A DNA stretch of 61,296 nucleotides. Origin: Anaerolineae bacterium. Its GTDB lineage: Bacteria > Chloroflexota > Anaerolineae > B4-G1 > DUEL01. The notes under the pieces are model-generated. The model did not search any database. It saw only the letters and a list, made by a program, of their open reading frames with translations, and was not told the DNA's origin. Positions within the stretch are counted from its first letter, which is position 1; each line of letters opens with the position of its first letter. Where the stretch lies: positions 1 to 61,296 of the forward strand of contig JBMFKS010000004.1 of assembly GCA_049972045.1 (NCBI GenBank), given 5' to 3'. Positions 1 through 61,296 of this stretch are shown here, in pieces. The position numbers were made by a program, and so were the translations under genes.

Positions 1-203
1 AGCGCAGCGATGATGGGAAGGGTTTTCAAGTACTTCCTCGTCGCTGGGTAGTGGAGAGAACCTTTGGTTGGCTCGGTCGCTACCGACGGCTGAGTAAGGA
101 TTATGAAGGGTTGCCGGAGAGTAGCGAAGCGATGATCTACATCGCCATGATCCATCTGATGGTCAGACGGTTGACACGTCGCCCTCAGCCGATCCCGGCC
201 TGA
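1..203 (+). mobile_element. IS5/IS4-type DDE transposase, C-terminal end (truncated by window edge)
   Basis: Frame 3 reads ...[61 protein letters not shown] with stop TGA at 201-203. The [18 protein letters not shown] block is the signature C-terminus of IS5-family transposases. Confidence 0.75.
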
Positions 204-418
204 CCTGCCGGCCCGAGCCCATCCGTCTCTCCGGGACAAGATGATGGGAGATGGGCTACCTTCCCTCCCCGATCGCATGGCCCGCAGGGTCATCCGCGTG
301 CCATTAGCCATCCGTATGAGGCATCAGGCAGTCGGAAGGCGACCTGTCCATAGGTCTGCCAACCTTGTAACCGCAGGGGGATATCCACAATCGGGCTGCG
401 CTCGTCTCCATATTGTGT

Positions 419-532
419 TCAATCGTTAGGACAGCAGGACTTTTCAGACAAGCTCTGATCGCCCAGGCGGTGGACCCGGAGGGCGAAGGCGACCAGCAGG
501 CCCAACAGCAGGAGCCGGGTGTAGCGCTTCAT
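419..532 (-). pseudogene. N-terminal fragment of a PMT_2/ArnT-like membrane glycosyltransferase, truncated (possibly by the adjacent IS)
   Basis: ATG at 532 gives MKRYTRLLLLGLLVAFALRVHRLGDQSL, a typical GT39/GT83 N-terminus (..RL..LG.QSLW.DE). It then diverges into SEKSCCPND and stops after 37 aa. Confidence 0.3.
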
Positions 533-608
533 CTCACTCACTGTTGCGTCGCGGTCATTTTGGTCTATAATCCCTGTCGCCCTGTAAATCCCTCCCAGGA
601 GGTCGGTA

Positions 609-1661
609 ATGCTGCAGCCTTTTGATCCCACGCTCCCTCTCCCGCCCCAGGAGGCGGGGTGGGACGAAAATCTGCGCTTTGCCTACACTGAAGTGGATGC
701 CTTCTGGCTGACCCGCTGGAGCCCGGAGACGGGCTGGGAATCGGGCCGTCTCTATGAGCACCGGGGCGCAACTCTGGAACTCTCCCCCGGAGCGAACGTC
801 CTTTATTACGGCCAGGCCGTCTTTGAAGGGCTGAAGGCCCGACGGACACGGGCCGGGAAAATCGTCCTCTTCCGCCCGCAGGACAATGCCCGTCGTCTCC
901 GCGCCTCGGCGGCCCGCCTGGCGATGGAGCCACCCCCGGTGGACCTCTTTATGGAGGCGGTCACGGCAGTGGTGCGGGCTAACGTCCGCTGGATCCCTGC
1001 GCCGGAAAAGGGCAGTTTCTATCTTCGCCCCGTGCTGATCGGGACGGAGCCGGTGTTGGGCGTCCGGCCGTCGCAGGAGTACCTCTTCTACGTTTTCGGC
1101 TGCCCCGTCGGGCCGTATATGGGCGGGAATCGGCTGATCGTCCTCTCCGGCGTTCACCGCTCTGCGCCCTATGGCACGGGCACGGCCAAAGCGGCAGGCA
1201 ACTACGCCGGATGTCTCCGGCCCCAGAAAATCGCGCGGGAAATGGGCTATATGGACGTCCTCTATCTGGACGCGCGGGAGGACTGGTACATTGAAGAACT
1301 CACCGGCGCCAATTTCTTCGCGATTTTGAAGGACGGCACCCTGGTGACCCCGGCGCTGGGCTCCATTCTGCCCGGCGTGACCCGGGATTCCATCCTCACC
1401 ATCGCTCGCGAGGTCTTCGGCTGGGTCGCCGTGGAGCGGAAACTGGCGATAGACGAGGTCCTCCGCGACGCTGCCGAGGCCTTCTACGTGGGCACCGCGG
1501 CAGTCCTCTCCCCGGTGACCATCATCCACTACCAGGGGGAAGACCATCCCATTGGCAACGGCCAGCCCGGCCCCCGCGCCCAGATGCTCCGCCAGGCCCT
1601 GGAGGGGATTCAACTTCAGGAGCGGCCCGACCTGTGGGGCTGGGTGGTAGAGGTAGCCTGA
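609..1661 (+). CDS. ilvE: branched-chain amino acid aminotransferase (class IV PLP enzyme)
   Basis: 350 aa with the blocks YGQAVFEGLKARR, FRPQDNARRLRASAARLAM, FYLRPVLIGT, KAAGNYAGCL, GYMDVLYLD and ILPGVTRDS. SD GGAGG lies upstream and a TTGCGT-16-TATAAT promoter sits near 545-572. Confidence 0.92.
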   Translation: MLQPFDPTLPLPPQEAGWDENLRFAYTEVDAFWLTRWSPETGWESGRLYEHRGATLELSPGANVLYYGQAVFEGLKARRTRAGKIVLFRPQDNARRLRASAARLAMEPPPVDLFMEAVTAVVRANVRWIPAPEKGSFYLRPVLIGTEPVLGVRPSQEYLFYVFGCPVGPYMGGNRLIVLSGVHRSAPYGTGTAKAAGNYAGCLRPQKIAREMGYMDVLYLDAREDWYIEELTGANFFAILKDGTLVTPALGSILPGVTRDSILTIAREVFGWVAVERKLAIDEVLRDAAEAFYVGTAAVLSPVTIIHYQGEDHPIGNGQPGPRAQMLRQALEGIQLQERPDLWGWVVEVA

Positions 1662-2051
1662 ACAAAAAACTCCCGTCCCCGAAGGGACGGGAGTTTTTCT
1701 TCCCGCGGTACCACCCTTCTTGCCCCACACTTGACAATGGGGCCCCTCTGTCGGCGACCCCCGATCGCCGCGTCCCGATAACGGAGGACGACTCCGGCCG
1801 AGTCTACTGGGTTGGAAGTCGGGAGAGCGGTAAACTGGTACCTGGTAAGCGGGCTCGCTCCTCCCGCTTACCATTTCCCCCCAACCGTTCGGTCGGCGGC
1901 TCCGGAGGGATTTTCGGCCCAGCCCCCGCACCCGGCTCTCACCTCCCCCGGGCTCTCTGGAGCGGCGCCCCGGACCTACTCGTCTCCATCGTCGCCTTTG
2001 GCTTGTCTGCCATTTAAAGCCCGGCCGGTTATGCCCGCCCGGGCGCTCCGT
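1662..2051 (-). promoter_or_regulatory. T-box riboswitch leader, inferred Ile specifier AUC, with no sense-strand gene downstream (convergent with ilvE)
   Basis: Minus strand carries the exact T-box core GGGUGGUACCGCG (1715-1703). The antiterminator is AAGGG / 7-nt bulge UGGUACC / GCGGGA..UCCCGU / CCCUU and competes with the terminator. Stem I shows GACGAGUA, CCAGAGAG and GGUGAGAGCC. The specifier loop reads GAAA-AUC-C (AUC at 1911-1909), the same register as the thrS leader (GAAA-ACC-C). Confidence 0.85.
1670..1698. terminator. bidirectional intrinsic terminator shared by ilvE (+) and the convergent T-box leader (-)
   Basis: 10-bp stem CTCCCGTCCC / GGGACGGGAG with a CGAA loop. It has TTTTT on the plus side (1694-1698) and an A-rich run 1662-1669, which is the U-tract for the minus strand. 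Confidence 0.85.
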
Positions 2052-2056
2052 AGTCG

Positions 2057-2085
2057 ATTATGCCACAACTGGGGGATTTTGTCAA
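2057..2085 (-). promoter_or_regulatory. sigma-70-type promoter driving the convergent T-box leader
   Basis: Minus strand TTGACA (2085-2080), 17-nt spacer, CATAAT (2062-2057). Confidence 0.7.
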
Positions 2086-2163
2086 ACGGCGATGAGAGGT
2101 GAGAGGCTCAAAATGGGCTCACCAGGCGGGGAGGGTAGGTAGTGACGGCAAGCTATGCTTCCC

Positions 2164-2212
2164 TTGACTTTCCTGCCACATCGGTTATAATTGTAAATGA
2201 AAATCATTTGCA
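2164..2212 (+). promoter_or_regulatory. promoter plus Fur-family operator upstream of fur-feoAB
   Basis: TTGACT (2164-2169), 16 nt, TATAAT (2186-2191). It is followed at once by the 21-bp near-perfect palindrome TGTAAATGA-AAA-TCATTTGCA (2192-2212), AT-rich in a GC-rich genome. Confidence 0.65.
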
Positions 2213-2257
2213 ATAACAGGACTTCACCGTCAGGACTTACGCACTTACCCATGGAGC

Positions 2258-2488
2258 GCAGGCCGCCAGCCCCGCCCCGAGCCCTCGGGCCGAAGGCTTC
2301 GCCCCGAGAGCTCAGCCCGAGGGCTTCGCCCCGAGGGCTCAGCCCGAGGGGGCCCAAGGCCCCGCGAGGGGGAGCCTGTACAACGCAGGCACACAGCCTA
2401 CTGGTCAGTCAAGTTTCTTATGGGGCCGAATGGCCGACGCGGCCAGGGGCCCATGCAGGCCACAAGGCGTAGGGCAACTGCGCTACGC
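2258..2488 (+). repeat. composite intergenic repeat array (GC-rich family, then left arm and degenerate hairpin of MITE-2)
   Basis: GGGCCGAAGGC / GCCCCGAG units at 2258-2396. CCTACTGGTCAGTCAAGTTT...GGCCCATGCAGGCCACAAG plus GTAGGGCAACTGC at 2398-2488 match copies elsewhere in the window. Confidence 0.8.
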
Positions 2489-2575
2489 CAAAACTCGCAC
2501 CATTCGCATCTCGTGAACTGCGGAAGTCTGACCGTATAAAAGAGCGCAGCCCTTTACAAACCAGATTGGGAGAAC

Positions 2576-3019
2576 ATGAACGCAGAATCCACTTCGCTCA
2601 TTGCCGCCCTTCAGGCCAGCGGTCACCGCATCACCCGCCAGCGGCGGGTCGTCCTGGAGGTGCTGGAAGAGAGCCGGGAACACCTGGACGCCGAAAGCCT
2701 GTATCAGAAAGCCCGTCAGCGGGCTCCGCGCATCAGTCTGGCGACTGTATACCGCACTGTCGCCGTTCTGAAGCAGATGGGACTGGTTGCTGAATACTCG
2801 CTGGGAGAGGAGCATGGACATTTTGAGGCCGTTCCGGAGATACCGCACTACCACTTTACCTGTCTCGGATGCGGGCAGGTGGTGGAGTTTGATGCCCCGC
2901 AGGTGGCCTTGGCGATTGAGGAACTGGCCGAACGGGAGGGCCTGGAAGTCTGTGCGGTCCAGTTCTCCCTCACCGGCTATTGCGCCCGCTGCCGAACCGG
3001 AGGAAGAGATGAGCCGTGA
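2576..3019 (+). CDS. fur: Fur-family metalloregulator
   Basis: 147 aa with RITRQRRVVLEVL, ISLATVYRTV, HGHF, HHYHFTCLGCG and CxxC at the C-terminus. It lies directly upstream of feoAB. Confidence 0.85.
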   Translation: MNAESTSLIAALQASGHRITRQRRVVLEVLEESREHLDAESLYQKARQRAPRISLATVYRTVAVLKQMGLVAEYSLGEEHGHFEAVPEIPHYHFTCLGCGQVVEFDAPQVALAIEELAEREGLEVCAVQFSLTGYCARCRTGGRDEP

Positions 3020-3269
3020 GCCTGCCCACCCTTCTTCCAACCCTGTCCCGCTGAGCGCGCTGCGGACCGGGGAGGTGGGAGTCGTCGCCGCCCTCTCCGG
3101 CGGTCACAGCCTGCGCAGCCGGATGCTCACCCTCGGCCTCACCCCCGGTGCTGAGGTGACTATCCTGCAGAACTACGGGCGCGGTCCGATGATTGTCCGG
3201 GTGCGGGATACTCGCGTGGCCCTGGGACGAGGGGAGGCCGGGAAAGTGCTTGTCCGGAGGAAGTCATGA
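3009..3269 (+). CDS. feoA: ferrous iron transport protein A
   Basis: ATG at 3009 follows GGAGGAAGAG. 86 aa including LSALRTGEVGVVAAL..LGLTPGAEVTILQNYGRGPMIVRVRDTRVALGRGEA (FeoA SH3-like domain). It overlaps the fur stop. Confidence 0.85.
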   Translation: MSREPAHPSSNPVPLSALRTGEVGVVAALSGGHSLRSRMLTLGLTPGAEVTILQNYGRGPMIVRVRDTRVALGRGEAGKVLVRRKS

Positions 3270-5320
3270 GTGCCTGCCACACCGTTCGGGAGAGCGTTAC
3301 CCTGCCGGCCGTCCGGGAGCGCCCCATTCTGGTCGCACTGGCCGGCCAGCCCAATGTGGGCAAATCCACCCTCTTCAATCTCCTCACCGGCCTCCACCAG
3401 CACGTGGGGAACTGGCCCGGCAAGACGGTAGAGCGGAAAGAGGGACATTTCACCTTCCATGGCACTTCCTACCGGCTGGTGGACCTCCCTGGCACCTACA
3501 GCCTGACGGCCAACTCGCCGGAGGAACTGATCGCCCGGGAGTTCATCCTGCGGGAGCGACCCGATGTGGTGGTGGCGGTGGTGGACGCGGCGACGCTGGA
3601 GCGGAGCCTATATCTTGTGGCGGAACTCCTGCCCCTTCCGTCACCCGTCATTGTCGCGCTGAATATGATGGACGTCGCCCGGCAGGAGGGCATCCAGGTG
3701 GAGCCGGAGGTCCTGCAGGCCGCGCTGGGGGTGCCGGTAGTCCCGATGTCGGCAACGCACGGGATAGGGGTGCCGGAGTTATTGGAGACGGTGGAACAGA
3801 TGGCGCGCGGCGAACTCCCCTACACCCCGCGCCTTCCCCAGATTCGCCCCGACCACCGGGAAGCGCTGGAAATGGTGGAAGAACACATCGCCGGATACGT
3901 TCCGGAGCCGTATCCCCGGGAGTGGGTGGCACTGAAGTTGCTGGAAGGCGATCCCGAGGTGACCCGGATGATGCGGGAGGCCCTGCCGCCCGAGCGCTGG
4001 GCGGAAGTCCACGCACTCCTGCGGGCCCACGACGACGCGCAGGTGGCCGTCGCCAGCGGGCGGTACGAGTGGATCGGCCGCATGGTGCGCGCCGCCGTCA
4101 CCCGCCCGCGCATCGGGCAGATCGGGCTGACCGAGCGGCTGGACCGCTGGGCCACCCACCCCGTCGGGGGGCTGGTCATCCTGGCCGGGATCCTCGGGCT
4201 GGTCTTCTGGCTGACGTACACCGTTGGCGCGCCGCTGCAGGGATGGCTGGAGAACGGGGTCGGTGCTCTGGCAGAGGGGGTGCGCGGCCTGCTGGCCGGC
4301 ATGCCGACCTGGCTCTCCGGCCTCCTGGCCGACGGCATCATCGGCGGGGCCGGGGCTGTGCTCACCTTCCTCCCCATCCTGGTTATCTTCTTCGCGGCGA
4401 TGGCCTTTCTGGAGGACGTGGGCTACATGGCCCGCGCGGCCTATGTGATGGACGGCCTGATGCACCTCATCGGCCTCCACGGCAAATCGTTCCTCCCCCT
4501 CTTCCTGGGTTTCGGGTGCAACGTCCCGGCCATCCTGGGAACCCGGGTGATTGAATCCCATCGGGCCCGCCTGCTGACCATCCTGCTAGCTCCTCTGGTC
4601 CCCTGTACGGCGCGAATGGCGGTGATCGCCTTCCTGGCGCCGGCCTTCTTCGGCCGCGCCGCGCTGCTGGTCTCCTGGGGACTGATCCTGACTTCCATTC
4701 TCATTCTGGCACTCACCGGTGCGGTGGTCAACCGCCTGATGTTTCGGGGACAGCGGTCGGCTTTCATTATGGAACTGCCCCTCTACCACCTCCCCCATTG
4801 GCGGACGATTGGCTTCTCCGTCTGGCAGCGGAGCCTCTCCTTCGTCCGCAAAGCGGGGACGGTCATTCTGGCGGTGTCGGTGGTTGTCTGGGTACTCTCC
4901 ATTCTGCCCGGCGGGGGCGTGGAGGGGAGTTATCTGGCGCAAATCGGCCGCTGGCTGGAGCCGGTAGGCCGGCTGGCGGGACTGGACTGGCGGTTGGCAG
5001 TGGCGCTCCTGAGCGGTTTCGTGGCCAAAGAGAACTCCATTGCCACGCTGGGGGTACTCTTCCGGGCCGGGGAGGAGGGACTGGCAGGCCTGCTGGCGGC
5101 GACCTATCCGCCCGCCAGTGCGCTGGCCTATCTGGTGGTGCAGACGCTGTTTATCCCCTGCGTGGCGACGGTGGGGGCCATCCGCCAGGAAACAGCCTCC
5201 TGGCGCTGGACGCTGTTCAGCATCGGACTGTTGCTGGTCATCTCCCTGTTGGCCGGGGCCGTCACGTTTCAGGTCGCTCAGAGCGCAATTCCGCTGGCAT
5301 CGCGGCTTCTTACCCGATGA
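3266..5320 (+). CDS. feoB: ferrous iron transporter B (GTPase plus permease)
   Basis: 684 aa. The G-domain has GQPNVGKSTLFN and DLPG, followed by polytopic membrane domains. ATGA overlap with feoA. Confidence 0.93.
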   Translation: MSACHTVRESVTLPAVRERPILVALAGQPNVGKSTLFNLLTGLHQHVGNWPGKTVERKEGHFTFHGTSYRLVDLPGTYSLTANSPEELIAREFILRERPDVVVAVVDAATLERSLYLVAELLPLPSPVIVALNMMDVARQEGIQVEPEVLQAALGVPVVPMSATHGIGVPELLETVEQMARGELPYTPRLPQIRPDHREALEMVEEHIAGYVPEPYPREWVALKLLEGDPEVTRMMREALPPERWAEVHALLRAHDDAQVAVASGRYEWIGRMVRAAVTRPRIGQIGLTERLDRWATHPVGGLVILAGILGLVFWLTYTVGAPLQGWLENGVGALAEGVRGLLAGMPTWLSGLLADGIIGGAGAVLTFLPILVIFFAAMAFLEDVGYMARAAYVMDGLMHLIGLHGKSFLPLFLGFGCNVPAILGTRVIESHRARLLTILLAPLVPCTARMAVIAFLAPAFFGRAALLVSWGLILTSILILALTGAVVNRLMFRGQRSAFIMELPLYHLPHWRTIGFSVWQRSLSFVRKAGTVILAVSVVVWVLSILPGGGVEGSYLAQIGRWLEPVGRLAGLDWRLAVALLSGFVAKENSIATLGVLFRAGEEGLAGLLAATYPPASALAYLVVQTLFIPCVATVGAIRQETASWRWTLFSIGLLLVISLLAGAVTFQVAQSAIPLASRLLTR

Positions 5321-5801
5321 CGGCCAGGATCTCTCCCCCTGCGACCTCCTGACCCGGCCGGACGGGGAGGGAACGGACGATGCCGCCGCGCGGGGCCCGC
5401 AGTTCCAGGTGCATCTTCATAGATTCCAGCACCGCCACGACCGCCCCCGCTTCTATTTGCTCTCCCTCCGCCACCCGTACGTCTACCAGGAGTCCCGGCA
5501 GAGGGGCTGTCACCTGGCAGGAGCCTGGCGGGGCCGGACACGAGCCTTCTACCTCCGAGGGGGCCCCTCGGGGGGCTTCCACCGCCGTCCGATAGGCGCG
5601 CCCGGCCACGATGACGCGGTATTCCCCCCCCACCTCCTCTGCCACGGTCTCGTAGGAACGGTGACCCACCAGAAGAGAGAGGACAGCCCCCTCTAACCCT
5701 TCCACGTCCACCGGCATCGGGCGTCCGTTCACCCAGACCGTCCCATCCGGCCGGACATCCATCTCAAAGGTTCGCCCCTCCACCTCCACCCGGTATTTCA
5801 T
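5310..5801 (-). CDS. biotin carboxyl carrier / biotin-lipoyl attachment protein
   Basis: Start MKYRVEVEG at 5801. The C-terminus has the VLESMKM biotinylation motif. It lies downstream of accC. Confidence 0.8.
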   Translation of the reverse strand: MKYRVEVEGRTFEMDVRPDGTVWVNGRPMPVDVEGLEGAVLSLLVGHRSYETVAEEVGGEYRVIVAGRAYRTAVEAPRGAPSEVEGSCPAPPGSCQVTAPLPGLLVDVRVAEGEQIEAGAVVAVLESMKMHLELRAPRGGIVRSLPVRPGQEVAGGEILAVIG

Positions 5802-5836
5802 AGTTTCCCTGCTCCGTGCACCCGGCGACCCGGAAC

Positions 5837-7315
5837 TTAGGACATCTGTTCCCACCGGCCCAGCAACCGCCACCGGCTGATGGTCTCCTCCCGGCGACTT
5901 CCGGCCCGACGGCGCCAATCCGCCAGAACTGCCATCAGCGCGGCCGCGAGGACCTCTTCGTCCTCCGGCGGGGGCGGGACGAGCCTCTCCTCCTCCAGGA
6001 AGCGGGTATGGACCTGCCCCCCGAAAAAGCGGGGGCTGTTCATCAGCGCCCGATGCAGGTCCAGGTTGGTCGTCACACCCAGAATCTGGTATTCATCCAG
6101 CGCGCGGCGCATCCGGACGATCGCGACGCCGCGCGTCTCGCCCCACGTGATGAGTTTGGCCAGCAGGGAATCGTAATAGGAGGTGATGGTCATTCCCTCG
6201 CAGATGCCGCTATCCACCCGGATGCCCGGCCCGCCCGGCTCCCGGAGCCGAAGGATGCGCCCGACGGAGGGTGCGAAATCCCGATCGGGGTCCTCCGCCA
6301 GGATGCGGCATTCCAGCGCCCAGCCGCGGGGGCGGATGTCCCACTGCCGGTAGGGGAGTTCCCGTCCAGCGGCGATGCGGAGTTGCTCCTTGACGATGTC
6401 CACCCCCGTAACAACCTCGGTGACGGTATGCTCCACCTGCAGGCGAGGGTTGACCTCAATAAAGTAGAACCGCCCATCCGGGCCCAGGAGGAACTCCACG
6501 GTCCCTGCGCCCACATAGCGGACGGCCCGCATCAGGGTGACGGCGGCCCGAGAAAGCCGCTTCCGCAGGTCCGGCGTCACCGCGCGGGAGGGAGACTCCT
6601 CCACCAGTTTCTGGTGGCGTCGCTGGATGGAGCACTCCCGCTCCCCCAGGTGAATTACATGGCCGCGCGAATCGGCGAGAATCTGGATCTCAATGTGGCG
6701 GGCCTGTTCCACCTGGCGCTCCAGGTAGAGGGCATCGTCGCCGAAGGCGTTGCGGGCCTCCCGACGGGCCAGAGGGATGGCCGTCTCCAGTTCCTCCCGG
6801 GAGCGGGCGACCCGGATGCCGATGCCTCCGCCCCCGGCGGCGGCCTTGAGAACAACGGGATACCCCATGCGGTCCGCCGCCGCCAGCAACTCCCGATCTT
6901 CCAGCGGGTGGTCCGTTCCCGGCAGGACAGGGATGCCCAGCCGCCGGGCCAACCGTCGCGCGGCGACCTTATCCCCCAGCAACTCCAGCGCCTCCGGCCG
7001 GGGCCCGACAAAGATGAGACCCGCCTCGGCGCAAGCGCGAGCGAAAGCGGCCGATTCGGCCAGGAATCCGTAGCCGGGGTGGACGGCCTGGGCTCCCGCC
7101 TTCCGCGCGACCTCTATGATGCGGTCGGCGCGCAGGTAACTCTCCCGCGCCGGCGGCGGGCCGATACAGTAGGCCTCGTCGGCATAGCGGATGTGCAGAG
7201 AACTCCGGTCCGCCTCGGAGTAGACGGCGACCGTTTCCAGGCCCAGTTCCCGGCAGGCCCGCAGCACCCGAACAGCAATTTCTCCCCGGTTGGCGACAAG
7301 GACTTTGCGGATCAT
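5837..7315 (-). CDS. accC: biotin carboxylase
   Basis: 492 aa beginning MIRKVLVANRGEIAVRVLRAC, with ATP-grasp and biotin carboxylase blocks throughout. Confidence 0.93.
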   Translation of the reverse strand: MIRKVLVANRGEIAVRVLRACRELGLETVAVYSEADRSSLHIRYADEAYCIGPPPARESYLRADRIIEVARKAGAQAVHPGYGFLAESAAFARACAEAGLIFVGPRPEALELLGDKVAARRLARRLGIPVLPGTDHPLEDRELLAAADRMGYPVVLKAAAGGGGIGIRVARSREELETAIPLARREARNAFGDDALYLERQVEQARHIEIQILADSRGHVIHLGERECSIQRRHQKLVEESPSRAVTPDLRKRLSRAAVTLMRAVRYVGAGTVEFLLGPDGRFYFIEVNPRLQVEHTVTEVVTGVDIVKEQLRIAAGRELPYRQWDIRPRGWALECRILAEDPDRDFAPSVGRILRLREPGGPGIRVDSGICEGMTITSYYDSLLAKLITWGETRGVAIVRMRRALDEYQILGVTTNLDLHRALMNSPRFFGGQVHTRFLEEERLVPPPPEDEEVLAAALMAVLADWRRRAGSRREETISRWRLLGRWEQMS

Positions 7316-7348
7316 GCGGATTCCGTGGTTTCGTGGTCCGCTTTGCGG

Positions 7349-7927
7349 TTAGGGGCGATGGGATTGCACCAGTGCCCACGCCGACGGGAGCGCCAGGACC
7401 GCCAGGGTGAGTTTGAGCAGGTCGCCCGGGATGAAGGGCCAGAGCCCCATTATCAGCGCCCGCTCCGGACCGACAAGGCAGGCCAGCCAGGGCAGGCCAA
7501 AGAGGTAAATCACCAGATTGCCCGCCAGCATGGCCAGCACGGCCGTGAGGACCCGCCGGTCCCAGCCGCGCTCGCAGAGCCACCCGGTCACGGCCGCTGC
7601 AGCCACAAACCCCACCAAGTATCCCCCCGTCGGTCCGAGGAGTCGGGCCAGGCCGCCGCTTCCCCCCGCGAAGACCGGCAACCCGGCAATGCCCTCCAGC
7701 AGGTACAGGCCGAGGGCCAGCGCTCCCCGGCGGCTTCCCAGCAGGGCGCCCACCAGCAGAACGCCGAATGTTTGCCCGGTGATCGGCACCGGCGTAAAGG
7801 GCAGTGGGATGGCTATCTGGGCCATCAGGCCGACCCATACACTTCCGCCACCGATCAACAGCGCGTCATAAACCAGTGTTCTGGTTCCGATCAGCGTGTC
7901 CACCAGTGTCCCGCTTCCTTTTTCCAT
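7349..7927 (-). CDS. bioY: biotin transporter BioY
   Basis: Contains PFTPVPITGQTFGVLLVGALLG, GGYLVGF and other BioY membrane protein motifs. Start MEKGSG at 7927 is preferred over 7963 because of the GGGAGGGG SD. Confidence 0.8.
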   Translation of the reverse strand: MEKGSGTLVDTLIGTRTLVYDALLIGGGSVWVGLMAQIAIPLPFTPVPITGQTFGVLLVGALLGSRRGALALGLYLLEGIAGLPVFAGGSGGLARLLGPTGGYLVGFVAAAAVTGWLCERGWDRRVLTAVLAMLAGNLVIYLFGLPWLACLVGPERALIMGLWPFIPGDLLKLTLAVLALPSAWALVQSHRP

Positions 7928-7967
7928 TGCCCCTCCCGTCCGACGAAATGCGCAGTACGCCATACGT

Positions 7968-9512
7968 CTACACCGGCATGTTCCCGTGCTTCCGCGCCGG
8001 GTGTCGGACTCGCTTGTCTCGCAGCATCTCCAGTCCCCGGATGAGCATATACCGGGTCTGGGAAGGACGAATCACTCCGTCCAGATACCCCCGCCCGGCG
8101 GCGACGTAGGGGTTGGCGAACCGGTCCCGGTATTCCCGGAGCAATTGCTGTCGCATTGCCTCCGGGTCCTCTGCCTCCGCCAGTTCCTTCCGGAAGACGA
8201 CGTTCACCGCCCCCTCCGGTCCCATCACCGCGATCTCGGCGGTGGGCCAGGCCAGGCAGAGGTCACCCCGCAGCGGTTTGGAACTCATCACAATGTACGC
8301 GCCGCCGTAGGCTTTGCGGGTGATGATGGAGAGTTTGGGGACGGTGGCCTCCGCGTAGGCGTAGATCATCTTCGCCCCGTGGCGGATGATCCCCCCGTGC
8401 TCCTGCGCGACGCCCGGCAGGAAGCCGGGGGTGTCGGCAAAGGTGACCAGGGGGATGTTGAAGGCGTCGCAGAAGCGGATGAACCGCGCGCCCTTGTCGG
8501 CGGCGTCTATATCCAGGGCGCCCGCCAGGACCGCCGGTTGCTGGGCGACGATGCCCACCGGATGTCCCCCCAGCCGCGCAAAGCCCACAATGAGGTGAGG
8601 GGCAAAACCGGCCTGGACCTCCAGGAACTCCCCGTCATCCACCACGCGCCGGATGACCTCGTCCATGTCGTAGGGCTTCATAGGGTCCTCCGGCACCAGC
8701 GTGTCCAGTTCCGGGTCGGCCCGGTCGAGCGGGTCGGTGGGCGGGATATAAGGCGGGTCCTCGGCGTTGTTAGAGGGCAAGTACGACAGGAGGCGGCGCA
8801 CCAGCGCCAGCGCGGCCGAGTCGTCCGGCGCGACGAAGTGGGCTACGCCGCTTTGGGTCAGGTGGACGCGCGCGCCGCCCAGGTCCTCCGGCGTCACCTC
8901 CTCGTGGGTCACCGCCCGAATGACGTCCGGGCCGGTGATGAACATCCGCGCCGTCTTCTCCACCATAATGACGAAGTCGGTCAGAGCGGGGGAGTAGACG
9001 GCGCCGCCGGCACAAGGGCCCAGAATGACCGAAATCTGGGGGACGACGCCCGAGGCCAGGACGTTGCGGTAGAAAATCTCGCCGTAGGCGACCAGCGCGT
9101 CTACCCCCTCCTGGATGCGCGCGCCGCCGGAGTCGTTGAGGCCGATGATGGGCGAGCCGTTCTCCAGCGCCAGGTCCAGCACCTTGCAAATTTTCCGCCC
9201 GTGGGCCTCGCCGACGGAGCCGCCCAGCACGGTAAAGTCCTGGGCGAAGACGTAGACCCGGCGGCCGTCTATCTCGCCCCAGCCGGTGACGACGCCGTCG
9301 CCCAGCGGACGCTCCCGGTCCAGGCCGAACTCCGTCGCCCGATGGGTGACGAAGGCATCCAGTTCCACGAAAGACCCGGGGTCCAGAAGGGCCTCCAGCC
9401 GCTCCCGCGCGGTCTTCTTGCCCTGGGCGTGCTGTTTCTGAACTCGCTCCGGCCCACCGCCTGCGCGGGCCGCGGTTTCCATTTCCTCCAGTCGTTGCAG
9501 GTCGGCGCGCAT
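7968..9512 (-). CDS. acyl-CoA carboxylase carboxyltransferase subunit (PccB / methylmalonyl-CoA carboxyltransferase 12S type)
   Basis: Start MRADLQRLEE at 9512 after GGAGGAAGC; 514 aa. Typical blocks are GKKTARERLEALLDPGSF, GGARIQEG and AYGGAYIVM. Confidence 0.9.
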   Translation of the reverse strand: MRADLQRLEEMETAARAGGGPERVQKQHAQGKKTARERLEALLDPGSFVELDAFVTHRATEFGLDRERPLGDGVVTGWGEIDGRRVYVFAQDFTVLGGSVGEAHGRKICKVLDLALENGSPIIGLNDSGGARIQEGVDALVAYGEIFYRNVLASGVVPQISVILGPCAGGAVYSPALTDFVIMVEKTARMFITGPDVIRAVTHEEVTPEDLGGARVHLTQSGVAHFVAPDDSAALALVRRLLSYLPSNNAEDPPYIPPTDPLDRADPELDTLVPEDPMKPYDMDEVIRRVVDDGEFLEVQAGFAPHLIVGFARLGGHPVGIVAQQPAVLAGALDIDAADKGARFIRFCDAFNIPLVTFADTPGFLPGVAQEHGGIIRHGAKMIYAYAEATVPKLSIITRKAYGGAYIVMSSKPLRGDLCLAWPTAEIAVMGPEGAVNVVFRKELAEAEDPEAMRQQLLREYRDRFANPYVAAGRGYLDGVIRPSQTRYMLIRGLEMLRDKRVRHPARKHGNMPV

Positions 9513-9550
9513 GCTTCCTCCAGGAGACGGACCAGGCACGTCGTTCGCGG

Positions 9551-10660
9551 CTATCTGCGTTCCACCTTCAAAAACACCCTCCACCAGAGCCGCCGGAGCC
9601 CGGAGCGGAGCGCGGCCAGGGCGTAGCGGAGCCACCGCAGGAACCGCCGCCAGGCGGATACCGGCGCCGGCTGCGGAGACGTCCAGCGGATAACCGTCGC
9701 GCCCCAGGTCAGGCCGGCTCCGAAGCCCACGCAGACCACCCCGTCCCCCGGCTTCAGCCGCCCCTCCTCCACCGCCTCGCAGAGGGCAATGGGGATGGAC
9801 GCCGCCGAGGTGTTCCCATACCGCTCCAGATTGCTGTAAACCTTCTCCGGCGGGAGTTTCAGGTCCCGGACGGCGCTTTCTATGATGCGTCCGTTGGCCT
9901 GGTGGGGGATGAACAGGGCCACGTCGTCCAGGGAGAGGCCGGCCCGCTCCAGTGCCTGTCGGGTCGCCGCCGGGATAACCCGGACGGCGAAACGGAAGAC
10001 GTCCCGCCCCTGCATTTTGATGAAGTGCATCCGCTCCGCGACGGTCTGATGGGAGGCGGGATGGCGGCTCCCGCCTGCCGGGAGCATCAGCAGGTCACCG
10101 CCGGAGCCGTCGGCGCCCAGGGCGGTGGCCAGAATGCCACTGCCGTCAGGCCCGGCCCGCAGGACGACCGCGCCGGCGCCGTCGCCGAAGAGGACGCAGG
10201 TGTTGCGATCGGTCCAGTCGGTGATGCGGGAGAGGGTCTCGGCGCCGATGACCAGCGCGGTCTGGGCCGCGCCGGATTCTATCATCGCGGCGGCGACGCC
10301 CAGCGCGTAGACGAAGCCGGTGCAGCCCGCGGCCAGGTCAAAGGCGGCCGCGTGGCCGGCCCCCAGCGCGTCCTGCACCAGGCAGGCCGTGGCGGGGAAA
10401 GGGTAGTCCGGCGTCGCCGTGGCGACGATGATGAGGTCCACCTTCTCCGGCCCGATCCCGGCCCCCTCCAGCGCCCGCCGGGCGGCCTGGACGGCCATGG
10501 TCGCGGTCGTCTCGTTCTCCCCGGCGATGCGCCGCTCCCGAATGCCGGTGCGGGTAACGATCCACTCGTCCGAAGTGTCCACCATTCGGGAGAGGTCGTC
10601 GTTGGTCAGGACCCGCTGGGGGGTGTATTTGCCCCAGCCGACGATGTGGGCGCGCGTCAT
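9551..10660 (-). CDS. fabH: 3-oxoacyl-ACP synthase III with an approximately 40-aa basic amphipathic C-terminal tail
   Basis: Start MTRAHIVGWGKYTP at 10660 after AGGAGG. The fold ends at GLTWGATVIRW and the tail is TSPQPAPVSAWRRFLRWLRYALAALRSGLRRLWWRVFLKVERR. The ORF-track start at 10894 lies in repeat DNA. Confidence 0.9.
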   Translation of the reverse strand: MTRAHIVGWGKYTPQRVLTNDDLSRMVDTSDEWIVTRTGIRERRIAGENETTATMAVQAARRALEGAGIGPEKVDLIIVATATPDYPFPATACLVQDALGAGHAAAFDLAAGCTGFVYALGVAAAMIESGAAQTALVIGAETLSRITDWTDRNTCVLFGDGAGAVVLRAGPDGSGILATALGADGSGGDLLMLPAGGSRHPASHQTVAERMHFIKMQGRDVFRFAVRVIPAATRQALERAGLSLDDVALFIPHQANGRIIESAVRDLKLPPEKVYSNLERYGNTSAASIPIALCEAVEEGRLKPGDGVVCVGFGAGLTWGATVIRWTSPQPAPVSAWRRFLRWLRYALAALRSGLRRLWWRVFLKVERR

Positions 10661-10685
10661 TGTTCCTCCTGCAGCACAAACTGAC

Positions 10686-10913
10686 CGGGCCCGCCACGCC
10701 CTCGGGCCGAAGGCCCTCGGGGCCGAGGGCGTCGCCCCGCCACGCGGCGAGGTTGTCACTGCGAGCGCAGCGAAGCAGCCGCTCGCCCTCGGGCCGCGGG
10801 GCCCTCGGCCCAAGGCCTCGGCGCGAGCGCCTTCGGCGCGTGGCGCGGCGTGGCCGAAGGGGCTCGCCCCGAGGGGCTGCGCATTGTAGGGCAACTGCTC
10901 GCAGTTGCCCTAC
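10686..10913. repeat. composite intergenic repeat array (GC-rich family plus solo GTAGGGCAACTGC hairpin at 10886-10913)
   Basis: Near-identical blocks recur at 21052-21180 and 32222-32398. The hairpin abuts the fabF stop codon. Confidence 0.8.
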
Positions 10914-12166
10914 TACGGGGTGGCTCCTTCCTCCTGCGCCACGAAGATCAGGCAGCCGTTGTGTCCACCGAAGCCGAAGGAGTTGGAAAGGGCCACCCGG
11001 GGTTCCAGGTATCGGGCCTGGTTAGGGACGTAGTCCAGGTCGCATTCGGGATCCGGGGTCTCGTAGTTGATGGTGGGATGGACCCATCCGGTCTCCAGGC
11101 TTTTCACGCAGACGATGGCCTCCACCGCCCCGGCTGCTCCCATCAGGTGGCCGATCATGGACTTGGTGGAATTGACGGCAAGGCGATCGGCGTGGGGGCC
11201 GAAGACGACACGGATAGCCCGGGTCTCAATCCGGTCATTGAGCGGAGTGCTGGTGCCGTGGGCGTTGATGTAATCCACCGCCTCCAGGGGGAGTCCGGCA
11301 TCGGCCAGCGCGCGCCGCATGGCCAGCGCGGCCCCCTCTCCGGCCTCATCCGGCGCGGCGATGTGGTAGGCGTCGCAGGAGGCCCCATAGCCGGCCAGTT
11401 CGCAGTAGATGCGCGCGCCGCGGGCCTGCGCATGTTCCAGGGATTCCAGGAGCAGCACCCCCGCGCCCTCCCCCAGGACGAAGCCATCCCGGTGAGCGTC
11501 AAAGGGACGACAGGCGCGCGGAGGCTCGTCGTTGCGGCAGGAGAGCGCGCCCATGTTGGCAAAGCCGCTGATGGCCAGGGGGTGAATGACGGCCTCGCTG
11601 CCGCCGCAGAGCATCACCTCCGCGTCGCCCCGGCGGATCATCTCCGCCGCCTCGCCGATCGCGTGGGAGCCGGTGGCGCAGGCCGAGGCGAGGGCGATGT
11701 TGGGGCCCCGCAGGCCGTAGGTGATGGCAATGACCGCTGAGGCCGCGTTGGGCATCATCATCGGGATCATCAAGGGGCTCACGCGCCGGGGCCCGGCGTC
11801 CCGGAGGACGTCGTGGTTCTCCAGAAACGTCAGTGCGCCCCCGATGCCCGTGCCGATGAGGACGCCGACCGCGTCCCGATCTTCCCGGTTCAACTGGAGC
11901 CTGGCATCGGCGATGGCCTGGCGGGCCGCCTCCAGTGCGAAGAGGGCGAAGCGGTCGTGGCGGCGGGCCTCCCGCCGCCCGAAGAGGGCCACCGGGTCAA
12001 AGTCCTTCACCTCAGCAGCGATGCGGACCTCCAGGCCGGAGGCATCAAACTGAGTGATGGGGCCGACCCCGCTCTTGCCTGCCAGCAGGTTCTCCCAGAA
12101 CGTGGGCACGTCGTTGCCCAGCGGCGTGACGGCGCCCAGTCCAGTAACCACAACCCGTTTTTGCAT
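10913..12166 (-). CDS. fabF: 3-oxoacyl-ACP synthase II
   Basis: Start [17 protein letters not shown] at 12166; 417 aa with full KAS II blocks. The ORF-track start at 12268 lies inside a MITE. Confidence 0.92.
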
Positions 12167-12213
12167 CCTGTACCTCCTGAGGCAATCCCCACTACTCAGA
12201 AACTTGCGGAAGC

Positions 12214-12468
12214 GGTAGTGGTTTGTCAACAGCACTTTTGTGGGTCTTTGCGCCCTCCAGTAGGGCAACTGCTCGCAGTTGCCCTACGCCTTGGGGCCTG
12301 CATGGGCCCCTGGCCGCGTCGGCAATTCGGACCCATATAAACTTGACTGACCAGTAGGTCGGGATTGCCCATCCGACCTCCTCGCTCTACCGAATTGCCG
12401 GCGAGAGGGGTTACCGAGTTTCTGACTTGCGGGAATGCGTCCCCGCGCCGGGTGTACTCGTAAGCAAA
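12214..12468 (-). repeat. full MITE-2 copy (12214-12358, reverse) followed by family G/F repeat modules (12359-12468)
   Basis: TIRs are GGTAGTGGTTTGTCAA and CTTGACTGACCAGTAGG, with a central hairpin GTAGGGCAACTGCTCGCAGTTGCCCTAC. Module F (about 85 bp) recurs reversed at 54856-54940. Confidence 0.85.
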
Positions 12469-12692
12469 AACACCCGGCCGGCCGAAAAGTCACGCTCTGA
12501 AAGGGGAATTTTCCGGCCTGCCCCCTTCCAGACCTTGCAAAAACCGAAAACCGGGGTAAAATAGAAATCTCTCGATGATTCTCAAATTTAATCCGCGAAA
12601 TCTGCGGGAATCTGCGTCCAAAGCAAAATTCGCCAGAGTCCGGTTTTCAAGTTGCAACACCGCCAAGCAGCAGCGACAGTGAGCCATTTCCC

Positions 12693-12929
12693 ATGTTAGA
12701 ACGTTTGCTGGAAATTCTGCAGCGCGGCGGCACCTATCGGGTGTCCGACCTGGCCCGCGCGCTGGATACGACGCCAGCGCTGGTGGAGATGATGCTGGAA
12801 GAGTTGGCCCGCGCCGGGTATGTGAAACCGGTCGCTACCTGCACGGAAGCCTGTGCCTCCTGCCCGCTGGCCGATTCCTGCATCGCTACCTCAACCGGGG
12901 AAAGCCTGGACACGGAGCCCCGCGCTTGA
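12693..12929 (+). CDS. FeoC-like winged-helix protein with a Cys cluster
   Basis: 78 aa: MLERLLEILQRGGTYRVSDLARALDTTPALVEMMLEELARAGYV, then CTEACASCPLADSC. Confidence 0.5.
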   Translation: MLERLLEILQRGGTYRVSDLARALDTTPALVEMMLEELARAGYVKPVATCTEACASCPLADSCIATSTGESLDTEPRA

Positions 12930-12953
12930 CAATTGGCCGCTTTACGATACAAT
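12926..12953 (+). promoter_or_regulatory. candidate promoter of the liv transporter operon
   Basis: TTGACA (12926-12931, overlapping the upstream stop codon), 16 nt, TACAAT (12948-12953). Confidence 0.45.
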
Positions 12954-13116
12954 AAAAGGCAATCTTGCGGGGGGTCTCCCGATTTCACCCCTTCCCCTTG
13001 CAAGAAATCCACGCCAGGGGAGGTGAGAGCGAGGAGAGAAGAGTATGCCTCTTGCCCGACCATCTCTACATCCCTATTTCATCCCCAATAGTCCACCAAA
13101 TTCAAGGAGGAGAGAA

Positions 13117-14253
13117 ATGGCTAAGCGTTCGTTTGCTATTCTCGCCGTACTGGTGGTGCTGGCCACTATGGTGGCGGCCTGCAAGCCTGCCCCTAAAGCC
13201 CTCAAGGTTGCCATCCTGGCCCCGCTGAGCGGTGACGTCGCTACCTTCGGTGCCTCCACCCGCGATGGCGCTCTGCTGGCGATTGAAGAATGGAACGCCA
13301 AGGGCGGTGTCCTGGGGCGGCAGATTGAGGCCGTGGTGGAGGATAGCCAGTGCGAGGCGGAGCCCGCGGCCAGCGCCGCCAACAAGGTCATCAGCCAGGA
13401 CCAGGTGAAGTTCATCATCGGCGAGGTCTGCTCCAAGGCCTCCATCCCCGTCTCCGAGATCGCCACGGCGAACAAGGTCCTCCAGATCAGCCCCACCTCC
13501 ACCAACCCCAAGGTGACGATTGACGAGGCGGGCAACGCCAAGCCGACGGTCTTCCGGGCCTGCTTCATTGACCCCTTCCAGGGCACCGTAGGGGCCAAGT
13601 TCGCTCTGGATGTATTGAAGGCCAAGACGGCGGCCGTCCTCCTGGACCAGGGCAACGACTACGTGCGCGGTCTGGCGGAGTTCTTCCGGGATGCCTTTGA
13701 GGCCGGCGGCGGCAAGGTGGTGGTCTGGGAGACCTACACTGCGGGCGACACCGACTTCACCGCCATCCTGACCAAGGTCAAGGATGCCAATCCGGACGTT
13801 CTCTACCTGCCGGACTACTACTCCACGGTCAACGTCATCGCCGCGCAGGCGAACCAGATGGGCATCAAGGCGGTCAAGTTGGGCGGCGATGGTTGGGACT
13901 CCCCGAATCTGGACAGAACCGCAGCGGCGGGCGGGTTCTTCACCAACCACTACTCCTCCGAGGACACCCGGCCGGTGGTCCAGGAGTTCGTGAAGAAGTA
14001 CCAGGCCAAGTATGGCTCGGTGCCGGACGCGCTGGCCGCTCTGGCCTACGATGCGGCCAACATCCTCTTCCAGGCCATCCAGCAGGCCGGGACGGATGAC
14101 CCGGTGAAGGTCGCCCAGACGATGGAGAAGGGGAAGTTCTCTGTGGTCTCGGGAGACATTGTCTTTGACGCGCAGCACAACCCCAAGAAGTGCGCCGTCA
14201 TCCTGGAAGTCCAGCCGGACAAGGTCTCCTACCGGGACACGGTCTGCCCGTAG
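13117..14253 (+). CDS. branched-chain amino acid ABC transporter substrate-binding lipoprotein
   Basis: Start MAKRSFAILAVLVVLATMVAAC (lipobox) follows AAGGAGG. LivJ/K-type periplasmic binding fold. Confidence 0.88.
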   Translation: MAKRSFAILAVLVVLATMVAACKPAPKALKVAILAPLSGDVATFGASTRDGALLAIEEWNAKGGVLGRQIEAVVEDSQCEAEPAASAANKVISQDQVKFIIGEVCSKASIPVSEIATANKVLQISPTSTNPKVTIDEAGNAKPTVFRACFIDPFQGTVGAKFALDVLKAKTAAVLLDQGNDYVRGLAEFFRDAFEAGGGKVVVWETYTAGDTDFTAILTKVKDANPDVLYLPDYYSTVNVIAAQANQMGIKAVKLGGDGWDSPNLDRTAAAGGFFTNHYSSEDTRPVVQEFVKKYQAKYGSVPDALAALAYDAANILFQAIQQAGTDDPVKVAQTMEKGKFSVVSGDIVFDAQHNPKKCAVILEVQPDKVSYRDTVCP

Positions 14254-14295
14254 CGGCCGGACCAGGCAGTTTGTTGGCCGGGGAGCCTGGCGGCT

Positions 14296-14545
14296 CCCCG
14301 GCCAATCTGTAACTGGAGGTCGGATTACCCATCCGACCCACCTCACCCGCTTCGGCGAGGGCCACGCCAAAGCCCTCAGCCGAAGGGCCGCTCAGTTCAG
14401 GGGATGTTCGGTTGAGGCGAAGCCGTCTCCTGACCTGCAAGTTTCGCCCTTTGCGGCCGTGTGGTGAACGTTTTCGGCGCGCCACGCCTCGGCCCAAGGC
14501 GTGACGCTGGCTCGTAATGACATCCTTGTAACTCTCCCAGGGGGT
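14296..14545. repeat. composite intergenic repeat array (family G hairpin, GC-rich family, fragment of the GTCATTGCGAG family)
   Basis: GGTCGGATTACCCATCCGACC (compare 12358-12380), GCCACGCC..GGCCCAAGGC blocks, and a CGTAATGACATCC end. Confidence 0.65.
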
Positions 14546-14548
14546 ACG

Positions 14549-15853
14549 ATGAGTATCGCCATAAAAGCCCGGCGGATGGAACAGCGGATGCTCCGGCGAC
14601 GGAATGGGATGGTCCTGAACCGGATCAGCCAGGCCGTGTTTGCCCTGGCGGGAATTCTGGTGCTCTACCTCGTGGGCCGCATTGCGGCCGCAAACCCTGG
14701 CGTCTTCTCTCAGCAAATCCTGAACGGCCTTCAACTGGGCTTCATTTATGCCCTGATTGCCCTGGGCTACACGATGGTCTACGGTATTGTGCGGCTCATC
14801 AACTTCGCCCACGGCGATGTCTTTATGGTCGGCGCGTTTGTCAGTTTCTTCACCATTTCCCTTCTGGACCTGCACCGATGGCCGCTCACCCTCTGGCCCG
14901 GAATGAACCCGACCGCCGCGACGGTCATCGGAACCATCACCGTGATCCTGGGCTCTATGGTGACCTGCGCTCTGCTGGCGGTGACGATGGAACGGTTCGC
15001 CTATCGCCCTCTGCGGGCTATGCCCCGCATCGCTGCGCTGATCACGGCCATTGGTGTTTCCTTCTTCCTGGAATATTTCGGCGGGTTGCCCTTCGTCTTT
15101 ACCAACAACTACATTACATACCCCCGCCCCTTTGAGGTGTTTGTTCTAACCGCCGACATGGTTCCCCCCCTCTGGCTGGGCATCCTGTGGGGAATGTGTG
15201 CCGTTGCCGCGATGGTGTATGGGATTCTGAAGGTGATGGGGAATCGGGGGAATGCCCGAGCCCAGGCGTGGCAACGTAACCCACTCCTGCAATTTGGCAT
15301 GCTCTTCGGGGGGTTCCTGGGGATAGCCCTCACCATCATCTGGTTGACCCCCCGGCTGGCCCGCACCCACTTTGATCTGACCGCCTCCAATGCAATGCTC
15401 ATTATCATGGGGATCTCGGTCGTCTTGCTGGTGCTTCTCCAGTACATCGTCCGGTATACCCGGATCGGCAAGGCGATGCGGGCTTCCGCCTACGATAAGC
15501 CGACCTCCCGGTTGATGGGGATCAACGTGGATATGGTCATTGCGGCCACCTTTGCTCTGGCCGGCAGTCTGGCCGGAGCGGGTGGTGTCCTCTACGCCAC
15601 CGCCTACAACCGGATCCACCATCTGATGGGTATCATCCCCGGTCTGAAGTCCTTCGTAGCGGCCGTCATCGGCGGTATCGGCAGCATTCCTGGCGCTTTT
15701 GTTGGCGCACTCATTATGGGACTGGTGGAAGTGCTCAGCGCAGGGTTTATCTCCTCGCCGATGCGGGATGCCGTCGCGTTCTCCCTGCTCATCATTGTCC
15801 TGCTGATCCGGCCGCAGGGCATCTTCGGCGAAGCGCCCGGCGAGAAGGTGTAA
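14549..15853 (+). CDS. livH: branched-chain amino acid ABC transporter permease (LivH type, with extra internal segment)
   Basis: LivH blocks include GLQLGFIYALIALGYTMVYGI..INFAHGD and RIGKAMRA. The 14549 ATG is chosen because the upstream part of the ORF is repeat DNA; the start is uncertain. Confidence 0.8.
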   Translation: MSIAIKARRMEQRMLRRRNGMVLNRISQAVFALAGILVLYLVGRIAAANPGVFSQQILNGLQLGFIYALIALGYTMVYGIVRLINFAHGDVFMVGAFVSFFTISLLDLHRWPLTLWPGMNPTAATVIGTITVILGSMVTCALLAVTMERFAYRPLRAMPRIAALITAIGVSFFLEYFGGLPFVFTNNYITYPRPFEVFVLTADMVPPLWLGILWGMCAVAAMVYGILKVMGNRGNARAQAWQRNPLLQFGMLFGGFLGIALTIIWLTPRLARTHFDLTASNAMLIIMGISVVLLVLLQYIVRYTRIGKAMRASAYDKPTSRLMGINVDMVIAATFALAGSLAGAGGVLYATAYNRIHHLMGIIPGLKSFVAAVIGGIGSIPGAFVGALIMGLVEVLSAGFISSPMRDAVAFSLLIIVLLIRPQGIFGEAPGEKV

Positions 15854-15880
15854 CAGAGGGTATCATCCTGAGGAGGCAAG

Positions 15881-17152
15881 ATGCGACAACTCCTGCGGAA
15901 TACCAACCTTACTTTCATCCTGGGAGCCGCGCTGGTCTTCATCGTGGTCCAGGCCCTGATCAGCCTGGGGCTTCTGAACGCCTACTGGCAGGGTATCATC
16001 TACTGGGGCGCGGCTATCACAATGGTCAGCCTTGGGCTCAACCTCATCTACGGTTTCAACGGGCAGTTCTCCCTGGGCCAGTTCGGCTTCTACGCTATCG
16101 GGGCCTACGCCTCTGCCGACATCACCTATCGCTGGGTGCGGAATGACCCTTCGGCACTGGTCGTTGTCCTCTTCGGCGCTCTGCTGGCGCTGGCCTTGAT
16201 GTTGGGGGTCAGCCTGCTCCTCCGTCGGTTCTATGGCGTCGCCACGCTGACCAAATTCCTCTTCAACTTTCTGGCCGCCGTGCTGGGCTTCTTCCTGGCG
16301 GTTCGGTTTGTGAACCCGGCCATCGGCCAGAAGGTCTACGCCGCGCTGAACGCTCTCCCGTCCGGGGTGAGCCAGCAGATCGTCTTCTTCCTGGCTCTGG
16401 TCGGCGGCGCCACACTGGCCGGCATCGTCAGTTACCTCTTCGGCATCCCGGTGCTGGAACTGGGTTCGGACTACTTCGGTATCGCCACCCTGGGGTTCAC
16501 CATCATCATCAAAGTGCTGCTGGATAACACGGATACCATCCTTCCCTTCCCGGAGATGAAGGGCGCGCGGGGGATGGTCGGCATCCCCAAGTGGACGACA
16601 TGGCCGTGGGTGTTTGTCACCTTTATGGCCGTTGTGCTGGTGATGCGAAACCTTCTCCACTCCTCCATCGGCCGGGCCATTCTCTCGGTGCGGGAGGACG
16701 AGCGGGCGGCGGAACTGGTGGGGATAGACACGGCTTCTCAGAAAATCCTGGCCTTCGTCATCGGGAGCGTCTTCGCTGGCCTGGCCGGGGGCATCCGTGC
16801 CCACGACATGGCTTTCCTCCACCCCACGATGTTCGGCTTCCTGCAGTCCTTCAATCCGCTCATCATCATTGTCTTCGGTGGTCTGGGCAGTATGACCGGT
16901 ACCATCATCACCGGCTTCTTCTGGATCTTCCTGCTGGAAGGGCTGTTACGGCTCTACCTGCCGGAGGGATTTGAGAACTGGCGGTTCGTCGTCTACCCCC
17001 TGGTTCTGCTGCTGATGATGCTCCTGCGCCCCCAGGGGCTCATGGGGCGGTATGAGATCGCCTTCCTGCGTCGTCCCCTGCCCCCGCTACGGGTGAAGGG
17101 AGCATCGCTGGCCCAGGAAGCAACCCCTCAAGCCGGGGAGGTGGCAGCATGA
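15881..17152 (+). CDS. livM: branched-chain amino acid ABC transporter permease (LivM type)
   Basis: 423 aa polytopic protein with GQFSLGQFGFYAIGAY and the LSVREDERAAE motif. SD GAGGAGG. Confidence 0.85.
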   Translation: MRQLLRNTNLTFILGAALVFIVVQALISLGLLNAYWQGIIYWGAAITMVSLGLNLIYGFNGQFSLGQFGFYAIGAYASADITYRWVRNDPSALVVVLFGALLALALMLGVSLLLRRFYGVATLTKFLFNFLAAVLGFFLAVRFVNPAIGQKVYAALNALPSGVSQQIVFFLALVGGATLAGIVSYLFGIPVLELGSDYFGIATLGFTIIIKVLLDNTDTILPFPEMKGARGMVGIPKWTTWPWVFVTFMAVVLVMRNLLHSSIGRAILSVREDERAAELVGIDTASQKILAFVIGSVFAGLAGGIRAHDMAFLHPTMFGFLQSFNPLIIIVFGGLGSMTGTIITGFFWIFLLEGLLRLYLPEGFENWRFVVYPLVLLLMMLLRPQGLMGRYEIAFLRRPLPPLRVKGASLAQEATPQAGEVAA

Positions 17153-17964
17153 AGGGACGGCCTGAAAATCTGAGTCCGGAAGTAGAGGCCCGGCCCGTCA
17201 TCCTGGAGATTGAGGGACTGACGCACTACTTTGACAGTCTGCGGGCCGTCCACGACTTCTCGGTCACCATCAAGGAAGGGGAACTGGTGGGGCTGATCGG
17301 CCCCAACGGCGCCGGGAAAACCACCGTCTTCAACCTGATTACCGGTGTCTACCGGCCGACGGCGGGGAGCATCCGCTACGAGGGAGCCCAACTGATCGGC
17401 CTCCCGTCCCACGAGATCATCCAGATGGGCATCGCCCGCACGTTCCAGAACATCCGCCTCTTCGCCAACCTGACCGTTCTGGACAACGTGCTTATCGCCT
17501 ACCACCCCCACTCCGGCTATGGGCTGACGGACTCTATCTTCCGCTCCCGCCGGTATCGGGAACAAGAGAAGGCGATCGTTGAGCGTAGCCAGGAGTTTCT
17601 GGAGATTTTCGGTCTGGCGGACCGCCAGAATGACATCGCCGGGAGTCTCCCCTACGGCCTCCAGCGGCGGCTGGAGATTGCCCGCGCGCTGGCCACTCAA
17701 CCCCGCTTGCTCCTGCTGGACGAACCGGCAGCAGGAATGAACCCGCAGGAGATTGACCAGTTGATGGAACTGATCCAGTTCATTCGGGAGCGTTTCCAGT
17801 TGACCATTTTCCTGGTAGAGCACCGAATGCGGCTGGTGATGAACATCTGCGAATGGATTACGGTGATGGACTTCGGCGAGATTATCGCCCGGGGGAAACC
17901 GGAAGAAGTGCGGGGGAACCCGCTGGTCATTGAGGCGTATCTGGGCCGTCAGGCCATCCGCTGA
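17149..17964 (+). CDS. livG: branched-chain amino acid ABC transporter ATP-binding protein
   Basis: Walker A GPNGAGKTT, signature LPYGLQRRLEIARAL, Walker B LLLDEP. ATGA overlap with livM. Confidence 0.9.
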   Translation: MKGRPENLSPEVEARPVILEIEGLTHYFDSLRAVHDFSVTIKEGELVGLIGPNGAGKTTVFNLITGVYRPTAGSIRYEGAQLIGLPSHEIIQMGIARTFQNIRLFANLTVLDNVLIAYHPHSGYGLTDSIFRSRRYREQEKAIVERSQEFLEIFGLADRQNDIAGSLPYGLQRRLEIARALATQPRLLLLDEPAAGMNPQEIDQLMELIQFIRERFQLTIFLVEHRMRLVMNICEWITVMDFGEIIARGKPEEVRGNPLVIEAYLGRQAIR

Positions 17965-17974
17965 GGAGGACACG

Positions 17975-18688
17975 ATGGCGCTTTTGAGTGTGGAAAACCT
18001 GCACGTCTCATACGGAGCGATCCGGGCCCTGCATGGCATCTCGTTCCATGTGGATAAAGGGGAGATCGTCACCCTGATCGGCGCCAACGGGGCTGGGAAG
18101 TCCACCACCCTGCGCACCATCTCCGGCCTTCTCTTGGCGGACCGGGGGAAAATCGTCTACGACGGGACGGACATCACCAACATCGGCGCCGACCAGATTG
18201 TGCGAATGGGCATCGTCCAGGTGCCGGAAGGACGCAAGATTTTCGCCCCGCTGACCGTGCGGGAGAATCTGGAGATGGGGGCCTTTACCCGGAAGGACAA
18301 ACGGGAAATTGAGGAAAGCATGGAGTTCGTCTTCAGCATTTTCCCCCGCCTGCGGGAACGGGCAGAGCAAATGGGCGGCACCCTCTCCGGCGGGGAGCAA
18401 CAGATGCTGGCGGTGGCCCGCGCGCTGATGGCAAAGCCTCGCTTGCTGCTGATGGACGAGCCCTCTATGGGCCTGGCCCCCATCCTGGTGGAGGAGATTT
18501 TCAACACTATCCAGCGGATCAACCAGGAAGGGGTCACCATCCTGCTGGTAGAGCAGAACGCCCATATGGCGCTCTCGGTGGCCCATCGGGGCTACGTGCT
18601 GGAGACGGGCGCCATCCAAATGGAAGGAACGGCAGCGGAACTGCGGGATAACCCGCGCGTCCGGGAGGCTTACCTGGGCGGCGATTGA
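17975..18688 (+). CDS. livF: branched-chain amino acid ABC transporter ATP-binding protein
   Basis: Start MALLSVENLHVSYG after GAGGAGG. Walker A GANGAGKST, signature LSGGEQQMLAVARAL, Walker B LLMDEP. Confidence 0.9.
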   Translation: MALLSVENLHVSYGAIRALHGISFHVDKGEIVTLIGANGAGKSTTLRTISGLLLADRGKIVYDGTDITNIGADQIVRMGIVQVPEGRKIFAPLTVRENLEMGAFTRKDKREIEESMEFVFSIFPRLRERAEQMGGTLSGGEQQMLAVARALMAKPRLLLMDEPSMGLAPILVEEIFNTIQRINQEGVTILLVEQNAHMALSVAHRGYVLETGAIQMEGTAAELRDNPRVREAYLGGD

Positions 18689-18692
18689 CCAT

Positions 18693-19055
18693 TTGACAAT
18701 TTCCCCAAACCGGCTATAATATCTCAAAGCCCGACGTGGGGCATAGGCCACAAGTCGGCAGTCAATAACAGAGCGACAACCTGAAGGTCCAACGTGTTGA
18801 CCGGGACGAGTACCGGCCTGAGAAGGCTTCAGAGAGGGAGGGTCGGAGGCTGAGAGCCCTCCCGCCGGACGGTCGGGAAAACCCCCCGGGAGCGGGCCCC
18901 GGAAAGGGGGGTTCCCCCGAGTATGGGGCTCCGGGCCAGGCCCGTTACAGCCTCAGAGGGCGGTCGGCGCCCCTTCCAATGGGCCGACCGAACCTGGGTG
19001 GAACCACGTGGGGATAAAGAAAACCCCCGCGCCCCAGGGCGCGGGGGTTTTTTTC
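18693..19055 (+). promoter_or_regulatory. promoter plus T-box riboswitch leader (Thr specifier ACC) of thrS
   Basis: TTGACA (18693-18698), 16 nt, TATAAT (18715-18720). Stem I has GACGAGUA and CAGAGAG. The specifier loop is GAAA-ACC-C (ACC at 18881-18883) and the T-box core is GGGUGGAACCACG (about 18996-19008). Terminator CCCCCGCGCCC..GGGCGCGGGGG plus T7 at 19024-19054. Confidence 0.85.
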
Positions 19056-19094
19056 GTTCCGCCCTGTATCGCGCACCTTGTATCCTCTCCCTAA

Positions 19095-19238
19095 CTTGAC
19101 ATTGTTAGATTCCAGGCCAAGTGTCATTGCGAGGAGCGGAGCGACGAAGCAATCTCCACCGTTACTTGCATTTGAAGGCGGGAGATTGCTTCGCTACGCT
19201 CGCAATGACATCCTTTGTTGGGCTATGACAGCGAATTT
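19095..19238 (+). repeat. MITE-D copy (GTCATTGCGAG...GAAGCAATCTCC long-hairpin element), right TIR truncated
   Basis: About 90% identical to the reverse complement of the full 157-bp copy at 54944-55100. It lies between the T-box terminator and the thrS SD. Confidence 0.85.
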
Positions 19239-19254
19239 AAAAAAGGAGGCCGAA

Positions 19255-21048
19255 ATGTCCGAACATACCCAAAACGACCATCTGCTGCGCATCCGCCACT
19301 CCGCGTCGCACGTGATGGCCCAGGCCGTCCTGGAGAAATTCCCGGGGGCCAAACTGGCCATCGGGCCAGCGATTGAGACCGGCTTCTACTACGACTTTGA
19401 CCTCCCCCGCCCGCTCACCCCGGAGGACCTGGCAGAGATTGAGGCCCGGATGCGGGAGATCATCGCCGAAGGGTACGACTTCGTCTACCAGGAGATCAGC
19501 GAGGAGGAGGCCCGCCGCCTCTTCGCCGACCAGCCCTACAAACTGGAACTGATAGAAGGCATCCTGGCAGGCGGCGTGGACGAAGACGGCAACCCCACCG
19601 AGGAGCGGCCCGTCCTCTCCATCTACCGCCACGGCCCCTTCGTGGACCTCTGCCGGGGGCCCCATGTCGCCAACACCCGGGAGATCAACCCGGACGCAGT
19701 GAAACTGCTCAGCGTCGCCGGGGCGTACTGGCGGGGGGACGAGCGGCGGCCCATGCTCCAGCGCATCTACGGCACCGCCTGGGAGACGCCGGAGGACCTG
19801 CAAGCCTACCTGGCCTGGCGGGAGGAGGTGGAGCGGCGGGACCACCGGCGGCTCATCAAGGAACTGGACCTCATCAGTTTCCACGAGGAGGGCGGCGCCG
19901 GCCTGGCCTACTGGCACCCCAAGGGAGGCCGCATCCGCCAAATCATTGAGGACCACTGGCGCGCCCGACACCGGGAGGGTGGCTACGAAATCGTCTATAC
20001 CCCCCACATCGGGCGGGCCCAACTCTGGGAACGTTCCGGACACCTTCAGTTCTACAAGGAGAACATGTATGCCCCCATAGACATTGAGGGGGTCCAGTAC
20101 TACCTGAAGCCGATGAACTGTCCCTTCCACATCCTCATCTACAAGACCCGGACCCGCTCCTACCGGGACCTGCCGCTACGCTGGGCGGAACTGGGGACGG
20201 TCTACCGCTTTGAGCGCAGCGGTGTCCTCCACGGTCTCCTGCGCGTGCGCGGCTTCACGCAGGACGACGCCCACATCTTCTGCACGCCGGAGCAGATAGA
20301 GGACGAAATTCTGGGCGTGCTGGACTTCAGCCTAAGCCTCCTGCGGGACTTCGGCTTTGAGGACTACCAGATAGAACTGAGCGTGCGCGACCCCCGAATG
20401 CCGGAGAAGTACGCGGGGAGCGATGAGATGTGGGAACAGGCGGAGCGCTCCCTGGTCAAGGCGCTGGAGGCCCGGAATCTCCCCTACAAGCGCATGGAGG
20501 GCGAGGCCGTCTTCTACGGGCCCAAGATTGACATCAAAATCAAAGATGCGCTGGGCCGGGCCTGGCAGTGCACGACCATCCAGTTTGACTTCAACGTGCC
20601 GGAGCGGTTTGACCTGACCTTCCGGGACCGGGACGGGCAGGAGCGGCGGCCCTACATGGTCCATCGGGCGCTCTTGGGGAGTCTGGAGCGCTTCTTCGGC
20701 GTACTGGTGGAGCACTACGGCGGCGCGTTCCCGGTCTGGCTGGCGCCCGTCCAGGCGGTGGTCATCCCCATCGCGGACCGGCATGGGGACTACGCCTGGG
20801 AGGTGGCGCGAAGGCTGAAGGCGGCCAGTCTGCGGGTGGAGGTCAACGACTCCCCTGAGCGGATGCAGGCCAAAATCCGCGATGCTCAACTGGAGAAAAT
20901 CCCCTATATGCTGGTCGTGGGCGACCGGGAGATGCAGAACGGGGAGGTCAACCTGCGCCGCCGGGACGGCGAGGTTCCCGGGGCGATGTCGGTGGAGGCC
21001 TTCATCGCGATGGCCCAGGAAGCCATCCGGGAGCGACGGTTGCTATAG
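19255..21048 (+). CDS. thrS: threonyl-tRNA synthetase (no N-terminal TGS domain)
   Basis: ATG at 19255 follows AGGAGG (19244-19249); 597 aa. Begins at the editing domain (RHSASHVMAQAV..GFYYDFDL). The ORF-track start at 19078 lies in MITE DNA. Confidence 0.92.
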   Translation: MSEHTQNDHLLRIRHSASHVMAQAVLEKFPGAKLAIGPAIETGFYYDFDLPRPLTPEDLAEIEARMREIIAEGYDFVYQEISEEEARRLFADQPYKLELIEGILAGGVDEDGNPTEERPVLSIYRHGPFVDLCRGPHVANTREINPDAVKLLSVAGAYWRGDERRPMLQRIYGTAWETPEDLQAYLAWREEVERRDHRRLIKELDLISFHEEGGAGLAYWHPKGGRIRQIIEDHWRARHREGGYEIVYTPHIGRAQLWERSGHLQFYKENMYAPIDIEGVQYYLKPMNCPFHILIYKTRTRSYRDLPLRWAELGTVYRFERSGVLHGLLRVRGFTQDDAHIFCTPEQIEDEILGVLDFSLSLLRDFGFEDYQIELSVRDPRMPEKYAGSDEMWEQAERSLVKALEARNLPYKRMEGEAVFYGPKIDIKIKDALGRAWQCTTIQFDFNVPERFDLTFRDRDGQERRPYMVHRALLGSLERFFGVLVEHYGGAFPVWLAPVQAVVIPIADRHGDYAWEVARRLKAASLRVEVNDSPERMQAKIRDAQLEKIPYMLVVGDREMQNGEVNLRRRDGEVPGAMSVEAFIAMAQEAIRERRLL

Positions 21049-21051
21049 GGG

Positions 21052-21180
21052 CAACCCTTCGGGGCGAGCCTTATCGGCCCCGCCGCGCCACGCCTCGGCG
21101 CGTGGCGCGCCGAGGCCTTGGGCCGAGGGCCCCGCGGCCCGAGGGCGAGCGGCCTTCGGTCCGAGGGCGTGGCGGTTGCT
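21052..21180. repeat. GC-rich palindromic repeat array
   Basis: GCGCCACGCCTCGGCGCGTGGCGCGCCGAGGCCTTGGGCCGAGGGCC... recurs at 10790-10860 (reversed) and 32245-32330. Confidence 0.8.
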
Positions 21181-21182
21181 CC

Positions 21183-23102
21183 CTACACCTCTATCATCGC
21201 GCAGCCGGCTGGGGGCCATTCCGCTTCCAGGCGGCCCTCCTCCAGTCTCCATCGCGTGCCGCTGAGCAGGTCGGCGACAGCGGGGCGAGACGTGGGCAGG
21301 CGAAGGGAGAACCGCCGCGCCGCATTCACATCCAAGTTGACCACCAGGGCCAGCCCCTCGTCGCCCCGCCGCCGGACAATGGCCCATACCAGCGGGTCCG
21401 TGCTTTCCAGCAAGATGAAGGTAGTGGGGTCCGGGTCGGCGATCAGGCCGGCATAGCGGGCGCGGATTTCCAGCGTGCGGCCAATCCACTCCACCAGATT
21501 GGGCTCGTTCTCCCACCCGTAGGCCACAGCGCTGAAGAGGGCCAGCCGTTCCGGAGGATAATCGGGCAGTTCCGCGCGCGTGAAATCCAGGCCGGTGTTG
21601 ACGGGGACCGTCTCGGCCAGTTCCAGACCGGAATGGCAGAAGGGAATAGCGGGGAGGATACATCCCAGGGCCCAGGCCATCCGGGCCGCCGCCAGGCCGC
21701 CGGGGCGGACCGCCGCGCGGGGCGTGTTGTGGCTCTCCGGCCCGGCGAAGAAGGGCAGCGGTAACCCCGTCTGGGCCAGCGGGCGCAGGATGCCGTTGAT
21801 CAGATGCTCCGGCCGCCAGACCGCCCACCAGTAGTTGCCGATGACGGCATTATACCCCTCTTCCACCAGCCCCTGGTCGTAGGAGAAAGTCTCGTCCCAG
21901 AAGGCGAACTCCGGGTGGACCGCGCGGGCCGCTTCCACGATGCGCCGCTTCAGGTCCGGCGGCAGCGCGTGGCCCATATCTATCATCGCGCCGTCTATCC
22001 CGAACCGGCGGCAATAGGAGGGCAGAATCTCCACAATCCGCTCCCAGAGCGGCTCCACCCGGTTCTCCGGTCGGGCCAGCCGGGCATCATACATGCGGAC
22101 CGTGTTGTAGGCGATGTAGTTGAAGTCCGGGTGGTCGTAGAGGCGCAGATAGGTGACGTCGGTCCAGGGCGGCTGAGGGTCGTCCGGGGGCCAGTCGGCG
22201 AAGGCGCCGGGGATGCGGACGCGCATCCCGTCGGGCAGGACGCCGATCCAGCGGACCCCCTCTTTGTGGACGGACTCCGGCGGCGGGGGCGGGGTGAACA
22301 TCTGCCGGTAGACGGGATGGGGCGGGATGAGGTCGGCCCGTTCCCCCCGGGCCACCCGTCCTTTGATGATGGCCAGTTCCTCCGGGGTAAAGACCGGCGC
22401 GCCGTAGGCGTCCTCCCGCCGGTCGTCGGGGGCGCGATCGGGGATGTCGGCCCGAATCCAGTAGAACCACTCCGGGTGTTCGGCGGCCCAATCGGCATCC
22501 AGCGACGCGGTCCGGAAGACGAACTCCACTACCACCCGCATGCCCAGGTGATGAGCGGCCTGGACGAACGCGGCGAATTCCTCCTCCGGCTCCAGCCCCA
22601 GGGCCGGCTCCGCCAGCCGGTTGTCCAGCCGGTAGGGGTTACGGATGGCGTAGACGGAGCCCAGATTCCCCTTGTGCCCGTCCACCCCGACGGCAGTAAC
22701 CGGCAGCAAGTGAACGGTGTTGAATCCCAGCGCTCGCAAGGCAGGGAGGAGCGCGATGGCTTTGAGAAACGTGCCCGTTTCCTGCCAGCCGTCGCCGATG
22801 GGTTCCAGGGAGAGGGCACCGTCGCCGTCGTGGTCAAAGGCGGTCGTCGCCCGCACCAGGAGGTTGTAGACGACGGACTGGCGGGACCAGGCTCCATCCG
22901 GTCCCCCCAGGAGCGGTGTCGGAGGCTGGTGGAGAATCTCCTCCACCCGCTCCAGGTAGAACCGGTAGGGGTTGACGGTCCGGCGGGTCGGCGGACCGGC
23001 GGGGTCCGTCCAGAGGCTGGGAACCGCATACGGGGGATCGTCCCCTTTGCCCAGGGCAACGGCCTGGGCCAGGCGGTCGCGCAGAAGAAGCAGGGATTGC
23101 AT
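21183..23102 (-). CDS. alpha-amylase family (GH13-like) glycoside hydrolase
   Basis: 639 aa with GFNTVHLLPV, GMRVVVEFVFRT and GIDGAMIDMGHALP blocks resembling GH13 conserved regions. Substrate is unknown. Confidence 0.65.
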   Translation of the reverse strand: MQSLLLLRDRLAQAVALGKGDDPPYAVPSLWTDPAGPPTRRTVNPYRFYLERVEEILHQPPTPLLGGPDGAWSRQSVVYNLLVRATTAFDHDGDGALSLEPIGDGWQETGTFLKAIALLPALRALGFNTVHLLPVTAVGVDGHKGNLGSVYAIRNPYRLDNRLAEPALGLEPEEEFAAFVQAAHHLGMRVVVEFVFRTASLDADWAAEHPEWFYWIRADIPDRAPDDRREDAYGAPVFTPEELAIIKGRVARGERADLIPPHPVYRQMFTPPPPPESVHKEGVRWIGVLPDGMRVRIPGAFADWPPDDPQPPWTDVTYLRLYDHPDFNYIAYNTVRMYDARLARPENRVEPLWERIVEILPSYCRRFGIDGAMIDMGHALPPDLKRRIVEAARAVHPEFAFWDETFSYDQGLVEEGYNAVIGNYWWAVWRPEHLINGILRPLAQTGLPLPFFAGPESHNTPRAAVRPGGLAAARMAWALGCILPAIPFCHSGLELAETVPVNTGLDFTRAELPDYPPERLALFSAVAYGWENEPNLVEWIGRTLEIRARYAGLIADPDPTTFILLESTDPLVWAIVRRRGDEGLALVVNLDVNAARRFSLRLPTSRPAVADLLSGTRWRLEEGRLEAEWPPAGCAMIEV

Positions 23103-23376
23103 GGGCGATGTTCCTTTCCAACAAGGTCAATCCACGAAGGACACGAAGAATCACGAAGGAATTGATTTCCAGAAAGGATTATACCTGAAAATTGTGAGTG
23201 CGCCAAAGAGGGATGAATGGGGGGCGGCGGCCTTCGGCCGCCGCCCCCCTCTTCTCCGGGGGTCTTGCCTTCTCCACCAGTTGGAGTATAATGAGGACGC
23301 TTCGCCCCCCCAGCCACAGGCCTCCACGCATCGCGCGGCGACATTCCATCACCCCGGTGAAGCCAGAGCAAGGATT

Positions 23377-24096
23377 ATGGAAGGCCATATTTTGCTCGTA
23401 GAGGGGGAACGGGCCGCCCGGACATCCTGCGCGCCCATCCTGGAAGAACAAGGCTTTCGGGTGGAGCGGGCGCATACCCGGCGCGCCGCCTGCACGGCAC
23501 TGGAAACCACGCCTCCGGACCTACTGGTCATAGACACCCGATATCTGCGCTTTGACGGGCTGCAGTTCTGCGAAGCGCTGAGTGCCAACGAGAACCACAT
23601 TCCCATCCTGCTGATCGTCCCGGAGGACCAGAAACGGCCCCATTATCCCGGCGTGGCCGTGTTACGGGGGACTCCCACGACGCGCAAACTGCTCAACCGG
23701 TTGAAACGCCTGCTCTCCCCGCCGGGCGACCACCTGCTGAGGGCCGGAGACCTGACTCTGGACCTTCAGCGACGGGTGGTCATCCGGAGAGGCGAGGAGC
23801 ACCGCCTGACTCCCCGACAGGCCCGATTGCTGGAAACTTTTATGCGGAACAACGGTCGGGTCCTGACCCGTGCGTTTTTGATGAAAGAAGTCTGGGAAAC
23901 CGACTATTTAGACGATACCCGCACGCTGGAAGTCCATGTTCACTGGTTACGGAAGATAATAGAAGAAGACCCTCACCATCCCCGATGCCTGACGACGGTG
24001 CGGAAAGTGGGCTATTGTTTCAAAGCCCCGCCCTCTTCAGTCATCCGTCGGCAGTCGGACTCTTCTCAGGAGGTGAAAAATCGCCAGACCCGTTGA
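23377..24096 (+). CDS. OmpR/PhoB-type response regulator with an atypical receiver domain
   Basis: The winged-helix output is LTPRQARLLETFMRNNGRVLTRAFLMKEVW..TLEVHVHWLRKI. The receiver keeps D in LLVIDT, but the acidic pair is EG and the conserved T and K positions look substituted. Confidence 0.8.
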   Translation: MEGHILLVEGERAARTSCAPILEEQGFRVERAHTRRAACTALETTPPDLLVIDTRYLRFDGLQFCEALSANENHIPILLIVPEDQKRPHYPGVAVLRGTPTTRKLLNRLKRLLSPPGDHLLRAGDLTLDLQRRVVIRRGEEHRLTPRQARLLETFMRNNGRVLTRAFLMKEVWETDYLDDTRTLEVHVHWLRKIIEEDPHHPRCLTTVRKVGYCFKAPPSSVIRRQSDSSQEVKNRQTR

Positions 24097-24136
24097 ACCC
24101 ACCGGTCCCCTTCGCGAGCGGGCCATCCTGGTCGGT

Positions 24137-25393
24137 GTGGACTGGAAGGTGCCGGGCGACTCGCCCGATGGTGCCTGGCCGGTAGAGGCGTCGTTGGAGG
24201 AACTGGCCCAACTGGCCCGGACGGCGGGCCTGGAAGTGGTGGGGCAGGTCACCCAGCGGCTGGAACGGCCCAACCCGGCCACATTCATCGGTCCGGGGAA
24301 GGTGGAAGAACTGGTGGAACGGGTGGCCGAAACGGCAGCCAATGTGGTCGTCTTTGACGAGGAACTCTCCCCCCGCCATCAGCGGGAACTGGAGAAGGCG
24401 CTGGGCGAGGGGGTCAAGGTGCTGGACCGCACGGCGCTGATTCTGGACATTTTCGCCCAGCACGCCCAGACGCGCGAGGGCGCGTTGCAGGTGGAACTGG
24501 CCCAGTATGAGTACCGCCTGCCGCGCCTGACCCGGGCCTGGACCCACCTGGCCCGGCAGGCCGGTGGGCGGGCCGGCGGCGCGACGGGCGGCGTGGGGGT
24601 GCGCGGCCCCGGCGAGACCCAGTTGGAGACCGACCGCCGGGTCATCCGGCGGCGCATCGCCCACCTGAAAGCCGAACTGGAGGAAGTGCGGGCCCACCGC
24701 AGCCGCTACCGGGCCCGGCGACGTCGGGAGGGTATCCCGGTCGTCTCCATCGTCGGCTACACCAACGCCGGCAAGTCCACCCTCCTGAACGCGCTTGCGG
24801 ACGCCGGGGTCCTGGTGGAGGACAAACTGTTCGCCACGCTGGACCCGACCACCCGACGAGTGCGGCTCCCCGGCGGGAGGACCGTCCTCTTCACCGACAC
24901 CGTCGGCTTCATTCAGAAACTACCGACCCATCTGGTCGCCGCCTTCCGGGCCACTCTGGAGGAGGTAGGGGAGTCAGATTTGCTTCTCCACGTCCTGGAC
25001 GTCACCCACCCCCAGGCCCGTCGTCAGGCGGAAGCGGTCCTGGAAACCCTGGAAACCATCGGCGCGGCGGGAAAGCCTATGGTAACCGCCCTGAACAAGG
25101 TGGACCGTCTGACCGACCCCGAAGAAGCCCTGGCCCTGGCCTCGGAGTTGCCCAACCCGGTGCTGATCTCGGCGCTCCGGGGGGACGGCCTCCCCGCCCT
25201 CCTGGAAAAAGTGGAAAGTGTTCTAAGGAAAGACCTGGTGCGGGTAAACGTGGTTCTGCCCTTTGACCGGGGCGACCTGCTCCAGTTAATTCGCGAGCAG
25301 GGGGTTGTGGAGTCGCAAACCCCCACCGGGCGCGGGCTGCGGGTGGTCGCGATGGTGCCCCCGCGCCTGGCCGGTCTGCTGGGTGCAGACTGA
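24137..25393 (+). CDS. hflX: GTPase HflX (annotated from the first canonical start; the true start is probably upstream)
   Basis: G-domain GYTNAGKSTLLNAL, DTVGF and NKVD, with HflX N-domain blocks. The conserved ERAILVGV is encoded in frame upstream of GTG 24137. Confidence 0.85.
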   Translation: MDWKVPGDSPDGAWPVEASLEELAQLARTAGLEVVGQVTQRLERPNPATFIGPGKVEELVERVAETAANVVVFDEELSPRHQRELEKALGEGVKVLDRTALILDIFAQHAQTREGALQVELAQYEYRLPRLTRAWTHLARQAGGRAGGATGGVGVRGPGETQLETDRRVIRRRIAHLKAELEEVRAHRSRYRARRRREGIPVVSIVGYTNAGKSTLLNALADAGVLVEDKLFATLDPTTRRVRLPGGRTVLFTDTVGFIQKLPTHLVAAFRATLEEVGESDLLLHVLDVTHPQARRQAEAVLETLETIGAAGKPMVTALNKVDRLTDPEEALALASELPNPVLISALRGDGLPALLEKVESVLRKDLVRVNVVLPFDRGDLLQLIREQGVVESQTPTGRGLRVVAMVPPRLAGLLGAD

Positions 25394-25396
25394 AAC

Positions 25397-25424
25397 GTAG
25401 GGCAACTGCTCGCCGTTGCCCTAC
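25397..25424. repeat. solo GTAGGGCAACTGC hairpin (MITE-2 core)
   Basis: GTAGGGCAACTGCTCGCCGTTGCCCTAC lies 4 nt after the hflX stop. Confidence 0.8.
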
Positions 25425-25470
25425 CCGGGCGTTTGACAAGTTCGCGCATCGGAGTATAATATCTTTGCCA

Positions 25471-25553
25471 GCCCCGGTGGCGGAATAGGCATACGCAGCA
25501 GGTTGAGGGCCTGTGCCCGACAGGGCGTGGAGGTTCAAGTCCTCTCCGGGGCA
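25471..25553 (+). tRNA. tRNA-Leu (anticodon GAG), class II with long variable arm; CCA not encoded
   Basis: Acceptor GCCCCGG/CCGGGGC. Anticodon stem GCAGG/CCTGT with loop TTGAGGG, a 13-nt variable arm and a GTTCAAGTC T-loop. Promoter TTGACA (25433-25438), 16 nt, TATAAT (25455-25460). Confidence 0.85.
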
Positions 25554-25556
25554 ACG

Positions 25557-25604
25557 GAACCGTCGCCGCAACCCGAAACGGGTTTGCGGCGACGGTTCTT
25601 TTTT
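25557..25604 (+). terminator. intrinsic terminator after tRNA-Leu
   Basis: About 19-bp stem GAACCGTCGCCGCAACCCG / CGGGTTTGCGGCGACGGTTC followed by T6. Confidence 0.85.
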
Positions 25605-25662
25605 GGGTAAGAAGCAGGGTTGCAGCGGCCCCCACGCCGCAACATTCGCCTCCGGAAGCGCT

Positions 25663-27021
25663 TTACCCCTCCACCACCGGCAGGTCCTTCAGCGCCTCCA
25701 GCACCCGCTCCGCCGGGTATTCGTAGTTCTCCAGTTTCCCGGCGAAGTAACTCTCGTAGGCCCCCATGTCAAAGTGGCCATGCCCGCTGAAGTTGAAGAG
25801 GATGACCCTCTTCTCTCCCGCCTCGCGCGCGGCCAAGGCTTCATCTATCGCCGCCCGGATGGCATGGGCCGTCTCGGGCGCGGGGATGAAGCCCTCGGTG
25901 CGGGCAAACAGGACCGCCGCCTCAAAGACCGTCAGTTGGGGATAGGCGACCGGTTCTATATAGCCGTGCCGATGGAGCGCGGAGACGAGAGGGGCCATGC
26001 CGTGATAGCGCAGTCCTCCCGCATGGATGCCTGCCGGGATGAAAGTGTGCCCCAGCGTGTCCATCTTGGCGATGGGGGCCAGGTGGGCCGTATCGCCGTA
26101 ATCGTAGGCGTAGACCCCCCGGGTCATGCTGGGGCAGGCGGTGGGCTCCACAGCAACGAAGCGGGTGGAGGCGCCGTTCTGGAGCCGGTCCCGCAGGAAG
26201 GGGAAAGCCAGGCCGGCGAAATTGCTCCCCCCGCCCACGCAGCCGATGACCACGTCGGGGTATTCGCCCGCCATCTCCATCTGGAGCCGCGCCTCTTCGC
26301 CGATGACCGTCTGGTGGAGCAGGACGTGGTTGAGGACGCTGCCCAGGGAGTACTTGGTGTCGTCGTGGGTGGCGGCGACCTCCACGGCCTCGCTGATGGC
26401 GATCCCCAGACTGCCCGGCGAATCGGGGTCCCGCTCCAGGATGGATTGCCCCGAACGGGTCTCCGGGCTGGGGCTGGGGACGACGCGCGCCCCCCATGCC
26501 TCCATCAACACCCGGCGGTAGGGCTTCTGGTAGTAACTGACCTTCACCATATAGACCCCACACTCCATCCCGAAGAGGTTGCAGGCGAAGGCCAGGGCGC
26601 TCCCCCACTGCCCGGCGCCCGTTTCGGTGACCAGCCGTTTCACCCCGGCCTCCTTGCTGTAGAAGGCCTGAGCGACAGCGGTGTTGGGCTTGTGGCTACC
26701 CGGCGGGCTGGCCCCTTCGTACTTGTAGTAGATGTGGGCAGGAGTATCCAGGGCCTGCTCCAGTCGCCGGGCCCGGACCAGGGGGGTGGGCCGCCAGAGC
26801 CGGTAGACCTCCCGTACCGGCTCCGGTATCTCCACGTACCGCTCCCGCGTCTCCTCCTGCTCTATCAGCGCATCGCAGAACAGGGGTGGCGGGAGACGGG
26901 TCGGCTCGCGGGTCACCGGATGCAAAAGCGGCGGGACCTCAAAGGGTATATCGGCAACGATGTTGTACCATGCCTTCGGCAGGCGGTCGGGGGGAAGCAG
27001 GAAGCGGTTCTGTTCTTTCAT
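25663..27021 (-). CDS. trpB: TrpB2-type tryptophan synthase beta-like PLP enzyme
   Basis: 452 aa beginning [26 protein letters not shown], with [27 protein letters not shown]. Confidence 0.88.
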
Positions 27022-27073
27022 CTCACACCTCCTTGATTTGGTAGATTAGTAGATTGGTTGTAACTATTCAGGG

Positions 27074-27316
27074 GTCATTGCGAGCCGCCCGCAGGGCGGC
27101 GAAGCAATCTCGGTAGAGCGTCCTGGCGATTGCTTCGGGCGCTCCGCGCCCTCGCAATGACAGACGGGAGGGTAGTGGTTTGTCAAGTTTATGCTTATGG
27201 GTCCGAATTGCCGGCGCGGCCAGGGGCCCATGCAGGCCACAAGTAGGGCAACTGCTCACAGTTGCCCTACTGGAGGGCGCAAAGACCCACAAAAGTGCTG
27301 TTGACAAACCAGTAGG
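27074..27316 (+). repeat. GTCATTGCGAG-family hairpin (27074-27161) plus full MITE-2 copy (27171-27316)
   Basis: TIRs are GGTAGTGGTTTGTCAA and TTGACAAACCAGTAGG, with central hairpin GTAGGGCAACTGCTCACAGTTGCCCTAC. Confidence 0.88.
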
Positions 27317-28073
27317 CTGAGCAGTTACGATTAGTTGATGGTAGGTGGGTCAATCCGGTTGCTTCGCGGACCAGTCGCGTCGTCTCTTCTGCTTCGGCGC
27401 GCATGCGTTCGTTCCCGGCCGCCAGGATTTCCTCCACCAACCCTGGCCGGTCCTCATAGCAGGCCCGACGCTCGCGGATGGGCTCCAGGAAGCCGTTGAG
27501 CGCCGCTGCCAGCCGCTCCTTGACCTCCACATCGCCCACTTTGCCGCTTCTGTAGCGCGCCTTCAGGTCCTCCACCTCCTCTCTGTTGGGATTGAAGAAA
27601 TCGTGATAGATAAAAACGGGATTGCCCTCCACGCGTCCGGGCACATCGGCCCGGATCCGCTGAGGGTCGGTGACCATGCGGCGAACCTTCTCCCGCACCG
27701 TTTCGGCGTCGTCGGACAGGTAGATAACGTTGCCCAGGGACTTGCTGGCTTTGGCCTGCCCGTCTGTTCCCACCAGTACCTCGCCGACCAGCGCTTCTGG
27801 TTCGGGGAAGACCTCTCCGTAGAGATAGTTGAATCGTCGGGCGACCTCGCGGGCAACCTCCACGTGGGCCTCGTTATCCCGGGCCACCGGCACCAGATGG
27901 GCGCGGGGGAGAAGGATGTCGGCAGCCTGCAGCACGTGCAGGTCGGCGATGATGAAAAAGCAATCGTACTCATCTTGCAACCGCACCCGGTTTGCCCGGC
28001 TGCCCACATAGTGGCCCAGGTGCAGTCTGCCTGTGGGACGGTCGCCGGTCAGGATGCGCTTTCGGGATTTCAT
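27267..28073 (-). CDS. trpS: tryptophanyl-tRNA synthetase homolog, internally deleted and degenerate (possible pseudogene or neofunctionalised paralog)
   Basis: 268 aa. HLGH is present. IADLH joins directly to VLQAADILL, so about 80 aa of canonical TrpRS are absent. GEDQ is ARDN and KMSKS is KASKS. The last 16 codons and the stop lie inside MITE-2. Confidence 0.75.
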
Positions 28074-28089
28074 TGCTCTCTCCTCCTGG

Positions 28090-28494
28090 AAACAAAAAAC
28101 GCCCGCCCCTTTGCCAGGACGGGCGTTTTTCCCGTGGTGCCACCCCGCTGAGGGGCCTTTCCCCGGGAACAAAAACGCGCCGGTGACGGCGCGTTGGGGG
28201 GAAAAGCCAGCCTCACTCTTTCGCGGGTACGGCGCCGACCGGATACGGTCGGGTCCATACCCTCAGCCCGGATAACGGTGGCGACTCCGGCCCGGACTAC
28301 TACCTGACCGGCCTGTGGGCGGGTCAGGGTTCGGCGGGCGACTCCCAGGCCCATTCGGCATCGGCGCTGGTATCGGGCTTCCAGCCTCCGGCCCGACTCT
28401 CTGGAACCCCGCTACGATGCCTACTCTTCCTGATCTTCGTCTTTGGGGTATCGGTTGTTGGATATCTTATACCACAACACTGAGAAACTGTCAA
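28090..28494 (-). promoter_or_regulatory. promoter plus T-box riboswitch leader (Trp specifier UGG) of the trpS homolog
   Basis: Minus strand TTGACA (28494-28489), 17 nt, TATAAG (28471-28466). Contains GAAGAGUAGG and CCAGAGAG. The specifier is GAA-UGG-G (28353-28351) and the T-box core is GGGGUGGCACCACGGG (28146-28131). Terminator plus U6 at about 28126-28093. Confidence 0.8.
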
Positions 28495-28566
28495 GAGCGA
28501 CCCAGGCCGGCCCGGATTTGCGGCGGCGGCCCTCGGTCCAAGGCCTCCGGCCGCCGCCGCAACGTC

Positions 28567-29724
28567 CTACTCCCCCATCAACCTCCGCAGCAGAGCCATC
28601 TTGCCCTCATGGAGAGTCTCCCAGTCATCCAGGAGCACCCCACCCGTGTCGCCAGAGTTGGGGTTCAGGGCCCAGTAGAACCAGATGCGAATGCCCTTCG
28701 CCTGCAGATAATCCGCGAAAGCGTCCTGCCAGACCCGATCGGCGCCCTCGTAGCGCCCGCCGAACTCGCCGATGCCCAGGGGATACTTCCCCGCCATCCA
28801 GCCGAAGTGGGCATCCCAGATGGCCGGCATGTTGGACGGGAAATCCGGCGCGTCAAAATAGGGCTGACGGTAGACGCTGGGGCCGTAGGCATGGGGAAGG
28901 TAGAGAATGCGTTCCGAGCGTTCGGGAGCAATCTCCACATCCCGGTCGGCGAGGTTCTCCCCCCAGAAGGCCGGCCAGCCGCCCGCATCCGACGCGTTGC
29001 CCACACCCTCCACCACCACCAGGACGGAGGGGTTGACCGAAAGGACAGCCTCCGCCCCTTCCCGCGCCAACCCCTTCCACTCCCTCCAGGTCAGCGCGTA
29101 GGGCTCGTTGCAAAGGTCAACGCCGAAGATGTTGGGGAATTCCCGGGAGAGTTCGGCCATCCGGCGCAGGTCCGCCAGCCAGTCCGCTTGGGTGTACCCG
29201 TCCCCGAAGGGCCGGCCCGGAAGGTCGCCGCCGATCCGGTCGGGGGAGTATGTATGGAAATCCAGAAGGACGTAGAGGCCTGCCTTCTGGGCCTCACCCA
29301 GGAAATACCGGAGCCCTTCGTACGCGTCGGCGGGGTACCCCGCGCTGCGGGCCCAGGAAGGAGTAGGACGGCCAGGAGTCAGGACCTGGGGGGAAAGGGG
29401 CAGCCGGATCGCGGTGAACCCCAGACCCCGCATCTGGGCCAGAAAGTCCGCCACCGTCCGGCCGGTCCAGAGGCCGTGAGGGGCCCGGTCGGGAGTCTCC
29501 AGGCCGAACCAGTTGATGCCGTAGAGGGGCACCGGTTCGTCGCCCCGGAAGACGCCCTGAGGCGTGGCCCGATAGGCAGAGGTGGGAGCGGATACGGTCG
29601 GAGAAGGCCTCGCCGCCCCCGGGCCAGCGCAGCCGGCCAGCAAGACCAGCAGAAAGCAGAGCAGAAGCCACCCACTTCCGGTCGGGGCCGGAGTGCACAG
29701 GGGTGGGAAAGAGAACTGAGACAT
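28567..29724 (-). CDS. glycoside hydrolase family 5 (cellulase-like) lipoprotein
   Basis: Start MSQFSFPP..LLAGCAG (lipobox) at 29724. GH5 motifs are GINWFGLE, LCNEPY (acid/base) and GIGEFGG (nucleophile). Confidence 0.85.
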   Translation of the reverse strand: MSQFSFPPLCTPAPTGSGWLLLCFLLVLLAGCAGPGAARPSPTVSAPTSAYRATPQGVFRGDEPVPLYGINWFGLETPDRAPHGLWTGRTVADFLAQMRGLGFTAIRLPLSPQVLTPGRPTPSWARSAGYPADAYEGLRYFLGEAQKAGLYVLLDFHTYSPDRIGGDLPGRPFGDGYTQADWLADLRRMAELSREFPNIFGVDLCNEPYALTWREWKGLAREGAEAVLSVNPSVLVVVEGVGNASDAGGWPAFWGENLADRDVEIAPERSERILYLPHAYGPSVYRQPYFDAPDFPSNMPAIWDAHFGWMAGKYPLGIGEFGGRYEGADRVWQDAFADYLQAKGIRIWFYWALNPNSGDTGGVLLDDWETLHEGKMALLRRLMGE

Positions 29725-29788
29725 ACGGGCCTCCGGAAATGAAAACCGAAACCACGAAGGAGACGAAGATCCTTTTGTGCCTCGGATC

Positions 29789-30148
29789 CTATCCCAGAAT
29801 CCGAGACAGTGTCGCGTAGACGTCCTGGAGCGGGATTCCCCGCTCCCGGGCAATGCGGGCGCAGTCCTCATACTCCGGCGACGCGGCAACCCTTCGCCCG
29901 TCCAGCCACTTCTCCTTCACCCGCACCGTCCCCCATTCCGTCTCCACCGATACCTCCCGCCGGTCGGCGACAACGCGCGCCACGGGCCGCACCCGCACGC
30001 CCAGCGTCGGGGTCTCCCGCAGGATGAGACCCGCCAGAGCATCGGCCTGATCCGGGCGGGCCAGGGGGAAGTGATCGCGCACCCGCACCTGACGCAATCC
30101 CCACTCCCGGCGCAGGACCTCCTCGGCGGCATCCACCCGCGCCTCCCG
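29789..30148 (-). pseudogene. larE-fragment / larC C-terminal remnant (5'-truncated scar)
   Basis: The open frame starts immediately after the nuclease stop. AEEVLRREWGLRQVRVRDHFPLAR resembles the LarE C-region, fused to the LarC C-terminus ETPTLGVRVRPV...VRVKEK...SPEYEDCARIARERGIPLQDVY. There is no N-terminal catalytic part. Confidence 0.55.
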
Positions 30149-30574
30149 TCACAACGTGCGGGTATTGGCCGCAGCGATGAAGGCTTCCAGGGTTACAATT
30201 TTGACCAGATCGCTATAACGTAGATATTTACTCAATCCCCCACCCACAAAGAAGTCACGCAAACGCCACCCTGGCCCGCCAAGGACCAGATAGGCTTTGT
30301 GATAACCGCCTCCCGAGGACAAAATCGCCTCCGCCAAACACATCGCTTCAAAGGGGATCTTTTGTTCAGCAGTTCCAGAGACCTGCTGCCATTTCAAAGA
30401 GATCAGGTATCTCTTCCCCTCCGAGTCCTCGGCCACCACATCCACAATGTGCTTGCCTCCCCCCAAACGCTCGCCAACATGGACGCGTTTCTTGTAGCGA
30501 TACCCCCCATGTTCCAGCGCAGGGAGAATCATATTTTCCAGCACTCTTCCGGTTGAAGTGTCCCGCGGATTCAT
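30149..30574 (-). CDS. small PD-(D/E)XK-type nuclease (candidate restriction endonuclease)
   Basis: 141 aa with E in VLENMI, D in HIVDVV and SLK in YLISLKWQQVSGTAEQK. ATGA overlap with the upstream methyltransferase. G+C is visibly lower than in the flanks. Confidence 0.55.
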   Translation of the reverse strand: MNPRDTSTGRVLENMILPALEHGGYRYKKRVHVGERLGGGKHIVDVVAEDSEGKRYLISLKWQQVSGTAEQKIPFEAMCLAEAILSSGGGYHKAYLVLGGPGWRLRDFFVGGGLSKYLRYSDLVKIVTLEAFIAAANTRTL

Positions 30575-32145
30575 ACGGATTCCCTCACATAGATAAGAAG
30601 ATATTTATGAATAACTGCCAGATGGTTCCCCCCGGAAACAGGGGGAGTCTCTTCCGGCACGACGATGACGATCTCCTTCAAAGCAAGATGCCGCTCCCGT
30701 CCGAGATCTTCCCAAAGCAACAAAGCGGCAGGCACGAGATCGCCCCTGGGAGAGCGAAAATCCTTCGCTTCTATCACCAGGTATCCGTCGGGAGGGAGCC
30801 GAAGAATCGCCTGCCGGAGAAGATCTCCGATGCAGCGCCTGCAACCGGCGAAGATCGCTTCATCCATTTCCTCCGGCAGCCGAATCCACCACAGGTTTGC
30901 CGGCCCAACCGACAAAGGAGCCGCTTCTGAAATCCCTCCACCGCCCGTCAGATGGATCTCAACCAGTTCGCCCGCACCCTCAGCAAACCTTTGGAAGAGA
31001 TTCCGTCTAACTTCTTCTTCCATCCGCGCCAACGGGAACACCCAAACCGTCATCGCTTCCAGGGGTTCCTCTCTCGCGGGCCAAACAGCCCCCTGGACCG
31101 TCCGGCAGGACATAGAGGCTTCCCAGAGGGAAAGTTGCTCCTGCACTCCCGATCCAGCCGGTTTCTCAAAAACAGGGAGGTACTCGTGTGCCAGCAGCAA
31201 AAAGTTATATTGAACACTCCGGCTGTACCAGAAACCCGTTGCCCGGCAGTTGTGTTGTCGTTTGATGATCAATTCCTTCAGGCGAAAGCCGACATCTAAG
31301 AACACCCGGATCACCATAAAGCCAACCGGCACAACCCGCTTAGACTGGCGGGCATCTCCCACGAGGATCGCGCACTTCCCGCCGGGCTTCAAGACCCGGA
31401 GGCTTTCCCGGGCCACCTTCCGCATCTCTTGCAAAAACTCTGGTACGGTAAGGGCAGACAGGTCACCGGGAAGCCCGCTACTATATCGGATGATCCTCGC
31501 GTAAGGGGGATGGGCACAGATCAGATCAACGCTGTTATCGGAAATCCCGGAAAGATCCCGCGCATCTCCCACTTCCACCATCGGCTCGTAGATCTCTTCT
31601 CCCGTGATCGGAGCAGGAGGGGAGAAACCCAAATTCCGCCGGGTGAGGGAGACCGCGGCAGGATTGATATCCCGGGCTATGCAGCGGCGGCCCAATAACT
31701 TGGCTTCTACCGCGGTTGTTCCGCCTCCCACAAAATAGTCCAGGATCAGATCACCGGGCCGGGAATACCGCAGGATGATATTTCGCGGAATATAAGGCGA
31801 CCAATTCCCCCGGTAACGCCCATCGTGTGTGGCCCAACGCCCCCGCTCCTTGAAACTCCAGACCGTAGTGGTTTCCAGGCGAAAGTCCGATGGCTGCCAG
31901 CGTCGGATTCGCGCGGCAGGGCGGAGATCGCCGATGTTCGCCCCGCATGCCCGGGTAATCATCCGCTGAAGGGCACCAAAAGAGAGACCGTAGCGGCGAC
32001 CAATCTCTACGTCCGAGAGCCCCTTCTCTTTGTCAGATATGACCGCGCGAGAGAGTTCTTCCTCGCCGTGGACGGTTAGAAGATGGTCGCGTATCTTTCC
32101 CTCCGGCGACTGCCCACACAGAGGGCATTGGATGGGCTCTTTCAT
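30571..32145 (-). CDS. DNA methyltransferase (N6/N4 type) with N-terminal Zn-ribbon/HTH and a duplicated, degenerate C-terminal MTase-like domain
   Basis: Start MKEPIQCPLCG at 32145. Motif I is ILDYFVGGGTTAVEAKLLGRRCIARDIN and motif IV is ICAHPPYA. A second copy from about aa 375 (TVWVFP.., EIHLTGGGG, WWIRLPEE, LRLPPDGYLVIEAKD) lacks both catalytic motifs. Confidence 0.7.
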   Translation of the reverse strand: MKEPIQCPLCGQSPEGKIRDHLLTVHGEEELSRAVISDKEKGLSDVEIGRRYGLSFGALQRMITRACGANIGDLRPAARIRRWQPSDFRLETTTVWSFKERGRWATHDGRYRGNWSPYIPRNIILRYSRPGDLILDYFVGGGTTAVEAKLLGRRCIARDINPAAVSLTRRNLGFSPPAPITGEEIYEPMVEVGDARDLSGISDNSVDLICAHPPYARIIRYSSGLPGDLSALTVPEFLQEMRKVARESLRVLKPGGKCAILVGDARQSKRVVPVGFMVIRVFLDVGFRLKELIIKRQHNCRATGFWYSRSVQYNFLLLAHEYLPVFEKPAGSGVQEQLSLWEASMSCRTVQGAVWPAREEPLEAMTVWVFPLARMEEEVRRNLFQRFAEGAGELVEIHLTGGGGISEAAPLSVGPANLWWIRLPEEMDEAIFAGCRRCIGDLLRQAILRLPPDGYLVIEAKDFRSPRGDLVPAALLLWEDLGRERHLALKEIVIVVPEETPPVSGGNHLAVIHKYLLIYVRESV

Positions 32146-32221
32146 TTCCAACTTCCGTCCTCCCCCCACCACCGGAATCAAGAAGCAACAGGGCACTTCT
32201 GGCCGGTATGCCTGGGGTCAA

Positions 32222-32398
32222 TGATTCTTGGCGCTTGCAGTGACAACCTCGCCGCGCCACGCGCCGAAGGCGCTCGCGCCGAGGCCTTGGGCCGAGGGCC
32301 CTTCGGCCCGAGGGCGTGGCGGGGCGAGCCCCATGGGGGCTCAAAAAGCCCGAAGGGCCACGCCCCAAAGGGCTTCGCATTATGAGCCCGGACGTTTA
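32222..32398. repeat. GC-rich palindromic repeat array
   Basis: Same family as 21052-21180 and 10686-10885. Confidence 0.8.
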
Positions 32399-32436
32399 CG
32401 TCCAAGCAATTGGCGCTGGCCGAAACAAACGCAATC

Positions 32437-32700
32437 TTATCGCTTCCGGTAAATATCTCGCCGATGACCGATGGCATGGATGATGATCACACGCTCCTGA
32501 TCCAGCACCTCGTAGATGATGCGATAATCGCCAACACGAAGTTTATAAAACCCTTTCAGGTCACCCTTGAGTGCTTCAGGCCTAATGGAGTTCAGATTGG
32601 CGGCCAACTAGCGGACACGCTCAACCACTCGCCTGGCCGTGGGTTTGTCCAGTTGCTCCAATTCTCTACAGGCCGATTCCAGAATGCGAACGCGATACAT
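32437..32700 (-). pseudogene. RelE/ParE-family toxin gene with in-frame TAG at codon 31
   Basis: MYRVRILESACRELEQLDKPTARRVVERVR*LAANLNSIRPEALKGDLKGFYKLRVGDYRIIYEVLDQERVIIIHAIGHRRDIYRKR, with TAG at 32610-32608. No intact antitoxin lies upstream. Confidence 0.7.
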
Positions 32701-33026
32701 AAAGGTCCTCCATCATAAAATGTTCTACTAAAGTTATAACGCGCACTCTGGGAGGACCCTATCCACTTGAGGCTTTGGGGCGTAATTCTTTGTCCGTTCC
32801 ACTTTGTTGCCAAAAATGGGCAATTCATGGGATTTTTCATCCACTTAGCCGCCCAAAGCAGTCAGATTTAGGGATGACTCTTTGTAAAAAGCGATTTATG
32901 CACCAAAGCCCACCAAAGCCTCCACTTGAAGTACCACTTTTGGGTGATTCATCCCCTTATCGACACAGACCACCCTTCCTCCAGCGGGGAGAACAGGCCG
33001 GGCACTTCCATCGGCTTTTGGCATTT

Positions 33027-33245
33027 TTATTCTAACCCCAGCCGGGCGACAACTTCCTCCAACAATTCCCCCCGTTCGCCAGCAGCAACCGCCTTTCTCT
33101 GACGTAACAGCCTCTCCCGCACAGATTTGCGGAATTGCAACCCCTCGTCCGGATCGCCGAGGAGTTCCAGAAGTTTTTCCTCAACGATTCTCTCTATCAT
33201 CTCCCGGAGTTCGCTCCTGGTCATTTGAGCAACGGTAACAGCCAT
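33027..33245 (-). CDS. small helical antitoxin-like protein, family not identified
   Basis: 72 aa: MAVTVAQMTRSELREMIERIVEEKLLELLGDPDEGLQFRKSVRERLLRQRKAVAAGERGELLEEVVARLGLE. It lies in the low-G+C stretch with no intact partner downstream. Confidence 0.4.
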   Translation of the reverse strand: MAVTVAQMTRSELREMIERIVEEKLLELLGDPDEGLQFRKSVRERLLRQRKAVAAGERGELLEEVVARLGLE

Positions 33246-33318
33246 TGTGCACCTCCCAGCACCGACCTAAACAATCTCCAGAGTCCAGGACGCTATATCA
33301 GCAGCCGGTCACCCTCCG

Positions 33319-35004
33319 CTACGAAGCCCACCACCGGAAATCCACATCCGGGAAGACCCGATCCAGTTCCCAGAGTTCGTCGGCCAGGTCCCGGTCGGGG
33401 CGGCCGGATTCCACGCTGGCCGCCAGTTTCTCAAACCGTTCCACGTGGGCGGTGAAGCGCTGGATGGCGTACTCGCGCGCTTGCCCGGTGGTAACCAGGA
33501 AGGGCCAGTCGGAGGCCTCCAGAAGCAACAGTTCCCGGGCCGCCTGGTTGAGGACGAAGGCCTCACCGGCGGTCGCGTGTTCCGCCTTCTCGCGCGCCAG
33601 CCGGCCCATCCGCGCCTCGCACTCGTGGATGGGCGTCCACATCCAGTGGGTCTCCGGGTTGTCCCAGGTCCAGTGGCCGCCGCCCAGGCCCCAGGAACTC
33701 TCCGGAATCGCCAGGACTTCCTCCGGCGGATGGGCCTCCAGGTACCCGCTGGCCGTCGTCAGCGCCACTCGCTCAGAGCGGGCCAGGAGCCGTAGCACCT
33801 CCCGGATCCAGTCCACCCCCTCAAACCACCAGTGGCCGAAGAGTTCGGTATCGTAGTTGGAGGCAATGAGGCCGAACTGCCCGGTCTCCGCGTGGTACCG
33901 CTCCAGCAGGTCGGTCACCAGCCAGGCGAAGTGGCGGGCATGCTCCCCGACCTTGTACTGCGCCCAGTCGGGATGGTACCAGTCCTTAAAAGCCAAATCT
34001 ACCCGCGCGCCGGTGACCCGCCAGTATTGAAGGCCGGAGCGGTGGTCTTTTTTGTGGAACTCCCGGTAATCAAAGTCGCCGGGATAGCCCCAGTCGGCGG
34101 ACCAGACCTGCATGCCGGTGCGGTTGTTGCGGCCGATGGCAGCCACGCCGGAATGCTCGCTCACCACCCCGGGGGTGGTATTGACCACGTAGTAGGGCCG
34201 GTAGGTGCTGCGGGGCTTCTCCGGCACCGCCAGTTTCTCCAGGGGGAGGACGTAACGGCGGACGATGGCGCCGTAGGGGCCGATGGCCTCCCCCGCCGCC
34301 TTCCCCACCGGACGTCCGCCCTCAATGGCATGGGTCTCCACGAAGAAACAGCCCAGCCCTTCGTCGGCCAGCAACGTCTCTATCCCGGCGCGGACTGTAC
34401 CGTCGGGGGCGACGTAGGCCGGGCGGTAGGCACATTCGGGGAGCCAGATGGCCCGGGGCGCCCGCCTGAAGTGGCGGCGGTAGGAGGCGATCCCGGCCTT
34501 CAGTTGGCCGCGAATCGCCGCATCGGTGCCCAGGAGGGGGAGGTAGCCGTGGGTGGCGGCGGAGGTGATGATCTCTATCACCCCCGCGTCCTGGAGCCGC
34601 CGGAAACCGCCCAGGAGGTCCCGCCCGTACCGGTGGCGGAAAGCGTCCAGGAGGCCCGAGTACCAGTCCCGGTAAAAAGAGGCCAGGTACGCCGCGTGGG
34701 GGTTCCCTTCCTGCTGGAAGCGGGGGACGTCCGCCTCGGCGGCCCGGATTCGCTCCTGGACGTAGGCCTCAAAGTGGTCCTGGACCGTGGGGTCCGCCAG
34801 TTGCTCGCAGAGGATGGGGGTCAGCCCCAGGGTGAGGTGGACCGGCAGCCCCTCCTCGTAGAGGTCGGTGAGAGCGTTGAGGAGGGGGACGTAGGTTTCA
34901 GCCATGGCCTCGTAAATCCACTCCTCGCCGTGGGGCCAGCGGCCGGCCATCCGGCAGTAGGGCAGATGGCTATGAAGGACAAAGGTGAACGCGCCGATGG
35001 GCAT
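33319..35004 (-). CDS. GH57-family 1,4-alpha-glucan branching enzyme
   Basis: 561 aa beginning MPIGAFTFVLHSHLPYCRMAGRWPHGEEWIYEAMAETYVPLL, a GH57/DUF1957 architecture. Confidence 0.85.
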   Translation of the reverse strand: MPIGAFTFVLHSHLPYCRMAGRWPHGEEWIYEAMAETYVPLLNALTDLYEEGLPVHLTLGLTPILCEQLADPTVQDHFEAYVQERIRAAEADVPRFQQEGNPHAAYLASFYRDWYSGLLDAFRHRYGRDLLGGFRRLQDAGVIEIITSAATHGYLPLLGTDAAIRGQLKAGIASYRRHFRRAPRAIWLPECAYRPAYVAPDGTVRAGIETLLADEGLGCFFVETHAIEGGRPVGKAAGEAIGPYGAIVRRYVLPLEKLAVPEKPRSTYRPYYVVNTTPGVVSEHSGVAAIGRNNRTGMQVWSADWGYPGDFDYREFHKKDHRSGLQYWRVTGARVDLAFKDWYHPDWAQYKVGEHARHFAWLVTDLLERYHAETGQFGLIASNYDTELFGHWWFEGVDWIREVLRLLARSERVALTTASGYLEAHPPEEVLAIPESSWGLGGGHWTWDNPETHWMWTPIHECEARMGRLAREKAEHATAGEAFVLNQAARELLLLEASDWPFLVTTGQAREYAIQRFTAHVERFEKLAASVESGRPDRDLADELWELDRVFPDVDFRWWAS

Positions 35005-35025
35005 GAATGCCTCCTGAATCGGGGG

Positions 35026-35349
35026 TCAGCGATAATCCTCCCGCGGCGGATGCCAGGCATCCAGGACGAACGTCGGTTCGTCCAGAACGACGGCTTTATG
35101 GGGCACGCCGGAGGGGACGCAGACCCCATCCCCAGCGCGCAGAATCCGGGTCTCCTCCCCCAGCGTGAACTCCATCGCGCCCCGGACGATGTAGGTAATC
35201 TGCTCGTGGGGGTGGGCATGCTCAGGAAGTACGCTGCCGGGGGCGAACTCAAAGAAGGTGACCATCGCGTGCTCCAGATAGACCACCCGGCGCAGGACGC
35301 CGGGCATCACTTCGGTCGCGGGCAGTTCATGGACGGTGAAGAAATCCAT
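35026..35349 (-). CDS. cupin domain protein
   Basis: 107 aa with HAHPHEQITYIVRG..GVCVPSGVPH cupin motifs. Confidence 0.75.
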   Translation of the reverse strand: MDFFTVHELPATEVMPGVLRRVVYLEHAMVTFFEFAPGSVLPEHAHPHEQITYIVRGAMEFTLGEETRILRAGDGVCVPSGVPHKAVVLDEPTFVLDAWHPPREDYR

Positions 35350-35371
35350 TGGACACTCCCTTCTTTACCGA

Positions 35372-36268
35372 TTACCCCGATGACGAAGTCAATGCCTTTA
35401 TCTGGTGAGCCGCGTGGAACGAACTGCGCACCAGCGGGCCGCTCTCCACCCAGCGGAATCCCATCTCCAGCCCGCGCTGCCGGAACTCCTCAAACTCTTC
35501 CGGGGTGTAGTAGCGGTCAATAGGGAGGTGACGGCGGGTCGGCTGAAGGTACTGGCCGATCGTCAGGATGTCCACCCCCACCCCGCGCAGGTCGGCCATC
35601 ACCGCCAGCACCTCATCGGCGGTCTCCCCCAGCCCCACCATCAGGCCGCTCTTGGTCAGGACGTCGGGGGCCATCCGGCGGGCGTTCTCCAGCACCGCCA
35701 GCGACCACTCATAGCGGTTGCGGGGCTGGACGCGCGGGAAGAGCCGGGGGACCGTCTCCACGTTGTGGTTGAGGACGTCGGGGCGGGCTTCCATCACCAC
35801 CCGCAGCAGGTCCGGGTCGCCCTGGAAGTCGGGGATCAGCACCTCTACGGTGCAGTCCGGAATTCGGGCGCGGATTTCCCGGATGACCGCGGCGAAGGCG
35901 GAGGCGCCGCCGTCGGGGAGATCATCTCGGGTGACGGAGGTGATCACGGCGTGGGAGAGACCCATCGCGGCCACGGTTTCTGCCACTCGCCGGGGCTCGT
36001 CCGGGTCCGGGGGCGCCGGATGCCCGCTGCGGACGTTGCAGAAGCGACAGGCCCGGGTGCAGGTATCCCCCAGGATGAGAAAGGTGGCCGTGTGCTCCTC
36101 CCAGCACCGACCGATGTTGGGACAATTGGCCTCCTCGCAGACCGTATGCAGGCGCTGGGTCCGCATCAGCCGCTTGAGACGGTGGTATTCCGGCCCTTCC
36201 CGATACGGCACCCGCAGCCACTCCGGACGGCGCTGCAGGCTTGTAGAAGGAACAACGTCCTGGGACAT
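35372..36268 (-). CDS. lipA: lipoyl synthase
   Basis: Contains [13 protein letters not shown] and the radical-SAM CTRACRFC clusters. Start is at 36268 (MSQDVV) or 36289. Confidence 0.92.
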
Positions 36269-36313
36269 CGCCCCCAACTCTCTTATCACGAATCACGAAT
36301 CACGAATCACCAA

Positions 36314-36751
36314 TCAGTTCCCCGTCAGCGTTCCCCGCACCCAGTCGCCGACCAGCCAGTAGCGGAAATCCTGCCCCTGGCTGCACTGGATGCCGCCGAT
36401 GACCCCGTAGACCAGAGCGGCCAGTGGGAGAAGGGCCAGCACCGCCACAAAGGGCCAGCAAAGCAGCCCGATGACAACGGCGGAGAGGAGAGTGGCGATG
36501 GCCGCAGCGATGGCAACCAGAACTCCACCCCCCACCCAGGCAATCAACTGGAAGATGAGAGATTGTAGGGAGTGATACGCCACGTAGCGGGACCGGTCTT
36601 TGAAGACCAGATAGATAATCAGTGCGGCCACCGGTCCCAGCGTTCCAGTGATCAGGTTCAGCAGGACGCTCAGGTGGGCCAGCATCGCCCACGTGCGCTC
36701 ATCGGAAGGAGAGAGAGGGGGCGGAGGGGTCCATTCTGTGCTCATCGGCAC
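36314..36751 (-). CDS. DUF4870-family membrane protein
   Basis: 145 aa with SDERTWAMLAHLS and several transmembrane helices. Confidence 0.65.
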   Translation of the reverse strand: MPMSTEWTPPPPLSPSDERTWAMLAHLSVLLNLITGTLGPVAALIIYLVFKDRSRYVAYHSLQSLIFQLIAWVGGGVLVAIAAAIATLLSAVVIGLLCWPFVAVLALLPLAALVYGVIGGIQCSQGQDFRYWLVGDWVRGTLTGN

Positions 36752-36766
36752 CTCCTGTTCAGTAAA

Positions 36767-38608
36767 TTACGCAAATTCTACCGGTCGGAGACGGGTCTCG
36801 GCGTCCAGGAACTGGGCCAGTTGTTCCCGGAAGAAAAGTTGAATGGTCCGGGTCGGGCCATGCCGGTGTTTGGCGACGATGATGTCGGCGATATGCTGTT
36901 TCTCCGTCTCCGGTTTGTACATCTCCTCGCGGTAGATGAACATGACCACGTCGGCGTCTTGCTCCAGGCTGTTGTGGACAATAATGTCTCCGGCCACGAA
37001 ATTGTGATGTCCGGGAACTTCCAGGTCAAAGACCTCTTCTTCGCCGGCTCCCTCTATGGAAGCAACCCGATCCCAATACACGTCGCTCTGGCTCAGGCGA
37101 ATCAACTCTTCGCTCTGGACAATCTGTCCAACCGGCAGCGCGCGTTCGCGGCTCAGGTTGGTTTTGGATAGAGCAGCGATGGGCTCGCCGGCCTTCAGTT
37201 GGTCCAATCGTTTCCATCCCTCTATGGTGCGAAAACGGTGGTTGGCCGTGGCCCGAATTTCCCGGCCCAACCGGGTCCGGAGGCGGTAGACGGGTGCTAT
37301 CCCAACCCGCCAGGCCTTACGGGCTTCTACGGGTTCCAATTTCCATGTCTGCTCGTTCAGAGCCATCACCCGAACAGGGTTGCCTTCACGGGCCAGTTGA
37401 CCGATGGGTATCCGCCGACCGTCGGCTAACTGAACGAGGGTCTCACCCGTCAGACAGCCGCTTTCGCGCAGGTCGGCCAGCACCGGCCGTTTATCCGTCC
37501 GTTGCTCCACCGCGCGGGAGAGTTGGGAGACCGCCAGGAGCGGCACGTCCAGTTCCCGCGCCAGACTCTTGAGCATGCGGGAGATATAGGAGACCTCCTG
37601 GACCCGGTTCTCCACCCGCACGTCGCTGGTCATCAGTTGCAGGTAGTCCACCACGATCAGGTCCAGGCCGTACTCGGCGTGAATCCGCCGCGCTTTGGTG
37701 CGCAGTTGCAGGGCGGAGATGGCGGGCGTGTCGTCAATAAAAATGGGGAGTTCGGAGAGCACTCCGGTGGCCTGGACCAGGAGGGGCCATTCCTCCTCCC
37801 GCAGTTGTCCCAGCCGGAGCCGCTGGGCGTCAATCCCTGTCTCGGCGGAGACCAGCCGCTGCACCACCTGCTCGGCGGACATCTCCAGGCTGAAAATGGC
37901 CACATGTTTGCCCATCCGGGCCGCGTTGCGGGCGATGGACAGGCAGAAGGACGTCTTCCCCACGCCGGGCCGGGCCGCAACGATGATCAGGTCCGACTTC
38001 TGCAATCCCCCCAGCAACTTGTCCAGGTCTATGAAGCCGGTGGGCACCCCCAGCGGTTCCCCCTGATGGGTGTAGAGATACTCAATCCGGTCGTAGAAGG
38101 GCCGGACGACCTCCTGGATGGGCACCAGGTCGCGGGTGATGCGTCGCTGGGAGATAGCAAAAAGGGACTGTTCTGCCCGGTCCAGGACCTCGCCGATTTC
38201 CTGAGCCTCCTGGTAGGCCAGTTGAGCGATGTCGCTGGCCGCGCTGATGAGGCGGCGGCGGATGGCGGCCTCTTCCACAATCCGCCCATAGGCCTCCACG
38301 TGGATGGCCGTGGGAACGGTATCTATCAGCCGGGCCAGGTAGGCAACCCCCCCCACTTCCTCCAGAATCCCCCGCGCTTCCAGTTCGTTGCGCAGGGTCA
38401 CGAGGTCCACCGGCTCCCGGCGGTCGTGGAGGGCCAGGATGGCCTCGTAAATCCAGCCGTTTTTCTGGATGTAGAAGTCCTCGGGGCGGAGAAACGAAGC
38501 AACCCGGTAGAGCGCGTCCGGGTCAATCAGCAGGGAGCCCAGGACCGCTTCCTCCGCCTCTACGTCGTGCGGGATGGTCTTCTCCGGAGCAATCAAGCCG
38601 ATTTTCAC
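36767..38608 (-). CDS. dnaB: replicative DNA helicase DnaB (intein-containing precursor)
   Basis: 613 aa with Walker A GVGKTS, RESG / SLEQDADVV flanking the intein, and the DnaB N-domain. Confidence 0.93.
   Translation of the reverse strand: MKIGLIAPEKTIPHDVEAEEAVLGSLLIDPDALYRVASFLRPEDFYIQKNGWIYEAILALHDRREPVDLVTLRNELEARGILEEVGGVAYLARLIDTVPTAIHVEAYGRIVEEAAIRRRLISAASDIAQLAYQEAQEIGEVLDRAEQSLFAISQRRITRDLVPIQEVVRPFYDRIEYLYTHQGEPLGVPTGFIDLDKLLGGLQKSDLIIVAARPGVGKTSFCLSIARNAARMGKHVAIFSLEMSAEQVVQRLVSAETGIDAQRLRLGQLREEEWPLLVQATGVLSELPIFIDDTPAISALQLRTKARRIHAEYGLDLIVVDYLQLMTSDVRVENRVQEVSYISRMLKSLARELDVPLLAVSQLSRAVEQRTDKRPVLADLRESGCLTGETLVQLADGRRIPIGQLAREGNPVRVMALNEQTWKLEPVEARKAWRVGIAPVYRLRTRLGREIRATANHRFRTIEGWKRLDQLKAGEPIAALSKTNLSRERALPVGQIVQSEELIRLSQSDVYWDRVASIEGAGEEEVFDLEVPGHHNFVAGDIIVHNSLEQDADVVMFIYREEMYKPETEKQHIADIIVAKHRHGPTRTIQLFFREQLAQFLDAETRLRPVEFA
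36971..37456 (-). mobile_element. DnaB mini-intein (162 aa, no homing-endonuclease domain)
   Basis: Covers aa 385-546: CLTGETLVQLADGRRIP...ATANHRF...VFDLEVPGHHNFVAGDIIVHN followed by S. It is inserted in the conserved LRESG|S(I/L)EQDAD site, as in the Rhodothermus and Synechocystis DnaB inteins. Confidence 0.88.
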
Positions 38609-38611
38609 TCC

Positions 38612-39100
38612 TCAGTGAATGGGGAGGTCATCCAGGTTCAGGCCGCGCAGGAACTCGTCAAAGGCGGATTCCTCTCCCTCTCCCTCCTCGCCCAGGTCCT
38701 GCTCGGGGACCACACCGGCCGCGTCCATCACCTCTTCGGCAACGTAGATGGGAGCCCGGGTACGAACGGCCAGGTTCATCGCGTCGGAGGGGCGGGAGTC
38801 CACCTCTATCGTCCGACCGTTGAGGCTGATGACGATGCGGGCGTAGAAGGTATCGTCCCGCAGTTCGGAGACCACGATGTACTGTACCACACCCCCCATC
38901 GCCTCAATGACGTTGCGGAGCAGGTCATGGGTCAACGGGCGGGCAACCGCCACCTGCTGGAGTTCTATGCTGAGGGCCTCCGCCTCATAGGGCCCGATCC
39001 AGATGGGGAGATACCGCTCCGAGCCCAGTTCTTTCAGGAGCACCACCCGATGCTGGGACATCAGGCTGACCTGGATGCCGGCGATTTTGACTTCAATCAT
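38612..39100 (-). CDS. bifunctional nuclease (DUF151/BFN) family protein
   Basis: Start [11 protein letters not shown] at 39100 after GAGGAGAGAA. Contains [20 protein letters not shown] and DSRPSDA. Confidence 0.75.
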
Positions 39101-39167
39101 TTCTCTCCTCCCCCGATGCGCGCAGCGAAAATGAGGGCTTTTTCCCATTATACCACGACTTCACCGG

Positions 39168-39196
39168 TTGACAATTTCTCTGGCATCGGTTATACT
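39168..39196 (+). promoter_or_regulatory. candidate promoter of the rubredoxin/rubrerythrin cluster
   Basis: TTGACA (39168-39173), 17 nt, TATACT (39191-39196). Confidence 0.55.
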
Positions 39197-39261
39197 TTTC
39201 GCGAGGATGGGATGGTTCATGTTCCCACCGAACCGGGTTGGCGGTCGTTAAAATTACGACT

Positions 39262-39385
39262 TTTCCCCCCACCCCTTATGCCCCCTCGGGGCGAGACGCT
39301 CCCTCGGGTTGGGGGCTCGGGGCGAGCCCCGTCGGGGCGTGGCCCTTCGGGCTATCGGATCAGCCCCGAAGGGGCTTGGCAACAT
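39262..39385. repeat. GC-rich repeat array (CCTCGGGGCGAG / GGCCCTTCGGGC units)
   Basis: Same vocabulary as the other GC-rich arrays. It lies between the promoter and the rubredoxin gene. Confidence 0.65.
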
Positions 39386-39448
39386 TAGCCCGACGCTAAA
39401 GCGTCGGGCGGAAGAAGGGCTTCATCTTCGCATCCAGGAGGCAACCAC

Positions 39449-39607
39449 ATGGAGAAATGGGAATGCATGGTCTGCGGCTACATTTACGACCCCGCTCAAG
39501 GTGACCCCAGTCGCGGAATTCCTCCCGGAACCCCCTTTGAGGCCCTGCCGGAGGACTGGTCCTGTCCCGACTGCGGCGCGACGAAGGACATGTTTGAAAA
39601 GGTGTAG
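39449..39607 (+). CDS. rubredoxin
   Basis: 52 aa, absent from the supplied ORF track: [52 protein letters not shown], with two CxxCG knuckles. SD GGAGG. Confidence 0.88.
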
Positions 39608-39622
39608 ACGGACCAGCACTTC

Positions 39623-40843
39623 ATGAACCGATACGTCATCATCGGCAACGGCGTTGCGGGAGTAACGGCCGCCCAGTCCATCGCGCGCGCCCAGCCAGGG
39701 GCCGACCTCCACATCTACGCGGCGGAGCCGTACCCCTATTACCGCCGCCCCCAACTGCCCGATTACATCGCCGGAATCGTCGCCGAGGCCGATATTTTCT
39801 ACCGCCCCCCGGAGTGGTACGAACAGCAGGGCATCCGCGTCCACCTGAGCGCTCCGGTGGCGGAACTGGACCCCCAGGCCCACCGCCTGCGGCTGGCCGA
39901 CGGCACCGAAGTCCCTTATGACCGACTCCTGCTGGCCACGGGCGGACGGGCATGGATTCCGCCCATAGAGGGGGCCGGCCGCCCAGGCGTCTTCACTCTG
40001 CGCACGCTGGACGACGCCCGGGCCATCCGCCAGTTCGCCCAATCCGCCCGCCGGGGCGTGGTCATCGGCGGGGGCCTCCTGGGACTGGAGACGGCGCGGG
40101 CGCTGCGCGCCCTGGGGCTGGAGGTGACCGTCCTGGAGTTCGCTCCTTATCTGATGCCCCGCCAGTTGGACCGGGAAGGGGCGGCGGTGCTGGAGACGCT
40201 GCTCCAGCAGATGAACATCCGGACCGTCACCGGTGCAGCCACGGAAGCAGTTTTAGGAGACGGCGCGGTGCGGGCCGTGCACCTCAAAGACGGGCGGGAG
40301 TTCCCGGCCGACCTGGTGGTCTGTTCCACCGGCATCCGCTCCGAGGTGACACTGGCCCGCCAGGCTGGCCTGGCGGTGAACCGGGGAGTGGTGGTGGACG
40401 AGTACCTCCAGACCAGCGTGCCGGATGTCTACGCCGCCGGGGACGTGGCAGAGGCCGGCGGCATCGTCTACGGCATCGTCCCCGCCGCCATAGAGCAGGC
40501 GCGCGCGGCGGCGGCCAATCTGGTGGCCCCGGGAAGCGCCATCTACCCCGGCACTCTCCCCGCCACCACCCTCAAGGTCGTCGGCGCGGAGTTGACCTCG
40601 CTGGGGGAATGCGTGGCCGAAGGGGACGACCTGATCCTCCTCCGGCGCGCCGACCCGCAGAACGGTCGCTACCGCAAACTGGCCCTGCGGGATGGCCGCA
40701 TCGTCGGCGCCATTCTCCTCAACGAACGAGCGCACACTTCCCCCATCCGCCAGTTGATGGAGCGGGGCACCGACGTCTCGGCCTACGCCGACCTCCTAAT
40801 GGAGGAACAACCGGACTGGAACAGGCTGATGGCAAGGGGATAG
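39623..40843 (+). CDS. FAD/NAD(P)-dependent oxidoreductase (rubredoxin reductase-like)
   Basis: 406 aa with the IIGNGVAGVTAA dinucleotide fold, a second GGGLLGLE fold, and AAGDVAE. Confidence 0.8.
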   Translation: MNRYVIIGNGVAGVTAAQSIARAQPGADLHIYAAEPYPYYRRPQLPDYIAGIVAEADIFYRPPEWYEQQGIRVHLSAPVAELDPQAHRLRLADGTEVPYDRLLLATGGRAWIPPIEGAGRPGVFTLRTLDDARAIRQFAQSARRGVVIGGGLLGLETARALRALGLEVTVLEFAPYLMPRQLDREGAAVLETLLQQMNIRTVTGAATEAVLGDGAVRAVHLKDGREFPADLVVCSTGIRSEVTLARQAGLAVNRGVVVDEYLQTSVPDVYAAGDVAEAGGIVYGIVPAAIEQARAAAANLVAPGSAIYPGTLPATTLKVVGAELTSLGECVAEGDDLILLRRADPQNGRYRKLALRDGRIVGAILLNERAHTSPIRQLMERGTDVSAYADLLMEEQPDWNRLMARG

Positions 40844-40844
40844 A

Positions 40845-41348
40845 ATGGGAGAGAAAACCCAGCGCAACCTGTACGAAGCCTTCGTCGGCGAGGCCAAAGC
40901 CCACCGACGGCTGCTGGCCTTCGCCCGCAAAGCCGAGGAGGAGGGATACCCGGACGTGGCCCGTCTGTTCCGCGCCGTCGCCTACGCCGAGGGCATCCAC
41001 GCCGATATGGCCCTGCGGCTGATGGGCGAGGCCGTCGTCCGCTCCACCGAGGAGAACCTGCAATCCTCCTTTGAGCGGGAACGGTTCGCCAGCGGCATCG
41101 CCTACCCTCGCTTCATCCAGGAGGCGGAGGAGGAGGGCGACCAACGAGCCGCCCTGGTCTTCAGCCGGGCGCGGGACGTGGAGGAGGCCCACGCGGCTCT
41201 CTATAAACGGGCCATCAGTTGCATGCTCCGGGAGGAGCCTTGCACCTACTACGTCTGCGACGTCTGCGGGTACGTAGCGGAGGGTGAGCCCCCGGACGAG
41301 TGCCCCGTCTGCGGGGCGAAGCGGGAAAAGTTCGTGCGGATAGATTGA
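40845..41348 (+). CDS. rubrerythrin
   Basis: A ferritin-like four-helix domain (EAKAHRR, EGIH) plus a C-terminal rubredoxin-like CDVCG..CPVCG. Confidence 0.88.
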   Translation: MGEKTQRNLYEAFVGEAKAHRRLLAFARKAEEEGYPDVARLFRAVAYAEGIHADMALRLMGEAVVRSTEENLQSSFERERFASGIAYPRFIQEAEEEGDQRAALVFSRARDVEEAHAALYKRAISCMLREEPCTYYVCDVCGYVAEGEPPDECPVCGAKREKFVRID

Positions 41349-41375
41349 CCAACGTCACCCGAAATTCCCTTCAGT

Positions 41376-41520
41376 CCTACTGGTCAGTCCAGTTTATACT
41401 TATGGGTCCGAATGGCCGACGCGGCCAGAGGCCTATGCAGGCCACCAGTAGGGCAACTGCGAGCAGTTGCCCTACTGGAGGGCGCAAAGACCCTAAAAGT
41501 GCTGTTGACAAACCACTACC
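41376..41520 (+). repeat. full MITE-2 copy
   Basis: CCTACTGGTCAGTCCAG...GTAGGGCAACTGCGAGCAGTTGCCCTAC...GCTGTTGACAAACCACTACC. It ends 22 nt before the next start codon. Confidence 0.88.
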
Positions 41521-41542
41521 CACCAACAAAGCAAGGAGAGAC

Positions 41543-42031
41543 ATGGCCGTGTTTACAGCAGCAGAAGCCATCAACATGGCCCTTCGGATTGAACAGACCG
41601 GGGAGGCCTTCTATATGGGCATGGCCCGCAAGGTTCATGACCCCCAGGTGAAGACGGTTATGGAAGACCTGGCCGTTCAGGAACAGCGGCACTACAACGC
41701 GTTTATGAAACTGAGCGGATACGTCGCCGAGCCGCCGTCCCATTCCCAGCAGGAGTGGGAAGAGTATGCGCAGTACCTTCAGGTCGCGGTGGACAACGCC
41801 ATCTTCGCCGGGCCGGACAAGGCGCTGGCGCTGGCGGAGTCCATCGCCGACCCGAAGGATGCGCTGCGGATGGCGCTGGGGTTTGAGAAAGACACCCTGC
41901 TCTTCTACTACGACCTGCGGGAGATGATGCGCGAGGCCGACCGGCCCCTCGTCAACGAGATTATCCGCGAGGAGAAGGCCCACGTCCGGCGGCTGGCGAG
42001 CCTTTTGGGCGGCGCCCGGGGACAGGCATAA
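41543..42031 (+). CDS. ferritin-like / rubrerythrin-family diiron protein
   Basis: ATG at 41543 after AAGGAGAG; 162 aa. Contains ALRIEQTGEAFY, EQRHYNAF, FEKDTLLFY and REEKAHVRRL. Confidence 0.7.
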   Translation: MAVFTAAEAINMALRIEQTGEAFYMGMARKVHDPQVKTVMEDLAVQEQRHYNAFMKLSGYVAEPPSHSQQEWEEYAQYLQVAVDNAIFAGPDKALALAESIADPKDALRMALGFEKDTLLFYYDLREMMREADRPLVNEIIREEKAHVRRLASLLGGARGQA

Positions 42032-42086
42032 GCATCTGTGACAGTCACCTCACAAGGGTGACTGTCACCCTTTTAAGGAGGTGACC

Positions 42087-43154
42087 TTGAAGGGACTGAT
42101 TCTGAGCGGCGGCAAGGGCACCCGTCTCTACCCACTGACCTACACCCGCGCCAAGCAACTGATCCCGGTAGCCAACAAACCCATTCTCTTCCGCGTCATT
42201 GAGGCCATCCGGGATGCCGGCATCACCGACATCGGCATCGTCGTCGGCGACACCGCGGAGGAGATCAAACAGGCCGTCGGCCGGGGGAACCGCTGGGGGG
42301 TGAAGATCACCTACATCCACCAACCCCAACCGCTGGGCCTGGCCCACGCGGTCAAGGTGAGCCGGGACTATCTGGGCGATGACCCCTTCGTGATGTTCCT
42401 GGGGGATAACGTCATCCAGGGCGGCATCACCGAACTGGTCCGCCAGTTCCGGGAGTCGGACTGGAACGCCCAGATCGTGTTGACCCGCGTGGAACATCCG
42501 GAACAATACGGCGTCGCCGTCCTCAACGGCGAAGGGCGAGTGGTGCGGTTGATAGAGAAGCCCAAAGATCCCCCTTCCGACCTGGCCCTGGTCGGCATCT
42601 ATATGTTTGACCACCACATCCATCAGGCTGTGGACGAAATCCAGCCCTCCTGGCGGGGCGAACTGGAAATCACCGACGCCATCCAGTGGCTGGTGGAGCA
42701 CGACTATAAAGTCTTCCCGTACATCCATCGTGGCTGGTGGATTGACACCGGCAAACCCGGCGATATGCTGGAGGCCAACAGCATGGTGCTGCAGGAACTG
42801 ACCCCGGTCATAGAGGGGTTTGTGGACCGGGACTCCGAGGTGGACTGCCGGGTGACGGTGGAGAAGGGGGCGGAGATTATCAACAGTGTGGTGCGGGGGC
42901 CGACCATCATCGGCGAACGTTCCCGCATCGTCAACTCCTACATCGGCCCCTTCACTTCCATTTACCACGACGTGGTGGTGGAAAACAGCGAGATTGAGCG
43001 CTCCATCGTGCTGGAGTACAGCGTCATCCGCGACCTCCCCGCCCGTCTCCAGGACAGTTTGATCGGGCGCAATGCGGTGCTGACCCGCTCGCCGATGAAG
43101 CCCAAAGCGTTCAAGATGAATCTGGGGGATTATAGCCAAGTGGGGTTGCTGTAA
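42087..43154 (+). CDS. glucose-1-phosphate thymidylyltransferase, long form with C-terminal LbH domain
   Basis: MKGLILSGGKGTRLYPLTYTRAKQLIPVANKP. The TTG at 42087 lies 5 nt after AAGGAGG; the track start GTG 42081 overlaps the SD. Confidence 0.85.
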   Translation: MKGLILSGGKGTRLYPLTYTRAKQLIPVANKPILFRVIEAIRDAGITDIGIVVGDTAEEIKQAVGRGNRWGVKITYIHQPQPLGLAHAVKVSRDYLGDDPFVMFLGDNVIQGGITELVRQFRESDWNAQIVLTRVEHPEQYGVAVLNGEGRVVRLIEKPKDPPSDLALVGIYMFDHHIHQAVDEIQPSWRGELEITDAIQWLVEHDYKVFPYIHRGWWIDTGKPGDMLEANSMVLQELTPVIEGFVDRDSEVDCRVTVEKGAEIINSVVRGPTIIGERSRIVNSYIGPFTSIYHDVVVENSEIERSIVLEYSVIRDLPARLQDSLIGRNAVLTRSPMKPKAFKMNLGDYSQVGLL

Positions 43155-43215
43155 ATTCTGCGGCGGGCGGCGAAGCCGCCCGCCGCAAAACCCCTTCCTC
43201 ACCACCGGAGGGAAC

Positions 43216-43497
43216 ATGGCCGCAAAAGGCACAGTCATCATAGACGAGAACCGCTGCAAAGGGTGCGGACTCTGTGTTTCCGTCTGCCCAGTCCACATCC
43301 TGAAATTGGCCGACGGCCGGTTCAACATCCGGGGCTACCGGCCGGTGGAGGTGACGGACCCGGAAGCGTGCATCGGGTGCGCGATGTGTGCCACCATTTG
43401 CCCCGATGTGGTCTTCACCGTCTATCGCCGGAAAGCCCGCCGGGAGCAACCGGCCGATGAATCGGTCAGTGCAGAATCGCACGCCGTCCGCTGGTAG
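43216..43497 (+). CDS. korD: 2-oxoacid:ferredoxin oxidoreductase delta subunit (2x[4Fe-4S] ferredoxin)
   Basis: CKGCGLCVSVCP and CIGCAMCATICP motifs. Confidence 0.8.
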   Translation: MAAKGTVIIDENRCKGCGLCVSVCPVHILKLADGRFNIRGYRPVEVTDPEACIGCAMCATICPDVVFTVYRRKARREQPADESVSAESHAVRW

Positions 43498-43562
43498 GAC
43501 AAACGCATCCGGCCAATGATGCAAACCTGTCGCGTTGACAAGGGATTCCGGAGGTAACACCG

Positions 43563-44627
43563 ATGGCAAAAGAACTGTGGGAAGGGAATGCCGCCATCGC
43601 CGAAGCCGCCGTCCGGGCAGGAGTGGAGGCGTTCTTCGGCTACCCCATCACCCCGCAGACCGAGATTCTGGAACACCTCTCTCGCCGTCTGCCCGAACTG
43701 GGACGGGTCTTTCTGCAGGCCGAGAGTGAGGTGGCGTCCATCAATATGGTCTACGGTGCTGCCTGCGCGGGCGCGCGGGTGATGACGTCCTCTTCCAGCC
43801 CCGGCATCAGTCTGATGCAAGAGGGGTTCTCCTACATCGCCTGCTCCGAGGTGCCCGCCGTTATCATCAACGTTATGCGGGGCGGGCCCGGCCTGGGGAA
43901 CGTCGCCCCCTCCCAGGGGGACTATTTCCAGGCCGTGAAGATGGCCGGCCACGGCGATTTCCACCCCATCGTCCTGGCTCCGGGCAACATCCAGGAGGCC
44001 ATTGACCTGACCGTCCTGGCCTTTGACCTGGCGGAGAAGTACCGCACGATCGCCATGGTCCTGGCCGATGGCTCTCTGGGCCAGATGATGGAGCCGGCCC
44101 AGATGCCGCCGATGCGCCCCGTCCGCAAACCCGAGGAGCGGCCCGCCTGGGCGCTCACGGGTGCACAGGGCCGCCCGCCCAACATCATCACCTCTCTTTA
44201 CCTGGCAGAAGAGGTTCTGGAGAAGGTCAACCTGCGCCTGCAGGCCAAACTCCGGGAGATCGCGGCCAACGAGGTCCGCTGGAAGGAGTACTCCACCGAG
44301 GACGCCGACCTGCTGCTGGTGGCCTTCGGCACCGTGGGCCGGGTCTGCCAGACCGTGGTGCGGGAGGCGCGGGCGAAGGGGCTGAAGGCGGGCCTCCTGC
44401 GCCCCATCACGGTCTGGCCCTTCCCGTCGGCCCGCGTCGCCGAACTGGCCGCCCGGGTGCGGGGCATCCTGGTGGTGGAGATGAACGCCGGGCAGATGGT
44501 GGAGGACGTCCGGCTGGCCGTGGAGGGCCGCTGCCCCGTCCGCTTCTACGGCCGCATGGGGGGCATCATCCCCCTGCCGGACGAGATTCTGCCCCGATTG
44601 GAGGAATTGAACGAAGAAACAAAATAA
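43563..44627 (+). CDS. korA: 2-oxoglutarate/2-oxoacid:ferredoxin oxidoreductase alpha subunit
   Basis: 354 aa with [43 protein letters not shown]. Confidence 0.88.
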
Positions 44628-44644
44628 GGAGCACCAGGACAGCA

Positions 44645-44821
44645 ATGTCCCGCGATGACGAATCGGCCATTATAGAGTCTGAGGAGGTTTATCCGGGCGT
44701 GATCCTGGATTTCAACGCAGAAGGCCAGGTTGTTGGTGTGGAAATTCTCAATCTGAGCACCAGGGTCGCGCCAGAAAAACTGCAGGTTTTCCATTTTGAA
44801 ACGGCCCTGGCATCACCATGA
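44645..44821 (+). CDS. DUF2283-family small protein inserted between korA and korB
   Basis: 58 aa, not in the ORF track: MSRDDESAIIESEEVYPGVILDFNAEGQVVGVEILNLSTRVAPEKLQVFHFETALASP. G+C is visibly lower than in the flanking kor genes. Confidence 0.6.
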   Translation: MSRDDESAIIESEEVYPGVILDFNAEGQVVGVEILNLSTRVAPEKLQVFHFETALASP

Positions 44822-44854
44822 ATCCAGAGCCGGATACTCTGAAGGAGGTACACC

Positions 44855-45649
44855 ATGGCAACCGGACGGGAAATCCCTCCCGATATGGAACTGGTCTACC
44901 GCTACCCGGAGAGCCTGACGCCGAAGGTGACCCACTACTGCCCCGGCTGCACCCACGGGGTCATCCACCGGCTCATCGCCGAAGTGATTGACGAACTGGG
45001 GGTCCGGGAGCGGACCATCGGCGTGGCGCCGGTGGGGTGCGCGGTGCTGGCCTACGAGTACTTCAATATGGACTTCTGCGAGGCGGCTCACGGGCGGGCT
45101 CCGGCGATGGCCACCGGCATCAAGCGGGTCAGCCCCGACAAGGTGGTCTTCACCTATCAGGGCGACGGCGACCTGGCCGCCATCGGCACGTCGGAGATCA
45201 TCCACACCGCCAACCGGGGCGAACTCATCACCACCATCTTCGTCAACAACGCCATCTACGGGATGACCGGTGGACAGATGGCCCCCACCACCCTGCCCGG
45301 CCAGGTCACCACCTCCTCCCCGCGCGGACGGGATGTGGAGATGGCGGGCTGGCCGATGAGGATGGCCGAACTGATTGGCCTGCTCCCCGGCGCGGCCTAT
45401 GTCACCCGGCAGTCGGTGCTGGACGTGCCCAGCATCCGGCGCACCAAGAAGGCCATCAAACTGGCTTTCCAGGTCCAACTGGCCGGCCTGGGCTTCTCTA
45501 TGGTGGAAATCCTCTCCACCTGCAACACCAACTGGGGCCTGTCGCCGCTGGATGCGCTGGAGTGGGCCAAGCAGAATATGGTGCCCTACTATCCCCTGGG
45601 CGATACCAAAGTGGCCGACGGGGTGCGCGCGCTGATGGAGAAATCGTAG
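44855..45649 (+). CDS. korB: 2-oxoacid:ferredoxin oxidoreductase beta (TPP-binding) subunit
   Basis: Contains [12 protein letters not shown] and [11 protein letters not shown]. Confidence 0.88.
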
Positions 45650-45684
45650 CGCAGGCCGCCAGGCCTGCATTGAGGAGGCAACCC

Positions 45685-46218
45685 ATGCAGGAAGAAATTA
45701 TCATCTCCGGCTTTGGCGGTCAGGGAACGCTCTTCGCCGGACAGGTCCTGGCCTATGCGGCGATGGATGCCGATTTTCACGTCACCTGGATTCCTTCCTA
45801 CGGCCCGGAGATGCGGGGCGGCAAGGCCCGCTGCACCGTTATCATCGCGGACCAGGAAATCGGTTCGCCGCTGGTCCGCCGCCCCAGCGCGGCCATCGTG
45901 ATGAACATCCCTTCCTTTGAGGCCTTTGAGCCGATGGTCAAACCCGGCGGCACCCTGGTGGTCAACCAATCCCTGATCCCGAACCAGAGCCAGCGGGACG
46001 ACATCCGGGTCATCTATGTTCCGGCGACAGAATTGGCGACAGAGATGGGCAACGCGCGGATCGCCAATATGATTTGCCTGGGCGCGCTGGTGAAGGCCCT
46101 GAGAGTCCTGCCGTTGGAGGCGCTGGAGCAGGCCCTGGATAACCACCTGGCCGAGCGCCACCGGCAGTGGCTCCCGCTGAATAAGGAGGCTCTGCGCAGA
46201 GGCGCGGAATTCGCCTGA
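45685..46218 (+). CDS. korC: 2-oxoacid:ferredoxin oxidoreductase gamma subunit
   Basis: Start MQEEIIISGFGGQGTLFAGQ after GAGGAGG; 177 aa. Confidence 0.85.
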   Translation: MQEEIIISGFGGQGTLFAGQVLAYAAMDADFHVTWIPSYGPEMRGGKARCTVIIADQEIGSPLVRRPSAAIVMNIPSFEAFEPMVKPGGTLVVNQSLIPNQSQRDDIRVIYVPATELATEMGNARIANMICLGALVKALRVLPLEALEQALDNHLAERHRQWLPLNKEALRRGAEFA

Positions 46219-46280
46219 TTTGCCCTTCACGCTTCACGTTTCACGCTTCACTTTGTGCTTTGCTCAGCAAGGAGTCTCCC

Positions 46281-47381
46281 ATGATTATCGGTATTCCCAA
46301 AGAACGACGAGAACTGGAGATGCGGGTCGGGCTGACCCCCTACGGCGTCAATCTGCTCACCCGCGCCGGGCATATCTGCTATGTGGAGAAGGGGGCCGGC
46401 GAGGGCTCGGGCTTTTCGGATTACGACTACGAGAAGGCCGGCGGCCGCATCGCCTACTCTACCGAAGAGGTCTACCGGCGCGCCGATATGGTGCTCAAAG
46501 CGGTCCGCCCCACCCGGGAAGAACTGGAGTGGACCCACGAGGGGCAGATCATCTGCGGCTTTCTCCACCTGGCGGCGGCCCGTCGGGAGACCGTCCAGAT
46601 GATGCTGGAGAAGGGGGTGAGCGCCGTTGCCTACGAGACGATAGAGGAAGATGACGGGACTCTCCCGGTGCTGCGGACGATGAGCGAGGTGGCCGGGCGG
46701 ATGGCGCCGCAACTGGCCGCGACGTTCCTGCAGAGCAACTGGGGCGGGCGAGGGGTGCTCCTGAGCGGCGTCCCCGGCGTCCCGGCGGCCCGCGTCGCCA
46801 TCCTGGGCGCGGGGGTTCTGGGCACCAACGCCGCCCGCGCCTTCTACGGCCTGGGCGCGAACCTCTACGTCCTGGACATGAACCAGGAAAAACTCCGCCG
46901 GATAGACGAAATGTTTGAAGGGCGCGTCACCACGATGGTGGCCTACCCCTTCAACATCGCCCGCGTCGTCCGCTTCGTGGAGGTCCTGGTGGGCGCCGTC
47001 CTGGTGCCCGGCGCACGGGCACCCGTCCTGGTCACCCGCGAGATGGTCCGCTCCATGAAGAAGGGCGCCGTGATCCTGGATTTCAGCATCGACCAGGGGG
47101 GCTGCGTGGAGACCAGTCGGCCCACCACCCTGCGGGACCCCGTCTTCATAGAAGAGGGGGTGGTTCACTTCTGCGTCCCCAACGCCCCCGGCGTGCTCCC
47201 CCGCACCTCCACCCACGCCTTCAACAACGCCGCCTGGCCCTATATCCGCCACATCGCCGATGTGGGGCTGGACCAGGCGGTAGCGGACATGCCCGCGCTG
47301 GCCCGGGGGCTGGCGCTGCGGGGAGGGCAGATCGTGAACGAAGCCCTGGCCGCCGCCTTCAACGCCTCAAAGCCTCAATGA
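46281..47381 (+). CDS. ald: alanine dehydrogenase
   Basis: Begins MIIGIPKERRELEMRVGLTP, with MSEVAGRMA, ILGAGVLGTNAA and DQGGCVETSRPTT. SD AAGGAG. Confidence 0.85.
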   Translation: MIIGIPKERRELEMRVGLTPYGVNLLTRAGHICYVEKGAGEGSGFSDYDYEKAGGRIAYSTEEVYRRADMVLKAVRPTREELEWTHEGQIICGFLHLAAARRETVQMMLEKGVSAVAYETIEEDDGTLPVLRTMSEVAGRMAPQLAATFLQSNWGGRGVLLSGVPGVPAARVAILGAGVLGTNAARAFYGLGANLYVLDMNQEKLRRIDEMFEGRVTTMVAYPFNIARVVRFVEVLVGAVLVPGARAPVLVTREMVRSMKKGAVILDFSIDQGGCVETSRPTTLRDPVFIEEGVVHFCVPNAPGVLPRTSTHAFNNAAWPYIRHIADVGLDQAVADMPALARGLALRGGQIVNEALAAAFNASKPQ

Positions 47382-47394
47382 GAAGGAGTACCCT

Positions 47395-48711
47395 ATGCCC
47401 ACGGGATGGAGTCGGATCTACGAGAGCAAAGTGACGACGGCGGAAGAGGCCGTTCAGGTCATCAAACACGGCGACCGCATTTTTCTGACCGGCAACTGCA
47501 GCGTCCCCCAGGTCCTGATGAAGGCACTGGTGGAGCGGGCTCGCGAACTGGAGAATGTAGAAATCTGCCATGCCTTGACCATTGGGGCCAGCGACTACGT
47601 CGCGCCGGAGATGGAAGGGCACATTCGTGCCAACGCGCTCTTCATCGGCCCCAACGTCCGCAAGGCCGTGCAGGAGGGACGGGCCGATTTCACCCCCGTC
47701 CTCCTCTCCGAATTCACCCTCCTTTTCCAGAAAGGCATCCTGCCGGTGGATGTCGCCTTCGTCCACCTCTCCCCGCCCGACGAGCACGGCTTCTGCTCCT
47801 ACGGCATTGAGACCGGCTTGACCAAGACGCCGGCCGAATCGGCGCGGATCATCATCGCCGAAGTCAACCCCAACATGCCTCGCTGCTTAGGCGACAGTTT
47901 CATCCACATCAGTCGGATAGATTCCATCGTGCCGGTAGATTACCCACTGATGGAACTGCCAATGGGTAGCGGCGAGCCGTCGGAGGTGGTCCTGCGCATT
48001 GCCCAGTACATCGCCGAATTGGTCCCCGATGGCGCGACGATGCAGATGGGCATCGGCGAGATTCCGGACGCGGTGTTGCGCTTCCTCCGCCACAAAAAGG
48101 ACCTGGGCGTCCACACCGAACTGTTCTCCGATGGGGTGATTGACCTGGTGGAGGCCGGGGTCATCACCAACGCCCGCAAAACCCTCCATCCGGGCAAGAT
48201 CATCGCCGGATTCATGCTGGGGACGCGGCGTCTCTACGAGTGGGCCCACGATAACCCCATCATTGAACTGCGCCGCACCGAGTACGTCAACGACCCCTTC
48301 GTCATCGCCCAGAACTACCGGCAGGTGGCCATCAACTCGGCCATAGAGGTGGACCTGACGGGGCAGGTCTGCGCCGATTCCATCGGCCCCAAACTCTACA
48401 GCGGCGTCGGCGGGCAACTGGACTTCATCTACGGCGCGTCCCGCTCCGAGGGCGGGGTGCCCATCATCGCCCTCCCCAGCACGACGACGCTGAAGGACGG
48501 GACGGTGGTCAGCCGGATCGTCCCGATGCTCAAGCCGGGCGCGGGGGTCGTCACCACCCGCTACCATGTCCACTACGTGGTCACCGAATACGGGGTGGCG
48601 GACCTCTACGGCAAGACCATCCGGCAGCGGGCCCAGGCCCTCATTCGCATCGCCCATCCGGACTTCCGGGAGGAACTGACCCGGGCGGCGAAAGAGTTGA
48701 ACTATCTGTAG
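47395..48711 (+). CDS. acetyl-CoA hydrolase/transferase family protein (4-hydroxybutyrate / succinyl-CoA:acetate CoA-transferase-like)
   Basis: 438 aa with family blocks GIGEIPDAV, SGVGGQLDF and VTEYGVADLYGK. The stop codon TAG (48709-48711) lies inside the MITE-2 TIR. Confidence 0.85.
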   Translation: MPTGWSRIYESKVTTAEEAVQVIKHGDRIFLTGNCSVPQVLMKALVERARELENVEICHALTIGASDYVAPEMEGHIRANALFIGPNVRKAVQEGRADFTPVLLSEFTLLFQKGILPVDVAFVHLSPPDEHGFCSYGIETGLTKTPAESARIIIAEVNPNMPRCLGDSFIHISRIDSIVPVDYPLMELPMGSGEPSEVVLRIAQYIAELVPDGATMQMGIGEIPDAVLRFLRHKKDLGVHTELFSDGVIDLVEAGVITNARKTLHPGKIIAGFMLGTRRLYEWAHDNPIIELRRTEYVNDPFVIAQNYRQVAINSAIEVDLTGQVCADSIGPKLYSGVGGQLDFIYGASRSEGGVPIIALPSTTTLKDGTVVSRIVPMLKPGAGVVTTRYHVHYVVTEYGVADLYGKTIRQRAQALIRIAHPDFREELTRAAKELNYL

Positions 48712-48852
48712 TGGTCAGTCAAGTTTATGCTTATGGGTCCGAATTGCCGACGCGGCCATGGGCCCATACAGGCCATAAGTAGGGCAACTGCGAGCAGTTG
48801 CCCTACTGGAGGGCGCAAAGACCCAAAAAAGTGCTGGTGACAAACCAGTAGG
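48708..48852 (+). repeat. full MITE-2 copy
   Basis: GTAGTGGTCAGTCAAG...GTAGGGCAACTGCGAGCAGTTGCCCTAC...GCTGGTGACAAACCAGTAGG. Confidence 0.88.
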
Positions 48853-48871
48853 TGAATGGAAACCGAATGAA

Positions 48872-50968
48872 ATGACACAACGGTCCGATAGGGTAGCGAT
48901 GCCCGCGTGGATCCTTGCCGGGGCCCTCATCCTTCTTCTTGCCGCCGCGCTGCGCTTCCCGGCCCTCGGCCAGGTGCCCCCCGGCCTCTACCACGACGAG
49001 GCCTACTACGGCCTGGATGCAGTGGATGTCCTTCGGGGCCACTTGCAGGTCTACTTCCCCGCCAACAACGGCCGCGAGCCGCTCTTCATCTACCTGGCCG
49101 CCGGCATAATTGGCCTGCTGGGGCGGAGCCCCTTTGCCCTCCGGCTGACCTCCGCCTTCGTCGGCGTGCTCACCGTCGCGGCAACGGCAGCGGCAGGACG
49201 GGCCCTCTTCTCCCGCCGCGTGGGCCTGCTGGCGGCCGCGATTCTCGCCGTGACCCTCTGGCACATCCACCTCAGCCGGGTCGGCTTCCGGGCCGTCACG
49301 CTCCCCCTCATCATCGCACTGACGGTCTGGCTGGGAGCCCGGGCCGTGCGGACAGGCCGGCCCCGCCCCTGGCTGGCCGCCGGTGCCCTCTACGGCCTCT
49401 CCTTTTACACCTACACCGCCGCCCGTTTCACCCCCGTCGTGCTGGCCGCCTTTGGCCTCTACGGGCTGGCCCTCTTCGGCCCCCGCGCCTTCCGGCCCCA
49501 CGCGCGGGGGCTGGGCCTGGCAGTCCTGGCCGCGGCGGTCGTTCTGACCCCGCTGGCGGCCTATACAGTCTCCCATCCGAACGTGGTGCTGGGCCGCCCC
49601 GACCAGGTCTCCATCTGGAATCCTGCCATCAGCGGCGGCGACCCATGGGGCCTGCTGGGCCGCCAGGTCCTGCGCACGGCCGGCATGTTCTTCGTCCGGG
49701 GAGACCGCATCTGGCGCCACAACGTCCCCTGGCGGCCCGTCTGGAGCCCCCTGTTGGGGGCGGCGTTCCTGCTGGGGGTGGGAGTGGCCTTCCGGCGCGC
49801 CCGACGGGACCCGGGGGCCGGCCTGGCCCTTCTCTGGACGGCAGTTATGGCCCTCCCCACCGTCCTGGCCGAAGACGCGCCCCACTTCCTGCGCGCCGTG
49901 GGGATGCTCCCCGTCCTGGCCTTCCTCCCCGCCCTCGGATTGGAGCAGTTACTGGCGATAAAACCACAAAGACACAAAGACACGAAGAAAAAGATTTTAC
50001 CCTTCGTGTCTTCGTGTCTTGGTGGTTACAATTCCATTGGTCTGGCGGTCAGTGTGGTGTCCATCGGGCTGGAACTGGTGAGCGGGACCCGGGCGTATTT
50101 CGGCCCGTACGCCCGCAACCCGATGACCGGGTACTGGTTTGAGCGGGGCGCGGTGGCGCTGGGGGCAGACATCAACCGCTTCCTGGGCGCCGGCTGGTCG
50201 GGCGAGGCGTCGCCATTGACCCCCACCGCCGGGCCGGAGGGGTGCGTCTATCTGGACCCGTTGCTCTGGGAGGATTGGCCCCAGGTCCGGTTCCTGGTCG
50301 CCGCGCCGGAGCGGATGACGGTGCGGTTGGAGGCCGGCCGTGAAGCCCCCTGCGAAGCCGGGCGGCTCACCGGGGCCGCGAAGGATTCGTGCGGCGGGAC
50401 AGGGTGGCGCCCCACCGCCGTCTTCCTCTGGCCCTACAGCGACTGGACCCGCGCCTGGGCCCTCCTCCCCCACCCCGCCGAGATAACCGTGATGGATGGC
50501 CCCCTTTCCCAGCACGACCGGGACACCGAACCGTATGTCACCTATCTGGCCTTTCTGGCAACCCGGCCCGGCCCAATCCCCCCGCCCCAGGCCCGCCTCT
50601 CCGGCGGCGTGGAATTTCTGGGGGCGATGGTCACTCCTCGGGAGGACGGCGCGGTGCGGGTGCGGCTGCGCTGGCGGGCCACCGCCCCGCTGGCCGGGGA
50701 GTACGCCGTCTTCCTGCACTACCGGCGGGACGGGCAGAAGGTCGCTCAGGGAGACAGCCCTCCGGCTATGGGTCGCTACCCCACCCCCCTCTGGCAGCCC
50801 GGCGACATCCTCCACGACGACCACATCGTGCCCGGCGTCGGTCGTCCCCAGCCGGGCCGGGATGAAATCCTCTTCGGCCTCTGGAACCCCCAGACCGGGG
50901 AGTACCTCTCCGTGCTGGACGCGGCCGGAAATCCCGCCGGAGTGGAAATCCGCGTCCCCGTCCAGTAA
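48872..50968 (+). CDS. GT39/ArnT-like membrane glycosyltransferase with large C-terminal domain (carries an in-frame repeat insertion)
   Basis: Contains PPGLYHDEAYYGLDA, GREPLFIYL and SPFALRL, with multiple transmembrane helices. Start is at 48872 or 48899. Confidence 0.75.
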   Translation: MTQRSDRVAMPAWILAGALILLLAAALRFPALGQVPPGLYHDEAYYGLDAVDVLRGHLQVYFPANNGREPLFIYLAAGIIGLLGRSPFALRLTSAFVGVLTVAATAAAGRALFSRRVGLLAAAILAVTLWHIHLSRVGFRAVTLPLIIALTVWLGARAVRTGRPRPWLAAGALYGLSFYTYTAARFTPVVLAAFGLYGLALFGPRAFRPHARGLGLAVLAAAVVLTPLAAYTVSHPNVVLGRPDQVSIWNPAISGGDPWGLLGRQVLRTAGMFFVRGDRIWRHNVPWRPVWSPLLGAAFLLGVGVAFRRARRDPGAGLALLWTAVMALPTVLAEDAPHFLRAVGMLPVLAFLPALGLEQLLAIKPQRHKDTKKKILPFVSSCLGGYNSIGLAVSVVSIGLELVSGTRAYFGPYARNPMTGYWFERGAVALGADINRFLGAGWSGEASPLTPTAGPEGCVYLDPLLWEDWPQVRFLVAAPERMTVRLEAGREAPCEAGRLTGAAKDSCGGTGWRPTAVFLWPYSDWTRAWALLPHPAEITVMDGPLSQHDRDTEPYVTYLAFLATRPGPIPPPQARLSGGVEFLGAMVTPREDGAVRVRLRWRATAPLAGEYAVFLHYRRDGQKVAQGDSPPAMGRYPTPLWQPGDILHDDHIVPGVGRPQPGRDEILFGLWNPQTGEYLSVLDAAGNPAGVEIRVPVQ
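49958..50047 (+). repeat. 90-nt palindromic CACGAAG/CACAAAG-heptamer element inserted in frame in the glycosyltransferase gene
   Basis: Arms AACCACAAAGACACAAAGACACGAAG (49962-49987) and CTTCGTGTCTTCGTGTCTTGGTGGTT (50002-50027), flanked by direct CTGGCG at 49952-57 and 50042-47. It encodes IKPQRHKDTKKKILPFVSSCLGGYNSIGLA. Confidence 0.75.
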
Positions 50969-50986
50969 CCTTTCACCGCAGAGACG

Positions 50987-51742
50987 ATGAAGACGCAAGA
51001 ATTGCTCGCCTACCTGGACGAATACTTACGAGTGCGGGAGATAGAGGACTCTTCTCAGAACGGCCTGCAGGTAGAGGGGCCGGCGGAGGTCCGGAAAGTG
51101 GCTTTCGCCGTGGATGCCTGTCAGGAGGCTTTTGACCGCGCTGTGGTTGAGAGGGCCCAGTTGCTCCTCGTCCACCACGGCCTTTTCTGGGAGAAACCCC
51201 AGCGGCTGGTGGGCCCGCTCTTTCGGCGGGTGCGGACGCTCATCCTGGGCGGCTGTGGCCTCTACGCGGCCCATCTACCGCTGGATGCCCACCCGGAGGT
51301 CGGCAACAACGCCGAACTGGCGCGGCAACTGGGGCTTCGGGACATCCGCCCCTTCGGTCGGTACCACGGAGTAGAGATCGGCGTTGCCGGCACGCTGGAG
51401 CCTCCGCTGCCCATCGCCACCCTCATCGGGCGGTTGATCCAGATTCTGCACGTCCCTCCCGTCCGCGTCCTGGCTCACGGCCCCGCCGAGGCCCACCGGG
51501 TGGCCGTCATCTCCGGGGATGCCATCTCCCTGCTGGACCAGGTGGCGGAGGCCGGGCTGGACACCTTCGTCACCGGCGAGACCCGCCACAGCGCTTTCCA
51601 CCCCGTTACCGAACTGGGGATGAACGTCCTCTTCGCCGGCCACTACGCTACCGAGGCCGTGGGGCTCCGGGCCCTGGCCCGCCACCTGGAGGAGAAATTC
51701 GGCCTGGAGACCCTCTTCCTGGACGTGCCGACGGGGATGTAG
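50987..51742 (+). CDS. Nif3-like dinuclear metal centre protein
   Basis: 251 aa with DSSQNGLQVEG and LLLVHHGLFW, and the C-terminal ETRHSAFH..AGHYATE. Confidence 0.85.
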   Translation: MKTQELLAYLDEYLRVREIEDSSQNGLQVEGPAEVRKVAFAVDACQEAFDRAVVERAQLLLVHHGLFWEKPQRLVGPLFRRVRTLILGGCGLYAAHLPLDAHPEVGNNAELARQLGLRDIRPFGRYHGVEIGVAGTLEPPLPIATLIGRLIQILHVPPVRVLAHGPAEAHRVAVISGDAISLLDQVAEAGLDTFVTGETRHSAFHPVTELGMNVLFAGHYATEAVGLRALARHLEEKFGLETLFLDVPTGM

Positions 51743-51781
51743 AGGTTGACGGTATCCCCCGGGCCGGTTATAATAGCCAAT

Positions 51782-51853
51782 ATAGGGCAACTGCTCGCAG
51801 TTGCCTACTGGAGGGCGCAAAGACCCCCAAAAGTGCTGTTGACAAACCACTAA
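51782..51853 (+). repeat. partial MITE-2 (hairpin plus right arm only)
   Basis: ATAGGGCAACTGCTCGCAGTTGCCTAC then TGGAGGGCGCAAAGACC..GCTGTTGACAAACCACTAAC. It ends 16 nt before the prfA ATG. Confidence 0.85.
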
Positions 51854-51869
51854 CCCCTAACCGTTCACA

Positions 51870-52970
51870 ATGTGGGAAAAGTTAGAAAGAATAGAGAACC
51901 GATACGAAGAACTGACGCAACAGATGGCCGACCCGGAGGTCGTCAGCGACCCGGACCGGTTGGCCGAACTGGCGCGCGAGCACGCCGAACTGGAAGAAAT
52001 CGTCACCCTGTACCGTCAGTACCGCCAGGCCCGGACGGAGTGGGAGCAAGCCGAGTCTCTGTTGGAAGATCGCGACCCCGAACTCCGGGAACTGGCGGAG
52101 GCGGAGGTCGCCCGATTACGAGGGCACCTGGACGACCTGGAAGCGCAACTGCGCCGGTTGCTCCTCCCCCGGGACCCCCGCGATCAGCGGGATGTGATTG
52201 TGGAAATCCGCGCTGGGACGGGCGGGGAAGAGGCCGGGCTGTTTGCAGCCGACCTCTATCGGATGTACACCCGTTACGCCGAACGGCGGGGCTGGCAGAC
52301 GGAGTTGCTCAGCGCTCATCCCACCGACCTGGGCGGCTTTAAAGAGGTCATTTTTGAGGTCCGGGGGCGCGGAGCCTTCTCTCGCCTCAAGTTTGAGAGC
52401 GGCGTCCATCGCGTCCAGCGGGTGCCCATTACCGAATCCTCCGGGCGGATCCACACCTCCACCGCCACCGTCGCTGTCCTCCCGGAAGCGGATGAGGTGG
52501 AAGTGTCCATTGACCCCAACGACATAGAGATGGAAGTCTACCGCTCTTCCGGCCCCGGCGGTCAGCACATGCAGAAGAACGCCACCGCCGTCCGCCTCAT
52601 CCACAAGCCTACCGGGATAGTGGTCACCTGCGAGTCGGAGCGTTCACAGGCCCAGAACCGGGCCCGCGCCCTGGCCGTCCTGCGCGCCCGCCTCTACGAG
52701 ATAGAACGTCAGAAGCAAGAGACCGAGATCGCCGAGGTCCGTCGGGCTCAGGTGGGCACCGGGGAACGGAGCGAGAAAATCCGCACCTACAACTTCCCCC
52801 AGAACCGGGTCACCGACCATCGCATTGGCCTGACCCTCTACCGGCTTCCCGACGTGCTGGATGGGGACCTGGACCCGTTCATTGACGAACTGATCACCCA
52901 GGTGCAGGCAGAACGGCTCCAGGCCAGCGGCGAAGAACCGGATGATACAACTTTGCAGTATTTGCAGTAG
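51870..52970 (+). CDS. prfA: peptide chain release factor 1
   Basis: 366 aa with [14 protein letters not shown] (PxT-type tripeptide region) and [11 protein letters not shown] (GGQ). No obvious SD. Confidence 0.92.
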
Positions 52971-53054
52971 GACAAGGCTCCGCCTTGTCCTATTTTGGAC
53001 AAGGCTCCGCCTTGTCCTATTTTGGTCAGGACAAGCTCCGCCCTGTCCTATTTT
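52969..53054 (+). terminator. three tandem copies of an intrinsic-terminator hairpin unit
   Basis: (A)GGACAAGG-CTCCG-CCTTGTCC-TATTTT repeated at 52969-52996, 52997-53023 and 53024-53054 (third copy diverged), then a partial fourth copy. Confidence 0.75.
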
Positions 53055-53166
53055 GGCCAGGACAAGGCCCAACATTGCCCTTGACTGACCCCTATGACGA
53101 CGTCCGGGCGACCGGCACTGACCGCAACCAACGCAATGAGCATCAGCCAGCGAAGGAGGACGGCAG

Positions 53167-54084
53167 GTGGACGTTCTGGTCATCGGCGCGGCGGGTCTGG
53201 ATGTGAAGGGACAGGTGGGAGGCCCCCTGCAGATGGGGACCTCCAACCCGGGGGTCATCCGCCAGAGCCCCGGCGGGGTGGCACGCAACATCGCCGAGAA
53301 CCTGGCCCGCCTGGGAATAGAAGTCGCCCTGATCACCGCGCTGGGAGATGACTGGCCCGGGCGGTACATCCTGGAGCACGCCCGCCAGGCCGGGGTGGAC
53401 ACCGAACACATCCTGGTCCGGCCCGACCTCCGCACCGGCACCTACCTGGCCCTGCAGGACCAGGAGAAACAACTCATCGTCGGCCTGGACGACATGGGGG
53501 CCATTCAGGCCATCACCCCGCGCTATCTTCACGACCGTCGGCGGCTCTTCCGGGAAGCGGAGATGGTTGTCATAGACGCGAACCTCTCTCCGGACGCGCT
53601 GGAGATGGTCTTCCGCCTGGCAGCCCGATACAACCGCCCCGTCTGCGCCGACCCGACTTCCGCGCCGCTGGCCGCCCGCCTGCAACCCTTCCTGGGCCGG
53701 CTCCACCTGGTAACCCCCAACCTGCAGGAAGCGTATGCCCTGCTGGGCGAGGTGGGCGGGAGCAGCAGCCGCCCCATCCGCGTCGCCCGGCGGCTGGTGG
53801 CCAAAGGGGTCAAACTGGCCGTCATCACGCTGGCGGAGAAGGGGCTCTGCTACGCCACCCTCAACGAGAGCGGCAACCTGCCCGCTATCTCCGTCCCCAT
53901 CGTGGACCGCACCGGGGTAGGAGACGCGCTCACTGCCGCCGTCATCTTCGGCCTCTTAGAGGGTCTCCCGCCCACCGAGGCGGTCCGGTTGGGCCTCGCC
54001 GCCGCCGCCCTCACCCTCCAGTGCCGCCACACCGTCTGCCCCGACCTCAGCCTGGAGCGGCTGTACGAGACCCTGGTCGTGTAA
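53167..54084 (+). CDS. PfkB-family carbohydrate/nucleoside kinase (pseudouridine kinase-like)
   Basis: GTG start after AAGGAGG. Contains GGVARNIAENLARLG and the C-terminal TGVGDALTAA. Confidence 0.8.
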   Translation: MDVLVIGAAGLDVKGQVGGPLQMGTSNPGVIRQSPGGVARNIAENLARLGIEVALITALGDDWPGRYILEHARQAGVDTEHILVRPDLRTGTYLALQDQEKQLIVGLDDMGAIQAITPRYLHDRRRLFREAEMVVIDANLSPDALEMVFRLAARYNRPVCADPTSAPLAARLQPFLGRLHLVTPNLQEAYALLGEVGGSSSRPIRVARRLVAKGVKLAVITLAEKGLCYATLNESGNLPAISVPIVDRTGVGDALTAAVIFGLLEGLPPTEAVRLGLAAAALTLQCRHTVCPDLSLERLYETLVV

Positions 54085-54126
54085 AGAACGCGCCAGGCGC
54101 TTTTGGAAGTGCTCGGCCCGTTTCCT

Positions 54127-54804
54127 CTATTTCACCGGCTTCATCTTCCTCCAAAGGATCGCCCCTCCCAGCACCAGCCCGGCCTGAATCAGGACGACTC
54201 CCACTATCGCCACCCCCACATCCATCCAGAACCGCTCCGGATAGAGGCGGATGAGCGTATCCGAGGTGGGGAACGTCCAGGTATCGGGTGGGAAGAGCAG
54301 CTCGTGGAACCCGGTGAAGAAGACCTCCCAGGAGGTCAGCATGAGAGCGGCGACGGCGACCAGGAGGGCCAGCGTGAGCACCGCCCCACCCTGCCAGGCG
54401 CCAGCGGCCAGCGGGCGCGTCGCGCGGCGGGCCAGCAACGCCGCCGTCCCCCCCAGGACCACCACCCCCGCCGCCATCCCGGACCGCAGAATGGCCCAGA
54501 ACACCCGCTGGACGTCCACCATGTGCGCCAATTCCCGTTCATTGAAGGCCGGACGCCCCTCCAGTTCCAGGTCTGCCAGCAACTCTATCCCGGCGTTCGT
54601 CGCCAGGTACTCCACGCAGACCTCCGCCAGCCGAATGCGCTCTTTGGTGGTCAGGCCATAGGGGTCATGGGGAAAATCCGGTTTCCCGTATTCCCACCGC
54701 ACCAGCCACGGCGCGGTGACGACGCGCAGCGCTACCGCCAGAATCACCACCGGTAGCGCCAGACTCACCAGGACTGAAACCACCCAGGGCCACCTTTTCT
54801 TCAT
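54127..54804 (-). CDS. TIGR01906/DUF1461-family integral membrane protein
   Basis: Start MKKRWPWVVSVLV at 54804 after AAGGAGAG. Contains NERELAHMVDVQRVF. The ORF-track start at 55098 lies in MITE DNA. Confidence 0.7.
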   Translation of the reverse strand: MKKRWPWVVSVLVSLALPVVILAVALRVVTAPWLVRWEYGKPDFPHDPYGLTTKERIRLAEVCVEYLATNAGIELLADLELEGRPAFNERELAHMVDVQRVFWAILRSGMAAGVVVLGGTAALLARRATRPLAAGAWQGGAVLTLALLVAVAALMLTSWEVFFTGFHELLFPPDTWTFPTSDTLIRLYPERFWMDVGVAIVGVVLIQAGLVLGGAILWRKMKPVK

Positions 54805-54855
54805 TTCTCTCCTTTTCCATGCCCGCTGGCTACCTGACCGTTTTCCCCGCAGGGG

Positions 54856-55220
54856 GCATTGCGAGTACGCCAGGCGCGGGGCGCATTCCCGCAACTCAGA
54901 AACTCGGTCACCCCTCCCGCCGGCAATTCGGTAGAGGGGGTAGCTCGACATTGTTAAATTCGCTGTCATAGCCCAACAAAGGATGTCATTGCGAGCGGAG
55001 CGAAGCAATCTCCCGCCTTCAAATGCAAGTAACGGTGGAGATTGCTTCGTCGCTCCGCTCCTCGCAATGACACTGGGCCTGGAATCGAACAATGTCAAGG
55101 TAGTGGTCAGTCAAGTTTATCCTTATGGGTCCGAATGGCCGACGCGGCCAGGGGCCCATGCAGGCCACAAGGCAAAAAGCCGGCGTGGGGCAACTGTGAA
55201 CAGTTGCCCTACTGGAGGGA
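54856..55220. repeat. nested repeat array: family F (54856-54940), full 157-bp MITE-D (54944-55100), MITE-2 lacking its right arm (55099-55220)
   Basis: MITE-D has TIRs CTCGACATTGTTAAATTC and GAATCGAACAATGTCAAGG and an internal long hairpin GTCATTGCGAGCGGAGCGAAGCAATCTCC / GGAGATTGCTTCG..CTCGCAATGAC. Confidence 0.88.
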
Positions 55221-55399
55221 GATTACTTCGCCGAGCAACCGCGGCGGCCGCACAACGCTGATCTGAGGAGACGATAGGATTGTACTCCAACAGAGCGCAA
55301 AAAGTCAAACGCGTTGCCGAGTTGGCACGCTCCCTGATTATGGTATAATAACTCCGTCTCTCCTTCTGGTCAATCCCGATTTGATCGGAGGTAAAACCC

Positions 55400-56542
55400 G
55401 TGAAACTCCACGAATATCAATCCAAGCAGATCTTCGCCCGGTACGGCATCCCCGTTCAGGAAGGTGAGGTGGCGACGACCCCCCAGGAGGTGCGCGTGCT
55501 GGCGGAGCGGATGGGCTGCCCCGTCGTCGTCAAGGCTCAGGTGCTGGTGGGCGGACGGGGCAAGGCCGGGGGCATCCAACTGGCCCCAACCCCCCAGAAA
55601 GCAGAAGAGGTCGCGGCCCGTATTCTCTCCCTTCAGATCAAGGGCTTGCCGGTCCGCAAAGTGCTGGTCGCTCGCGCGGCGGACATTCGGCAGGAAATCT
55701 ACCTGGGCATCGGGGTGGATCGGGCCGCCGCCCGCCCGGTGATGATGGCATCCTCCGAGGGTGGCGTGGAAATAGAAGAGGTCGCCCGTACCCACCCCGA
55801 GGCGATCAAGAAAGTCCCCATTGACCCCTTCGTCGGCCTGCGGGGCTACCAGGCCCTCGGGCTGGCGAAGGGCATTGGCCTCCCTCCGTCGCTGCACAAG
55901 GATTTTGGCCGCATCGCCCAAGGGCTCTACCGCTCCTTTGTGGAGTGCGACGCCTCACTGGCGGAGATCAACCCGCTGGTCATCACCCCCGAGGGCGCCC
56001 TGCTGGCGCTGGACGCTAAAATCGTCCTGGATGATAACGGCCTCTTCCGCCACCCCGACCTGGCGGAACTGCGGGACATAGACGAGGAGACGCCCTCGGA
56101 GCGGGCCGCGCGCGAGGCCGGCCTCTCCTTCGTCCAACTGGACGGCGACATCGGCTGTATGGTGAACGGCGCCGGCCTGGCCATGGCGACGATGGACATC
56201 ATCCAGCACTTCGGCGGGATGCCGGCCAACTTTCTGGACATCGGTGGCGGCGCCCGGGCCGACCGGGTCGCTACGGCGCTGCGGCTGATTCTGGCTGACC
56301 CCCGGGTGAAGGCCGTCCTCTTCAACATCTTCGGCGGCATCACCCGCTGCGACGAGGTCGCGCGGGGCATCGTCTCCGTCCTGGAGGAAATCCGGCCCCA
56401 TCTCCCCATCGTGGCCCGGTTGGTGGGGACCAACGAAGCAGAAGGGCGGCAGATTCTGGAGAGTTCCGGCTACGGTATCATCACCGCCACTACCCTGGCG
56501 GAAGCCGCGCAGAAAGCCGTCGCCGCCGCGCGGGGCGCGTGA
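55400..56542 (+). CDS. sucC: succinyl-CoA synthetase beta subunit
   Basis: GTG start beginning [19 protein letters not shown]; ATP-grasp fold; [10 protein letters not shown]. Confidence 0.93.
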
Positions 56543-56626
56543 CCAGGCGCCCGTCGCAGGTCGCGGGGCGCAGGGCGCAAGTGGCGCCTTTCCCGTTTTC
56601 ACCCTTCACGTTTCACCGGAGGTATC

Positions 56627-57505
<879 letters not shown>

Positions 57506-57577
57506 AGCACGAATACACGAAATTCGTGTATTCGTGTTCCACTCGTGTATGGCCCACCCTCTGAAAAGGAGGCAACG

Positions 57578-58705
57578 ATGTCCCAAAGAGGCCTTTATAA
57601 CCGCCAGGACTGCGAGGACTTCCTGCGCGGCTGCCTGTGGATGGGCACCGGCGGGGGAGGTGGCCCGGAGTGGGGCCGCCGGGTGCTGGAAAGAGCCTTA
57701 GAGGACGGGCTGAAACTGGAGTGGGTAGACCCCTCGGAAATCGCCGATGATGCCTGGACCTGCACCGCGTACGGAATGGGCTCCATCGCGCCCGTTTCCG
57801 AGGAGACAAAGGAACTCATCCGCCGCCTGGGTCTGACCGACCGCTACAGCGACCAGGCGATGGAGATCGCCATCCGGGAACTGGCGGCCTACGCCGGAAT
57901 CCAGATGGGAGCCATTGTCCCTTCCGAACTGGGGGCCGGGAATACCCCCGCCCCGCTGGTCGCCGGGGCCCGTCTGGGTATCCCAGTGGTGGACGGAGAC
58001 TACGCCGGGCGGGCCATCCCGGAGGAGATGCAGGGGACGCCCTACCTCTACGGCAAGAACAGTTGGCCCTTCGCCAGCGTGGATCGATGGGGGAACATCG
58101 CCATCGTCAAGGAAACCTGCAACCCCTATATGCTGGAACGCATCGGCAAGATGCTGGCCGTCGCCGCGTTCGGCACCTGCACCATCGCGGCCACCCTGCT
58201 TCCTGGCCGGGAGATGAAAGAGATCGTCGTCCCGGGGACGCTGACCCGATGCCTGGAACTGGGGCGGGCTATCCGGCGGGCACGGGAGGCCGGCGAAGAC
58301 CCCGTCCGCGCGGCCGTTCAATTCACCGGCGGCTGGCTCCTCTTTGAGGGCGTGGTCACCGGCAAGGACTGGGAGGACCGGGAGGGCTACATGTTCGGCA
58401 CCTCCCATATCCAGGGCACCGGCGACTCCGCCGGCCACACCCTGGACATCTGGTTCAAGAACGAGAACCACGTCTCCTGGCTGGACGGTCGGCCCTACGT
58501 CTGCAGCCCGGACCTCATCGTGGTGGTGGACCGGGAGACGGGCGAAGGCATCACCAACACCGACCTGGACGCCGGAATGCGGGTAGCGGTAGTGGGGGTA
58601 AAGGGACTGGAGGCCTTCCGCTGCGAGCGGGGCCTGGCGGCCGCAGGCCCGCGCTACTTTGGCTTTGATATAGACTATATCCCCATTGAGAGACTGGTGG
58701 TCTGA
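57578..58705 (+). CDS. DUF917 family protein
   Basis: Start MSQRGLYN after AAGGAGG. Contains GTGGGGGP and [13 protein letters not shown], typical of DUF917. Confidence 0.7.
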
Positions 58706-58706
58706 A

Positions 58707-59783
58707 ATGGAACTGGCCTACGGCACCGAACCGCGCGGAGAGTTCTACAGTTTTGAACTGGCCGCCGCTGCCCACAAACTGGTCACCGAGATGCGCCCGG
58801 TCCGACCGGGCCAGCAGGTCGCCATCACCGCCGACACCCTCTCCGACCTGCGCGCCGTGGAAGCGACGGCCCGGGCCGTCTATGCGGTCGGAGGCATCCC
58901 TGCGGTGTTCCGCTATCCGGCGAACCCGCAGCCCTGTATGGACCCTCCGGCGCCTGTGGCTGCGGGACTCCCCCGCGCCGACATCTGGATTGACTTCGCC
59001 GTCGCCTATCACCTCTACAGCCCGGCCTACCACGCCGCCGTCGCCGCCGGATGCATCTACGTCTGCCTGACCGGGATGGACGCCGATATGATGGTCCGGA
59101 CGGTCGGGCGGGTCCCCTACCGGCCCCTGCGGGAGATGGCCGACCGGCTCTACCGCCTCTCTCAAGCGGCCGACATCATCCGGGTCACGGCACCCTCGGG
59201 CACCGACCTGACTATGCGGGTGGACAAAGCGGGAGACCCGTTCTGGGAGCCGCCACCGGAGACCGGGGGTTATCCCCAGATGCTGGGGGGACAATCGGGC
59301 TTTATGGCGGTTCGGGAGAGTTTCGAGGGCGTCCTGGTCTTTGATGGCGCGCTCTGGCCCCCGGCCGAACTGGGTGTCCTGCGCCATCCGGTGCGGCTGA
59401 CGGTGGAGGGCGGACGAATCATCCGGATAGAGGGCGGCCACGAGGCGCAGGTCTTCCGCCGATGGCTGGAGTCCTTCGGGCACCCGGCGATGTTCCAGAT
59501 GGACCACGCTTGCTACGGCTTCAACCCCGGCGTCATCCGGCCCAGCGGGCGGATTCTGGAGGACGAGCGCATCTTCGGCTGCATGCAGTTCGGCATCGGC
59601 CCCAGCGATGGGGGCGCACCCTCCCACACGGATGGGGTAGTGCTGAACCCCACCGTCTATCTGGACGGGGTGCCCATTGAGGAAGAGGGCCGATACGTCC
59701 ACCCCGACCTGGTGGCGCTCTGCCGGGAAATGGGCGTCCCCGGCTACTTGTCGGTAAAAGGAGGCAACGATGACCTGGATTGA
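58707..59783 (+). CDS. M29 (aminopeptidase T/AmpS)-like family protein, divergent
   Basis: ATG lies 1 nt after the previous stop; 358 aa. Overall M29/NicX-like pattern (..RVTAPSGTDLT.., ..GVL.FDG.., ..HTDGV..). Confidence 0.55.
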   Translation: MELAYGTEPRGEFYSFELAAAAHKLVTEMRPVRPGQQVAITADTLSDLRAVEATARAVYAVGGIPAVFRYPANPQPCMDPPAPVAAGLPRADIWIDFAVAYHLYSPAYHAAVAAGCIYVCLTGMDADMMVRTVGRVPYRPLREMADRLYRLSQAADIIRVTAPSGTDLTMRVDKAGDPFWEPPPETGGYPQMLGGQSGFMAVRESFEGVLVFDGALWPPAELGVLRHPVRLTVEGGRIIRIEGGHEAQVFRRWLESFGHPAMFQMDHACYGFNPGVIRPSGRILEDERIFGCMQFGIGPSDGGAPSHTDGVVLNPTVYLDGVPIEEEGRYVHPDLVALCREMGVPGYLSVKGGNDDLD

Positions 59784-60795
59784 CGAGGAGAACATCACTG
59801 CTGGGGTCCGCACGATGCTGGAGGTCAACATGGGCTGGCGGCCCGGCGAGCGGTTGCTGGTGGTAACCGACGTCCCCCGACCCGAGGACTGGGCAACGAT
59901 GCCCCTCCCCGCACTGACCGGGATGCTGGAGCGGGCCGTCCTGGCGCGCCAGGTGGCGGAGGTCGCGCGCCGCCTACGACCGGGGGAGGACGTGGACTTC
60001 GTCGTCTACCCGGCCACCGGGAGCCACGGCGCGGAGCCTCCGGCGGACCTGGCCGCGGGCCTGACGCAGGCCAACGTGGTGATTGCGCTGACGACCTACT
60101 CCCTCTCCCACACCGACGCGCGGGAGGCGGCGACGCGGGCCGGAGCGCGGCTGGCCAGCATGCCCGGCTTCCTGGCCGAAATGTTCTACCCCGACGGCCC
60201 GATGGCGGTGGACTACCGGCAGGTGGCGGCGGAGGCCGAAGCCATCGCCCGTCGGCTCACCGATGCCCAGGAGGCGTGGGTCCGTTCCCCGGCGGGCACC
60301 GATGTCCGCTTCTCCCTGGCTGGCCGCGCCGGGATGGCCGATACCGGCCTCTACCGGCAGAGAGGGGAATGGGGCAATCTCCCGGCGGGGGAAGCCTACA
60401 TCGCCCCGGTGGAGGGGACGGCGGAGGGGATTCTCGTCGTCCAGGCCGGATGGCACCCCAACCTGACCGAGGAGATGCGCCTGGTGTTCCGCGCCGGGCA
60501 GGTGGTGGAGGTCCTGGGGGGTGGCCGGGTGGGGGAGGAACTCCGCCAGTTCCTGCGCCCCGGCGACGACACGCCCCTCTACTCCGCCCGGCGCAACCTG
60601 GCCGAACTGGGCGTGGGCACCAACCCCAACGCCCGCCGGCCGGATAACATCCTGGAGGCCGAGAAGATTCGCGGCACCGTTCACATCGCCGTGGGCGATA
60701 ATGCCCACATGGGGGGCCTGGTGGCGGCCGACTTCCACGAGGACTTCGTCATCCCCCAGGCGGAATTGTGGCTGGACGGGCAGAGAGTGTTGTAG
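59770..60795 (+). CDS. M29-family aminopeptidase-like protein
   Basis: 341 aa with SLSHT, GTDVRFSL, NLPAGEAYIAPVEG, ELGVGTN and HIAVGDN. Overlaps the previous gene by 14 nt. Confidence 0.7.
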   Translation: MTWIDEENITAGVRTMLEVNMGWRPGERLLVVTDVPRPEDWATMPLPALTGMLERAVLARQVAEVARRLRPGEDVDFVVYPATGSHGAEPPADLAAGLTQANVVIALTTYSLSHTDAREAATRAGARLASMPGFLAEMFYPDGPMAVDYRQVAAEAEAIARRLTDAQEAWVRSPAGTDVRFSLAGRAGMADTGLYRQRGEWGNLPAGEAYIAPVEGTAEGILVVQAGWHPNLTEEMRLVFRAGQVVEVLGGGRVGEELRQFLRPGDDTPLYSARRNLAELGVGTNPNARRPDNILEAEKIRGTVHIAVGDNAHMGGLVAADFHEDFVIPQAELWLDGQRVL

Positions 60796-60915
60796 AGGGA
60801 GGCGAACCCCAGCCTGGGAGTTGTCACTTGCCTCCCGGTGGTGTAAAATAGAGTAGAGAGTCCAGTTTCTTGCGCGAATTTCCGGAGAGCCGCGAGCATA
60901 AAGGGGGTGATGGAG

Positions 60916-61296
60916 ATGCCGACAGGGAGTTCTGGAGAAATCACCAGCGCCGCTCAGGCGCTGGCCGACATTGCCCGTCAGTTGAGCCGGTTGAGCAGCG
61001 CACTGGCGGCCTACGCGAAAGGAGATACGCCGGAGGCGGAGGCGCTGACGGCCTCGCAGCAGGCGCTGGACCGCATCGCTCGGAAGTTGGAGGAGTCCCC
61101 CACCGAAGCGGAGGCGCAGCGGCTGCGCCGGGAGGTCCTGCACACGCTCCTCCGGAACGGCCCCGCCCTCTTCCCCGAACTGGCCGCGGCCACCCTTTCC
61201 CTTCCCGATGAGATTCGCCCGGTCCTGCAGGCGATGGAGCAGGAGGGGCTGGTGGAAATCCAGACGGTGCGGGGATGGCAGCGGGTTGCCCTCACC
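60916..61296 (+). CDS. hypothetical protein, possibly C-terminal winged-helix (partial, runs off the window)
   Basis: The frame stays open to the window end and is not in the track. G/C-rich third codon positions. AAGGGGG lies upstream and a TTGTCA-17-TAAAAT promoter sits at 60826-60854. The end reads LSLPDEIRPVLQAMEQEGLVEIQ. Confidence 0.4.
   Translation, partial: MPTGSSGEITSAAQALADIARQLSRLSSALAAYAKGDTPEAEALTASQQALDRIARKLEESPTEAEAQRLRREVLHTLLRNGPALFPELAAATLSLPDEIRPVLQAMEQEGLVEIQTVRGWQRVALT

Follow-up and report, generated by a model that had tools for sequence, protein, structure and literature searches.

The window analysed here is a stretch of 61,296 nt from an Anaerolineae bacterium (contig JBMFKS010000004.1, assembly GCA_049972045.1), and all coordinates are counted from its first letter. 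It carries a branched-chain aminotransferase (BCAT) gene on the plus strand and, facing it on the minus strand, a T-box leader with a promoter of its own. The features of the locus are as follows.

1-454, plus strand: end of an insertion sequence (IS), with a C-terminal DDE transposase fragment at 3-203 (DDE_Tnp_1_2, 6.6e-08)
455-532, minus strand: start of a PMT_2-family glycosyltransferase gene, about 26 codons (MKRYTRLLLLGLLVAFALRVHRLGDQ...), truncated by the IS; follows BCAT on the T-box strand
544-571, plus strand: BCAT promoter TTGCGT-16-TATAAT, with a homologous element in L015, L027, L033 and L035
598-602, plus strand: BCAT ribosome-binding site GGAGG
609-1661, plus strand: BCAT gene of ilvE_II type (350 aa), in convergent orientation to the leader
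1664-1698, both strands: bidirectional intrinsic terminator, A5-CUCCCGUCCC-UUCG-GGGACGGGAG-U6, stem 1693-1670
1682-1718, minus strand: antiterminator, AGGG / 7-nt bulge UGGUACC / GCGGG ... CCCGU CCCU
1716-1704, minus strand: T-box core GGGUGGUACCGCG, invariant, inside the antiterminator
1744-1722, minus strand: stem III, three pairs with compensatory changes
1797-1779, minus strand: stem IIA/B (CCGG...CCGUUA), in the region 1722-1809
Within 1722-1809, minus strand: extra conserved hairpin GGCGA-N7-UCGCC, its helix paired in orthologues
1810-1885, minus strand: lineage-specific insert of 76 nt at the tip of the stem II region; Rfam leaves 83 nt unaligned
1895-1999, minus strand: stem I (Rfam alignment), with K-turn GAUGGAGA / CCGGAGC and AGUA/GAA S-turn specifier loop
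1958-1954, minus strand: AGAGA bulge of stem I, accompanied by a GGUGAGA distal loop
2057-2085, minus strand: sigma-70-type leader promoter, TTGACA 2085-2080, 17-nt spacer, TG-extended CATAAT 2065-2057

The assignment of the open reading frame 609-1661 to a branched-chain aminotransferase, made in a preliminary description of this DNA, was supported at equivalog level by NCBIfam TIGR01123 (ilvE_II, 324 bits against a cutoff of 250), along with PRK13357 (364 bits against 307) and Pfam Aminotran_4 (1e-30). On the opposite strand, a 458-aa open reading frame (555-1931, minus) was rejected as a sense target of the leader, as it has no family match, starts inside the leader and is a mirror frame of BCAT.

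The same description held that no sense-strand gene follows the leader. This has to be corrected, since the PMT_2 gene starts at 532 on the minus strand, with about 26 codons left in front of the IS that interrupts it, and in relatives PMT_2 and then ileS follow. The IS fragment, which had already been spotted, occupies about 1-454. The break that it makes in PMT_2 lies about 150 nt past the start codon of BCAT, its transposase reads the opposite way, and the window starts with it. Neither ileS nor a tRNA-Ile gene was found in the 61-kb window. Identical BCAT was present in eight contigs, and the six of these that were inspected end 182-629 nt upstream of BCAT, at the IS repeat. The ileS link is unplaced in this genome because the contigs with identical BCAT break at the IS.

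T-box identity and structure

A scan of the window with Rfam at the gathering threshold gave no match. With a permissive scan the window was found to hold three T-boxes, each under threshold, at 88, 75 and 60 bits; the gathering score thus overlooks all three T-boxes in the window of this GC-rich genome. The element facing BCAT spans 2001-1680 on the minus strand, where it aligns to the full RF00230 model (1-219 of 219) with 88.1 bits and an E-value of 1.2e-19, which is under the gathering score of 93 bits. Orthologous leaders with shorter stem II inserts score 97.1, 106.7, 113.4 and 115.5 bits. The window element falls below the cutoff because of its stem II insert and not because elements have been lost. 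As the three T-boxes are full-length and orthologues lie above the cutoff, we rejected the blank result at the gathering threshold as proof of absence.

Every sequence feature that had been listed as a T-box hallmark was found in the window. The leader carries GACGAGUA at 1984-1977, CCAGAGAG at 1960-1953 and GGUGAGAGCC at 1943-1934 (all minus strand). The T-box core is the exact consensus as proposed, but lies at 1716-1704 rather than one position lower at 1715-1703. The promoter TTGACA-17-CATAAT at 2085-2057 agrees with the consensus at 11 of 12 positions and has a TG extension; the chance expectation in the consensus promoter scan is 0.3. Upstream of the leader, TTGACA-17-TGnTATAAn is found in all relatives. 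Transcription would start at about 2050.

Stem I was compared between 18 orthologues using RNAalifold. It contains 28 pairs, six of which show compensatory changes, and no motif column varies. The specifier codon AUC is located at 1911-1909 (minus), as first described. It precedes the 3′ strand of the basal helix by one nucleotide in every orthologue, and this also holds for L033, which has a 1-nt shift upstream. The same register applies to the other two T-boxes of the window, where it yields ACC for the leader of a ThrRS-type gene and UGG for that of a class I Trp/Tyr-type synthetase gene, and the reading of AUC is calibrated by these two leaders. The specifier agrees with the target, as AUC (Ile) is conserved and the conserved sense-strand gene encodes IleRS (TIGR00392). 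In the T-box consensus the base after the specifier codon is usually a purine, whereas here it is C.

The remaining helices are also conserved. Stem I, stem III, the antiterminator and the terminator are 93-100% paired with compensatory changes, compared with 37-56% in slid controls, and the helices of the 1722-1809 region are 93-99% paired, with a stem IIA/B closing pair that covaries (A-U, G-C, U-A). The stem II insert varies from 10 to 398 nt between relatives and contains tandem repeats in L007 and L008. Based on these features, we conclude that the element at 2001-1680 is, as far as sequence can tell, a genuine full-length T-box of the Ile type.

The sequence CUCCCGUCCC is common to the antiterminator and the terminator, and the two folds are mutually exclusive, as had been suggested. 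The antiterminator with its 7-nt UGGUACC bulge is predicted at -16 kcal/mol and the terminator at -28.2 kcal/mol on the minus strand (z = -5.4). In 21 orthologues the antiterminator has 99-100% of cells paired, and the structure set that includes it is 97.2% paired, compared with 46-56% on sliding partners. The antiterminator and terminator helices together are 94-100% paired in these orthologues, and one position is compensated in each of the two folds: a C-G to U-A change in the terminator of 7 of the 21, where the same U keeps a G.U pair in the antiterminator. The terminator adjoins the BCAT stop codon at a distance of 3 nt. Read on the plus strand, 3′ of BCAT, the hairpin folds at -29.1 kcal/mol and is followed by UUUUUCUU, with z about -5 on both strands. 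This is in agreement with the earlier proposal that it also serves as the ilvE terminator.

Gene order in relatives

Relatives were chosen by BCAT, at 68-92% identity to the window BCAT, and gave 22 distinct loci. A convergent leader faces BCAT in all 22. Beyond BCAT, ileS was found on the T-box strand in each of the 19 distinct loci that have an intact leader and a contig reaching far enough, and its identity is given by the TIGR00392 equivalog (712 bits against a cutoff of 621). Every Anaerolineae/Thermoflexia relative that was examined shows this convergent geometry. The Thermoflexales branch lacks GNAT and AlaX and has PMT_2 between BCAT and ileS; the PMT_2 orthologues 5′ of ileS are full-length (780-940 aa, L007-L031). 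The spacer between PMT_2 and ileS is 0.9-1.2 kb in L007, L018 and L026, and in L007 an antitoxin-family gene and an opposite-strand nucleotidyltransferase gene are located there. A leader directly upstream of a sense gene such as ileS in relatives, with the present locus at a breakpoint, had been named as evidence against the antisense reading. This holds in part: the leader is indeed tied to ileS, but it does not lie directly upstream of it, and the geometry is no breakpoint artefact.

We also carried out a metagenome scan with a T-box-only pattern that did not use BCAT, which gave 80 loci. In 23 of these the T-box is followed by a contiguous, all-sense [GNAT/AlaX]-ileS unit, and in 22 ileS comes after other ORFs. 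BCAT is nested in 8, a paralogous Ile T-box lies upstream of ilvB in 11, the contig ends after GNAT/AlaX in 6, and 10 are uninformative. Wherever ileS was reached in this sample, it was on the T-box strand. In a neighbour-joining tree of IleRS (about 300 residues, no support values) all BCAT-nested loci fall into one clade, which also contains four members without BCAT (L055, L070, L072 and L073). In other lineages mobile toxin-antitoxin modules lie antisense in the interval between leader and ileS. The IleRS here is of the type with a DUF5915 C-terminal domain. The metagenome sample shows that T-boxes of this Ile family are usually leaders of an all-sense [GNAT]-AlaX-like-ileS operon or stand right before ileS itself, so that nesting of BCAT is a derived state of one clade. 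The T-box(Ile)-GNAT-AlaX-like-ileS operon is widespread and itself an unexplored association; the combination of T-box, AlaX and ileS was not found in any paper in our literature search.

Where BCAT is nested, the spacing of genes and promoters bears on how ileS is reached. AlaX and BCAT overlap tail-to-tail at their stop codons in L033, and 12 nt separate them in L046. This leaves no room for a terminator between AlaX and BCAT, so that a T-box-gated transcript must enter BCAT in antisense. In L027 a stretch of 66 nt separates BCAT from ileS, with about 5 nt between the -35 box of BCAT and the ribosome-binding site of ileS. The only promoters scoring 11-12/12 in L015, L027, L033 and L035 are that of the T-box (minus) and that of BCAT (plus), the latter being TTGACA-16/17-TAyAAT (11-12/12), and neither a strong promoter nor a convincing terminator was found between leader and ileS in these four loci. 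A consensus scan requiring T at position 6 of the -10 box found no strong ileS promoter in them or in L023; the scan is crude and its negatives are soft, as it misses the Thermoflexales T-box promoters (TATAAG / TATAAA). Weak minus-strand candidates (9/12) lie in PMT_2 or in the gap between PMT_2 and ileS in L018 and L024, where ileS may have an independent promoter. A second T-box upstream of ileS was not found by Rfam in the eight loci searched (L007, L008, L011, L015, L025, L027, L033 and L035).

Taken together, we regard the identity of the RNA, its specificity, its conservation, the gene order and the shared terminator as shown.

Proposed transcription across the aminotransferase gene

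We consider it probable that the element is a functional, transcription-attenuating tRNA-Ile T-box that acts as the leader of the ileS operon, and that its read-through would necessarily run antisense through BCAT in an excludon-like geometry. In the wider family the T-box is followed by [GNAT], an AlaX-like editing protein and ileS, all in sense. In one Anaerolineae clade (Thermoflexales and relatives), BCAT with its own strong promoter would have lodged on the opposite strand between leader and ileS. With charged tRNA-Ile, transcription from the 2085-2057 promoter would halt at the 1693-1670 hairpin, which would also end the BCAT mRNA transcribed towards it on the plus strand. With uncharged tRNA-Ile, the acceptor end would pair with the UGGU bulge and the antiterminator would form. 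The polymerase reading through would then cross about 1.05 kb antisense through BCAT into PMT_2 and on to ileS. The proposal that read-through is antisense to BCAT thus holds up, as BCAT faces the leader and any transcript past the terminator must cross it.

We infer that ileS is still transcribed from the T-box promoter across BCAT. Read-through over a convergent 1-kb gene with a strong promoter could be inefficient. The overlap with BCAT could also be merely tolerated and not used, as silencing BCAT in Ile starvation would be counter-productive if the enzyme is biosynthetic.

A further reading, which we hold to be possible but rather unlikely, is that of a riboswitch-gated excludon. The read-through would be both the IleRS mRNA (with the AlaX-like protein or PMT_2) and a 1-kb antisense RNA lowering BCAT, and the single bidirectional hairpin would insulate the genes when the switch is off. 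All support for an ileS leader applies to this reading too, and the two strong convergent promoters, the lack of a terminator between AlaX and BCAT in L033 and L046 and the restriction of nested loci to one clade of the IleRS tree would fit it. However, any regulatory consequence of the overlap is hypothetical. Moreover, nesting is dispensable, as seen from the four members of the nested clade that lack BCAT, and the antisense toxin-antitoxin modules suggest that the interval tolerates opposite-strand insertions. If true, one riboswitch decision would mechanically couple IleRS induction to BCAT repression.

The preliminary description favoured a dedicated tRNA-sensed antisense switch, with a leader kept to silence BCAT and with ileS and PMT_2 transcribed from their own promoters. 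This is probably not the function of the leader, and we consider it improbable. The geometry, with the leader at the BCAT 3′ end and the terminator shared, is that of the known S-box/ubiG and B12/pocR antisense riboswitches, and it has persisted across BCAT identities of 68-92%. In L015, L027, L029 and L035 the first 1.1 kb after the leader holds only antisense BCAT, and the weak candidate promoters nearer ileS in some loci would also be in line with such a switch. However, ileS lies on the same strand in every locus with an intact leader that reaches far enough, and T-boxes of this family serve primarily as leaders of all-sense ileS operons. The paralogous Ile T-box would turn ilvB on in related metagenome lineages, and repressing the last enzyme of Ile synthesis in Ile starvation is physiologically odd.

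The BCAT coding sequence and one exceptional locus also speak against a dedicated switch. No constraint was seen on the synonymous sites of BCAT that an antisense partner would explain. At the 5′ end the third-position entropy is flat (0.88-1.01, compared with a mean of 1.02), and mild dips occur only at codons 221-279; no dip in synonymous variation marks an embedded conserved promoter in the BCAT 5′ end, and we rejected a conserved element hidden in the coding sequence on these grounds. The locus L025 keeps a convergent BCAT (80% identical) and has cmk, rpiB and ftsK after PMT_2 in place of ileS. Its T-box scores 48 bits against RF00230, with core GGGUAUAUCGCG, a damaged stem I and loss of the UGG that pairs with the acceptor end. 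Relatives that are equally or more distant but have ileS keep an intact leader. This suggests that the tRNA-binding parts decay on loss of ileS despite retention of BCAT, an argument from a single lineage.

It is also doubtful that the leader is functionally orphaned in this genome, the IS in PMT_2 having cut the unit and left a non-coding antisense read-through. The truncation of PMT_2 after about 26 codons by an oppositely reading IS, the lack of ileS in the 61-kb window and the ending at the IS repeat of all six inspected contigs (of eight) with identical BCAT, which makes ileS unplaceable, would be explained in this way. However, every conserved position of the leader is intact, unlike in L025, so that uncoupling would be very recent. 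Read-through across the IS is possible, and the rest of PMT_2 and ileS may sit directly past it. Of the orphaned-leader alternative first raised, we retain that a recent IS past BCAT may have cut the ileS link in this one genome, but not that the geometry is a product of rearrangement. A pure rearrangement artefact was rejected, as the arrangement is conserved clade-wide and the convergent geometry recurs across BCAT identities of 68-92%.

Comparison with known systems

Antisense-acting riboswitches have been shown experimentally for an S-box 3′ of Clostridium acetobutylicum ubiG-mccBA and for a Listeria B12 riboswitch controlling AspocR (reviewed in PMC9943018). Like these, the riboswitch described here adjoins the 3′ end of a gene on the other strand (BCAT, with its stop codon 3 nt away, an arrangement conserved in relatives), and its read-through would be antisense to that gene. 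The product of those systems is the antisense RNA itself, with no sense target following, whereas here PMT_2 and ileS follow on the riboswitch strand, the family is normally sense, and the case is known from sequence alone. The excludon concept was developed in Listeria (Sesto et al., 2013, as cited in PMC9943018 and PMC7154746). As in excludons, a long transcript would overlap an opposite-strand neighbour and encode downstream genes; unlike in excludons, it would be gated by a tRNA-sensing riboswitch, and the opposition of IleRS and BCAT is putative. If read-through crosses BCAT, riboswitch control can act over kilobases of convergent transcription, and tRNA-Ile charging would be linked to branched-chain amino acid transamination. 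It would then be the first T-box-gated antisense or excludon case found described, as our literature searches gave no example of a T-box-gated excludon.

In a survey of riboswitches, 107 of 15,851 T-boxes were antisense-oriented, which is no enrichment (p = 1.00; Serrano-Gutierrez and Merino, 2023, PMC9943018) and is a further point against a dedicated antisense switch. The S6 table of that survey lists riboswitches with a small opposite-strand ORF before the likely true sense target, including ileS, and its authors regard such intervening ORFs, shorter than 300 bases, as probable mis-annotations. No Chloroflexi T-box/BCAT case is found in its supplements. The present T-box resembles those cases in being opposite in strand to the nearest downstream gene, but the gene in between is in this case a bona fide enzyme gene that has its own promoter and is conserved in the clade. 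Annotation pipelines that use the nearest downstream gene would assign this T-box wrongly or list it as an orphan.

The usual view of T-boxes is that of strictly cis-acting 5′ leaders located immediately before their genes, and ileS of Bacillus and Staphylococcus carries such leaders. In Dehalococcoides an IleRS-associated T-box has been noted (Wels et al., 2008, PMC2494555). The leader described here shares with ileS T-box leaders a stem I with K-turn, S-turn specifier loop and Ile codon, AG bulge and distal loop, as well as stem IIA/B, stem III, the T-box sequence with UGGN bulge, the terminator/antiterminator switch and the IleRS target. It differs from them in its hypervariable stem II insert (10-398 nt), in the DUF5915 C-terminal domain of the IleRS and in the 350-aa opposite-strand BCAT that separates leader from ileS, to which a PMT_2 of 780-940 aa is added in this branch. 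A textbook T-box is thus parted from its cognate synthetase gene by a full-length opposite-strand gene with its own promoter, an arrangement that has survived extensive divergence.

The Ile-type T-box leader and its terminator

The leader that faces the branched-chain aminotransferase (BCAT) gene was compared with the Rfam T-box model RF00230. At the default gathering threshold the scan of the whole window gave no match at all, which taken alone would have counted against the complete T-box claimed in the preliminary description. A permissive scan, however, aligned the leader over the full model (1–219 of 219) with 88.1 bits (E 1.2e-19), 5 bits short of the gathering cutoff of 93 bits. The shortfall is due to an insertion of 83 nt in stem II that the model leaves unaligned; orthologous leaders with shorter stem II inserts scored 97–116 bits. 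All motifs named earlier are present, and we read the RNA as a complete T-box leader. The specifier AUC lies exactly where it had been placed, and the sequence of the T-box core is present one base away from its first coordinates.

Elements of the window (coordinates, strand, description)
1–454: end of an IS, including the C-terminal part of a DDE transposase (3–203, +); interrupts the PMT_2 gene
532, minus: start of a PMT_2-family glycosyltransferase gene, cut after ~26 codons by the IS
609–1661, plus: BCAT gene
1716–1704, minus: T-box core
1911–1909, minus: specifier AUC
2001–1680, minus: RF00230 match
2085–2057, minus: leader promoter TTGACA-17-TG-CATAAT (11/12 consensus matches vs. 0.3 expected by chance)
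18788–19039, plus: Thr (ACC) T-box, full-length, 75 bits, before a ThrRS-type gene (19078–21048)
28446–28112, minus: Trp (UGG) T-box, full-length, 60 bits, before a class I W/Y synthetase gene (28172–27267)

The Thr and Trp T-boxes also score below the Rfam gathering threshold, and with default Rfam settings none of the three T-boxes of this GC-rich genome would be annotated.

The terminator folds with −28.2 kcal/mol (z = −5.4) and the antiterminator, which has the canonical 7-nt bulge UGGUACC, with −16 kcal/mol. On the plus strand the terminator hairpin has −29.1 kcal/mol and is followed by UUUUUCUU. As it folds equally well on this strand, with an A-run and a U-run on its flanks, it is predicted to terminate the BCAT mRNA too; the BCAT stop codon is 3 nt from the A-tract that starts the hairpin. 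The ORF is a genuine BCAT gene (Pfam Aminotran_4, 1e-30; NCBIfam ilvE_II equivalog, 324 bits vs. a cutoff of 250). A promoter divergent from that of the T-box, TTGACT-16-TATAAT (2164–2191, +), adjoins a Fur-box-like palindrome (TTGCAAATGATTTTCATTTACAA), past which GC-rich repeats (GGGCTGAGCCCTCGGGGCGAAGCC...) occur in the long 5′ UTR of the fur-feoA-feoB operon (window 2164–2400).

The two conserved modules of the leader were aligned using 18–21 distinct orthologues. Six of the 28 predicted pairs of stem I carry compensatory double changes, and the K-turn, S-turn, AGAGA and GGUGNRA columns are invariant. For the 3′ module, 97.2% of cells are paired in the antiterminator structure set (46–56% with the partners slid) and 95.0% in the terminator set (37–56% when slid). 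In seven sequences a C-to-U change is offset by G-to-A in the terminator, giving U-A for C-G, and the same U still pairs as G.U in the antiterminator, which indicates that both alternative folds are maintained. The stem II tip (window 1810–1885) is a hypervariable expansion segment of 10–398 nt across loci. In one relative (L007, ~7230–7600) it contains a ~43-nt unit repeated in tandem about six times, and in another (L008, ~7245–7440) runs of 8-nt units, TTGGTAGA / TACCAGTC, predicted to form a single very long hairpin.

AUC occupies the codon position in the Rfam alignment of the window leader and lies exactly 1 nt before the 3′ strand of the basal helix in 18/18 aligned orthologues, including one (L033) with a 1-base change of upstream spacing (GGAAAUCC vs. 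GAAAAUCC). The identical register gives ACC in the window T-box directly upstream of the gene whose domains (tRNA-synt_2b, HGTP_anticodon, tRNA_SAD) are arranged as in a ThrRS and UGG in the one upstream of the class I W/Y synthetase. We therefore regard the predicted Ile specificity, also preferred at first reading, as secure, and the Asn (AAU) reading is not supported.

Gene order between the leader and ileS

It had been stated that no sense-strand gene follows the leader, yet the PMT_2 gene starts beyond BCAT on the T-box strand. The six contigs shown, of eight found with an identical BCAT, all end at the IS repeat, so the IS element is repeated in the genome. Relatives were collected by looking up contigs through exact proteins and by a single scan of a genome collection, followed by local BLAST. 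The leader is convergent to BCAT (68–92% identity) in every Anaerolineae/Thermoflexia locus examined, and past BCAT, on the T-box strand, comes ileS, the isoleucyl-tRNA synthetase gene (TIGR00392 equivalog, 712 bits vs. a cutoff of 621), in every one of the 19 distinct loci with an intact leader and sufficient length. A scan of eight loci with Rfam found no second T-box.

Arrangements in BCAT-bearing relatives
ileS directly after BCAT, gaps 66–294 nt: L015, L027, L028, L029, L033, L035
ileS after PMT_2: L007–L011, L018–L024, L026, L030, L031
GNAT (acetyltransferase) and/or AlaX-like (tRNA-editing) gene between leader and BCAT: L028, L031, L033

Tandem heptamers ACGTGAA / GCGTGAA, variable in number, immediately precede the PMT_2 start codon in L007, L008 and L018 and are absent from the BCAT-PMT_2 gap of the window. 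The more distant relatives L033 (12109–12286, −) and L035 (11071–11247, −) have a 6S RNA gene a few kb upstream of the T-box locus.

As loci found through BCAT carry an ascertainment bias, we carried out one metagenome scan with a T-box-only pattern (GATGGAGACGAGTAG-N55-70-AAATCCCTCCGGAG). At least 120 stretches matched, and 80 loci (L037–L116) were classified by gene layout relative to T-box orientation.

Arrangements among the 80 loci listed
[GNAT/AlaX-like]-ileS or ileS directly, all sense: 23
GNAT/AlaX sense, contig ending before the next gene: 6
ileS separated from leader or AlaX by other ORFs: 22
BCAT nested antisense: 8
Paralogous T-box immediately ahead of acetolactate synthase (ilvB): 11
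Uninformative: 10

Among the matches listed, ileS is always on the T-box strand where the contig reaches it. This constancy in a BCAT-independent sample argues that the T-box family is an ileS-operon leader, of which the nested BCAT is a derived subset. In a rough NJ tree of N-terminal IleRS sequence, computed without support values, all nested loci fell into one clade with non-nested outgroups and four non-nested members were interspersed in it, which fits one old BCAT insertion followed by few losses.

The T-box-GNAT-AlaX-ileS operon is common (L033, 9053–10257; L028, 11107–12284; many of the metagenome loci). The AlaX-like protein scored 292 bits against NCBIfam AlaXM (cutoff 300). Our literature search found no paper joining T-box, AlaX and ileS, and joint control of IleRS and an AlaX-type editing domain through tRNA-Ile, as the operon suggests, appears undescribed. 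NCBIfam holds a model for “ileS with GNAT domain”, which hints at a functional link between GNAT and IleRS. The paralogous T-boxes (L039, L044, L051, L053, L062, L064, L076, L086, L097, L112, L114) all lie directly upstream of an ilvB-like gene for the acetolactate synthase large subunit; they share the stem I motifs and AUC, so the same signal would switch on Ile biosynthesis in related organisms. In unrelated lineages (L073, L100, L104, L113), small opposite-strand ORFs separate ileS from the T-box or AlaX. They are paired in L073, L100 and L113, where one ORF is a PIN-domain protein (L073) or a TumE (L100, L113), and look like toxin-antitoxin modules; the L104 ORF is similar by eye only. 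The T-box-ileS interval repeatedly tolerates opposite-strand insertions. One 4.2-kb metagenome contig (L075) has the stem I pattern twice (301–390 and 3933–4022, +), 3.6 kb apart, which may represent a duplication or two tandem T-box-controlled units.

Route of transcription and role of the sensor

With charged tRNA-Ile, transcription would end at the 1693–1670 hairpin, which would also terminate the BCAT mRNA; with uncharged tRNA-Ile the antiterminator would form and polymerase would run antisense through BCAT into PMT_2 and ileS. We infer this long-range read-through from sequence, and in the window, where the IS lies beyond BCAT, the connection to ileS is putative.

In L015, L027, L033 and L035 exactly two promoters with 11–12/12 matches were found, that of the T-box (minus strand) and that of BCAT (plus strand); from the T-box terminator to ileS, the consensus scan revealed neither a minus-strand promoter of similar quality nor a convincing terminator. 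BCAT and ileS are 66 nt apart in L027, where ~5 nt separate the BCAT −35 box from the ribosome-binding site of ileS. The AlaX and BCAT stop codons overlap in L033, and as neither L033 nor L046 has terminator room between these genes, a T-box-gated transcript must enter BCAT antisense. Third-position variation of BCAT shows no 5′-end dip such as a conserved embedded promoter would give. The scans, being consensus-based, miss weak promoters; weak 9/12 candidates occur in L018 and L024, and in some Thermoflexales loci ileS is far from PMT_2 or has other genes between it and PMT_2.

In L025 (BCAT 80% identical) PMT_2 is followed by cmk, rpiB, liaF-like, glycosyltransferase and ftsK genes, with no ileS at the locus. 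Its leader (11073–11383, −) is decayed: it scores 48 bits with the core GGGUAUAUCGCG, the K-turn and basal stem are damaged, and the T-box bulge UGG and parts of stem I are gone; the promoter and BCAT-side terminator hairpin are kept. The leader is nearly unchanged in relatives with ileS that are more distant than L025, a comparison that concerns a single decayed lineage. Together with the promoter scan, the obligatory overlap and the synonymous sites, this favours ileS over BCAT as the gene for which the sensor is maintained.

An orphaned leader is disfavoured by the same leader-BCAT-ileS layout in relatives. The antisense geometry that had suggested a dedicated switch against BCAT is real and conserved, with BCAT convergent in between; the synteny nevertheless ties the leader to ileS, on the T-box strand beyond BCAT, and with the family being an ileS-operon leader a dedicated switch is likewise disfavoured. 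The leader is best read as that of an ileS operon, with a transcription unit in which BCAT is nested in antisense orientation.

Comparison with known systems

T-boxes of ileS are classical, and a 2008 paper noted one in the Chloroflexi, in Dehalococcoides (PMC2494555). Antisense action of a riboswitch has been established by experiment in two cases only, the S-box of ubiG and the B12 element of pocR (PMC9943018). The same 2023 survey found 107 antisense-oriented T-boxes among 15,851, without enrichment (p = 1.00), contains no Chloroflexi T-box/BCAT case, and reads small ORFs between riboswitch and sense target as likely mis-annotations (PMC9943018). That antisense passage through BCAT is regulatory we consider rather unlikely; if it were, the locus would gain considerably in interest, as the first excludon under T-box control. 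The excludon is the closest functional analogy, of which the leader would be a version gated by a T-box.

Follow-up and report, generated by a model that had tools for sequence, protein, structure and literature searches.

A tryptophanyl-tRNA synthetase gene (trpS*), which lies between a T-box(Trp) leader and trpB2 in an Anaerolineae genome, is most probably a recent pseudogene, the remnant of an ancestral Anaerolineae T-box(Trp)–trpS–trpB2 arrangement in a lineage related to Thermoflexales, where trpS has become dispensable and the leader now serves trpB2. A 264-bp deletion at a 6-bp, in-frame Val-Leu microhomology took out residues 47-134 of the enzyme, a later point change abolished the stop codon, and translation now finishes within a MITE that landed in the spacer. 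The relevant features of the window, by which is meant the whole stretch of 61,296 nucleotides that was analysed, are the following.

28466..28494, minus strand: promoter-like site, with -35 TTGACA (28494..28489), a 17-nt spacer and -10 TATAAG (28471..28466) preceded by TG
28087..28461, minus strand: T-box(Trp) leader, with a full-model RF00230 match at 28446..28112 (60.2 bits, E 3.8e-12)
28353..28351, minus strand: specifier UGG, flanked by GAA and G, with GAA-UGG-G aligned to the specifier position
28174..28195, minus strand: GC-rich hairpin followed by UUUUUGUU, terminator-like, within Stem III and upstream of the T-box sequence
28146..28131, minus strand: T-box sequence GGGUGGCACCACGGG, with a UGGC bulge
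about 28126..28100, minus strand: terminator hairpin of 15-16 bp followed by UUUUUUGUUU, with the U-run at 28099..28090; the terminator is seen in the fold
28071..28086, minus strand: intact Shine-Dalgarno GGAGGAG and ATG start of trpS*, read from the sequence
28073..27267, minus strand: trpS*, 268 codons and stop; residues 1-46, then 135-333 of a full-length TrpRS, then a 23-residue foreign tail
27930..27938, minus strand: deletion junction, the His46 codon (27938..27936) joined to GTGCTG (27935..27930); 264 bp, or 88 codons, are gone
27336..27338, minus strand: lost stop codon, TCA here, TAA in L003 and TGA in L013
27172..27319, no strand assigned: MITE-like repeat, about 148 bp long, with inverted repeats at its ends (consensus TAGTGGTCAGTCAAG ... 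TTGACAAACCACTA)
27074..27162, no strand assigned: second small palindrome, GTCATTGCGAG ... CTCGCAATGAC, an insertion between trpS and trpB2
27022..27065, minus strand: native CA-rich spacer AACCAAUCUACUAAUCUACCA with the trpB2 Shine-Dalgarno AAGGAGG; L003, L097 and L103 have homologous spacers
25663..27021, minus strand: trpB2, an intact stand-alone TrpB-like PLP enzyme of 452 aa

The product of trpS* is listed in public records as 'tryptophan--tRNA ligase', and its identity as a TrpRS was confirmed by matches to PF00579 (E 2e-49, 168.9 bits, cut-off 21.1) and TIGR00233 (200.5 bits, above the curated cut-off of 176.75). Each profile matched in two parts, leaving out some 80-90 profile positions between them, and the alignment to solved TrpRS structures broke off near residue 59 of 6ncr and resumed at about 143. 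A complete Rossmann catalytic domain with CP1 and a full specificity helix is absent, 88 residues being gone, while the anticodon-binding domain is wholly retained. The HIGH signature of the first crossover is present as HLGH (residues 18-21), which is near-invariant in family alignments, and the KMSKS-type mobile loop as KASKS. The original prediction had regarded the catalytic signatures as eroded, citing ARDN, KASKS and an extra residue at the KMSKS loop. This was mistaken, as both sequences are norms of this TrpRS subfamily: among the 120 closest homologues, almost all of them full-length, KASKS was found in 90/120, DNEAH in 90/120 and GEDQ in 0/120, and the loop has the same length as in 6ncr and family members. 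The label of paralog was not borne out either: in Anaerolineae the ancestral trpS was under T-box control, and the gene is its ortholog. The predicted Shine-Dalgarno sequence is present (GGAGGAG), and because the frame, Shine-Dalgarno and start codon are all intact, a product is probably still made.

The internal gap had been estimated at about 80 residues; it is real, but alignment with 10 close homologues set its size at exactly 88, missing directly after ADLH. Comparison with relatives shows that the gap is a spontaneous in-frame deletion at 6-bp microhomology. The Val-Leu codon repeat GT(G/T)CT(G/T) flanks the lost segment at both ends in relatives (in L003, GTTCTG at 10037-10042 and GTGCTT at 10301-10306), and the two blocks aligned by blastn between the window and L003 overlap by 6 nt at the junction. 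Both copies of the repeat share one frame, so that the reading frame was preserved automatically. Residues 47-134 took with them the whole of CP1, dimer interface included, as well as one Rossmann strand and the opening turns of the specificity helix; in the predicted model of a full-length relative this segment holds strand 81-85 together with helices 54-120. The gap was unique among the 120 closest homologues. It is present in two strains, that of the window and that of L001/L002, which has the same junction in a separate assembly and is distinguished by 20 SNPs over 10.9 kb and a restriction-modification island. The sole SNP within trpS* between the two strains affects a near-invariant Met, which is kept in L001/L002 and is Thr in the window.

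The second lesion, the loss of the stop codon, is a point change that had been missed in the original prediction. Beyond it the frame reads on through 23 extra codons of spacer and MITE origin, and the MITE at 27172..27319 provides the last 16-17 of these together with the TAG stop (27269..27267), in good agreement with the predicted 16. The MITE is non-coding, about 148 bp long, has terminal inverted repeats of about 14 bp, and is represented by at least six copies or fragments in 61 kb, at least five of them in addition to this one: further copies lie at 48708-48852, 12216-12356, 41378-41518 and 55099-55219, and partial copies at 51783-51852 and 2399-2481. One more copy was found elsewhere in L001, and no clear common target-site duplication was seen in the flanks of five MITE copies. 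The second palindromic element (27074..27162), whose hairpin is very stable when 27345..27010 is folded (z = -7.1), is absent from the spacers of L003, L013, L097 and L103. A consensus scan found no independent trpB2 promoter or terminator within the MITEs. Very stable MITE hairpins do lie on the path of transcription, and are a counterpoint to read-through into trpB2.

The UGG-specifier T-box leader that had been predicted upstream of trpS* was borne out by the full-length match at 28446..28112, the GAA-UGG-G specifier, the T-box sequence, and the terminator with its U-run. Its score (60.2 bits, E 3.8e-12) does not reach the RF00230 gathering score of 93, whereas orthologous leaders of other Anaerolineae score 96-102 bits; the low value is due to long inserted segments in both Stem II and Stem III, among them the terminator-like hairpin in Stem III. 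This hairpin (28174..28195) was the sole terminator-like site returned by the scan, sits within a long Stem III when the leader is folded, and is kept in 6/6 leaders of alignment A2. Of 12 leaders of trpS or trpB2 that were scanned, nine had the GAA-UGG-purine specifier motif, GAAUGGGCC was read in all leaders (7/7) of the window's clade and close relatives, and both GAATGGGCC and GGTGGCACCACG are invariant among clade leaders. The predicted promoter ahead of the leader (TTGACA-17 nt-TATAAG) was missed by a strict consensus scan, the last base of the -10 being G, but its -35 and -10 are kept in L003 and L103 (alignment A2). The leaders of the window and of L003/L097 share 94% identity at a trpB2 dS of 0.36, and the leader has evolved about five times more slowly than synonymous sites. 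This conservation shows an intact leader, with promoter-like site, Stem I with UGG, UGGC bulge, and terminator/antiterminator.

The locus belongs to a clean natural series, in which trpS is intact, frameshifted, internally deleted or excised. The intact T-box–trpS–trpB2 arrangement is found in L013 and in the outgroups L095, L014 and L093. A 2-nt frameshift at trpS codon 41 characterizes the sister lineage (L003-L010, L105, L106); 18 contigs were read for this allele, and it was carried by 10/10 fetched contigs of that lineage. A programmed +1 frameshift (UUU C) was considered for these sequences and dropped as speculative, as neither a stimulatory Shine-Dalgarno-like sequence nor a slow codon lies close by. 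In 18 of the loci fetched, which represent at least four lineages (L097-L103, L184-L194), including the NCBI MAGs GCA_014360895.1, GCA_052745555.1, GCA_052743575.1 and GCA_052744035.1, no trpS was detected by tblastn. Sequence was examined for 17 of the trpS-less loci: in 16 the leader, 87-93% identical to that of the window, adjoins trpB2, and in L186 an IS110 element lies between the two. Relatives with the leader joined to trpB2, or with a frameshifted trpS, strongly support the first of three readings originally offered, that the gene is decaying and its leader now acts mainly on trpB2. The series shows a T-box leader that has outlived its first-controlled synthetase gene and has apparently been kept for a downstream Trp-supply gene. 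In the trpB2 tree, trpS-less lineages are interleaved with broken-trpS lineages; neighbour-joining bootstrap values were unreliable, and distances and dS were relied on instead. Leader indel patterns conflict with the trpB2 tree, which points to recombination, and the number of independent losses (3 to 5) is therefore uncertain. Junction sequences, taken as a count of independent deletions, are likewise affected by the varying number of CA-rich spacer repeats and by the disagreement between leader and trpB2 phylogenies.

The gene that would now depend on the leader, trpB2, starts 245 nt downstream of trpS* on the same strand, as had been predicted. It matched NF009057 with 718 bits (cut-off 366) over profile positions 2-440 of 441, and TIGR01415 with 643 bits, its protein is 96-98% identical to the relatives' versions, and its dN/dS is 0.04-0.05. 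It adjoins trpS in 9/80 genome loci, and also in Thermoflexus hugenholtzii JAD2 (trpB2, K06001; trpS, K01867), according to the KO table in the supplement of PMC8129789. At tryptophan scarcity, uncharged tRNA-Trp would stabilise the antiterminator, RNA polymerase would then traverse trpS* and the inserted repeats, some 245 nt, and trpB2, translated from its own Shine-Dalgarno, would supply tryptophan from indole.

Outside its two lesions trpS* looks healthy, a counterpoint to its being a pseudogene: dN/dS of trpS is about 0.1 (window branch about 0.13), and the protein deviates at only two of the columns with 95% conservation or more, a number usual for intact homologues. With a dN/dS of about 0.1 the lesions are therefore recent, and the window-branch value and the two deviations support another of the original readings, a recent deletion. 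Recent deletion and decay are compatible.

The remaining reading, that of a minimalist TrpRS derivative in a new role, is unlikely given the stop loss, the drop in predicted core confidence and the roughly 1e5-fold impairment of engineered TrpRS lacking CP1. Phrased more broadly, the CP1-less protein could still be useful, either as a natural 'urzyme + anticodon-binding domain' with residual or altered activity, or as a Trp/tRNA binder in a new role, induced through the T-box under Trp starvation; this too is improbable. When the same 43-sequence alignment was used for both proteins, AlphaFold2 gave the full-length relative P0002 a mean pLDDT of 88 and a pTM of 0.87 (catalytic half 84-97), as against 63 and 0.50 for the window protein. 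Its anticodon-binding domain, at pLDDT 80-95, would suit a functional product, but the catalytic half (residues 1-113) fell to 27-57. The deletion is exactly in frame, the start, Shine-Dalgarno, HLGH, KASKS and anticodon-binding domain are kept, and conserved sites carry no excess of substitutions; against this, 6-bp repeats in the same frame would keep the frame automatically, the deletion is confined to one lineage, the same gene has lost its stop and gained a 23-residue spacer/MITE tail, the only between-strain SNP turns a near-invariant Met to Thr in the window, and sister lineages have trpS frameshifted or deleted outright. The 46-residue N-terminal piece has the length of a 'protozyme', but the deletion exceeds the engineered excision of CP1, reportedly by a few residues on each side (44-126 against 47-120 in Bacillus stearothermophilus numbering). 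Engineered TrpRS without CP1 is measurably active (PMC5272822), with its rate down about 1e5-fold and Trp/Tyr discrimination lost (PMC5272822, PMC4082485). Any trpS* product would be misfolded, or at best some 1e5-fold impaired and non-specific. That trpS*, as a natural CP1-less TrpRS still made under T-box control, retains a selectable activity, be it weak or relaxed-specificity aminoacylation or binding of Trp or tRNA-Trp, is very unlikely.

It is highly improbable that the deletion is an assembly artefact or minority variant, the population being full-length and the assembler having collapsed the 6-bp repeat. The sources are metagenome assemblies and the junction does lie at a short direct repeat, but 6 bp is far too short for assembly-graph collapse, the identical junction recurs in a second, separately assembled strain that differs by SNPs and a gene island, and no full-length protein closer than 93% identity was found among 5.8 billion proteins. 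Hardly credible at all is that trpS* is the organism's only TrpRS and active enough for growth: the subfamily occurs widely in Anaerolineae under T-box control and is, to our knowledge, the sole TrpRS type in chlamydiae, and no other trpS was found in the 61-kb window, but close relatives have the gene fully excised in many samples, CP1 loss costs about 1e5-fold in engineered enzymes, and the sister lineage carries its frameshift in 10/10 fetched contigs.

The preferred reading, a recent pseudogene, calls for another source of charged tRNA-Trp. Searches of the window by tblastn, with a full-length relative and with Bacillus stearothermophilus TrpRS (an approximate query), found only trpS*, a counterpoint to that reading, and, apart from the clade's own trpS, none of the 120 best database homologues exceeded 82% identity to it. 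Genome and metagenome scans for a second trpS gave mainly distant orthologs among the matches listed, and the contigs of P0009, P0019, P0114 and P0090 yielded no second copy: the first three belong to other genomes, where they form orthologous trpS–trpB2 operons, and P0090 is the trpS of another MAG, without trpB2 in the fetched flank. As close relatives in many samples have trpS wholly excised, they must have another TrpRS, and the clade evidently has one. We infer that a second TrpRS elsewhere in the genome does the charging and, from the comparison with relatives, that trpS would be dispensable in the window lineage.

For annotation, trpS* should be flagged as a probable pseudogene and not counted as a TrpRS in metabolic reconstructions of hot-spring Anaerolineae, and a TrpRS that has replaced the ancestral one must exist in these lineages. 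For the modularity of aminoacyl-tRNA synthetases, the spontaneous excision of CP1 via a 6-bp microhomology is directly testable, and a selectable activity, if true, would make trpS* a natural counterpart of engineered 'urzyme + ABD' constructs.

Among known systems, T-boxes of the RF00230 family include those of Bacillus subtilis trpS and the rtpA-ycbK operon, and a T-box that senses uncharged tRNA-Trp and drives a Trp-supply gene is established logic. The window leader likewise has a Stem I UGG specifier, a UGGN bulge, a terminator/antiterminator and a U-run, and the N of the bulge is C, expected to pair with G73, the discriminator base of bacterial tRNA-Trp. It differs in its score (60 against a gathering 93 bits), in that the first controlled gene is broken, and in that the leader stands directly before trpB2 in relatives. 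Proteins of the TrpB2 (TrpEb_2) family have been proposed to make Trp from indole; the window protein is a full-length match, is encoded apart from trpA and has nothing unusual, while T-box(Trp) control and ancestral linkage to trpS are features of trpB2 in this Anaerolineae group. The best solved-structure matches of trpS* were 6ncr (E 4.5e-93) and Deinococcus radiodurans TrpRS II (1yi8, E 2.6e-62; also 2a4m). The sequence xDNEAH is common to trpS*, 6ncr and the Anaerolineae homologues, whereas 6ncr and 1yi8 have KMSKS where the window and 90/120 of the closest homologues have KASKS; compared with 6ncr, trpS* is without approximately residues 60-142 (88 residues) and carries a foreign C-terminal tail. 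The Bacillus stearothermophilus TrpRS modules of the Carter laboratory comprise a protozyme of 46 aa, a urzyme of 130 aa, and the urzyme + ABD. In contrast to these, trpS* came from a spontaneous microhomology deletion with no linker redesign, but its architecture is that of the 'urzyme + ABD': a first crossover, no CP1, a second crossover with the KMSKS-type loop, and the anticodon-binding domain.

The locus is most likely a recently pseudogenised trpS inside a T-box(Trp)–trpB2 unit that still functions, which is the best supported of the available readings. Its elements are as follows, with those of the transcription unit all on the minus strand:

28494..28489 and 28471..28466, minus strand: promoter-like site recognised from sequence, TTGACA and TATAAG with a 17-nt spacer
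28446..28112, minus strand: T-box leader
28353..28351, minus strand: UGG of the specifier GAA-UGG-G, placed by model alignment
28146..28131, minus strand: T-box sequence GGGUGGCACCACGGG
28073..27267, minus strand: trpS*, the 268-codon trpS remnant
27172-27319: MITE-like repeat
27074-27162: second palindromic element, in the trpS*-trpB2 spacer
27021..25663, minus strand: trpB2, a stand-alone TrpB-like gene

The leader matches the whole Rfam T-box model (60.2 bits, E 3.8e-12) with UGG in the specifier position, as originally predicted, and a terminator of 15-16 bp and a U-run lie 3' of the T-box sequence. Stems II and III carry long insertions, which keep the score below the Rfam gathering score of 93; the orthologous leaders of other Anaerolineae reach 85-102 bits. 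T-boxes of this lineage generally score under the Rfam threshold, so that a default scan of the window returned none. Another sub-threshold leader (18788-19039, plus strand; 75 bits, E 3.6e-16) lies upstream of thrS (19078-21048), and its homologue in the relative's locus L003 (19492-19102) has an ACC-type specifier region. Stem III of the trpS* leader (28174-28195, minus strand) contains a perfect terminator-like hairpin, ACGCGCCG-UCAC-CGGCGCGU, then UUUUUGUU, 5' of the antiterminator; all six leaders compared have kept it, and it could act as a pause site or second checkpoint. In locus L103, a strong T-box with an AUC-like specifier (2841-3112, minus strand; 104.5 bits) sits just upstream of the Trp leader on the opposite strand and adjoins a class IV aminotransferase gene; it seems oddly oriented with respect to that gene as called.

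The trpS* frame starts with the ATG at 28073, preceded by the Shine-Dalgarno GGAGGAG, and its product is a TrpRS (PF00579, E 2e-49; TIGR00233, 200.5 bits), aligning to every profile in two separate stretches. As predicted, trpB2 (NF009057, 718 bits) follows 245 nt downstream on the same strand. The catalytic signatures, however, are not eroded: that claim (ARDN for GEDQ, and KASKS with an extra residue for KMSKS) arose from comparison with the wrong subfamily. Of the closest solved structures, 6ncr (E 4.5e-93) and Deinococcus radiodurans TrpRS II, the former reads GKDNEAH at the GEDQ position. Among the 120 closest database homologues, nearly all of 329-360 residues, DNEAH occurs in 90 and GEDQ in none, while KASKS occurs in 90 and KMSKS in 28. 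VA(R/K)DNEAH and KASKS are invariant in close full-length relatives, and the KASKS loop is no longer than in these or 6ncr. Many Anaerolineae TrpRS of the subfamily (among homologues P0003-P0120) carry a conserved ...PGL(I/V)(Y/F)C tail of ~17 extra residues, absent from the Thermoflexales-clade proteins P0002, P0100, and P0009.

The predicted internal gap is genuine but larger than the estimated 80 or so residues: exactly 88 are missing relative to full-length relatives, joining ADLH to VLQAADILL, and this gap is unique among the 120 closest homologues. In P0054, another Anaerolineae TrpRS (JGI contig, 1667 bp), a separate stretch of 31 residues is absent from CP1, the insertion with the dimer interface, so that IFVHS adjoins RDARLE; this may be another natural lesion of CP1 or else an assembly error. 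AlphaFold2 was run on the window protein and P0002, an intact full-length relative, using the same 43-sequence alignment. The 333-residue P0002 gave a mean pLDDT of 88.2 and pTM of 0.87 (84-97 in catalytic residues 1-100), whereas the 268-residue window protein gave 63.4 and 0.50, with 27-57 in catalytic residues 1-113 and 80-95 in the anticodon-binding domain (ABD); the sheet's two later strands were no longer predicted. In the P0002 model the lost segment takes in strand 81-85, helices lying between residues 54 and 120, and the opening turns of helix 128-142; going by the general structure of TrpRS, we take these to be CP1 with its dimer interface, one Rossmann-sheet strand, and the start of the specificity helix. 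Since AlphaFold2 confidence does not measure stability, we can only infer, from the models and by analogy, that trpS* has lost its function. An engineered CP1-less Bacillus stearothermophilus TrpRS ('urzyme + ABD') is slowed ~1e5-fold and retains almost no discrimination between Trp and Tyr (PMC5272822, PMC4082485). That trpS* encodes a working protein despite lacking CP1 is unlikely.

When the DNA was aligned with the sister lineage, the two blocks shared a 6-nt overlap, and relatives carry GT(G/T)CT(G/T) (Val-Leu codons) at either end of the 264 bp lost from the window; the event was a microhomology deletion, and its in-frame nature is automatic. The identical junction occurs in L001 (JGI 3300041917) and L002 (GCA_049700735.1, 'MAG: Anaerolineae bacterium'), which are set apart from the window by 20 SNPs over 10.9 kb and one gene island, so an assembly artefact is very improbable. 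Collinearity with the otherwise 99.8% identical L001 stops at 30064; just past it, PD-(D/E)XK nuclease and N6/N4 DNA methylase genes (30149-32196, minus strand), likely a type II restriction-modification pair, look like a strain-specific island.

The 3' end is altered besides the 88-codon deletion, so that trpS* carries two independent lesions. In relatives, trpS ends ...GLT(H/S)LP followed by TAA or TGA, where the window has TCA (27338..27336). Stop loss adds 23 codons, 7 from diverged spacer and 16-17 from the MITE-like repeat, in agreement with the predicted MITE origin of the last 16 codons and stop. Members of the family (~148 bp) are bounded by terminal inverted repeats of 14 bp and contain a perfect hairpin, GTAGGGCAACTGC...GCAGTTGCCCTAC; at least five further copies lie in the window (~1 per 9 kb):

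48708-48852
12216-12356
41378-41518
55099-55219
51783-51852
2399-2481

L003, L013, L097, and L103 have neither this insertion nor the 27074-27162 palindrome. CA-rich repeats of the type AACCAAUCUACCAU form the spacer before trpB2 (window 27022-27065; L003 10903-10981; L097 3937-4000); they number 1-4 units by lineage, are clade-specific (absent from L095 and L093), and might offer ribosomes an unstructured place to land.

Judged by its exact TrpB2 protein and the 90% cluster of that protein, one member of which is labelled Thermoflexales, the locus belongs with hot-spring Anaerolineae. The T-box–trpS arrangement is common across Anaerolineae, and trpS and trpB2 are neighbours in 9 of 80 genome loci and in L093, L095, and L195; in the PMC8129789 supplement, K06001 (trpB2) adjoins K01867 (trpS) in Thermoflexus hugenholtzii JAD2. 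Within the window's clade, four states occur.

Table. States of trpS in the window's clade (trpB2 DNA identity at least 88%).
Intact T-box–trpS–trpB2: L013, L011, L012
2-nt frameshift at codon 41: L003-L010, L105, L106 (10 fetched contigs, at least 9 samples)
264-bp deletion and stop loss: window, L001, L002
Undetectable by tblastn: L097-L103, L184-L194 (18 fetched loci)

The frameshift allele, identical in all 10 contigs (L003 10009-10036), has TTC TTT C ATT GCC for TTC TTT ATC ATT GCC and breaks trpS into ORFs of 52 and 299 aa. The frame would be regained by a +1 slip on UUU-C; no other sign of programmed frameshifting was found in this sister-lineage trpS. Where trpS is missing, a leader 87-93% identical to that of the window directly precedes trpB2 in 16 of the 17 loci examined at sequence level. 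In L186 an IS110-family transposase gene (156-2501) separates the two by ~2 kb, and its sibling L185 has a footprint-like 22-nt insertion at the same spot (about 2440-2470). The trpS-less junctions (e.g., L097 3567-4001, L103 3553-4001, L184-L194) always begin past ...GUU(U)CCA of the terminator tail, followed by varying numbers of CA-rich repeats.

The trpB2 tree pairs the frameshift lineage, as sister, with one trpS-less group (dS 0.18) and puts the window nearest to another such lineage (dS 0.31), with intact L013 basal. An indel in Stem II of the leader groups lineages differently; recombination has therefore occurred, and independent trpS losses number between three and five. Lineages with trpS cleanly excised, found in many samples, still need a TrpRS to live, and a second one must therefore exist in the clade and, by parsimony, presumably in the window's genome too; no second gene was found by tblastn in the 61-kb window or among the 120 best database homologues. 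The same lineages make it scarcely credible that trpS* is the sole, active TrpRS.

Over its core, the window's leader shares 94% identity with those of L003 and L097, which match each other at 98%; for the same pairs, trpB2 synonymous divergence is 0.36 and 0.18. The leader thus evolves ~5x slower than silent sites, also where trpS is missing. For trpB2, dN/dS is 0.04-0.05. For trpS it is 0.09-0.11 pairwise and, by branch-specific counts, ~0.13 (window), 0.09 (frameshift lineage), and 0.07 (intact lineage), and of the alignment columns at least 95% conserved, just 2 differ in the window protein, as is typical of intact homologues. Selection on trpS therefore lasted until shortly before each lesion, and in this clade the gene behaves as one that is useful yet can be dispensed with. 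This upholds the recency of the deletion, once offered as a separate reading but compatible with a pseudogene. The predicted decaying gene whose leader now serves trpB2 is favoured by relatives that kept the leader with a frameshifted or missing trpS. In such a unit, uncharged tRNA-Trp would prevent termination at the leader, transcription would cross trpS* and the inserted repeats, where a consensus scan found no terminator-like site, and ribosomes would begin trpB2 at its own Shine-Dalgarno sequence.

Specialists will not be surprised, but the natural series of decay stages, with its spontaneous CP1 excision, suits teaching well and could serve as a test object. Both kinds represented here are already known, an aaRS gene in decay and a Trp-supply gene under T-box control; CP1 was removed by design from the engineered B. 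stearothermophilus 'urzyme + ABD', whereas trpS* lost it spontaneously.

Follow-up and report, generated by a model that had tools for sequence, protein, structure and literature searches.

A short stretch in which every gene is encoded on the minus strand lies between a remnant of a lar locus and the end of a GH57 branching-enzyme gene in the window, that is, the whole 61,296-nucleotide stretch of Anaerolineae DNA that was analysed. It holds a nuclease and a methyltransferase gene, a GC-rich repeat copy, and a toxin and an antitoxin gene, arranged as follows:

29789 to 30143, minus strand: fused, non-functional larE'-larC' remnant, recognized with Pfam, NCBIfam and BLAST to the relative L018
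30144 to 30148: left junction, where the nuclease stop codon is separated by at most 5 nt from the first larE-homologous base in the alignment with a relative
30149 to 30574, minus strand: PD-(D/E)XK nuclease of 141 aa, a putative type II restriction endonuclease, Pfam PF20472 (PDDEXK_11)
30571 to 32145, minus strand: DNA methyltransferase of 524 aa from its ATG, recognized with Pfam, PADLOC and PDB
aa 1 to 75 of the methyltransferase: head with a C2H2-type zinc finger and a helix-turn-helix
aa ~80 to 330 of the methyltransferase: permuted beta-class N6/N4 core, with motif I (FVGGGTT) ahead of motif IV (HPPY)
aa ~355 to 524 of the methyltransferase (nt 30574 to 31083): apparent degenerate duplicate of the core, without cofactor or catalytic motifs
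32215 to 32395 (core 32247 to 32323): copy of a GC-rich, hairpin-rich repeat between the toxin-antitoxin and restriction-modification parts
32437 to 32700, minus strand: toxin gene of the RelE/ParE family, interrupted in frame by a TAG at 32608 to 32610 (codon 31)
32701 to 33026: AT-richer spacer of 326 bp between antitoxin and toxin, G+C 0.475
33027 to 33245, minus strand: antitoxin gene of 72 aa, the apparent cognate partner of the RelE/ParE toxin
33246 to 33326: right junction, where homology to all relatives stops in the final codons of the GH57 gene
30144 to 33326: the island as a whole, very probably acquired, with its left edge inside larE and its right edge in the last GH57 codons

The 141-aa protein had been described from its sequence as a PD-(D/E)XK-like nuclease with the residues E..D..SLK, and Pfam, the predicted fold and the residues themselves (E13, D45 and S59-L-K61) agree with this description. 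PF20472 (E = 3.9e-14) is the sole Pfam match at E <= 0.01, and the Pfam DpnII family of DpnII/MboI endonucleases was thus not matched. The AlphaFold2 model has an alpha-beta-beta-beta-alpha-beta core and is a confident PD-(D/E)XK fold (pLDDT 94.7); its top structural matches are AF1548, BstEII, Can2, NucS/EndoMS and EcoO109I, with TM-scores of 0.4-0.63 that indicate likeness at the fold level only. No solved structure was matched by sequence (best E = 1.7). More than 2800 homologs were found, nearly all of about 141 aa and 65-81% identical, and they form 514 clusters at 50% identity. Across the family, D45 is conserved at 90% and K61 at 80% (with R in another 10%), and position 70 is acidic in 100% (E70 here); 22 aligned close nucleases share 50 invariant columns. 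The protein therefore has the nuclease fold and catalytic residues (D45/K61/E70) of a type II endonuclease. By eye it could not at first be placed in a named restriction enzyme family; it does fall in a named Pfam family, PF20472, of which no characterised member was found in the libraries searched.

The methyltransferase is matched over aa 79-328 by the PADLOC profile MTase_II PDLC03376 (E = 1.8e-88), and both of its halves match Pfam N6_N4_Mtase. PDB 2zie (TTHA0409) aligns to it as two pieces in swapped order. Motif I is present, and motif IV reads HPPY rather than the usual (D/N/S)PP(Y/F), a form that is invariant in an alignment of 40 sequences. Within the CxxC...HxxxxH pattern of the head only H21 and H26 reach 90% in that alignment, the Cys columns falling below because N-terminally truncated rows lower them. 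Compared by hhalign, the C-terminal part matches the core over 157 columns (probability 96.9%, E = 2e-10). A structure search with the whole AlphaFold2 model (pLDDT 76.5) ranks the RNA methyltransferases Trm11 and RsmC first, a ranking to be expected of a protein whose motifs are permuted with respect to beta-class DNA enzymes. Judged by sequence, the 524-aa enzyme appears to be a permuted beta-class methyltransferase that contains its core a second time in degenerate form. The degenerate copy would take the place of the partner subunit in the dimer that beta-class enzymes usually form, and the zinc-finger and helix-turn-helix head would bind DNA, perhaps for autoregulation. The enzyme matched neither MethyltransfD12 nor TIGR00571 and so is not placed in the Dam family (D12); its similarity to Dam is undetectable, and to DpnA it reaches only E = 0.18.

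The two genes are co-oriented and share four bases, the ATGA at 30571-30574, which confirms the overlap first noted for them. They may be translationally coupled, in which case the methyltransferase would be made first. All seven contexts looked up, a cyanophage and 68 of 80 metagenome loci have a methyltransferase gene beside the nuclease gene. The metagenome partner is Dam-family in 56 loci, lying in most cases 5-45 bp upstream in the same orientation, permuted in 7 and canonical beta-class in at least 5, with four to five such enzymes counted among L146, L159, L160, L188 and L143. Of the remaining 12, the flanks of 11 are too short to decide, and in the one informative locus (L116) no methyltransferase was found. 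The genes are thus adjacent, and their linkage is conserved across genomes, as in type II restriction-modification systems. Because this association of nuclease and DNA methyltransferase is conserved in many unrelated contexts, it backs the reading of the pair as a restriction-modification module. Elsewhere the bare cassette sits between housekeeping genes with about 10-140 bp to spare, one homologous cassette lies between V-ATPase subunits B and D, and the closest nuclease homolog (80% identical) has unrelated neighbours, clpB on one side and a Mg-chelatase gene on the other. The two-gene cassette may therefore move as a bare unit. Three-gene cassettes, with a permuted core (57% identical to that of the window, AHPPY) followed by a Dam-family gene and the nuclease, also exist, and the bare 261-aa permuted core occurs alone as a protein (L161).

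The nuclease is predicted to be a type II enzyme, probably cutting GATC. In the cyanophage, a Dam homolog (232 bits to E. coli Dam) directly precedes a 37%-identical nuclease homolog; against TIGR00571 (Dam family) the partner methyltransferases reach 187-279 bits, and DpnM is the best solved relative of the partner in L006. The aligned Dam-family partners retain K9, N120, L122, R124 and P134 of E. coli Dam, which we take to be the residues contacting GATC in the Dam-DNA structure. The window nuclease is about 60-72% identical to the Dam-linked homologs. For the window's own methyltransferase, which is not Dam-like, GATC is argued only from the shared nuclease and the three-gene cassettes. GATC is twofold depleted in the window and equally so in relatives' loci without the cassette; it is frequent within the island, with 25 sites.

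The strongest competing account accepts a real restriction-modification system with a target other than GATC, such as GANTC or another short site, in which case PF20472 may span several specificities. We consider it possible, if clearly the less likely course. The canonical beta-class partners in 4-5 loci speak for it, as does the partner in L160, the one compared with solved structures, which is closest there to CcrM (GANTC), with 193 bits against 117 for DpnA. Since some partners are closest to CcrM, the family may extend beyond a single target. The lack of detectable Dam similarity in the window enzyme points the same way, and D12-class methyltransferases with targets other than GATC exist. 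However, although the partners in L160 and L188 score highest on the CcrM NCBIfam model, CcrM-like partners reach 235-243 bits there, far under the cut-off of 830 for true CcrM, and Dam-family partners that keep the GATC-contact residues dominate. An alpha (Dam-like) methyltransferase also occurs together with a beta-class one in known GATC systems such as DpnII, and the 50 invariant nuclease columns likewise argue against a spread of targets.

It is improbable that the 141-aa protein is instead a nuclease for repair or housekeeping that accompanies methyltransferases (MutH- or Vsr-like), with the 524-aa protein an orphan or RNA methyltransferase. Identity as high as that seen here across phyla is unusual among restriction enzymes, no PADLOC nuclease model covers the protein, and the structural ranking of Trm11 and RsmC, along with one source that labels a homolog 'TRM11 family', would fit an RNA substrate. 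But the cassette is patchily distributed, sits inside unrelated operons such as that of the V-ATPase, has a foreign composition here and occurs in a phage, and at least four unrelated kinds of methyltransferase have been swapped around one nuclease. The core moreover matches a Pfam DNA methylase family, the type II profile and the DNA methylase TTHA0409, and the RNA-enzyme ranking follows from motif order.

Beside this putative restriction-modification pair, the toxin, 87 aa long where intact, matches Pfam ParE_toxin (E = 5.9e-11) and, above cut-off, NCBIfam RelE_StbE, which places it in the ParE/RelE fold family. It had been read as a gene killed by its in-frame TAG. The stop codon is present in the window, in L093 and in L095, but it is polymorphic: the sister assemblies L091, L094 and L096 have TGG (Trp) and an intact toxin, and the TAG is a G-to-A polymorphism, a TGG-to-TAG null allele in part of the population. 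The 72-aa antitoxin-like gene is likewise real, with more than 1150 homologs, and matched no Pfam, NCBIfam or PADLOC entry; it is not the orphan it was taken for, as its toxin partner lies 326 bp away. Elsewhere a 79%-identical antitoxin homolog lies immediately ahead of the gene for an 88-aa ParE_toxin with 64% identity to the window toxin, and in canonical pairs (L099-L101) the two genes overlap by 1 nt. Two separate toxin-antitoxin relics, as the original prediction had it, were rejected because in other loci the homologs of the two genes overlap as pairs; the genes appear to be one cognate ParE/RelE pair split by 326 bp. A 326-bp insertion would have uncoupled them. The intervening DNA, noted early on as about 330 bp of uncodable sequence, did indeed give no Pfam, NCBIfam or Rfam match and no significant toxin-like match; it has no repeat elsewhere in the window, and a promoter-like site in it is within chance expectation. 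It supplies the GGAGG and the ATG for the toxin gene.

The GC-rich element next to the toxin gene was at first described as a repeat array. A tandem array was rejected, the element being a single hairpin-rich copy of a repeat dispersed in the host genome. Further copies lie at 10690-10850 and 21078-21175; the island copy is 97% identical over 67 nt to 10784-10850 and is related to 21078-21175. A 24-nt core occurs three times in the window where none is expected. The fold z-score is -2.4, Rfam gave no match, and among the fetched loci the repeat is limited to assemblies of the same species.

The original proposal of a low-G+C island holds for the whole region. G+C is 0.560 over 30144-33310 and 0.652 in the remaining window; 3.17-kb windows outside the island have a mean of 0.650 (sd 0.0215, minimum 0.604), which puts the island about 4 sd below that mean. 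The island genes have a GC3 of 0.58-0.63, against 0.74-0.87 in GH5, GH57, cupin, lipA and trpS, so that both measures set it clearly apart from its flanks. Nor is the arrangement conserved: relatives with 87-94% GH57 identity lack it, and larE-larC is intact in L018. In BLAST searches, 16 relatives had no counterpart of the island, and their homology ends at the GH57 stop codon (end points at 33306-33328). No integrase, transposase, tRNA or terminal repeat was found marking the island. Six other assemblies span it wholly or partly at ~99-99.9% identity, and L093 crosses the left junction; it is therefore not an assembly artefact. Composition, absence in relatives and the conserved nuclease-methyltransferase linkage thus support the initial view of a horizontally acquired restriction-modification-like module in a small defence island. 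The best explanation, which we hold with good confidence, is that 30144-33326 is a horizontally acquired mosaic defence island of a Thermoflexus-like Chloroflexota host, comprising the restriction-modification core and the split toxin-antitoxin pair and lying at a rearrangement junction. That the region is resident DNA drifted to low G+C, or an assembly chimera, is scarcely credible. In its favour, the contigs of the sisters L091 and L094 both stop exactly at 30136, 13 nt beyond the nuclease stop, and L093 is ~12% divergent from the window left of 30011, which points to strain variation or a branch in the assembly graph at this edge. But L093 carries the window's sequence across the junction as far as 30011, the order inside the island recurs in five to six independent assemblies, GC3 is about 0.2 off all neighbours, and the island genes are absent at the corresponding site in relatives.

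The left edge is as sharp as had been claimed. The nuclease stop codon (30149-30151) is followed after 0-5 nt by homology to the intact larE of a relative, starting at 30143, and the 5'-truncated lar remnant continues in the nuclease reading frame; the same junction is found in the independent assembly L093 (GCA_049970195.1). In the remnant, about 93 nt of larE interior (30051-30143) are fused in frame to the final ~254 nt of larC (29813-30066). BLAST pairs window 30143-30051 with L018 6456-6548 and window 30066-29813 with L018 8333-8586, within genes that are intact there (larE 5875-6711, larC 7333-8610). The remnant matches Pfam Ni_insertion (profile positions 294-375 of 375) and NCBIfam LarC2 (50-118 of 118); it retains some 29 aa of LarE and the final ~69 LarC2 profile positions, short of a full-length LarE (TIGR00268) and of LarC1 plus LarC2. 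Both endpoints of the deletion, which removed ~1.8 kb, fall on a ~17-nt direct repeat, CCCTGGCCCG(T/C)C(T/C)GGA, found in both L018 genes. The larE-larC leftovers would thus have been shortened further by repeat-mediated deletion, which would make this lar copy dead.

An insertion into a lar locus had been proposed, and this holds for the left flank, but on the right the island adjoins the end of the GH57 gene (...RWWAS* in the window, ...RWWG* in relatives). With lar on one side only, the island is better placed at a rearrangement junction, at a break in synteny with its relatives, than at a simple insertion. In the relatives L017 and L018 glgA comes after GH57, and in L102-L104 the same site carries other cargo, namely an antitoxin, a 101-aa gene and an AbiEii-like nucleotidyltransferase. 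An empty site was sought among the relatives and none was demonstrable because the flanks are rearranged in every one.

Several known systems resemble parts of the island. As in the DpnII/MboI/LlaDCHI systems, a small nuclease is linked to Dam-like (alpha, D12) and/or beta-class adenine methyltransferases; M-M-R three-gene forms also occur among PF20472 cassettes (L161), and the predicted target is the same, GATC. DpnII/MboI/LlaDCHI-type nucleases have ~280-290 aa, whereas the one found here is half that size and belongs to PF20472, and the window methyltransferase is neither DpnM-like nor DpnA-like. The minimal alpha-beta-beta-beta-alpha-beta core is shared with PvuII and Cfr10I/NgoMIV-type enzymes, and the D...SxK motif takes its second acid (E70) from the following helix, as in Cfr10I/NgoMIV. 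Like these enzymes, the nuclease probably acts on a short palindrome as a homodimer; PvuII, at 157 aa, is larger, and the structural likeness is at fold level only. The FxGxG cofactor and xPPY catalytic motifs are those of beta-class enzymes such as TTHA0409, M.RsrI, M.PvuII and CcrM, but the order is reversed (I before IV), the catalytic motif is HPPY, and the zinc-finger/helix-turn-helix head and degenerate second core are added. Permuted derivatives of beta-class methyltransferases were reportedly described by Bujnicki in 2002. ParDE/RelBE systems likewise have a small upstream antitoxin overlapping the toxin gene in canonical copies; they differ in that the antitoxin here has no Pfam, NCBIfam or PADLOC model, the pair is split, and toxin alleles with and without a nonsense codon occur.

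The 3.2-kb island of this hot-spring Chloroflexi genome, with its putative restriction-modification pair and split toxin-antitoxin pair, is a defence island of an ordinary kind. In such a system the methyltransferase would mark the host copies of a short target, most likely at the adenine of GATC, and the nuclease, presumably as a homodimer, would cut unmarked copies on incoming DNA. For the family, we tentatively suggest, at somewhat less than an even chance, that PF20472 comprises the smallest known type II endonucleases (~141 aa), cutting GATC, unusually conserved across bacteria, archaea and cyanophages, and exchanged among at least four unrelated types of adenine methyltransferase. The partner here would be a permuted enzyme whose dead self-copy forms a built-in pseudo-dimer and keeps the tandem-duplication intermediate that has been proposed for the permutation of methyltransferases, and the bare two-gene cassette would spread by insertion almost exactly at gene boundaries without a recombinase of its own.

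The stretch at 30144-33326 stands apart from its surroundings in base composition, with a G+C of 0.560 compared with 0.652 in the rest of the window, and 3.17-kb stretches elsewhere in the window have a mean G+C of 0.650 (sd 0.0215), with none below 0.604. GC3 is also lower in the island genes (0.58-0.63) than in their neighbours (0.74-0.87). The low-G+C stretch that the original prediction had placed by eye at about 30.15-33.25 kb is thus borne out, and gene calls likewise show the ATGA-coupled methyltransferase and nuclease genes that it described and about 330 bp of uncodable DNA, found here as 326 bp. The island and its edges are laid out as follows.

29789-30143, minus strand, larE'/larC' remnant
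30149-30574, minus strand, 141-aa nuclease gene
30571-32145, minus strand, 524-aa methyltransferase gene, in ATGA overlap with the nuclease start
about 32215-32395, GC-rich stretch
32437-32700, minus strand, relE/parE toxin gene with an in-frame TAG at 32608-32610
326-bp spacer between relE/parE and the 72-aa ORF, with no credible gene inside
33027-33245, minus strand, 72-aa ORF (antitoxin)
stop at 33319, minus strand, GH57 branching-enzyme gene, next after the 72-aa ORF

Promoter and terminator scans of the island gave nothing beyond shuffle expectation, an Rfam search of it returned a single sub-threshold chance match, and no tRNA gene adjoins it, the nearest lying at 25471. Sequence, gene context and structure prediction are the basis on which we infer every function ascribed to the island. 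As an object the island is of an ordinary kind, and the original interpretation of it, a horizontally acquired restriction-modification-like module in a small, eroding defence island, is supported once corrected as described here.

The 141-aa protein, which by eye could not be placed in a named restriction endonuclease family, falls in Pfam PF20472 (PDDEXK_11; E = 3.9e-14). Its assignment as PD-(D/E)XK-like is strengthened by an AlphaFold2 model (pLDDT 94.7) with a classic alpha-beta-beta-beta-alpha-beta core, for which Foldseek returned PD-(D/E)XK proteins at the fold level only (AF1548, BstEII, Can2, NucS/EndoMS and EcoO109I; TM-scores 0.4-0.63). Within the family, D45 is conserved at 90%, S59 at 76%, K61 at 80% (with a further 10% R) and Q63 at 90%, and position 70 (E70) is always acidic; this D...SxK...E layout resembles that of Cfr10I and NgoMIV. 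More than 2800 homologs were found, nearly all of about 141 aa and 65-81% identical, and the family forms 514 clusters at 50% identity. The nuclease had no match in NCBIfam or in a plasmid collection and none by sequence among solved structures in the PDB (best E = 1.7), and it falls in a single PHROGs family with no function assigned. Literature searches on PF20472/PDDEXK_11, HPPY, cyanophage GATC endonucleases and Thermoflexus restriction-modification found nothing relevant. Pfam and PADLOC had both been proposed as checks on the pair: Pfam recognizes the nuclease, and PADLOC recognizes the core of the methyltransferase (aa 79-328, type II profile, 1.8e-88) but not the nuclease. A family so tiny and so highly conserved, for which no characterised member was found, is a point of interest.

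The methyltransferase is of the permuted type. Its core aligns with beta-class TTHA0409 as two segments in swapped order, with motif I (FVGGGTT) before motif IV, and the HPPY of motif IV is present in 40/40 aligned homologs. The first 75 residues hold a CxxC...HxxxxH pattern and a helix-turn-helix-like segment; both His are conserved at 90% or more, and conservation in the Cys columns is reduced because some alignment rows are truncated at the N terminus. Residues 355-524 align to the protein's own core (hhalign probability 96.9%, E = 2e-10, 157 columns), including a duplicated ETTTVW lead-in, and lack the cofactor and catalytic motifs, which argues for a predicted active domain followed by a dead copy of itself. 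The AlphaFold2 model is of moderate confidence (pLDDT 76.5), with a well-defined C-terminal domain. Foldseek ranked Trm11 and RsmC highest for this model, which we attribute to the permuted motif order and not to an RNA substrate. A pseudo-dimeric permuted methyltransferase of this kind is of interest in its own right.

In every context that was looked up, a DNA methyltransferase adjoins the nuclease homolog, and the methyltransferases are of differing kinds. The long permuted form is found in four loci (L001, L009, L105 and L107), with the pair flanked by clpB and a Mg-chelatase gene, flanked by V-ATPase subunits B and D, placed before rtcB, and flanked by tpiA and an AMMECR1 gene. Another locus, L004, carries a 330-aa version; a 71-aa gene before it was considered as a detached zinc-finger/helix-turn-helix head and rejected, since it has no similarity to that segment. 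Partners in L006-L008 are Dam/DpnM-like, and in a cyanophage a Dam gene (232 bits to E. coli Dam) lies immediately upstream of a 37%-identical nuclease homolog. Cyanophage S-RIM50 (KU594605.1, 37941-39262) and 38 other Synechococcus phage records are the cases of this order, Dam followed by a 144-aa homolog annotated as hypothetical, and these T4-like cyanophage genes may be a phage-borne restriction-modification pair.

A locus search with a broad nuclease alignment gave no searchable stretch and was rerun with closer sequences. The resulting metagenome survey covers 80 loci with nucleases 60-81% identical to that of the window. A Dam-family methyltransferase is adjacent in 56/80, in most cases on the same strand and 5-45 bp upstream, and a permuted-type enzyme occurs in 7/80. 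Seventeen loci had no tblastn match, 12 of them with insufficient upstream flank; of the five informative loci, L146, L159, L160 and L188 have a canonical beta-class enzyme, as does the short-flank L143, and no methyltransferase was found in the fifth, L116. Some loci hold two methyltransferases: L161 is a three-gene cassette of a bare permuted core (261 aa, 57% identical to that of the window, with AHPPY), a Dam-family enzyme (279 bits on TIGR00571) and the nuclease, and in L162, L158 and L174 tblastn detected a methyltransferase of each kind, Dam-family and N6/N4, close to the nuclease. This pattern of partners marks the pair as a putative selfish, mobile type II restriction-modification unit, and the exchange of methyltransferase partners by the nuclease family is itself a point of interest.

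Because Dam-family partners dominate and retain K9, N120, L122, R124 and P134 of E. coli Dam, the residues that contact GATC in the Dam-DNA structure, the most likely target would be GATC, and we lean modestly towards this sequence for the window enzyme. A minority of the partners are closest to CcrM among solved structures, so that GANTC or mixed specificities may also occur in the family. Tetranucleotide avoidance, compared between the window and relatives' loci without the cassette, gave no target discrimination. In the window, CTAG occurs 2 times (85 expected), TCGA 9 times (152 expected) and AGCT 7 times (115 expected), and GATC and CATG are halved; related loci (L014-L018 and L024) share these features, which are therefore lineage-wide and not linked to the island.

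The 72-aa protein has more than 1150 family members, and the family has no entry in Pfam, NCBIfam or PADLOC. The gene had been called an orphan, a status that does not hold: in three loci (L099-L101) a 79%-identical homolog overlaps by 1 base the gene of an 88-aa ParE_toxin with 64% identity to the window toxin, which argues that the window antitoxin and relE/parE are to be read as one pair, split by the 326-bp spacer. This spacer supplies GGAGG and ATG for the toxin. A 42-aa ORF after the antitoxin was rejected as a toxin relic (E = 1.6, not significant). The island is real and shared: six further assemblies of this species contain it wholly or in part, with an identity of about 99-99.9%. They confirm the TAG reported to have killed the toxin gene but show it to be polymorphic, since TAG is found in the window, L093 and L095, and L091, L094 and L096 have TGG and an intact 87-aa toxin. 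The TGG-to-TAG change also creates a CTAG at 32608-32611, the only other in the window being at 4586. The nuclease gene varies as well: 24-26 of the 38-47 differences between the window and L091, strains otherwise nearly identical, fall within 139 nt (30371-30509; 11643-11781 in L091). They are mostly synonymous, with four amino-acid changes only, and the tract looks like recombination or gene conversion from another family allele under purifying selection.

The GC-rich stretch had been described as a repeat array. The repeat is real, but it is a single copy of a dispersed, hairpin-rich host repeat lying between the two modules, with further copies at 10690-10850 and 21078-21175. The core at 32247-32323 shows 97% identity with 10784-10850, and 21078-21175 is related to it; all three copies have the same 24-nt core, GCCGAGGCCTTGGGCCGAGGGCCC, of which none would be expected in the window. 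Among the fetched loci this core is found in same-species assemblies only, and several sister contigs break at the repeat. Comparison of a sister contig with the window also brought out a second dispersed family, with a length of about 145 bp and copies 80-90% identical to one another (12214-12358, 27173-27314, 48709-48850, 55101-55219, 2397-2482, 51783-51861 and about 41375-41520). One copy overlaps the 3' end of a trpS-like ORF (27267-28172, minus strand). The match of this ORF to its Pfam family is split into two parts, and inspection by eye shows roughly 70 residues missing between ADLH and QAADIL; the ORF could be a pseudogene or a shortened paralog. Beyond the island, the DnaB helicase gene (36767-38608, minus strand) holds a mini-intein, with an Intein_splicing match in the L091 and L093 gene calls; window 36970-37452 is missing from L017 and L024, suggesting that only some lineages have the intein.

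The island had been described as inserted into a lar locus, which is correct for the left flank only, the right flank being the end of GH57. The left edge is as sharp as claimed, with larE homology starting 0-5 nt past the nuclease stop, and the sequence of L093 continues across this junction. In L018, one relative, larE, larC, GH5 and GH57 are intact and consecutive; compared with it, window 30143-30051 is an internal larE piece and 30066-29813 the larC 3' end. The pieces join at a sequence of about 17 nt, CCCTGGCCCG(T/C)C(T/C)GGA, found in both intact L018 genes, and therefore about 1.8 kb was lost via recombination between short direct repeats. On the right, the GH57 protein has matches in Thermoflexus-like Anaerolineae/Thermoflexia genomes (identity up to 94%), and nucleotide homology in 16 relatives spans lipA, a cupin gene and GH57 and ends within the last GH57 codons (...RWWAS* in the window, ...RWWG* in relatives). 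The sequence beyond varies among relatives, with glgA in L017 and L018. In L102-L104 (GH57 90.7% identical), an 88%-identical antitoxin follows GH57, and then a 101-aa gene and an AbiEii/DUF2204-type nucleotidyltransferase take the place of ParE and of the methyltransferase and nuclease genes; the position following GH57 is a spot of variable defence content. No relative has the GH57 end and mid-larE side by side in this orientation, and the island marks a rearrangement junction between them. No empty site could be defined, the relatives all being rearranged at this position. L093, identical to the window across the island, is about 12% divergent left of 30011 (29800-30011, lar remnant), and the L091 and L094 contigs both stop exactly at 30136; co-occurring strains thus seem to differ in their left flank. 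The adjacent GH5 cellulase has a longest ORF of 440 aa (28567-29889, TTG start) that shares about 100 nt with the lar remnant. In a relative the GH5 gene encodes 377 aa, and in the window GGAGG precedes an ATG near 29724, so the true start is probably this ATG, with no overlap.

Knowledge of how restriction-modification and toxin-antitoxin systems work is unchanged by this island. It records that one lar locus was lost and that defence genes vary at the site following GH57, and the polymorphic toxin null allele and the recombination patch in the nuclease gene speak for ongoing erosion. The fossil fold duplicate in the methyltransferase bears on the origin of permuted methyltransferases, and the predicted sequence-specific nuclease of 141 aa is a case for how little protein suffices to read DNA. 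Widespread systems of this type are probably undercounted by defence finders, because the nuclease has no PADLOC or NCBIfam match and the methyltransferase, taken by itself, would pass for an orphan. Most surveyed loci link PF20472 to an adenine methyltransferase, Dam-family or other, and this yields a prediction for REBASE-type curation that is concrete and cheap to check: members would target GATC and be blocked by m6A.
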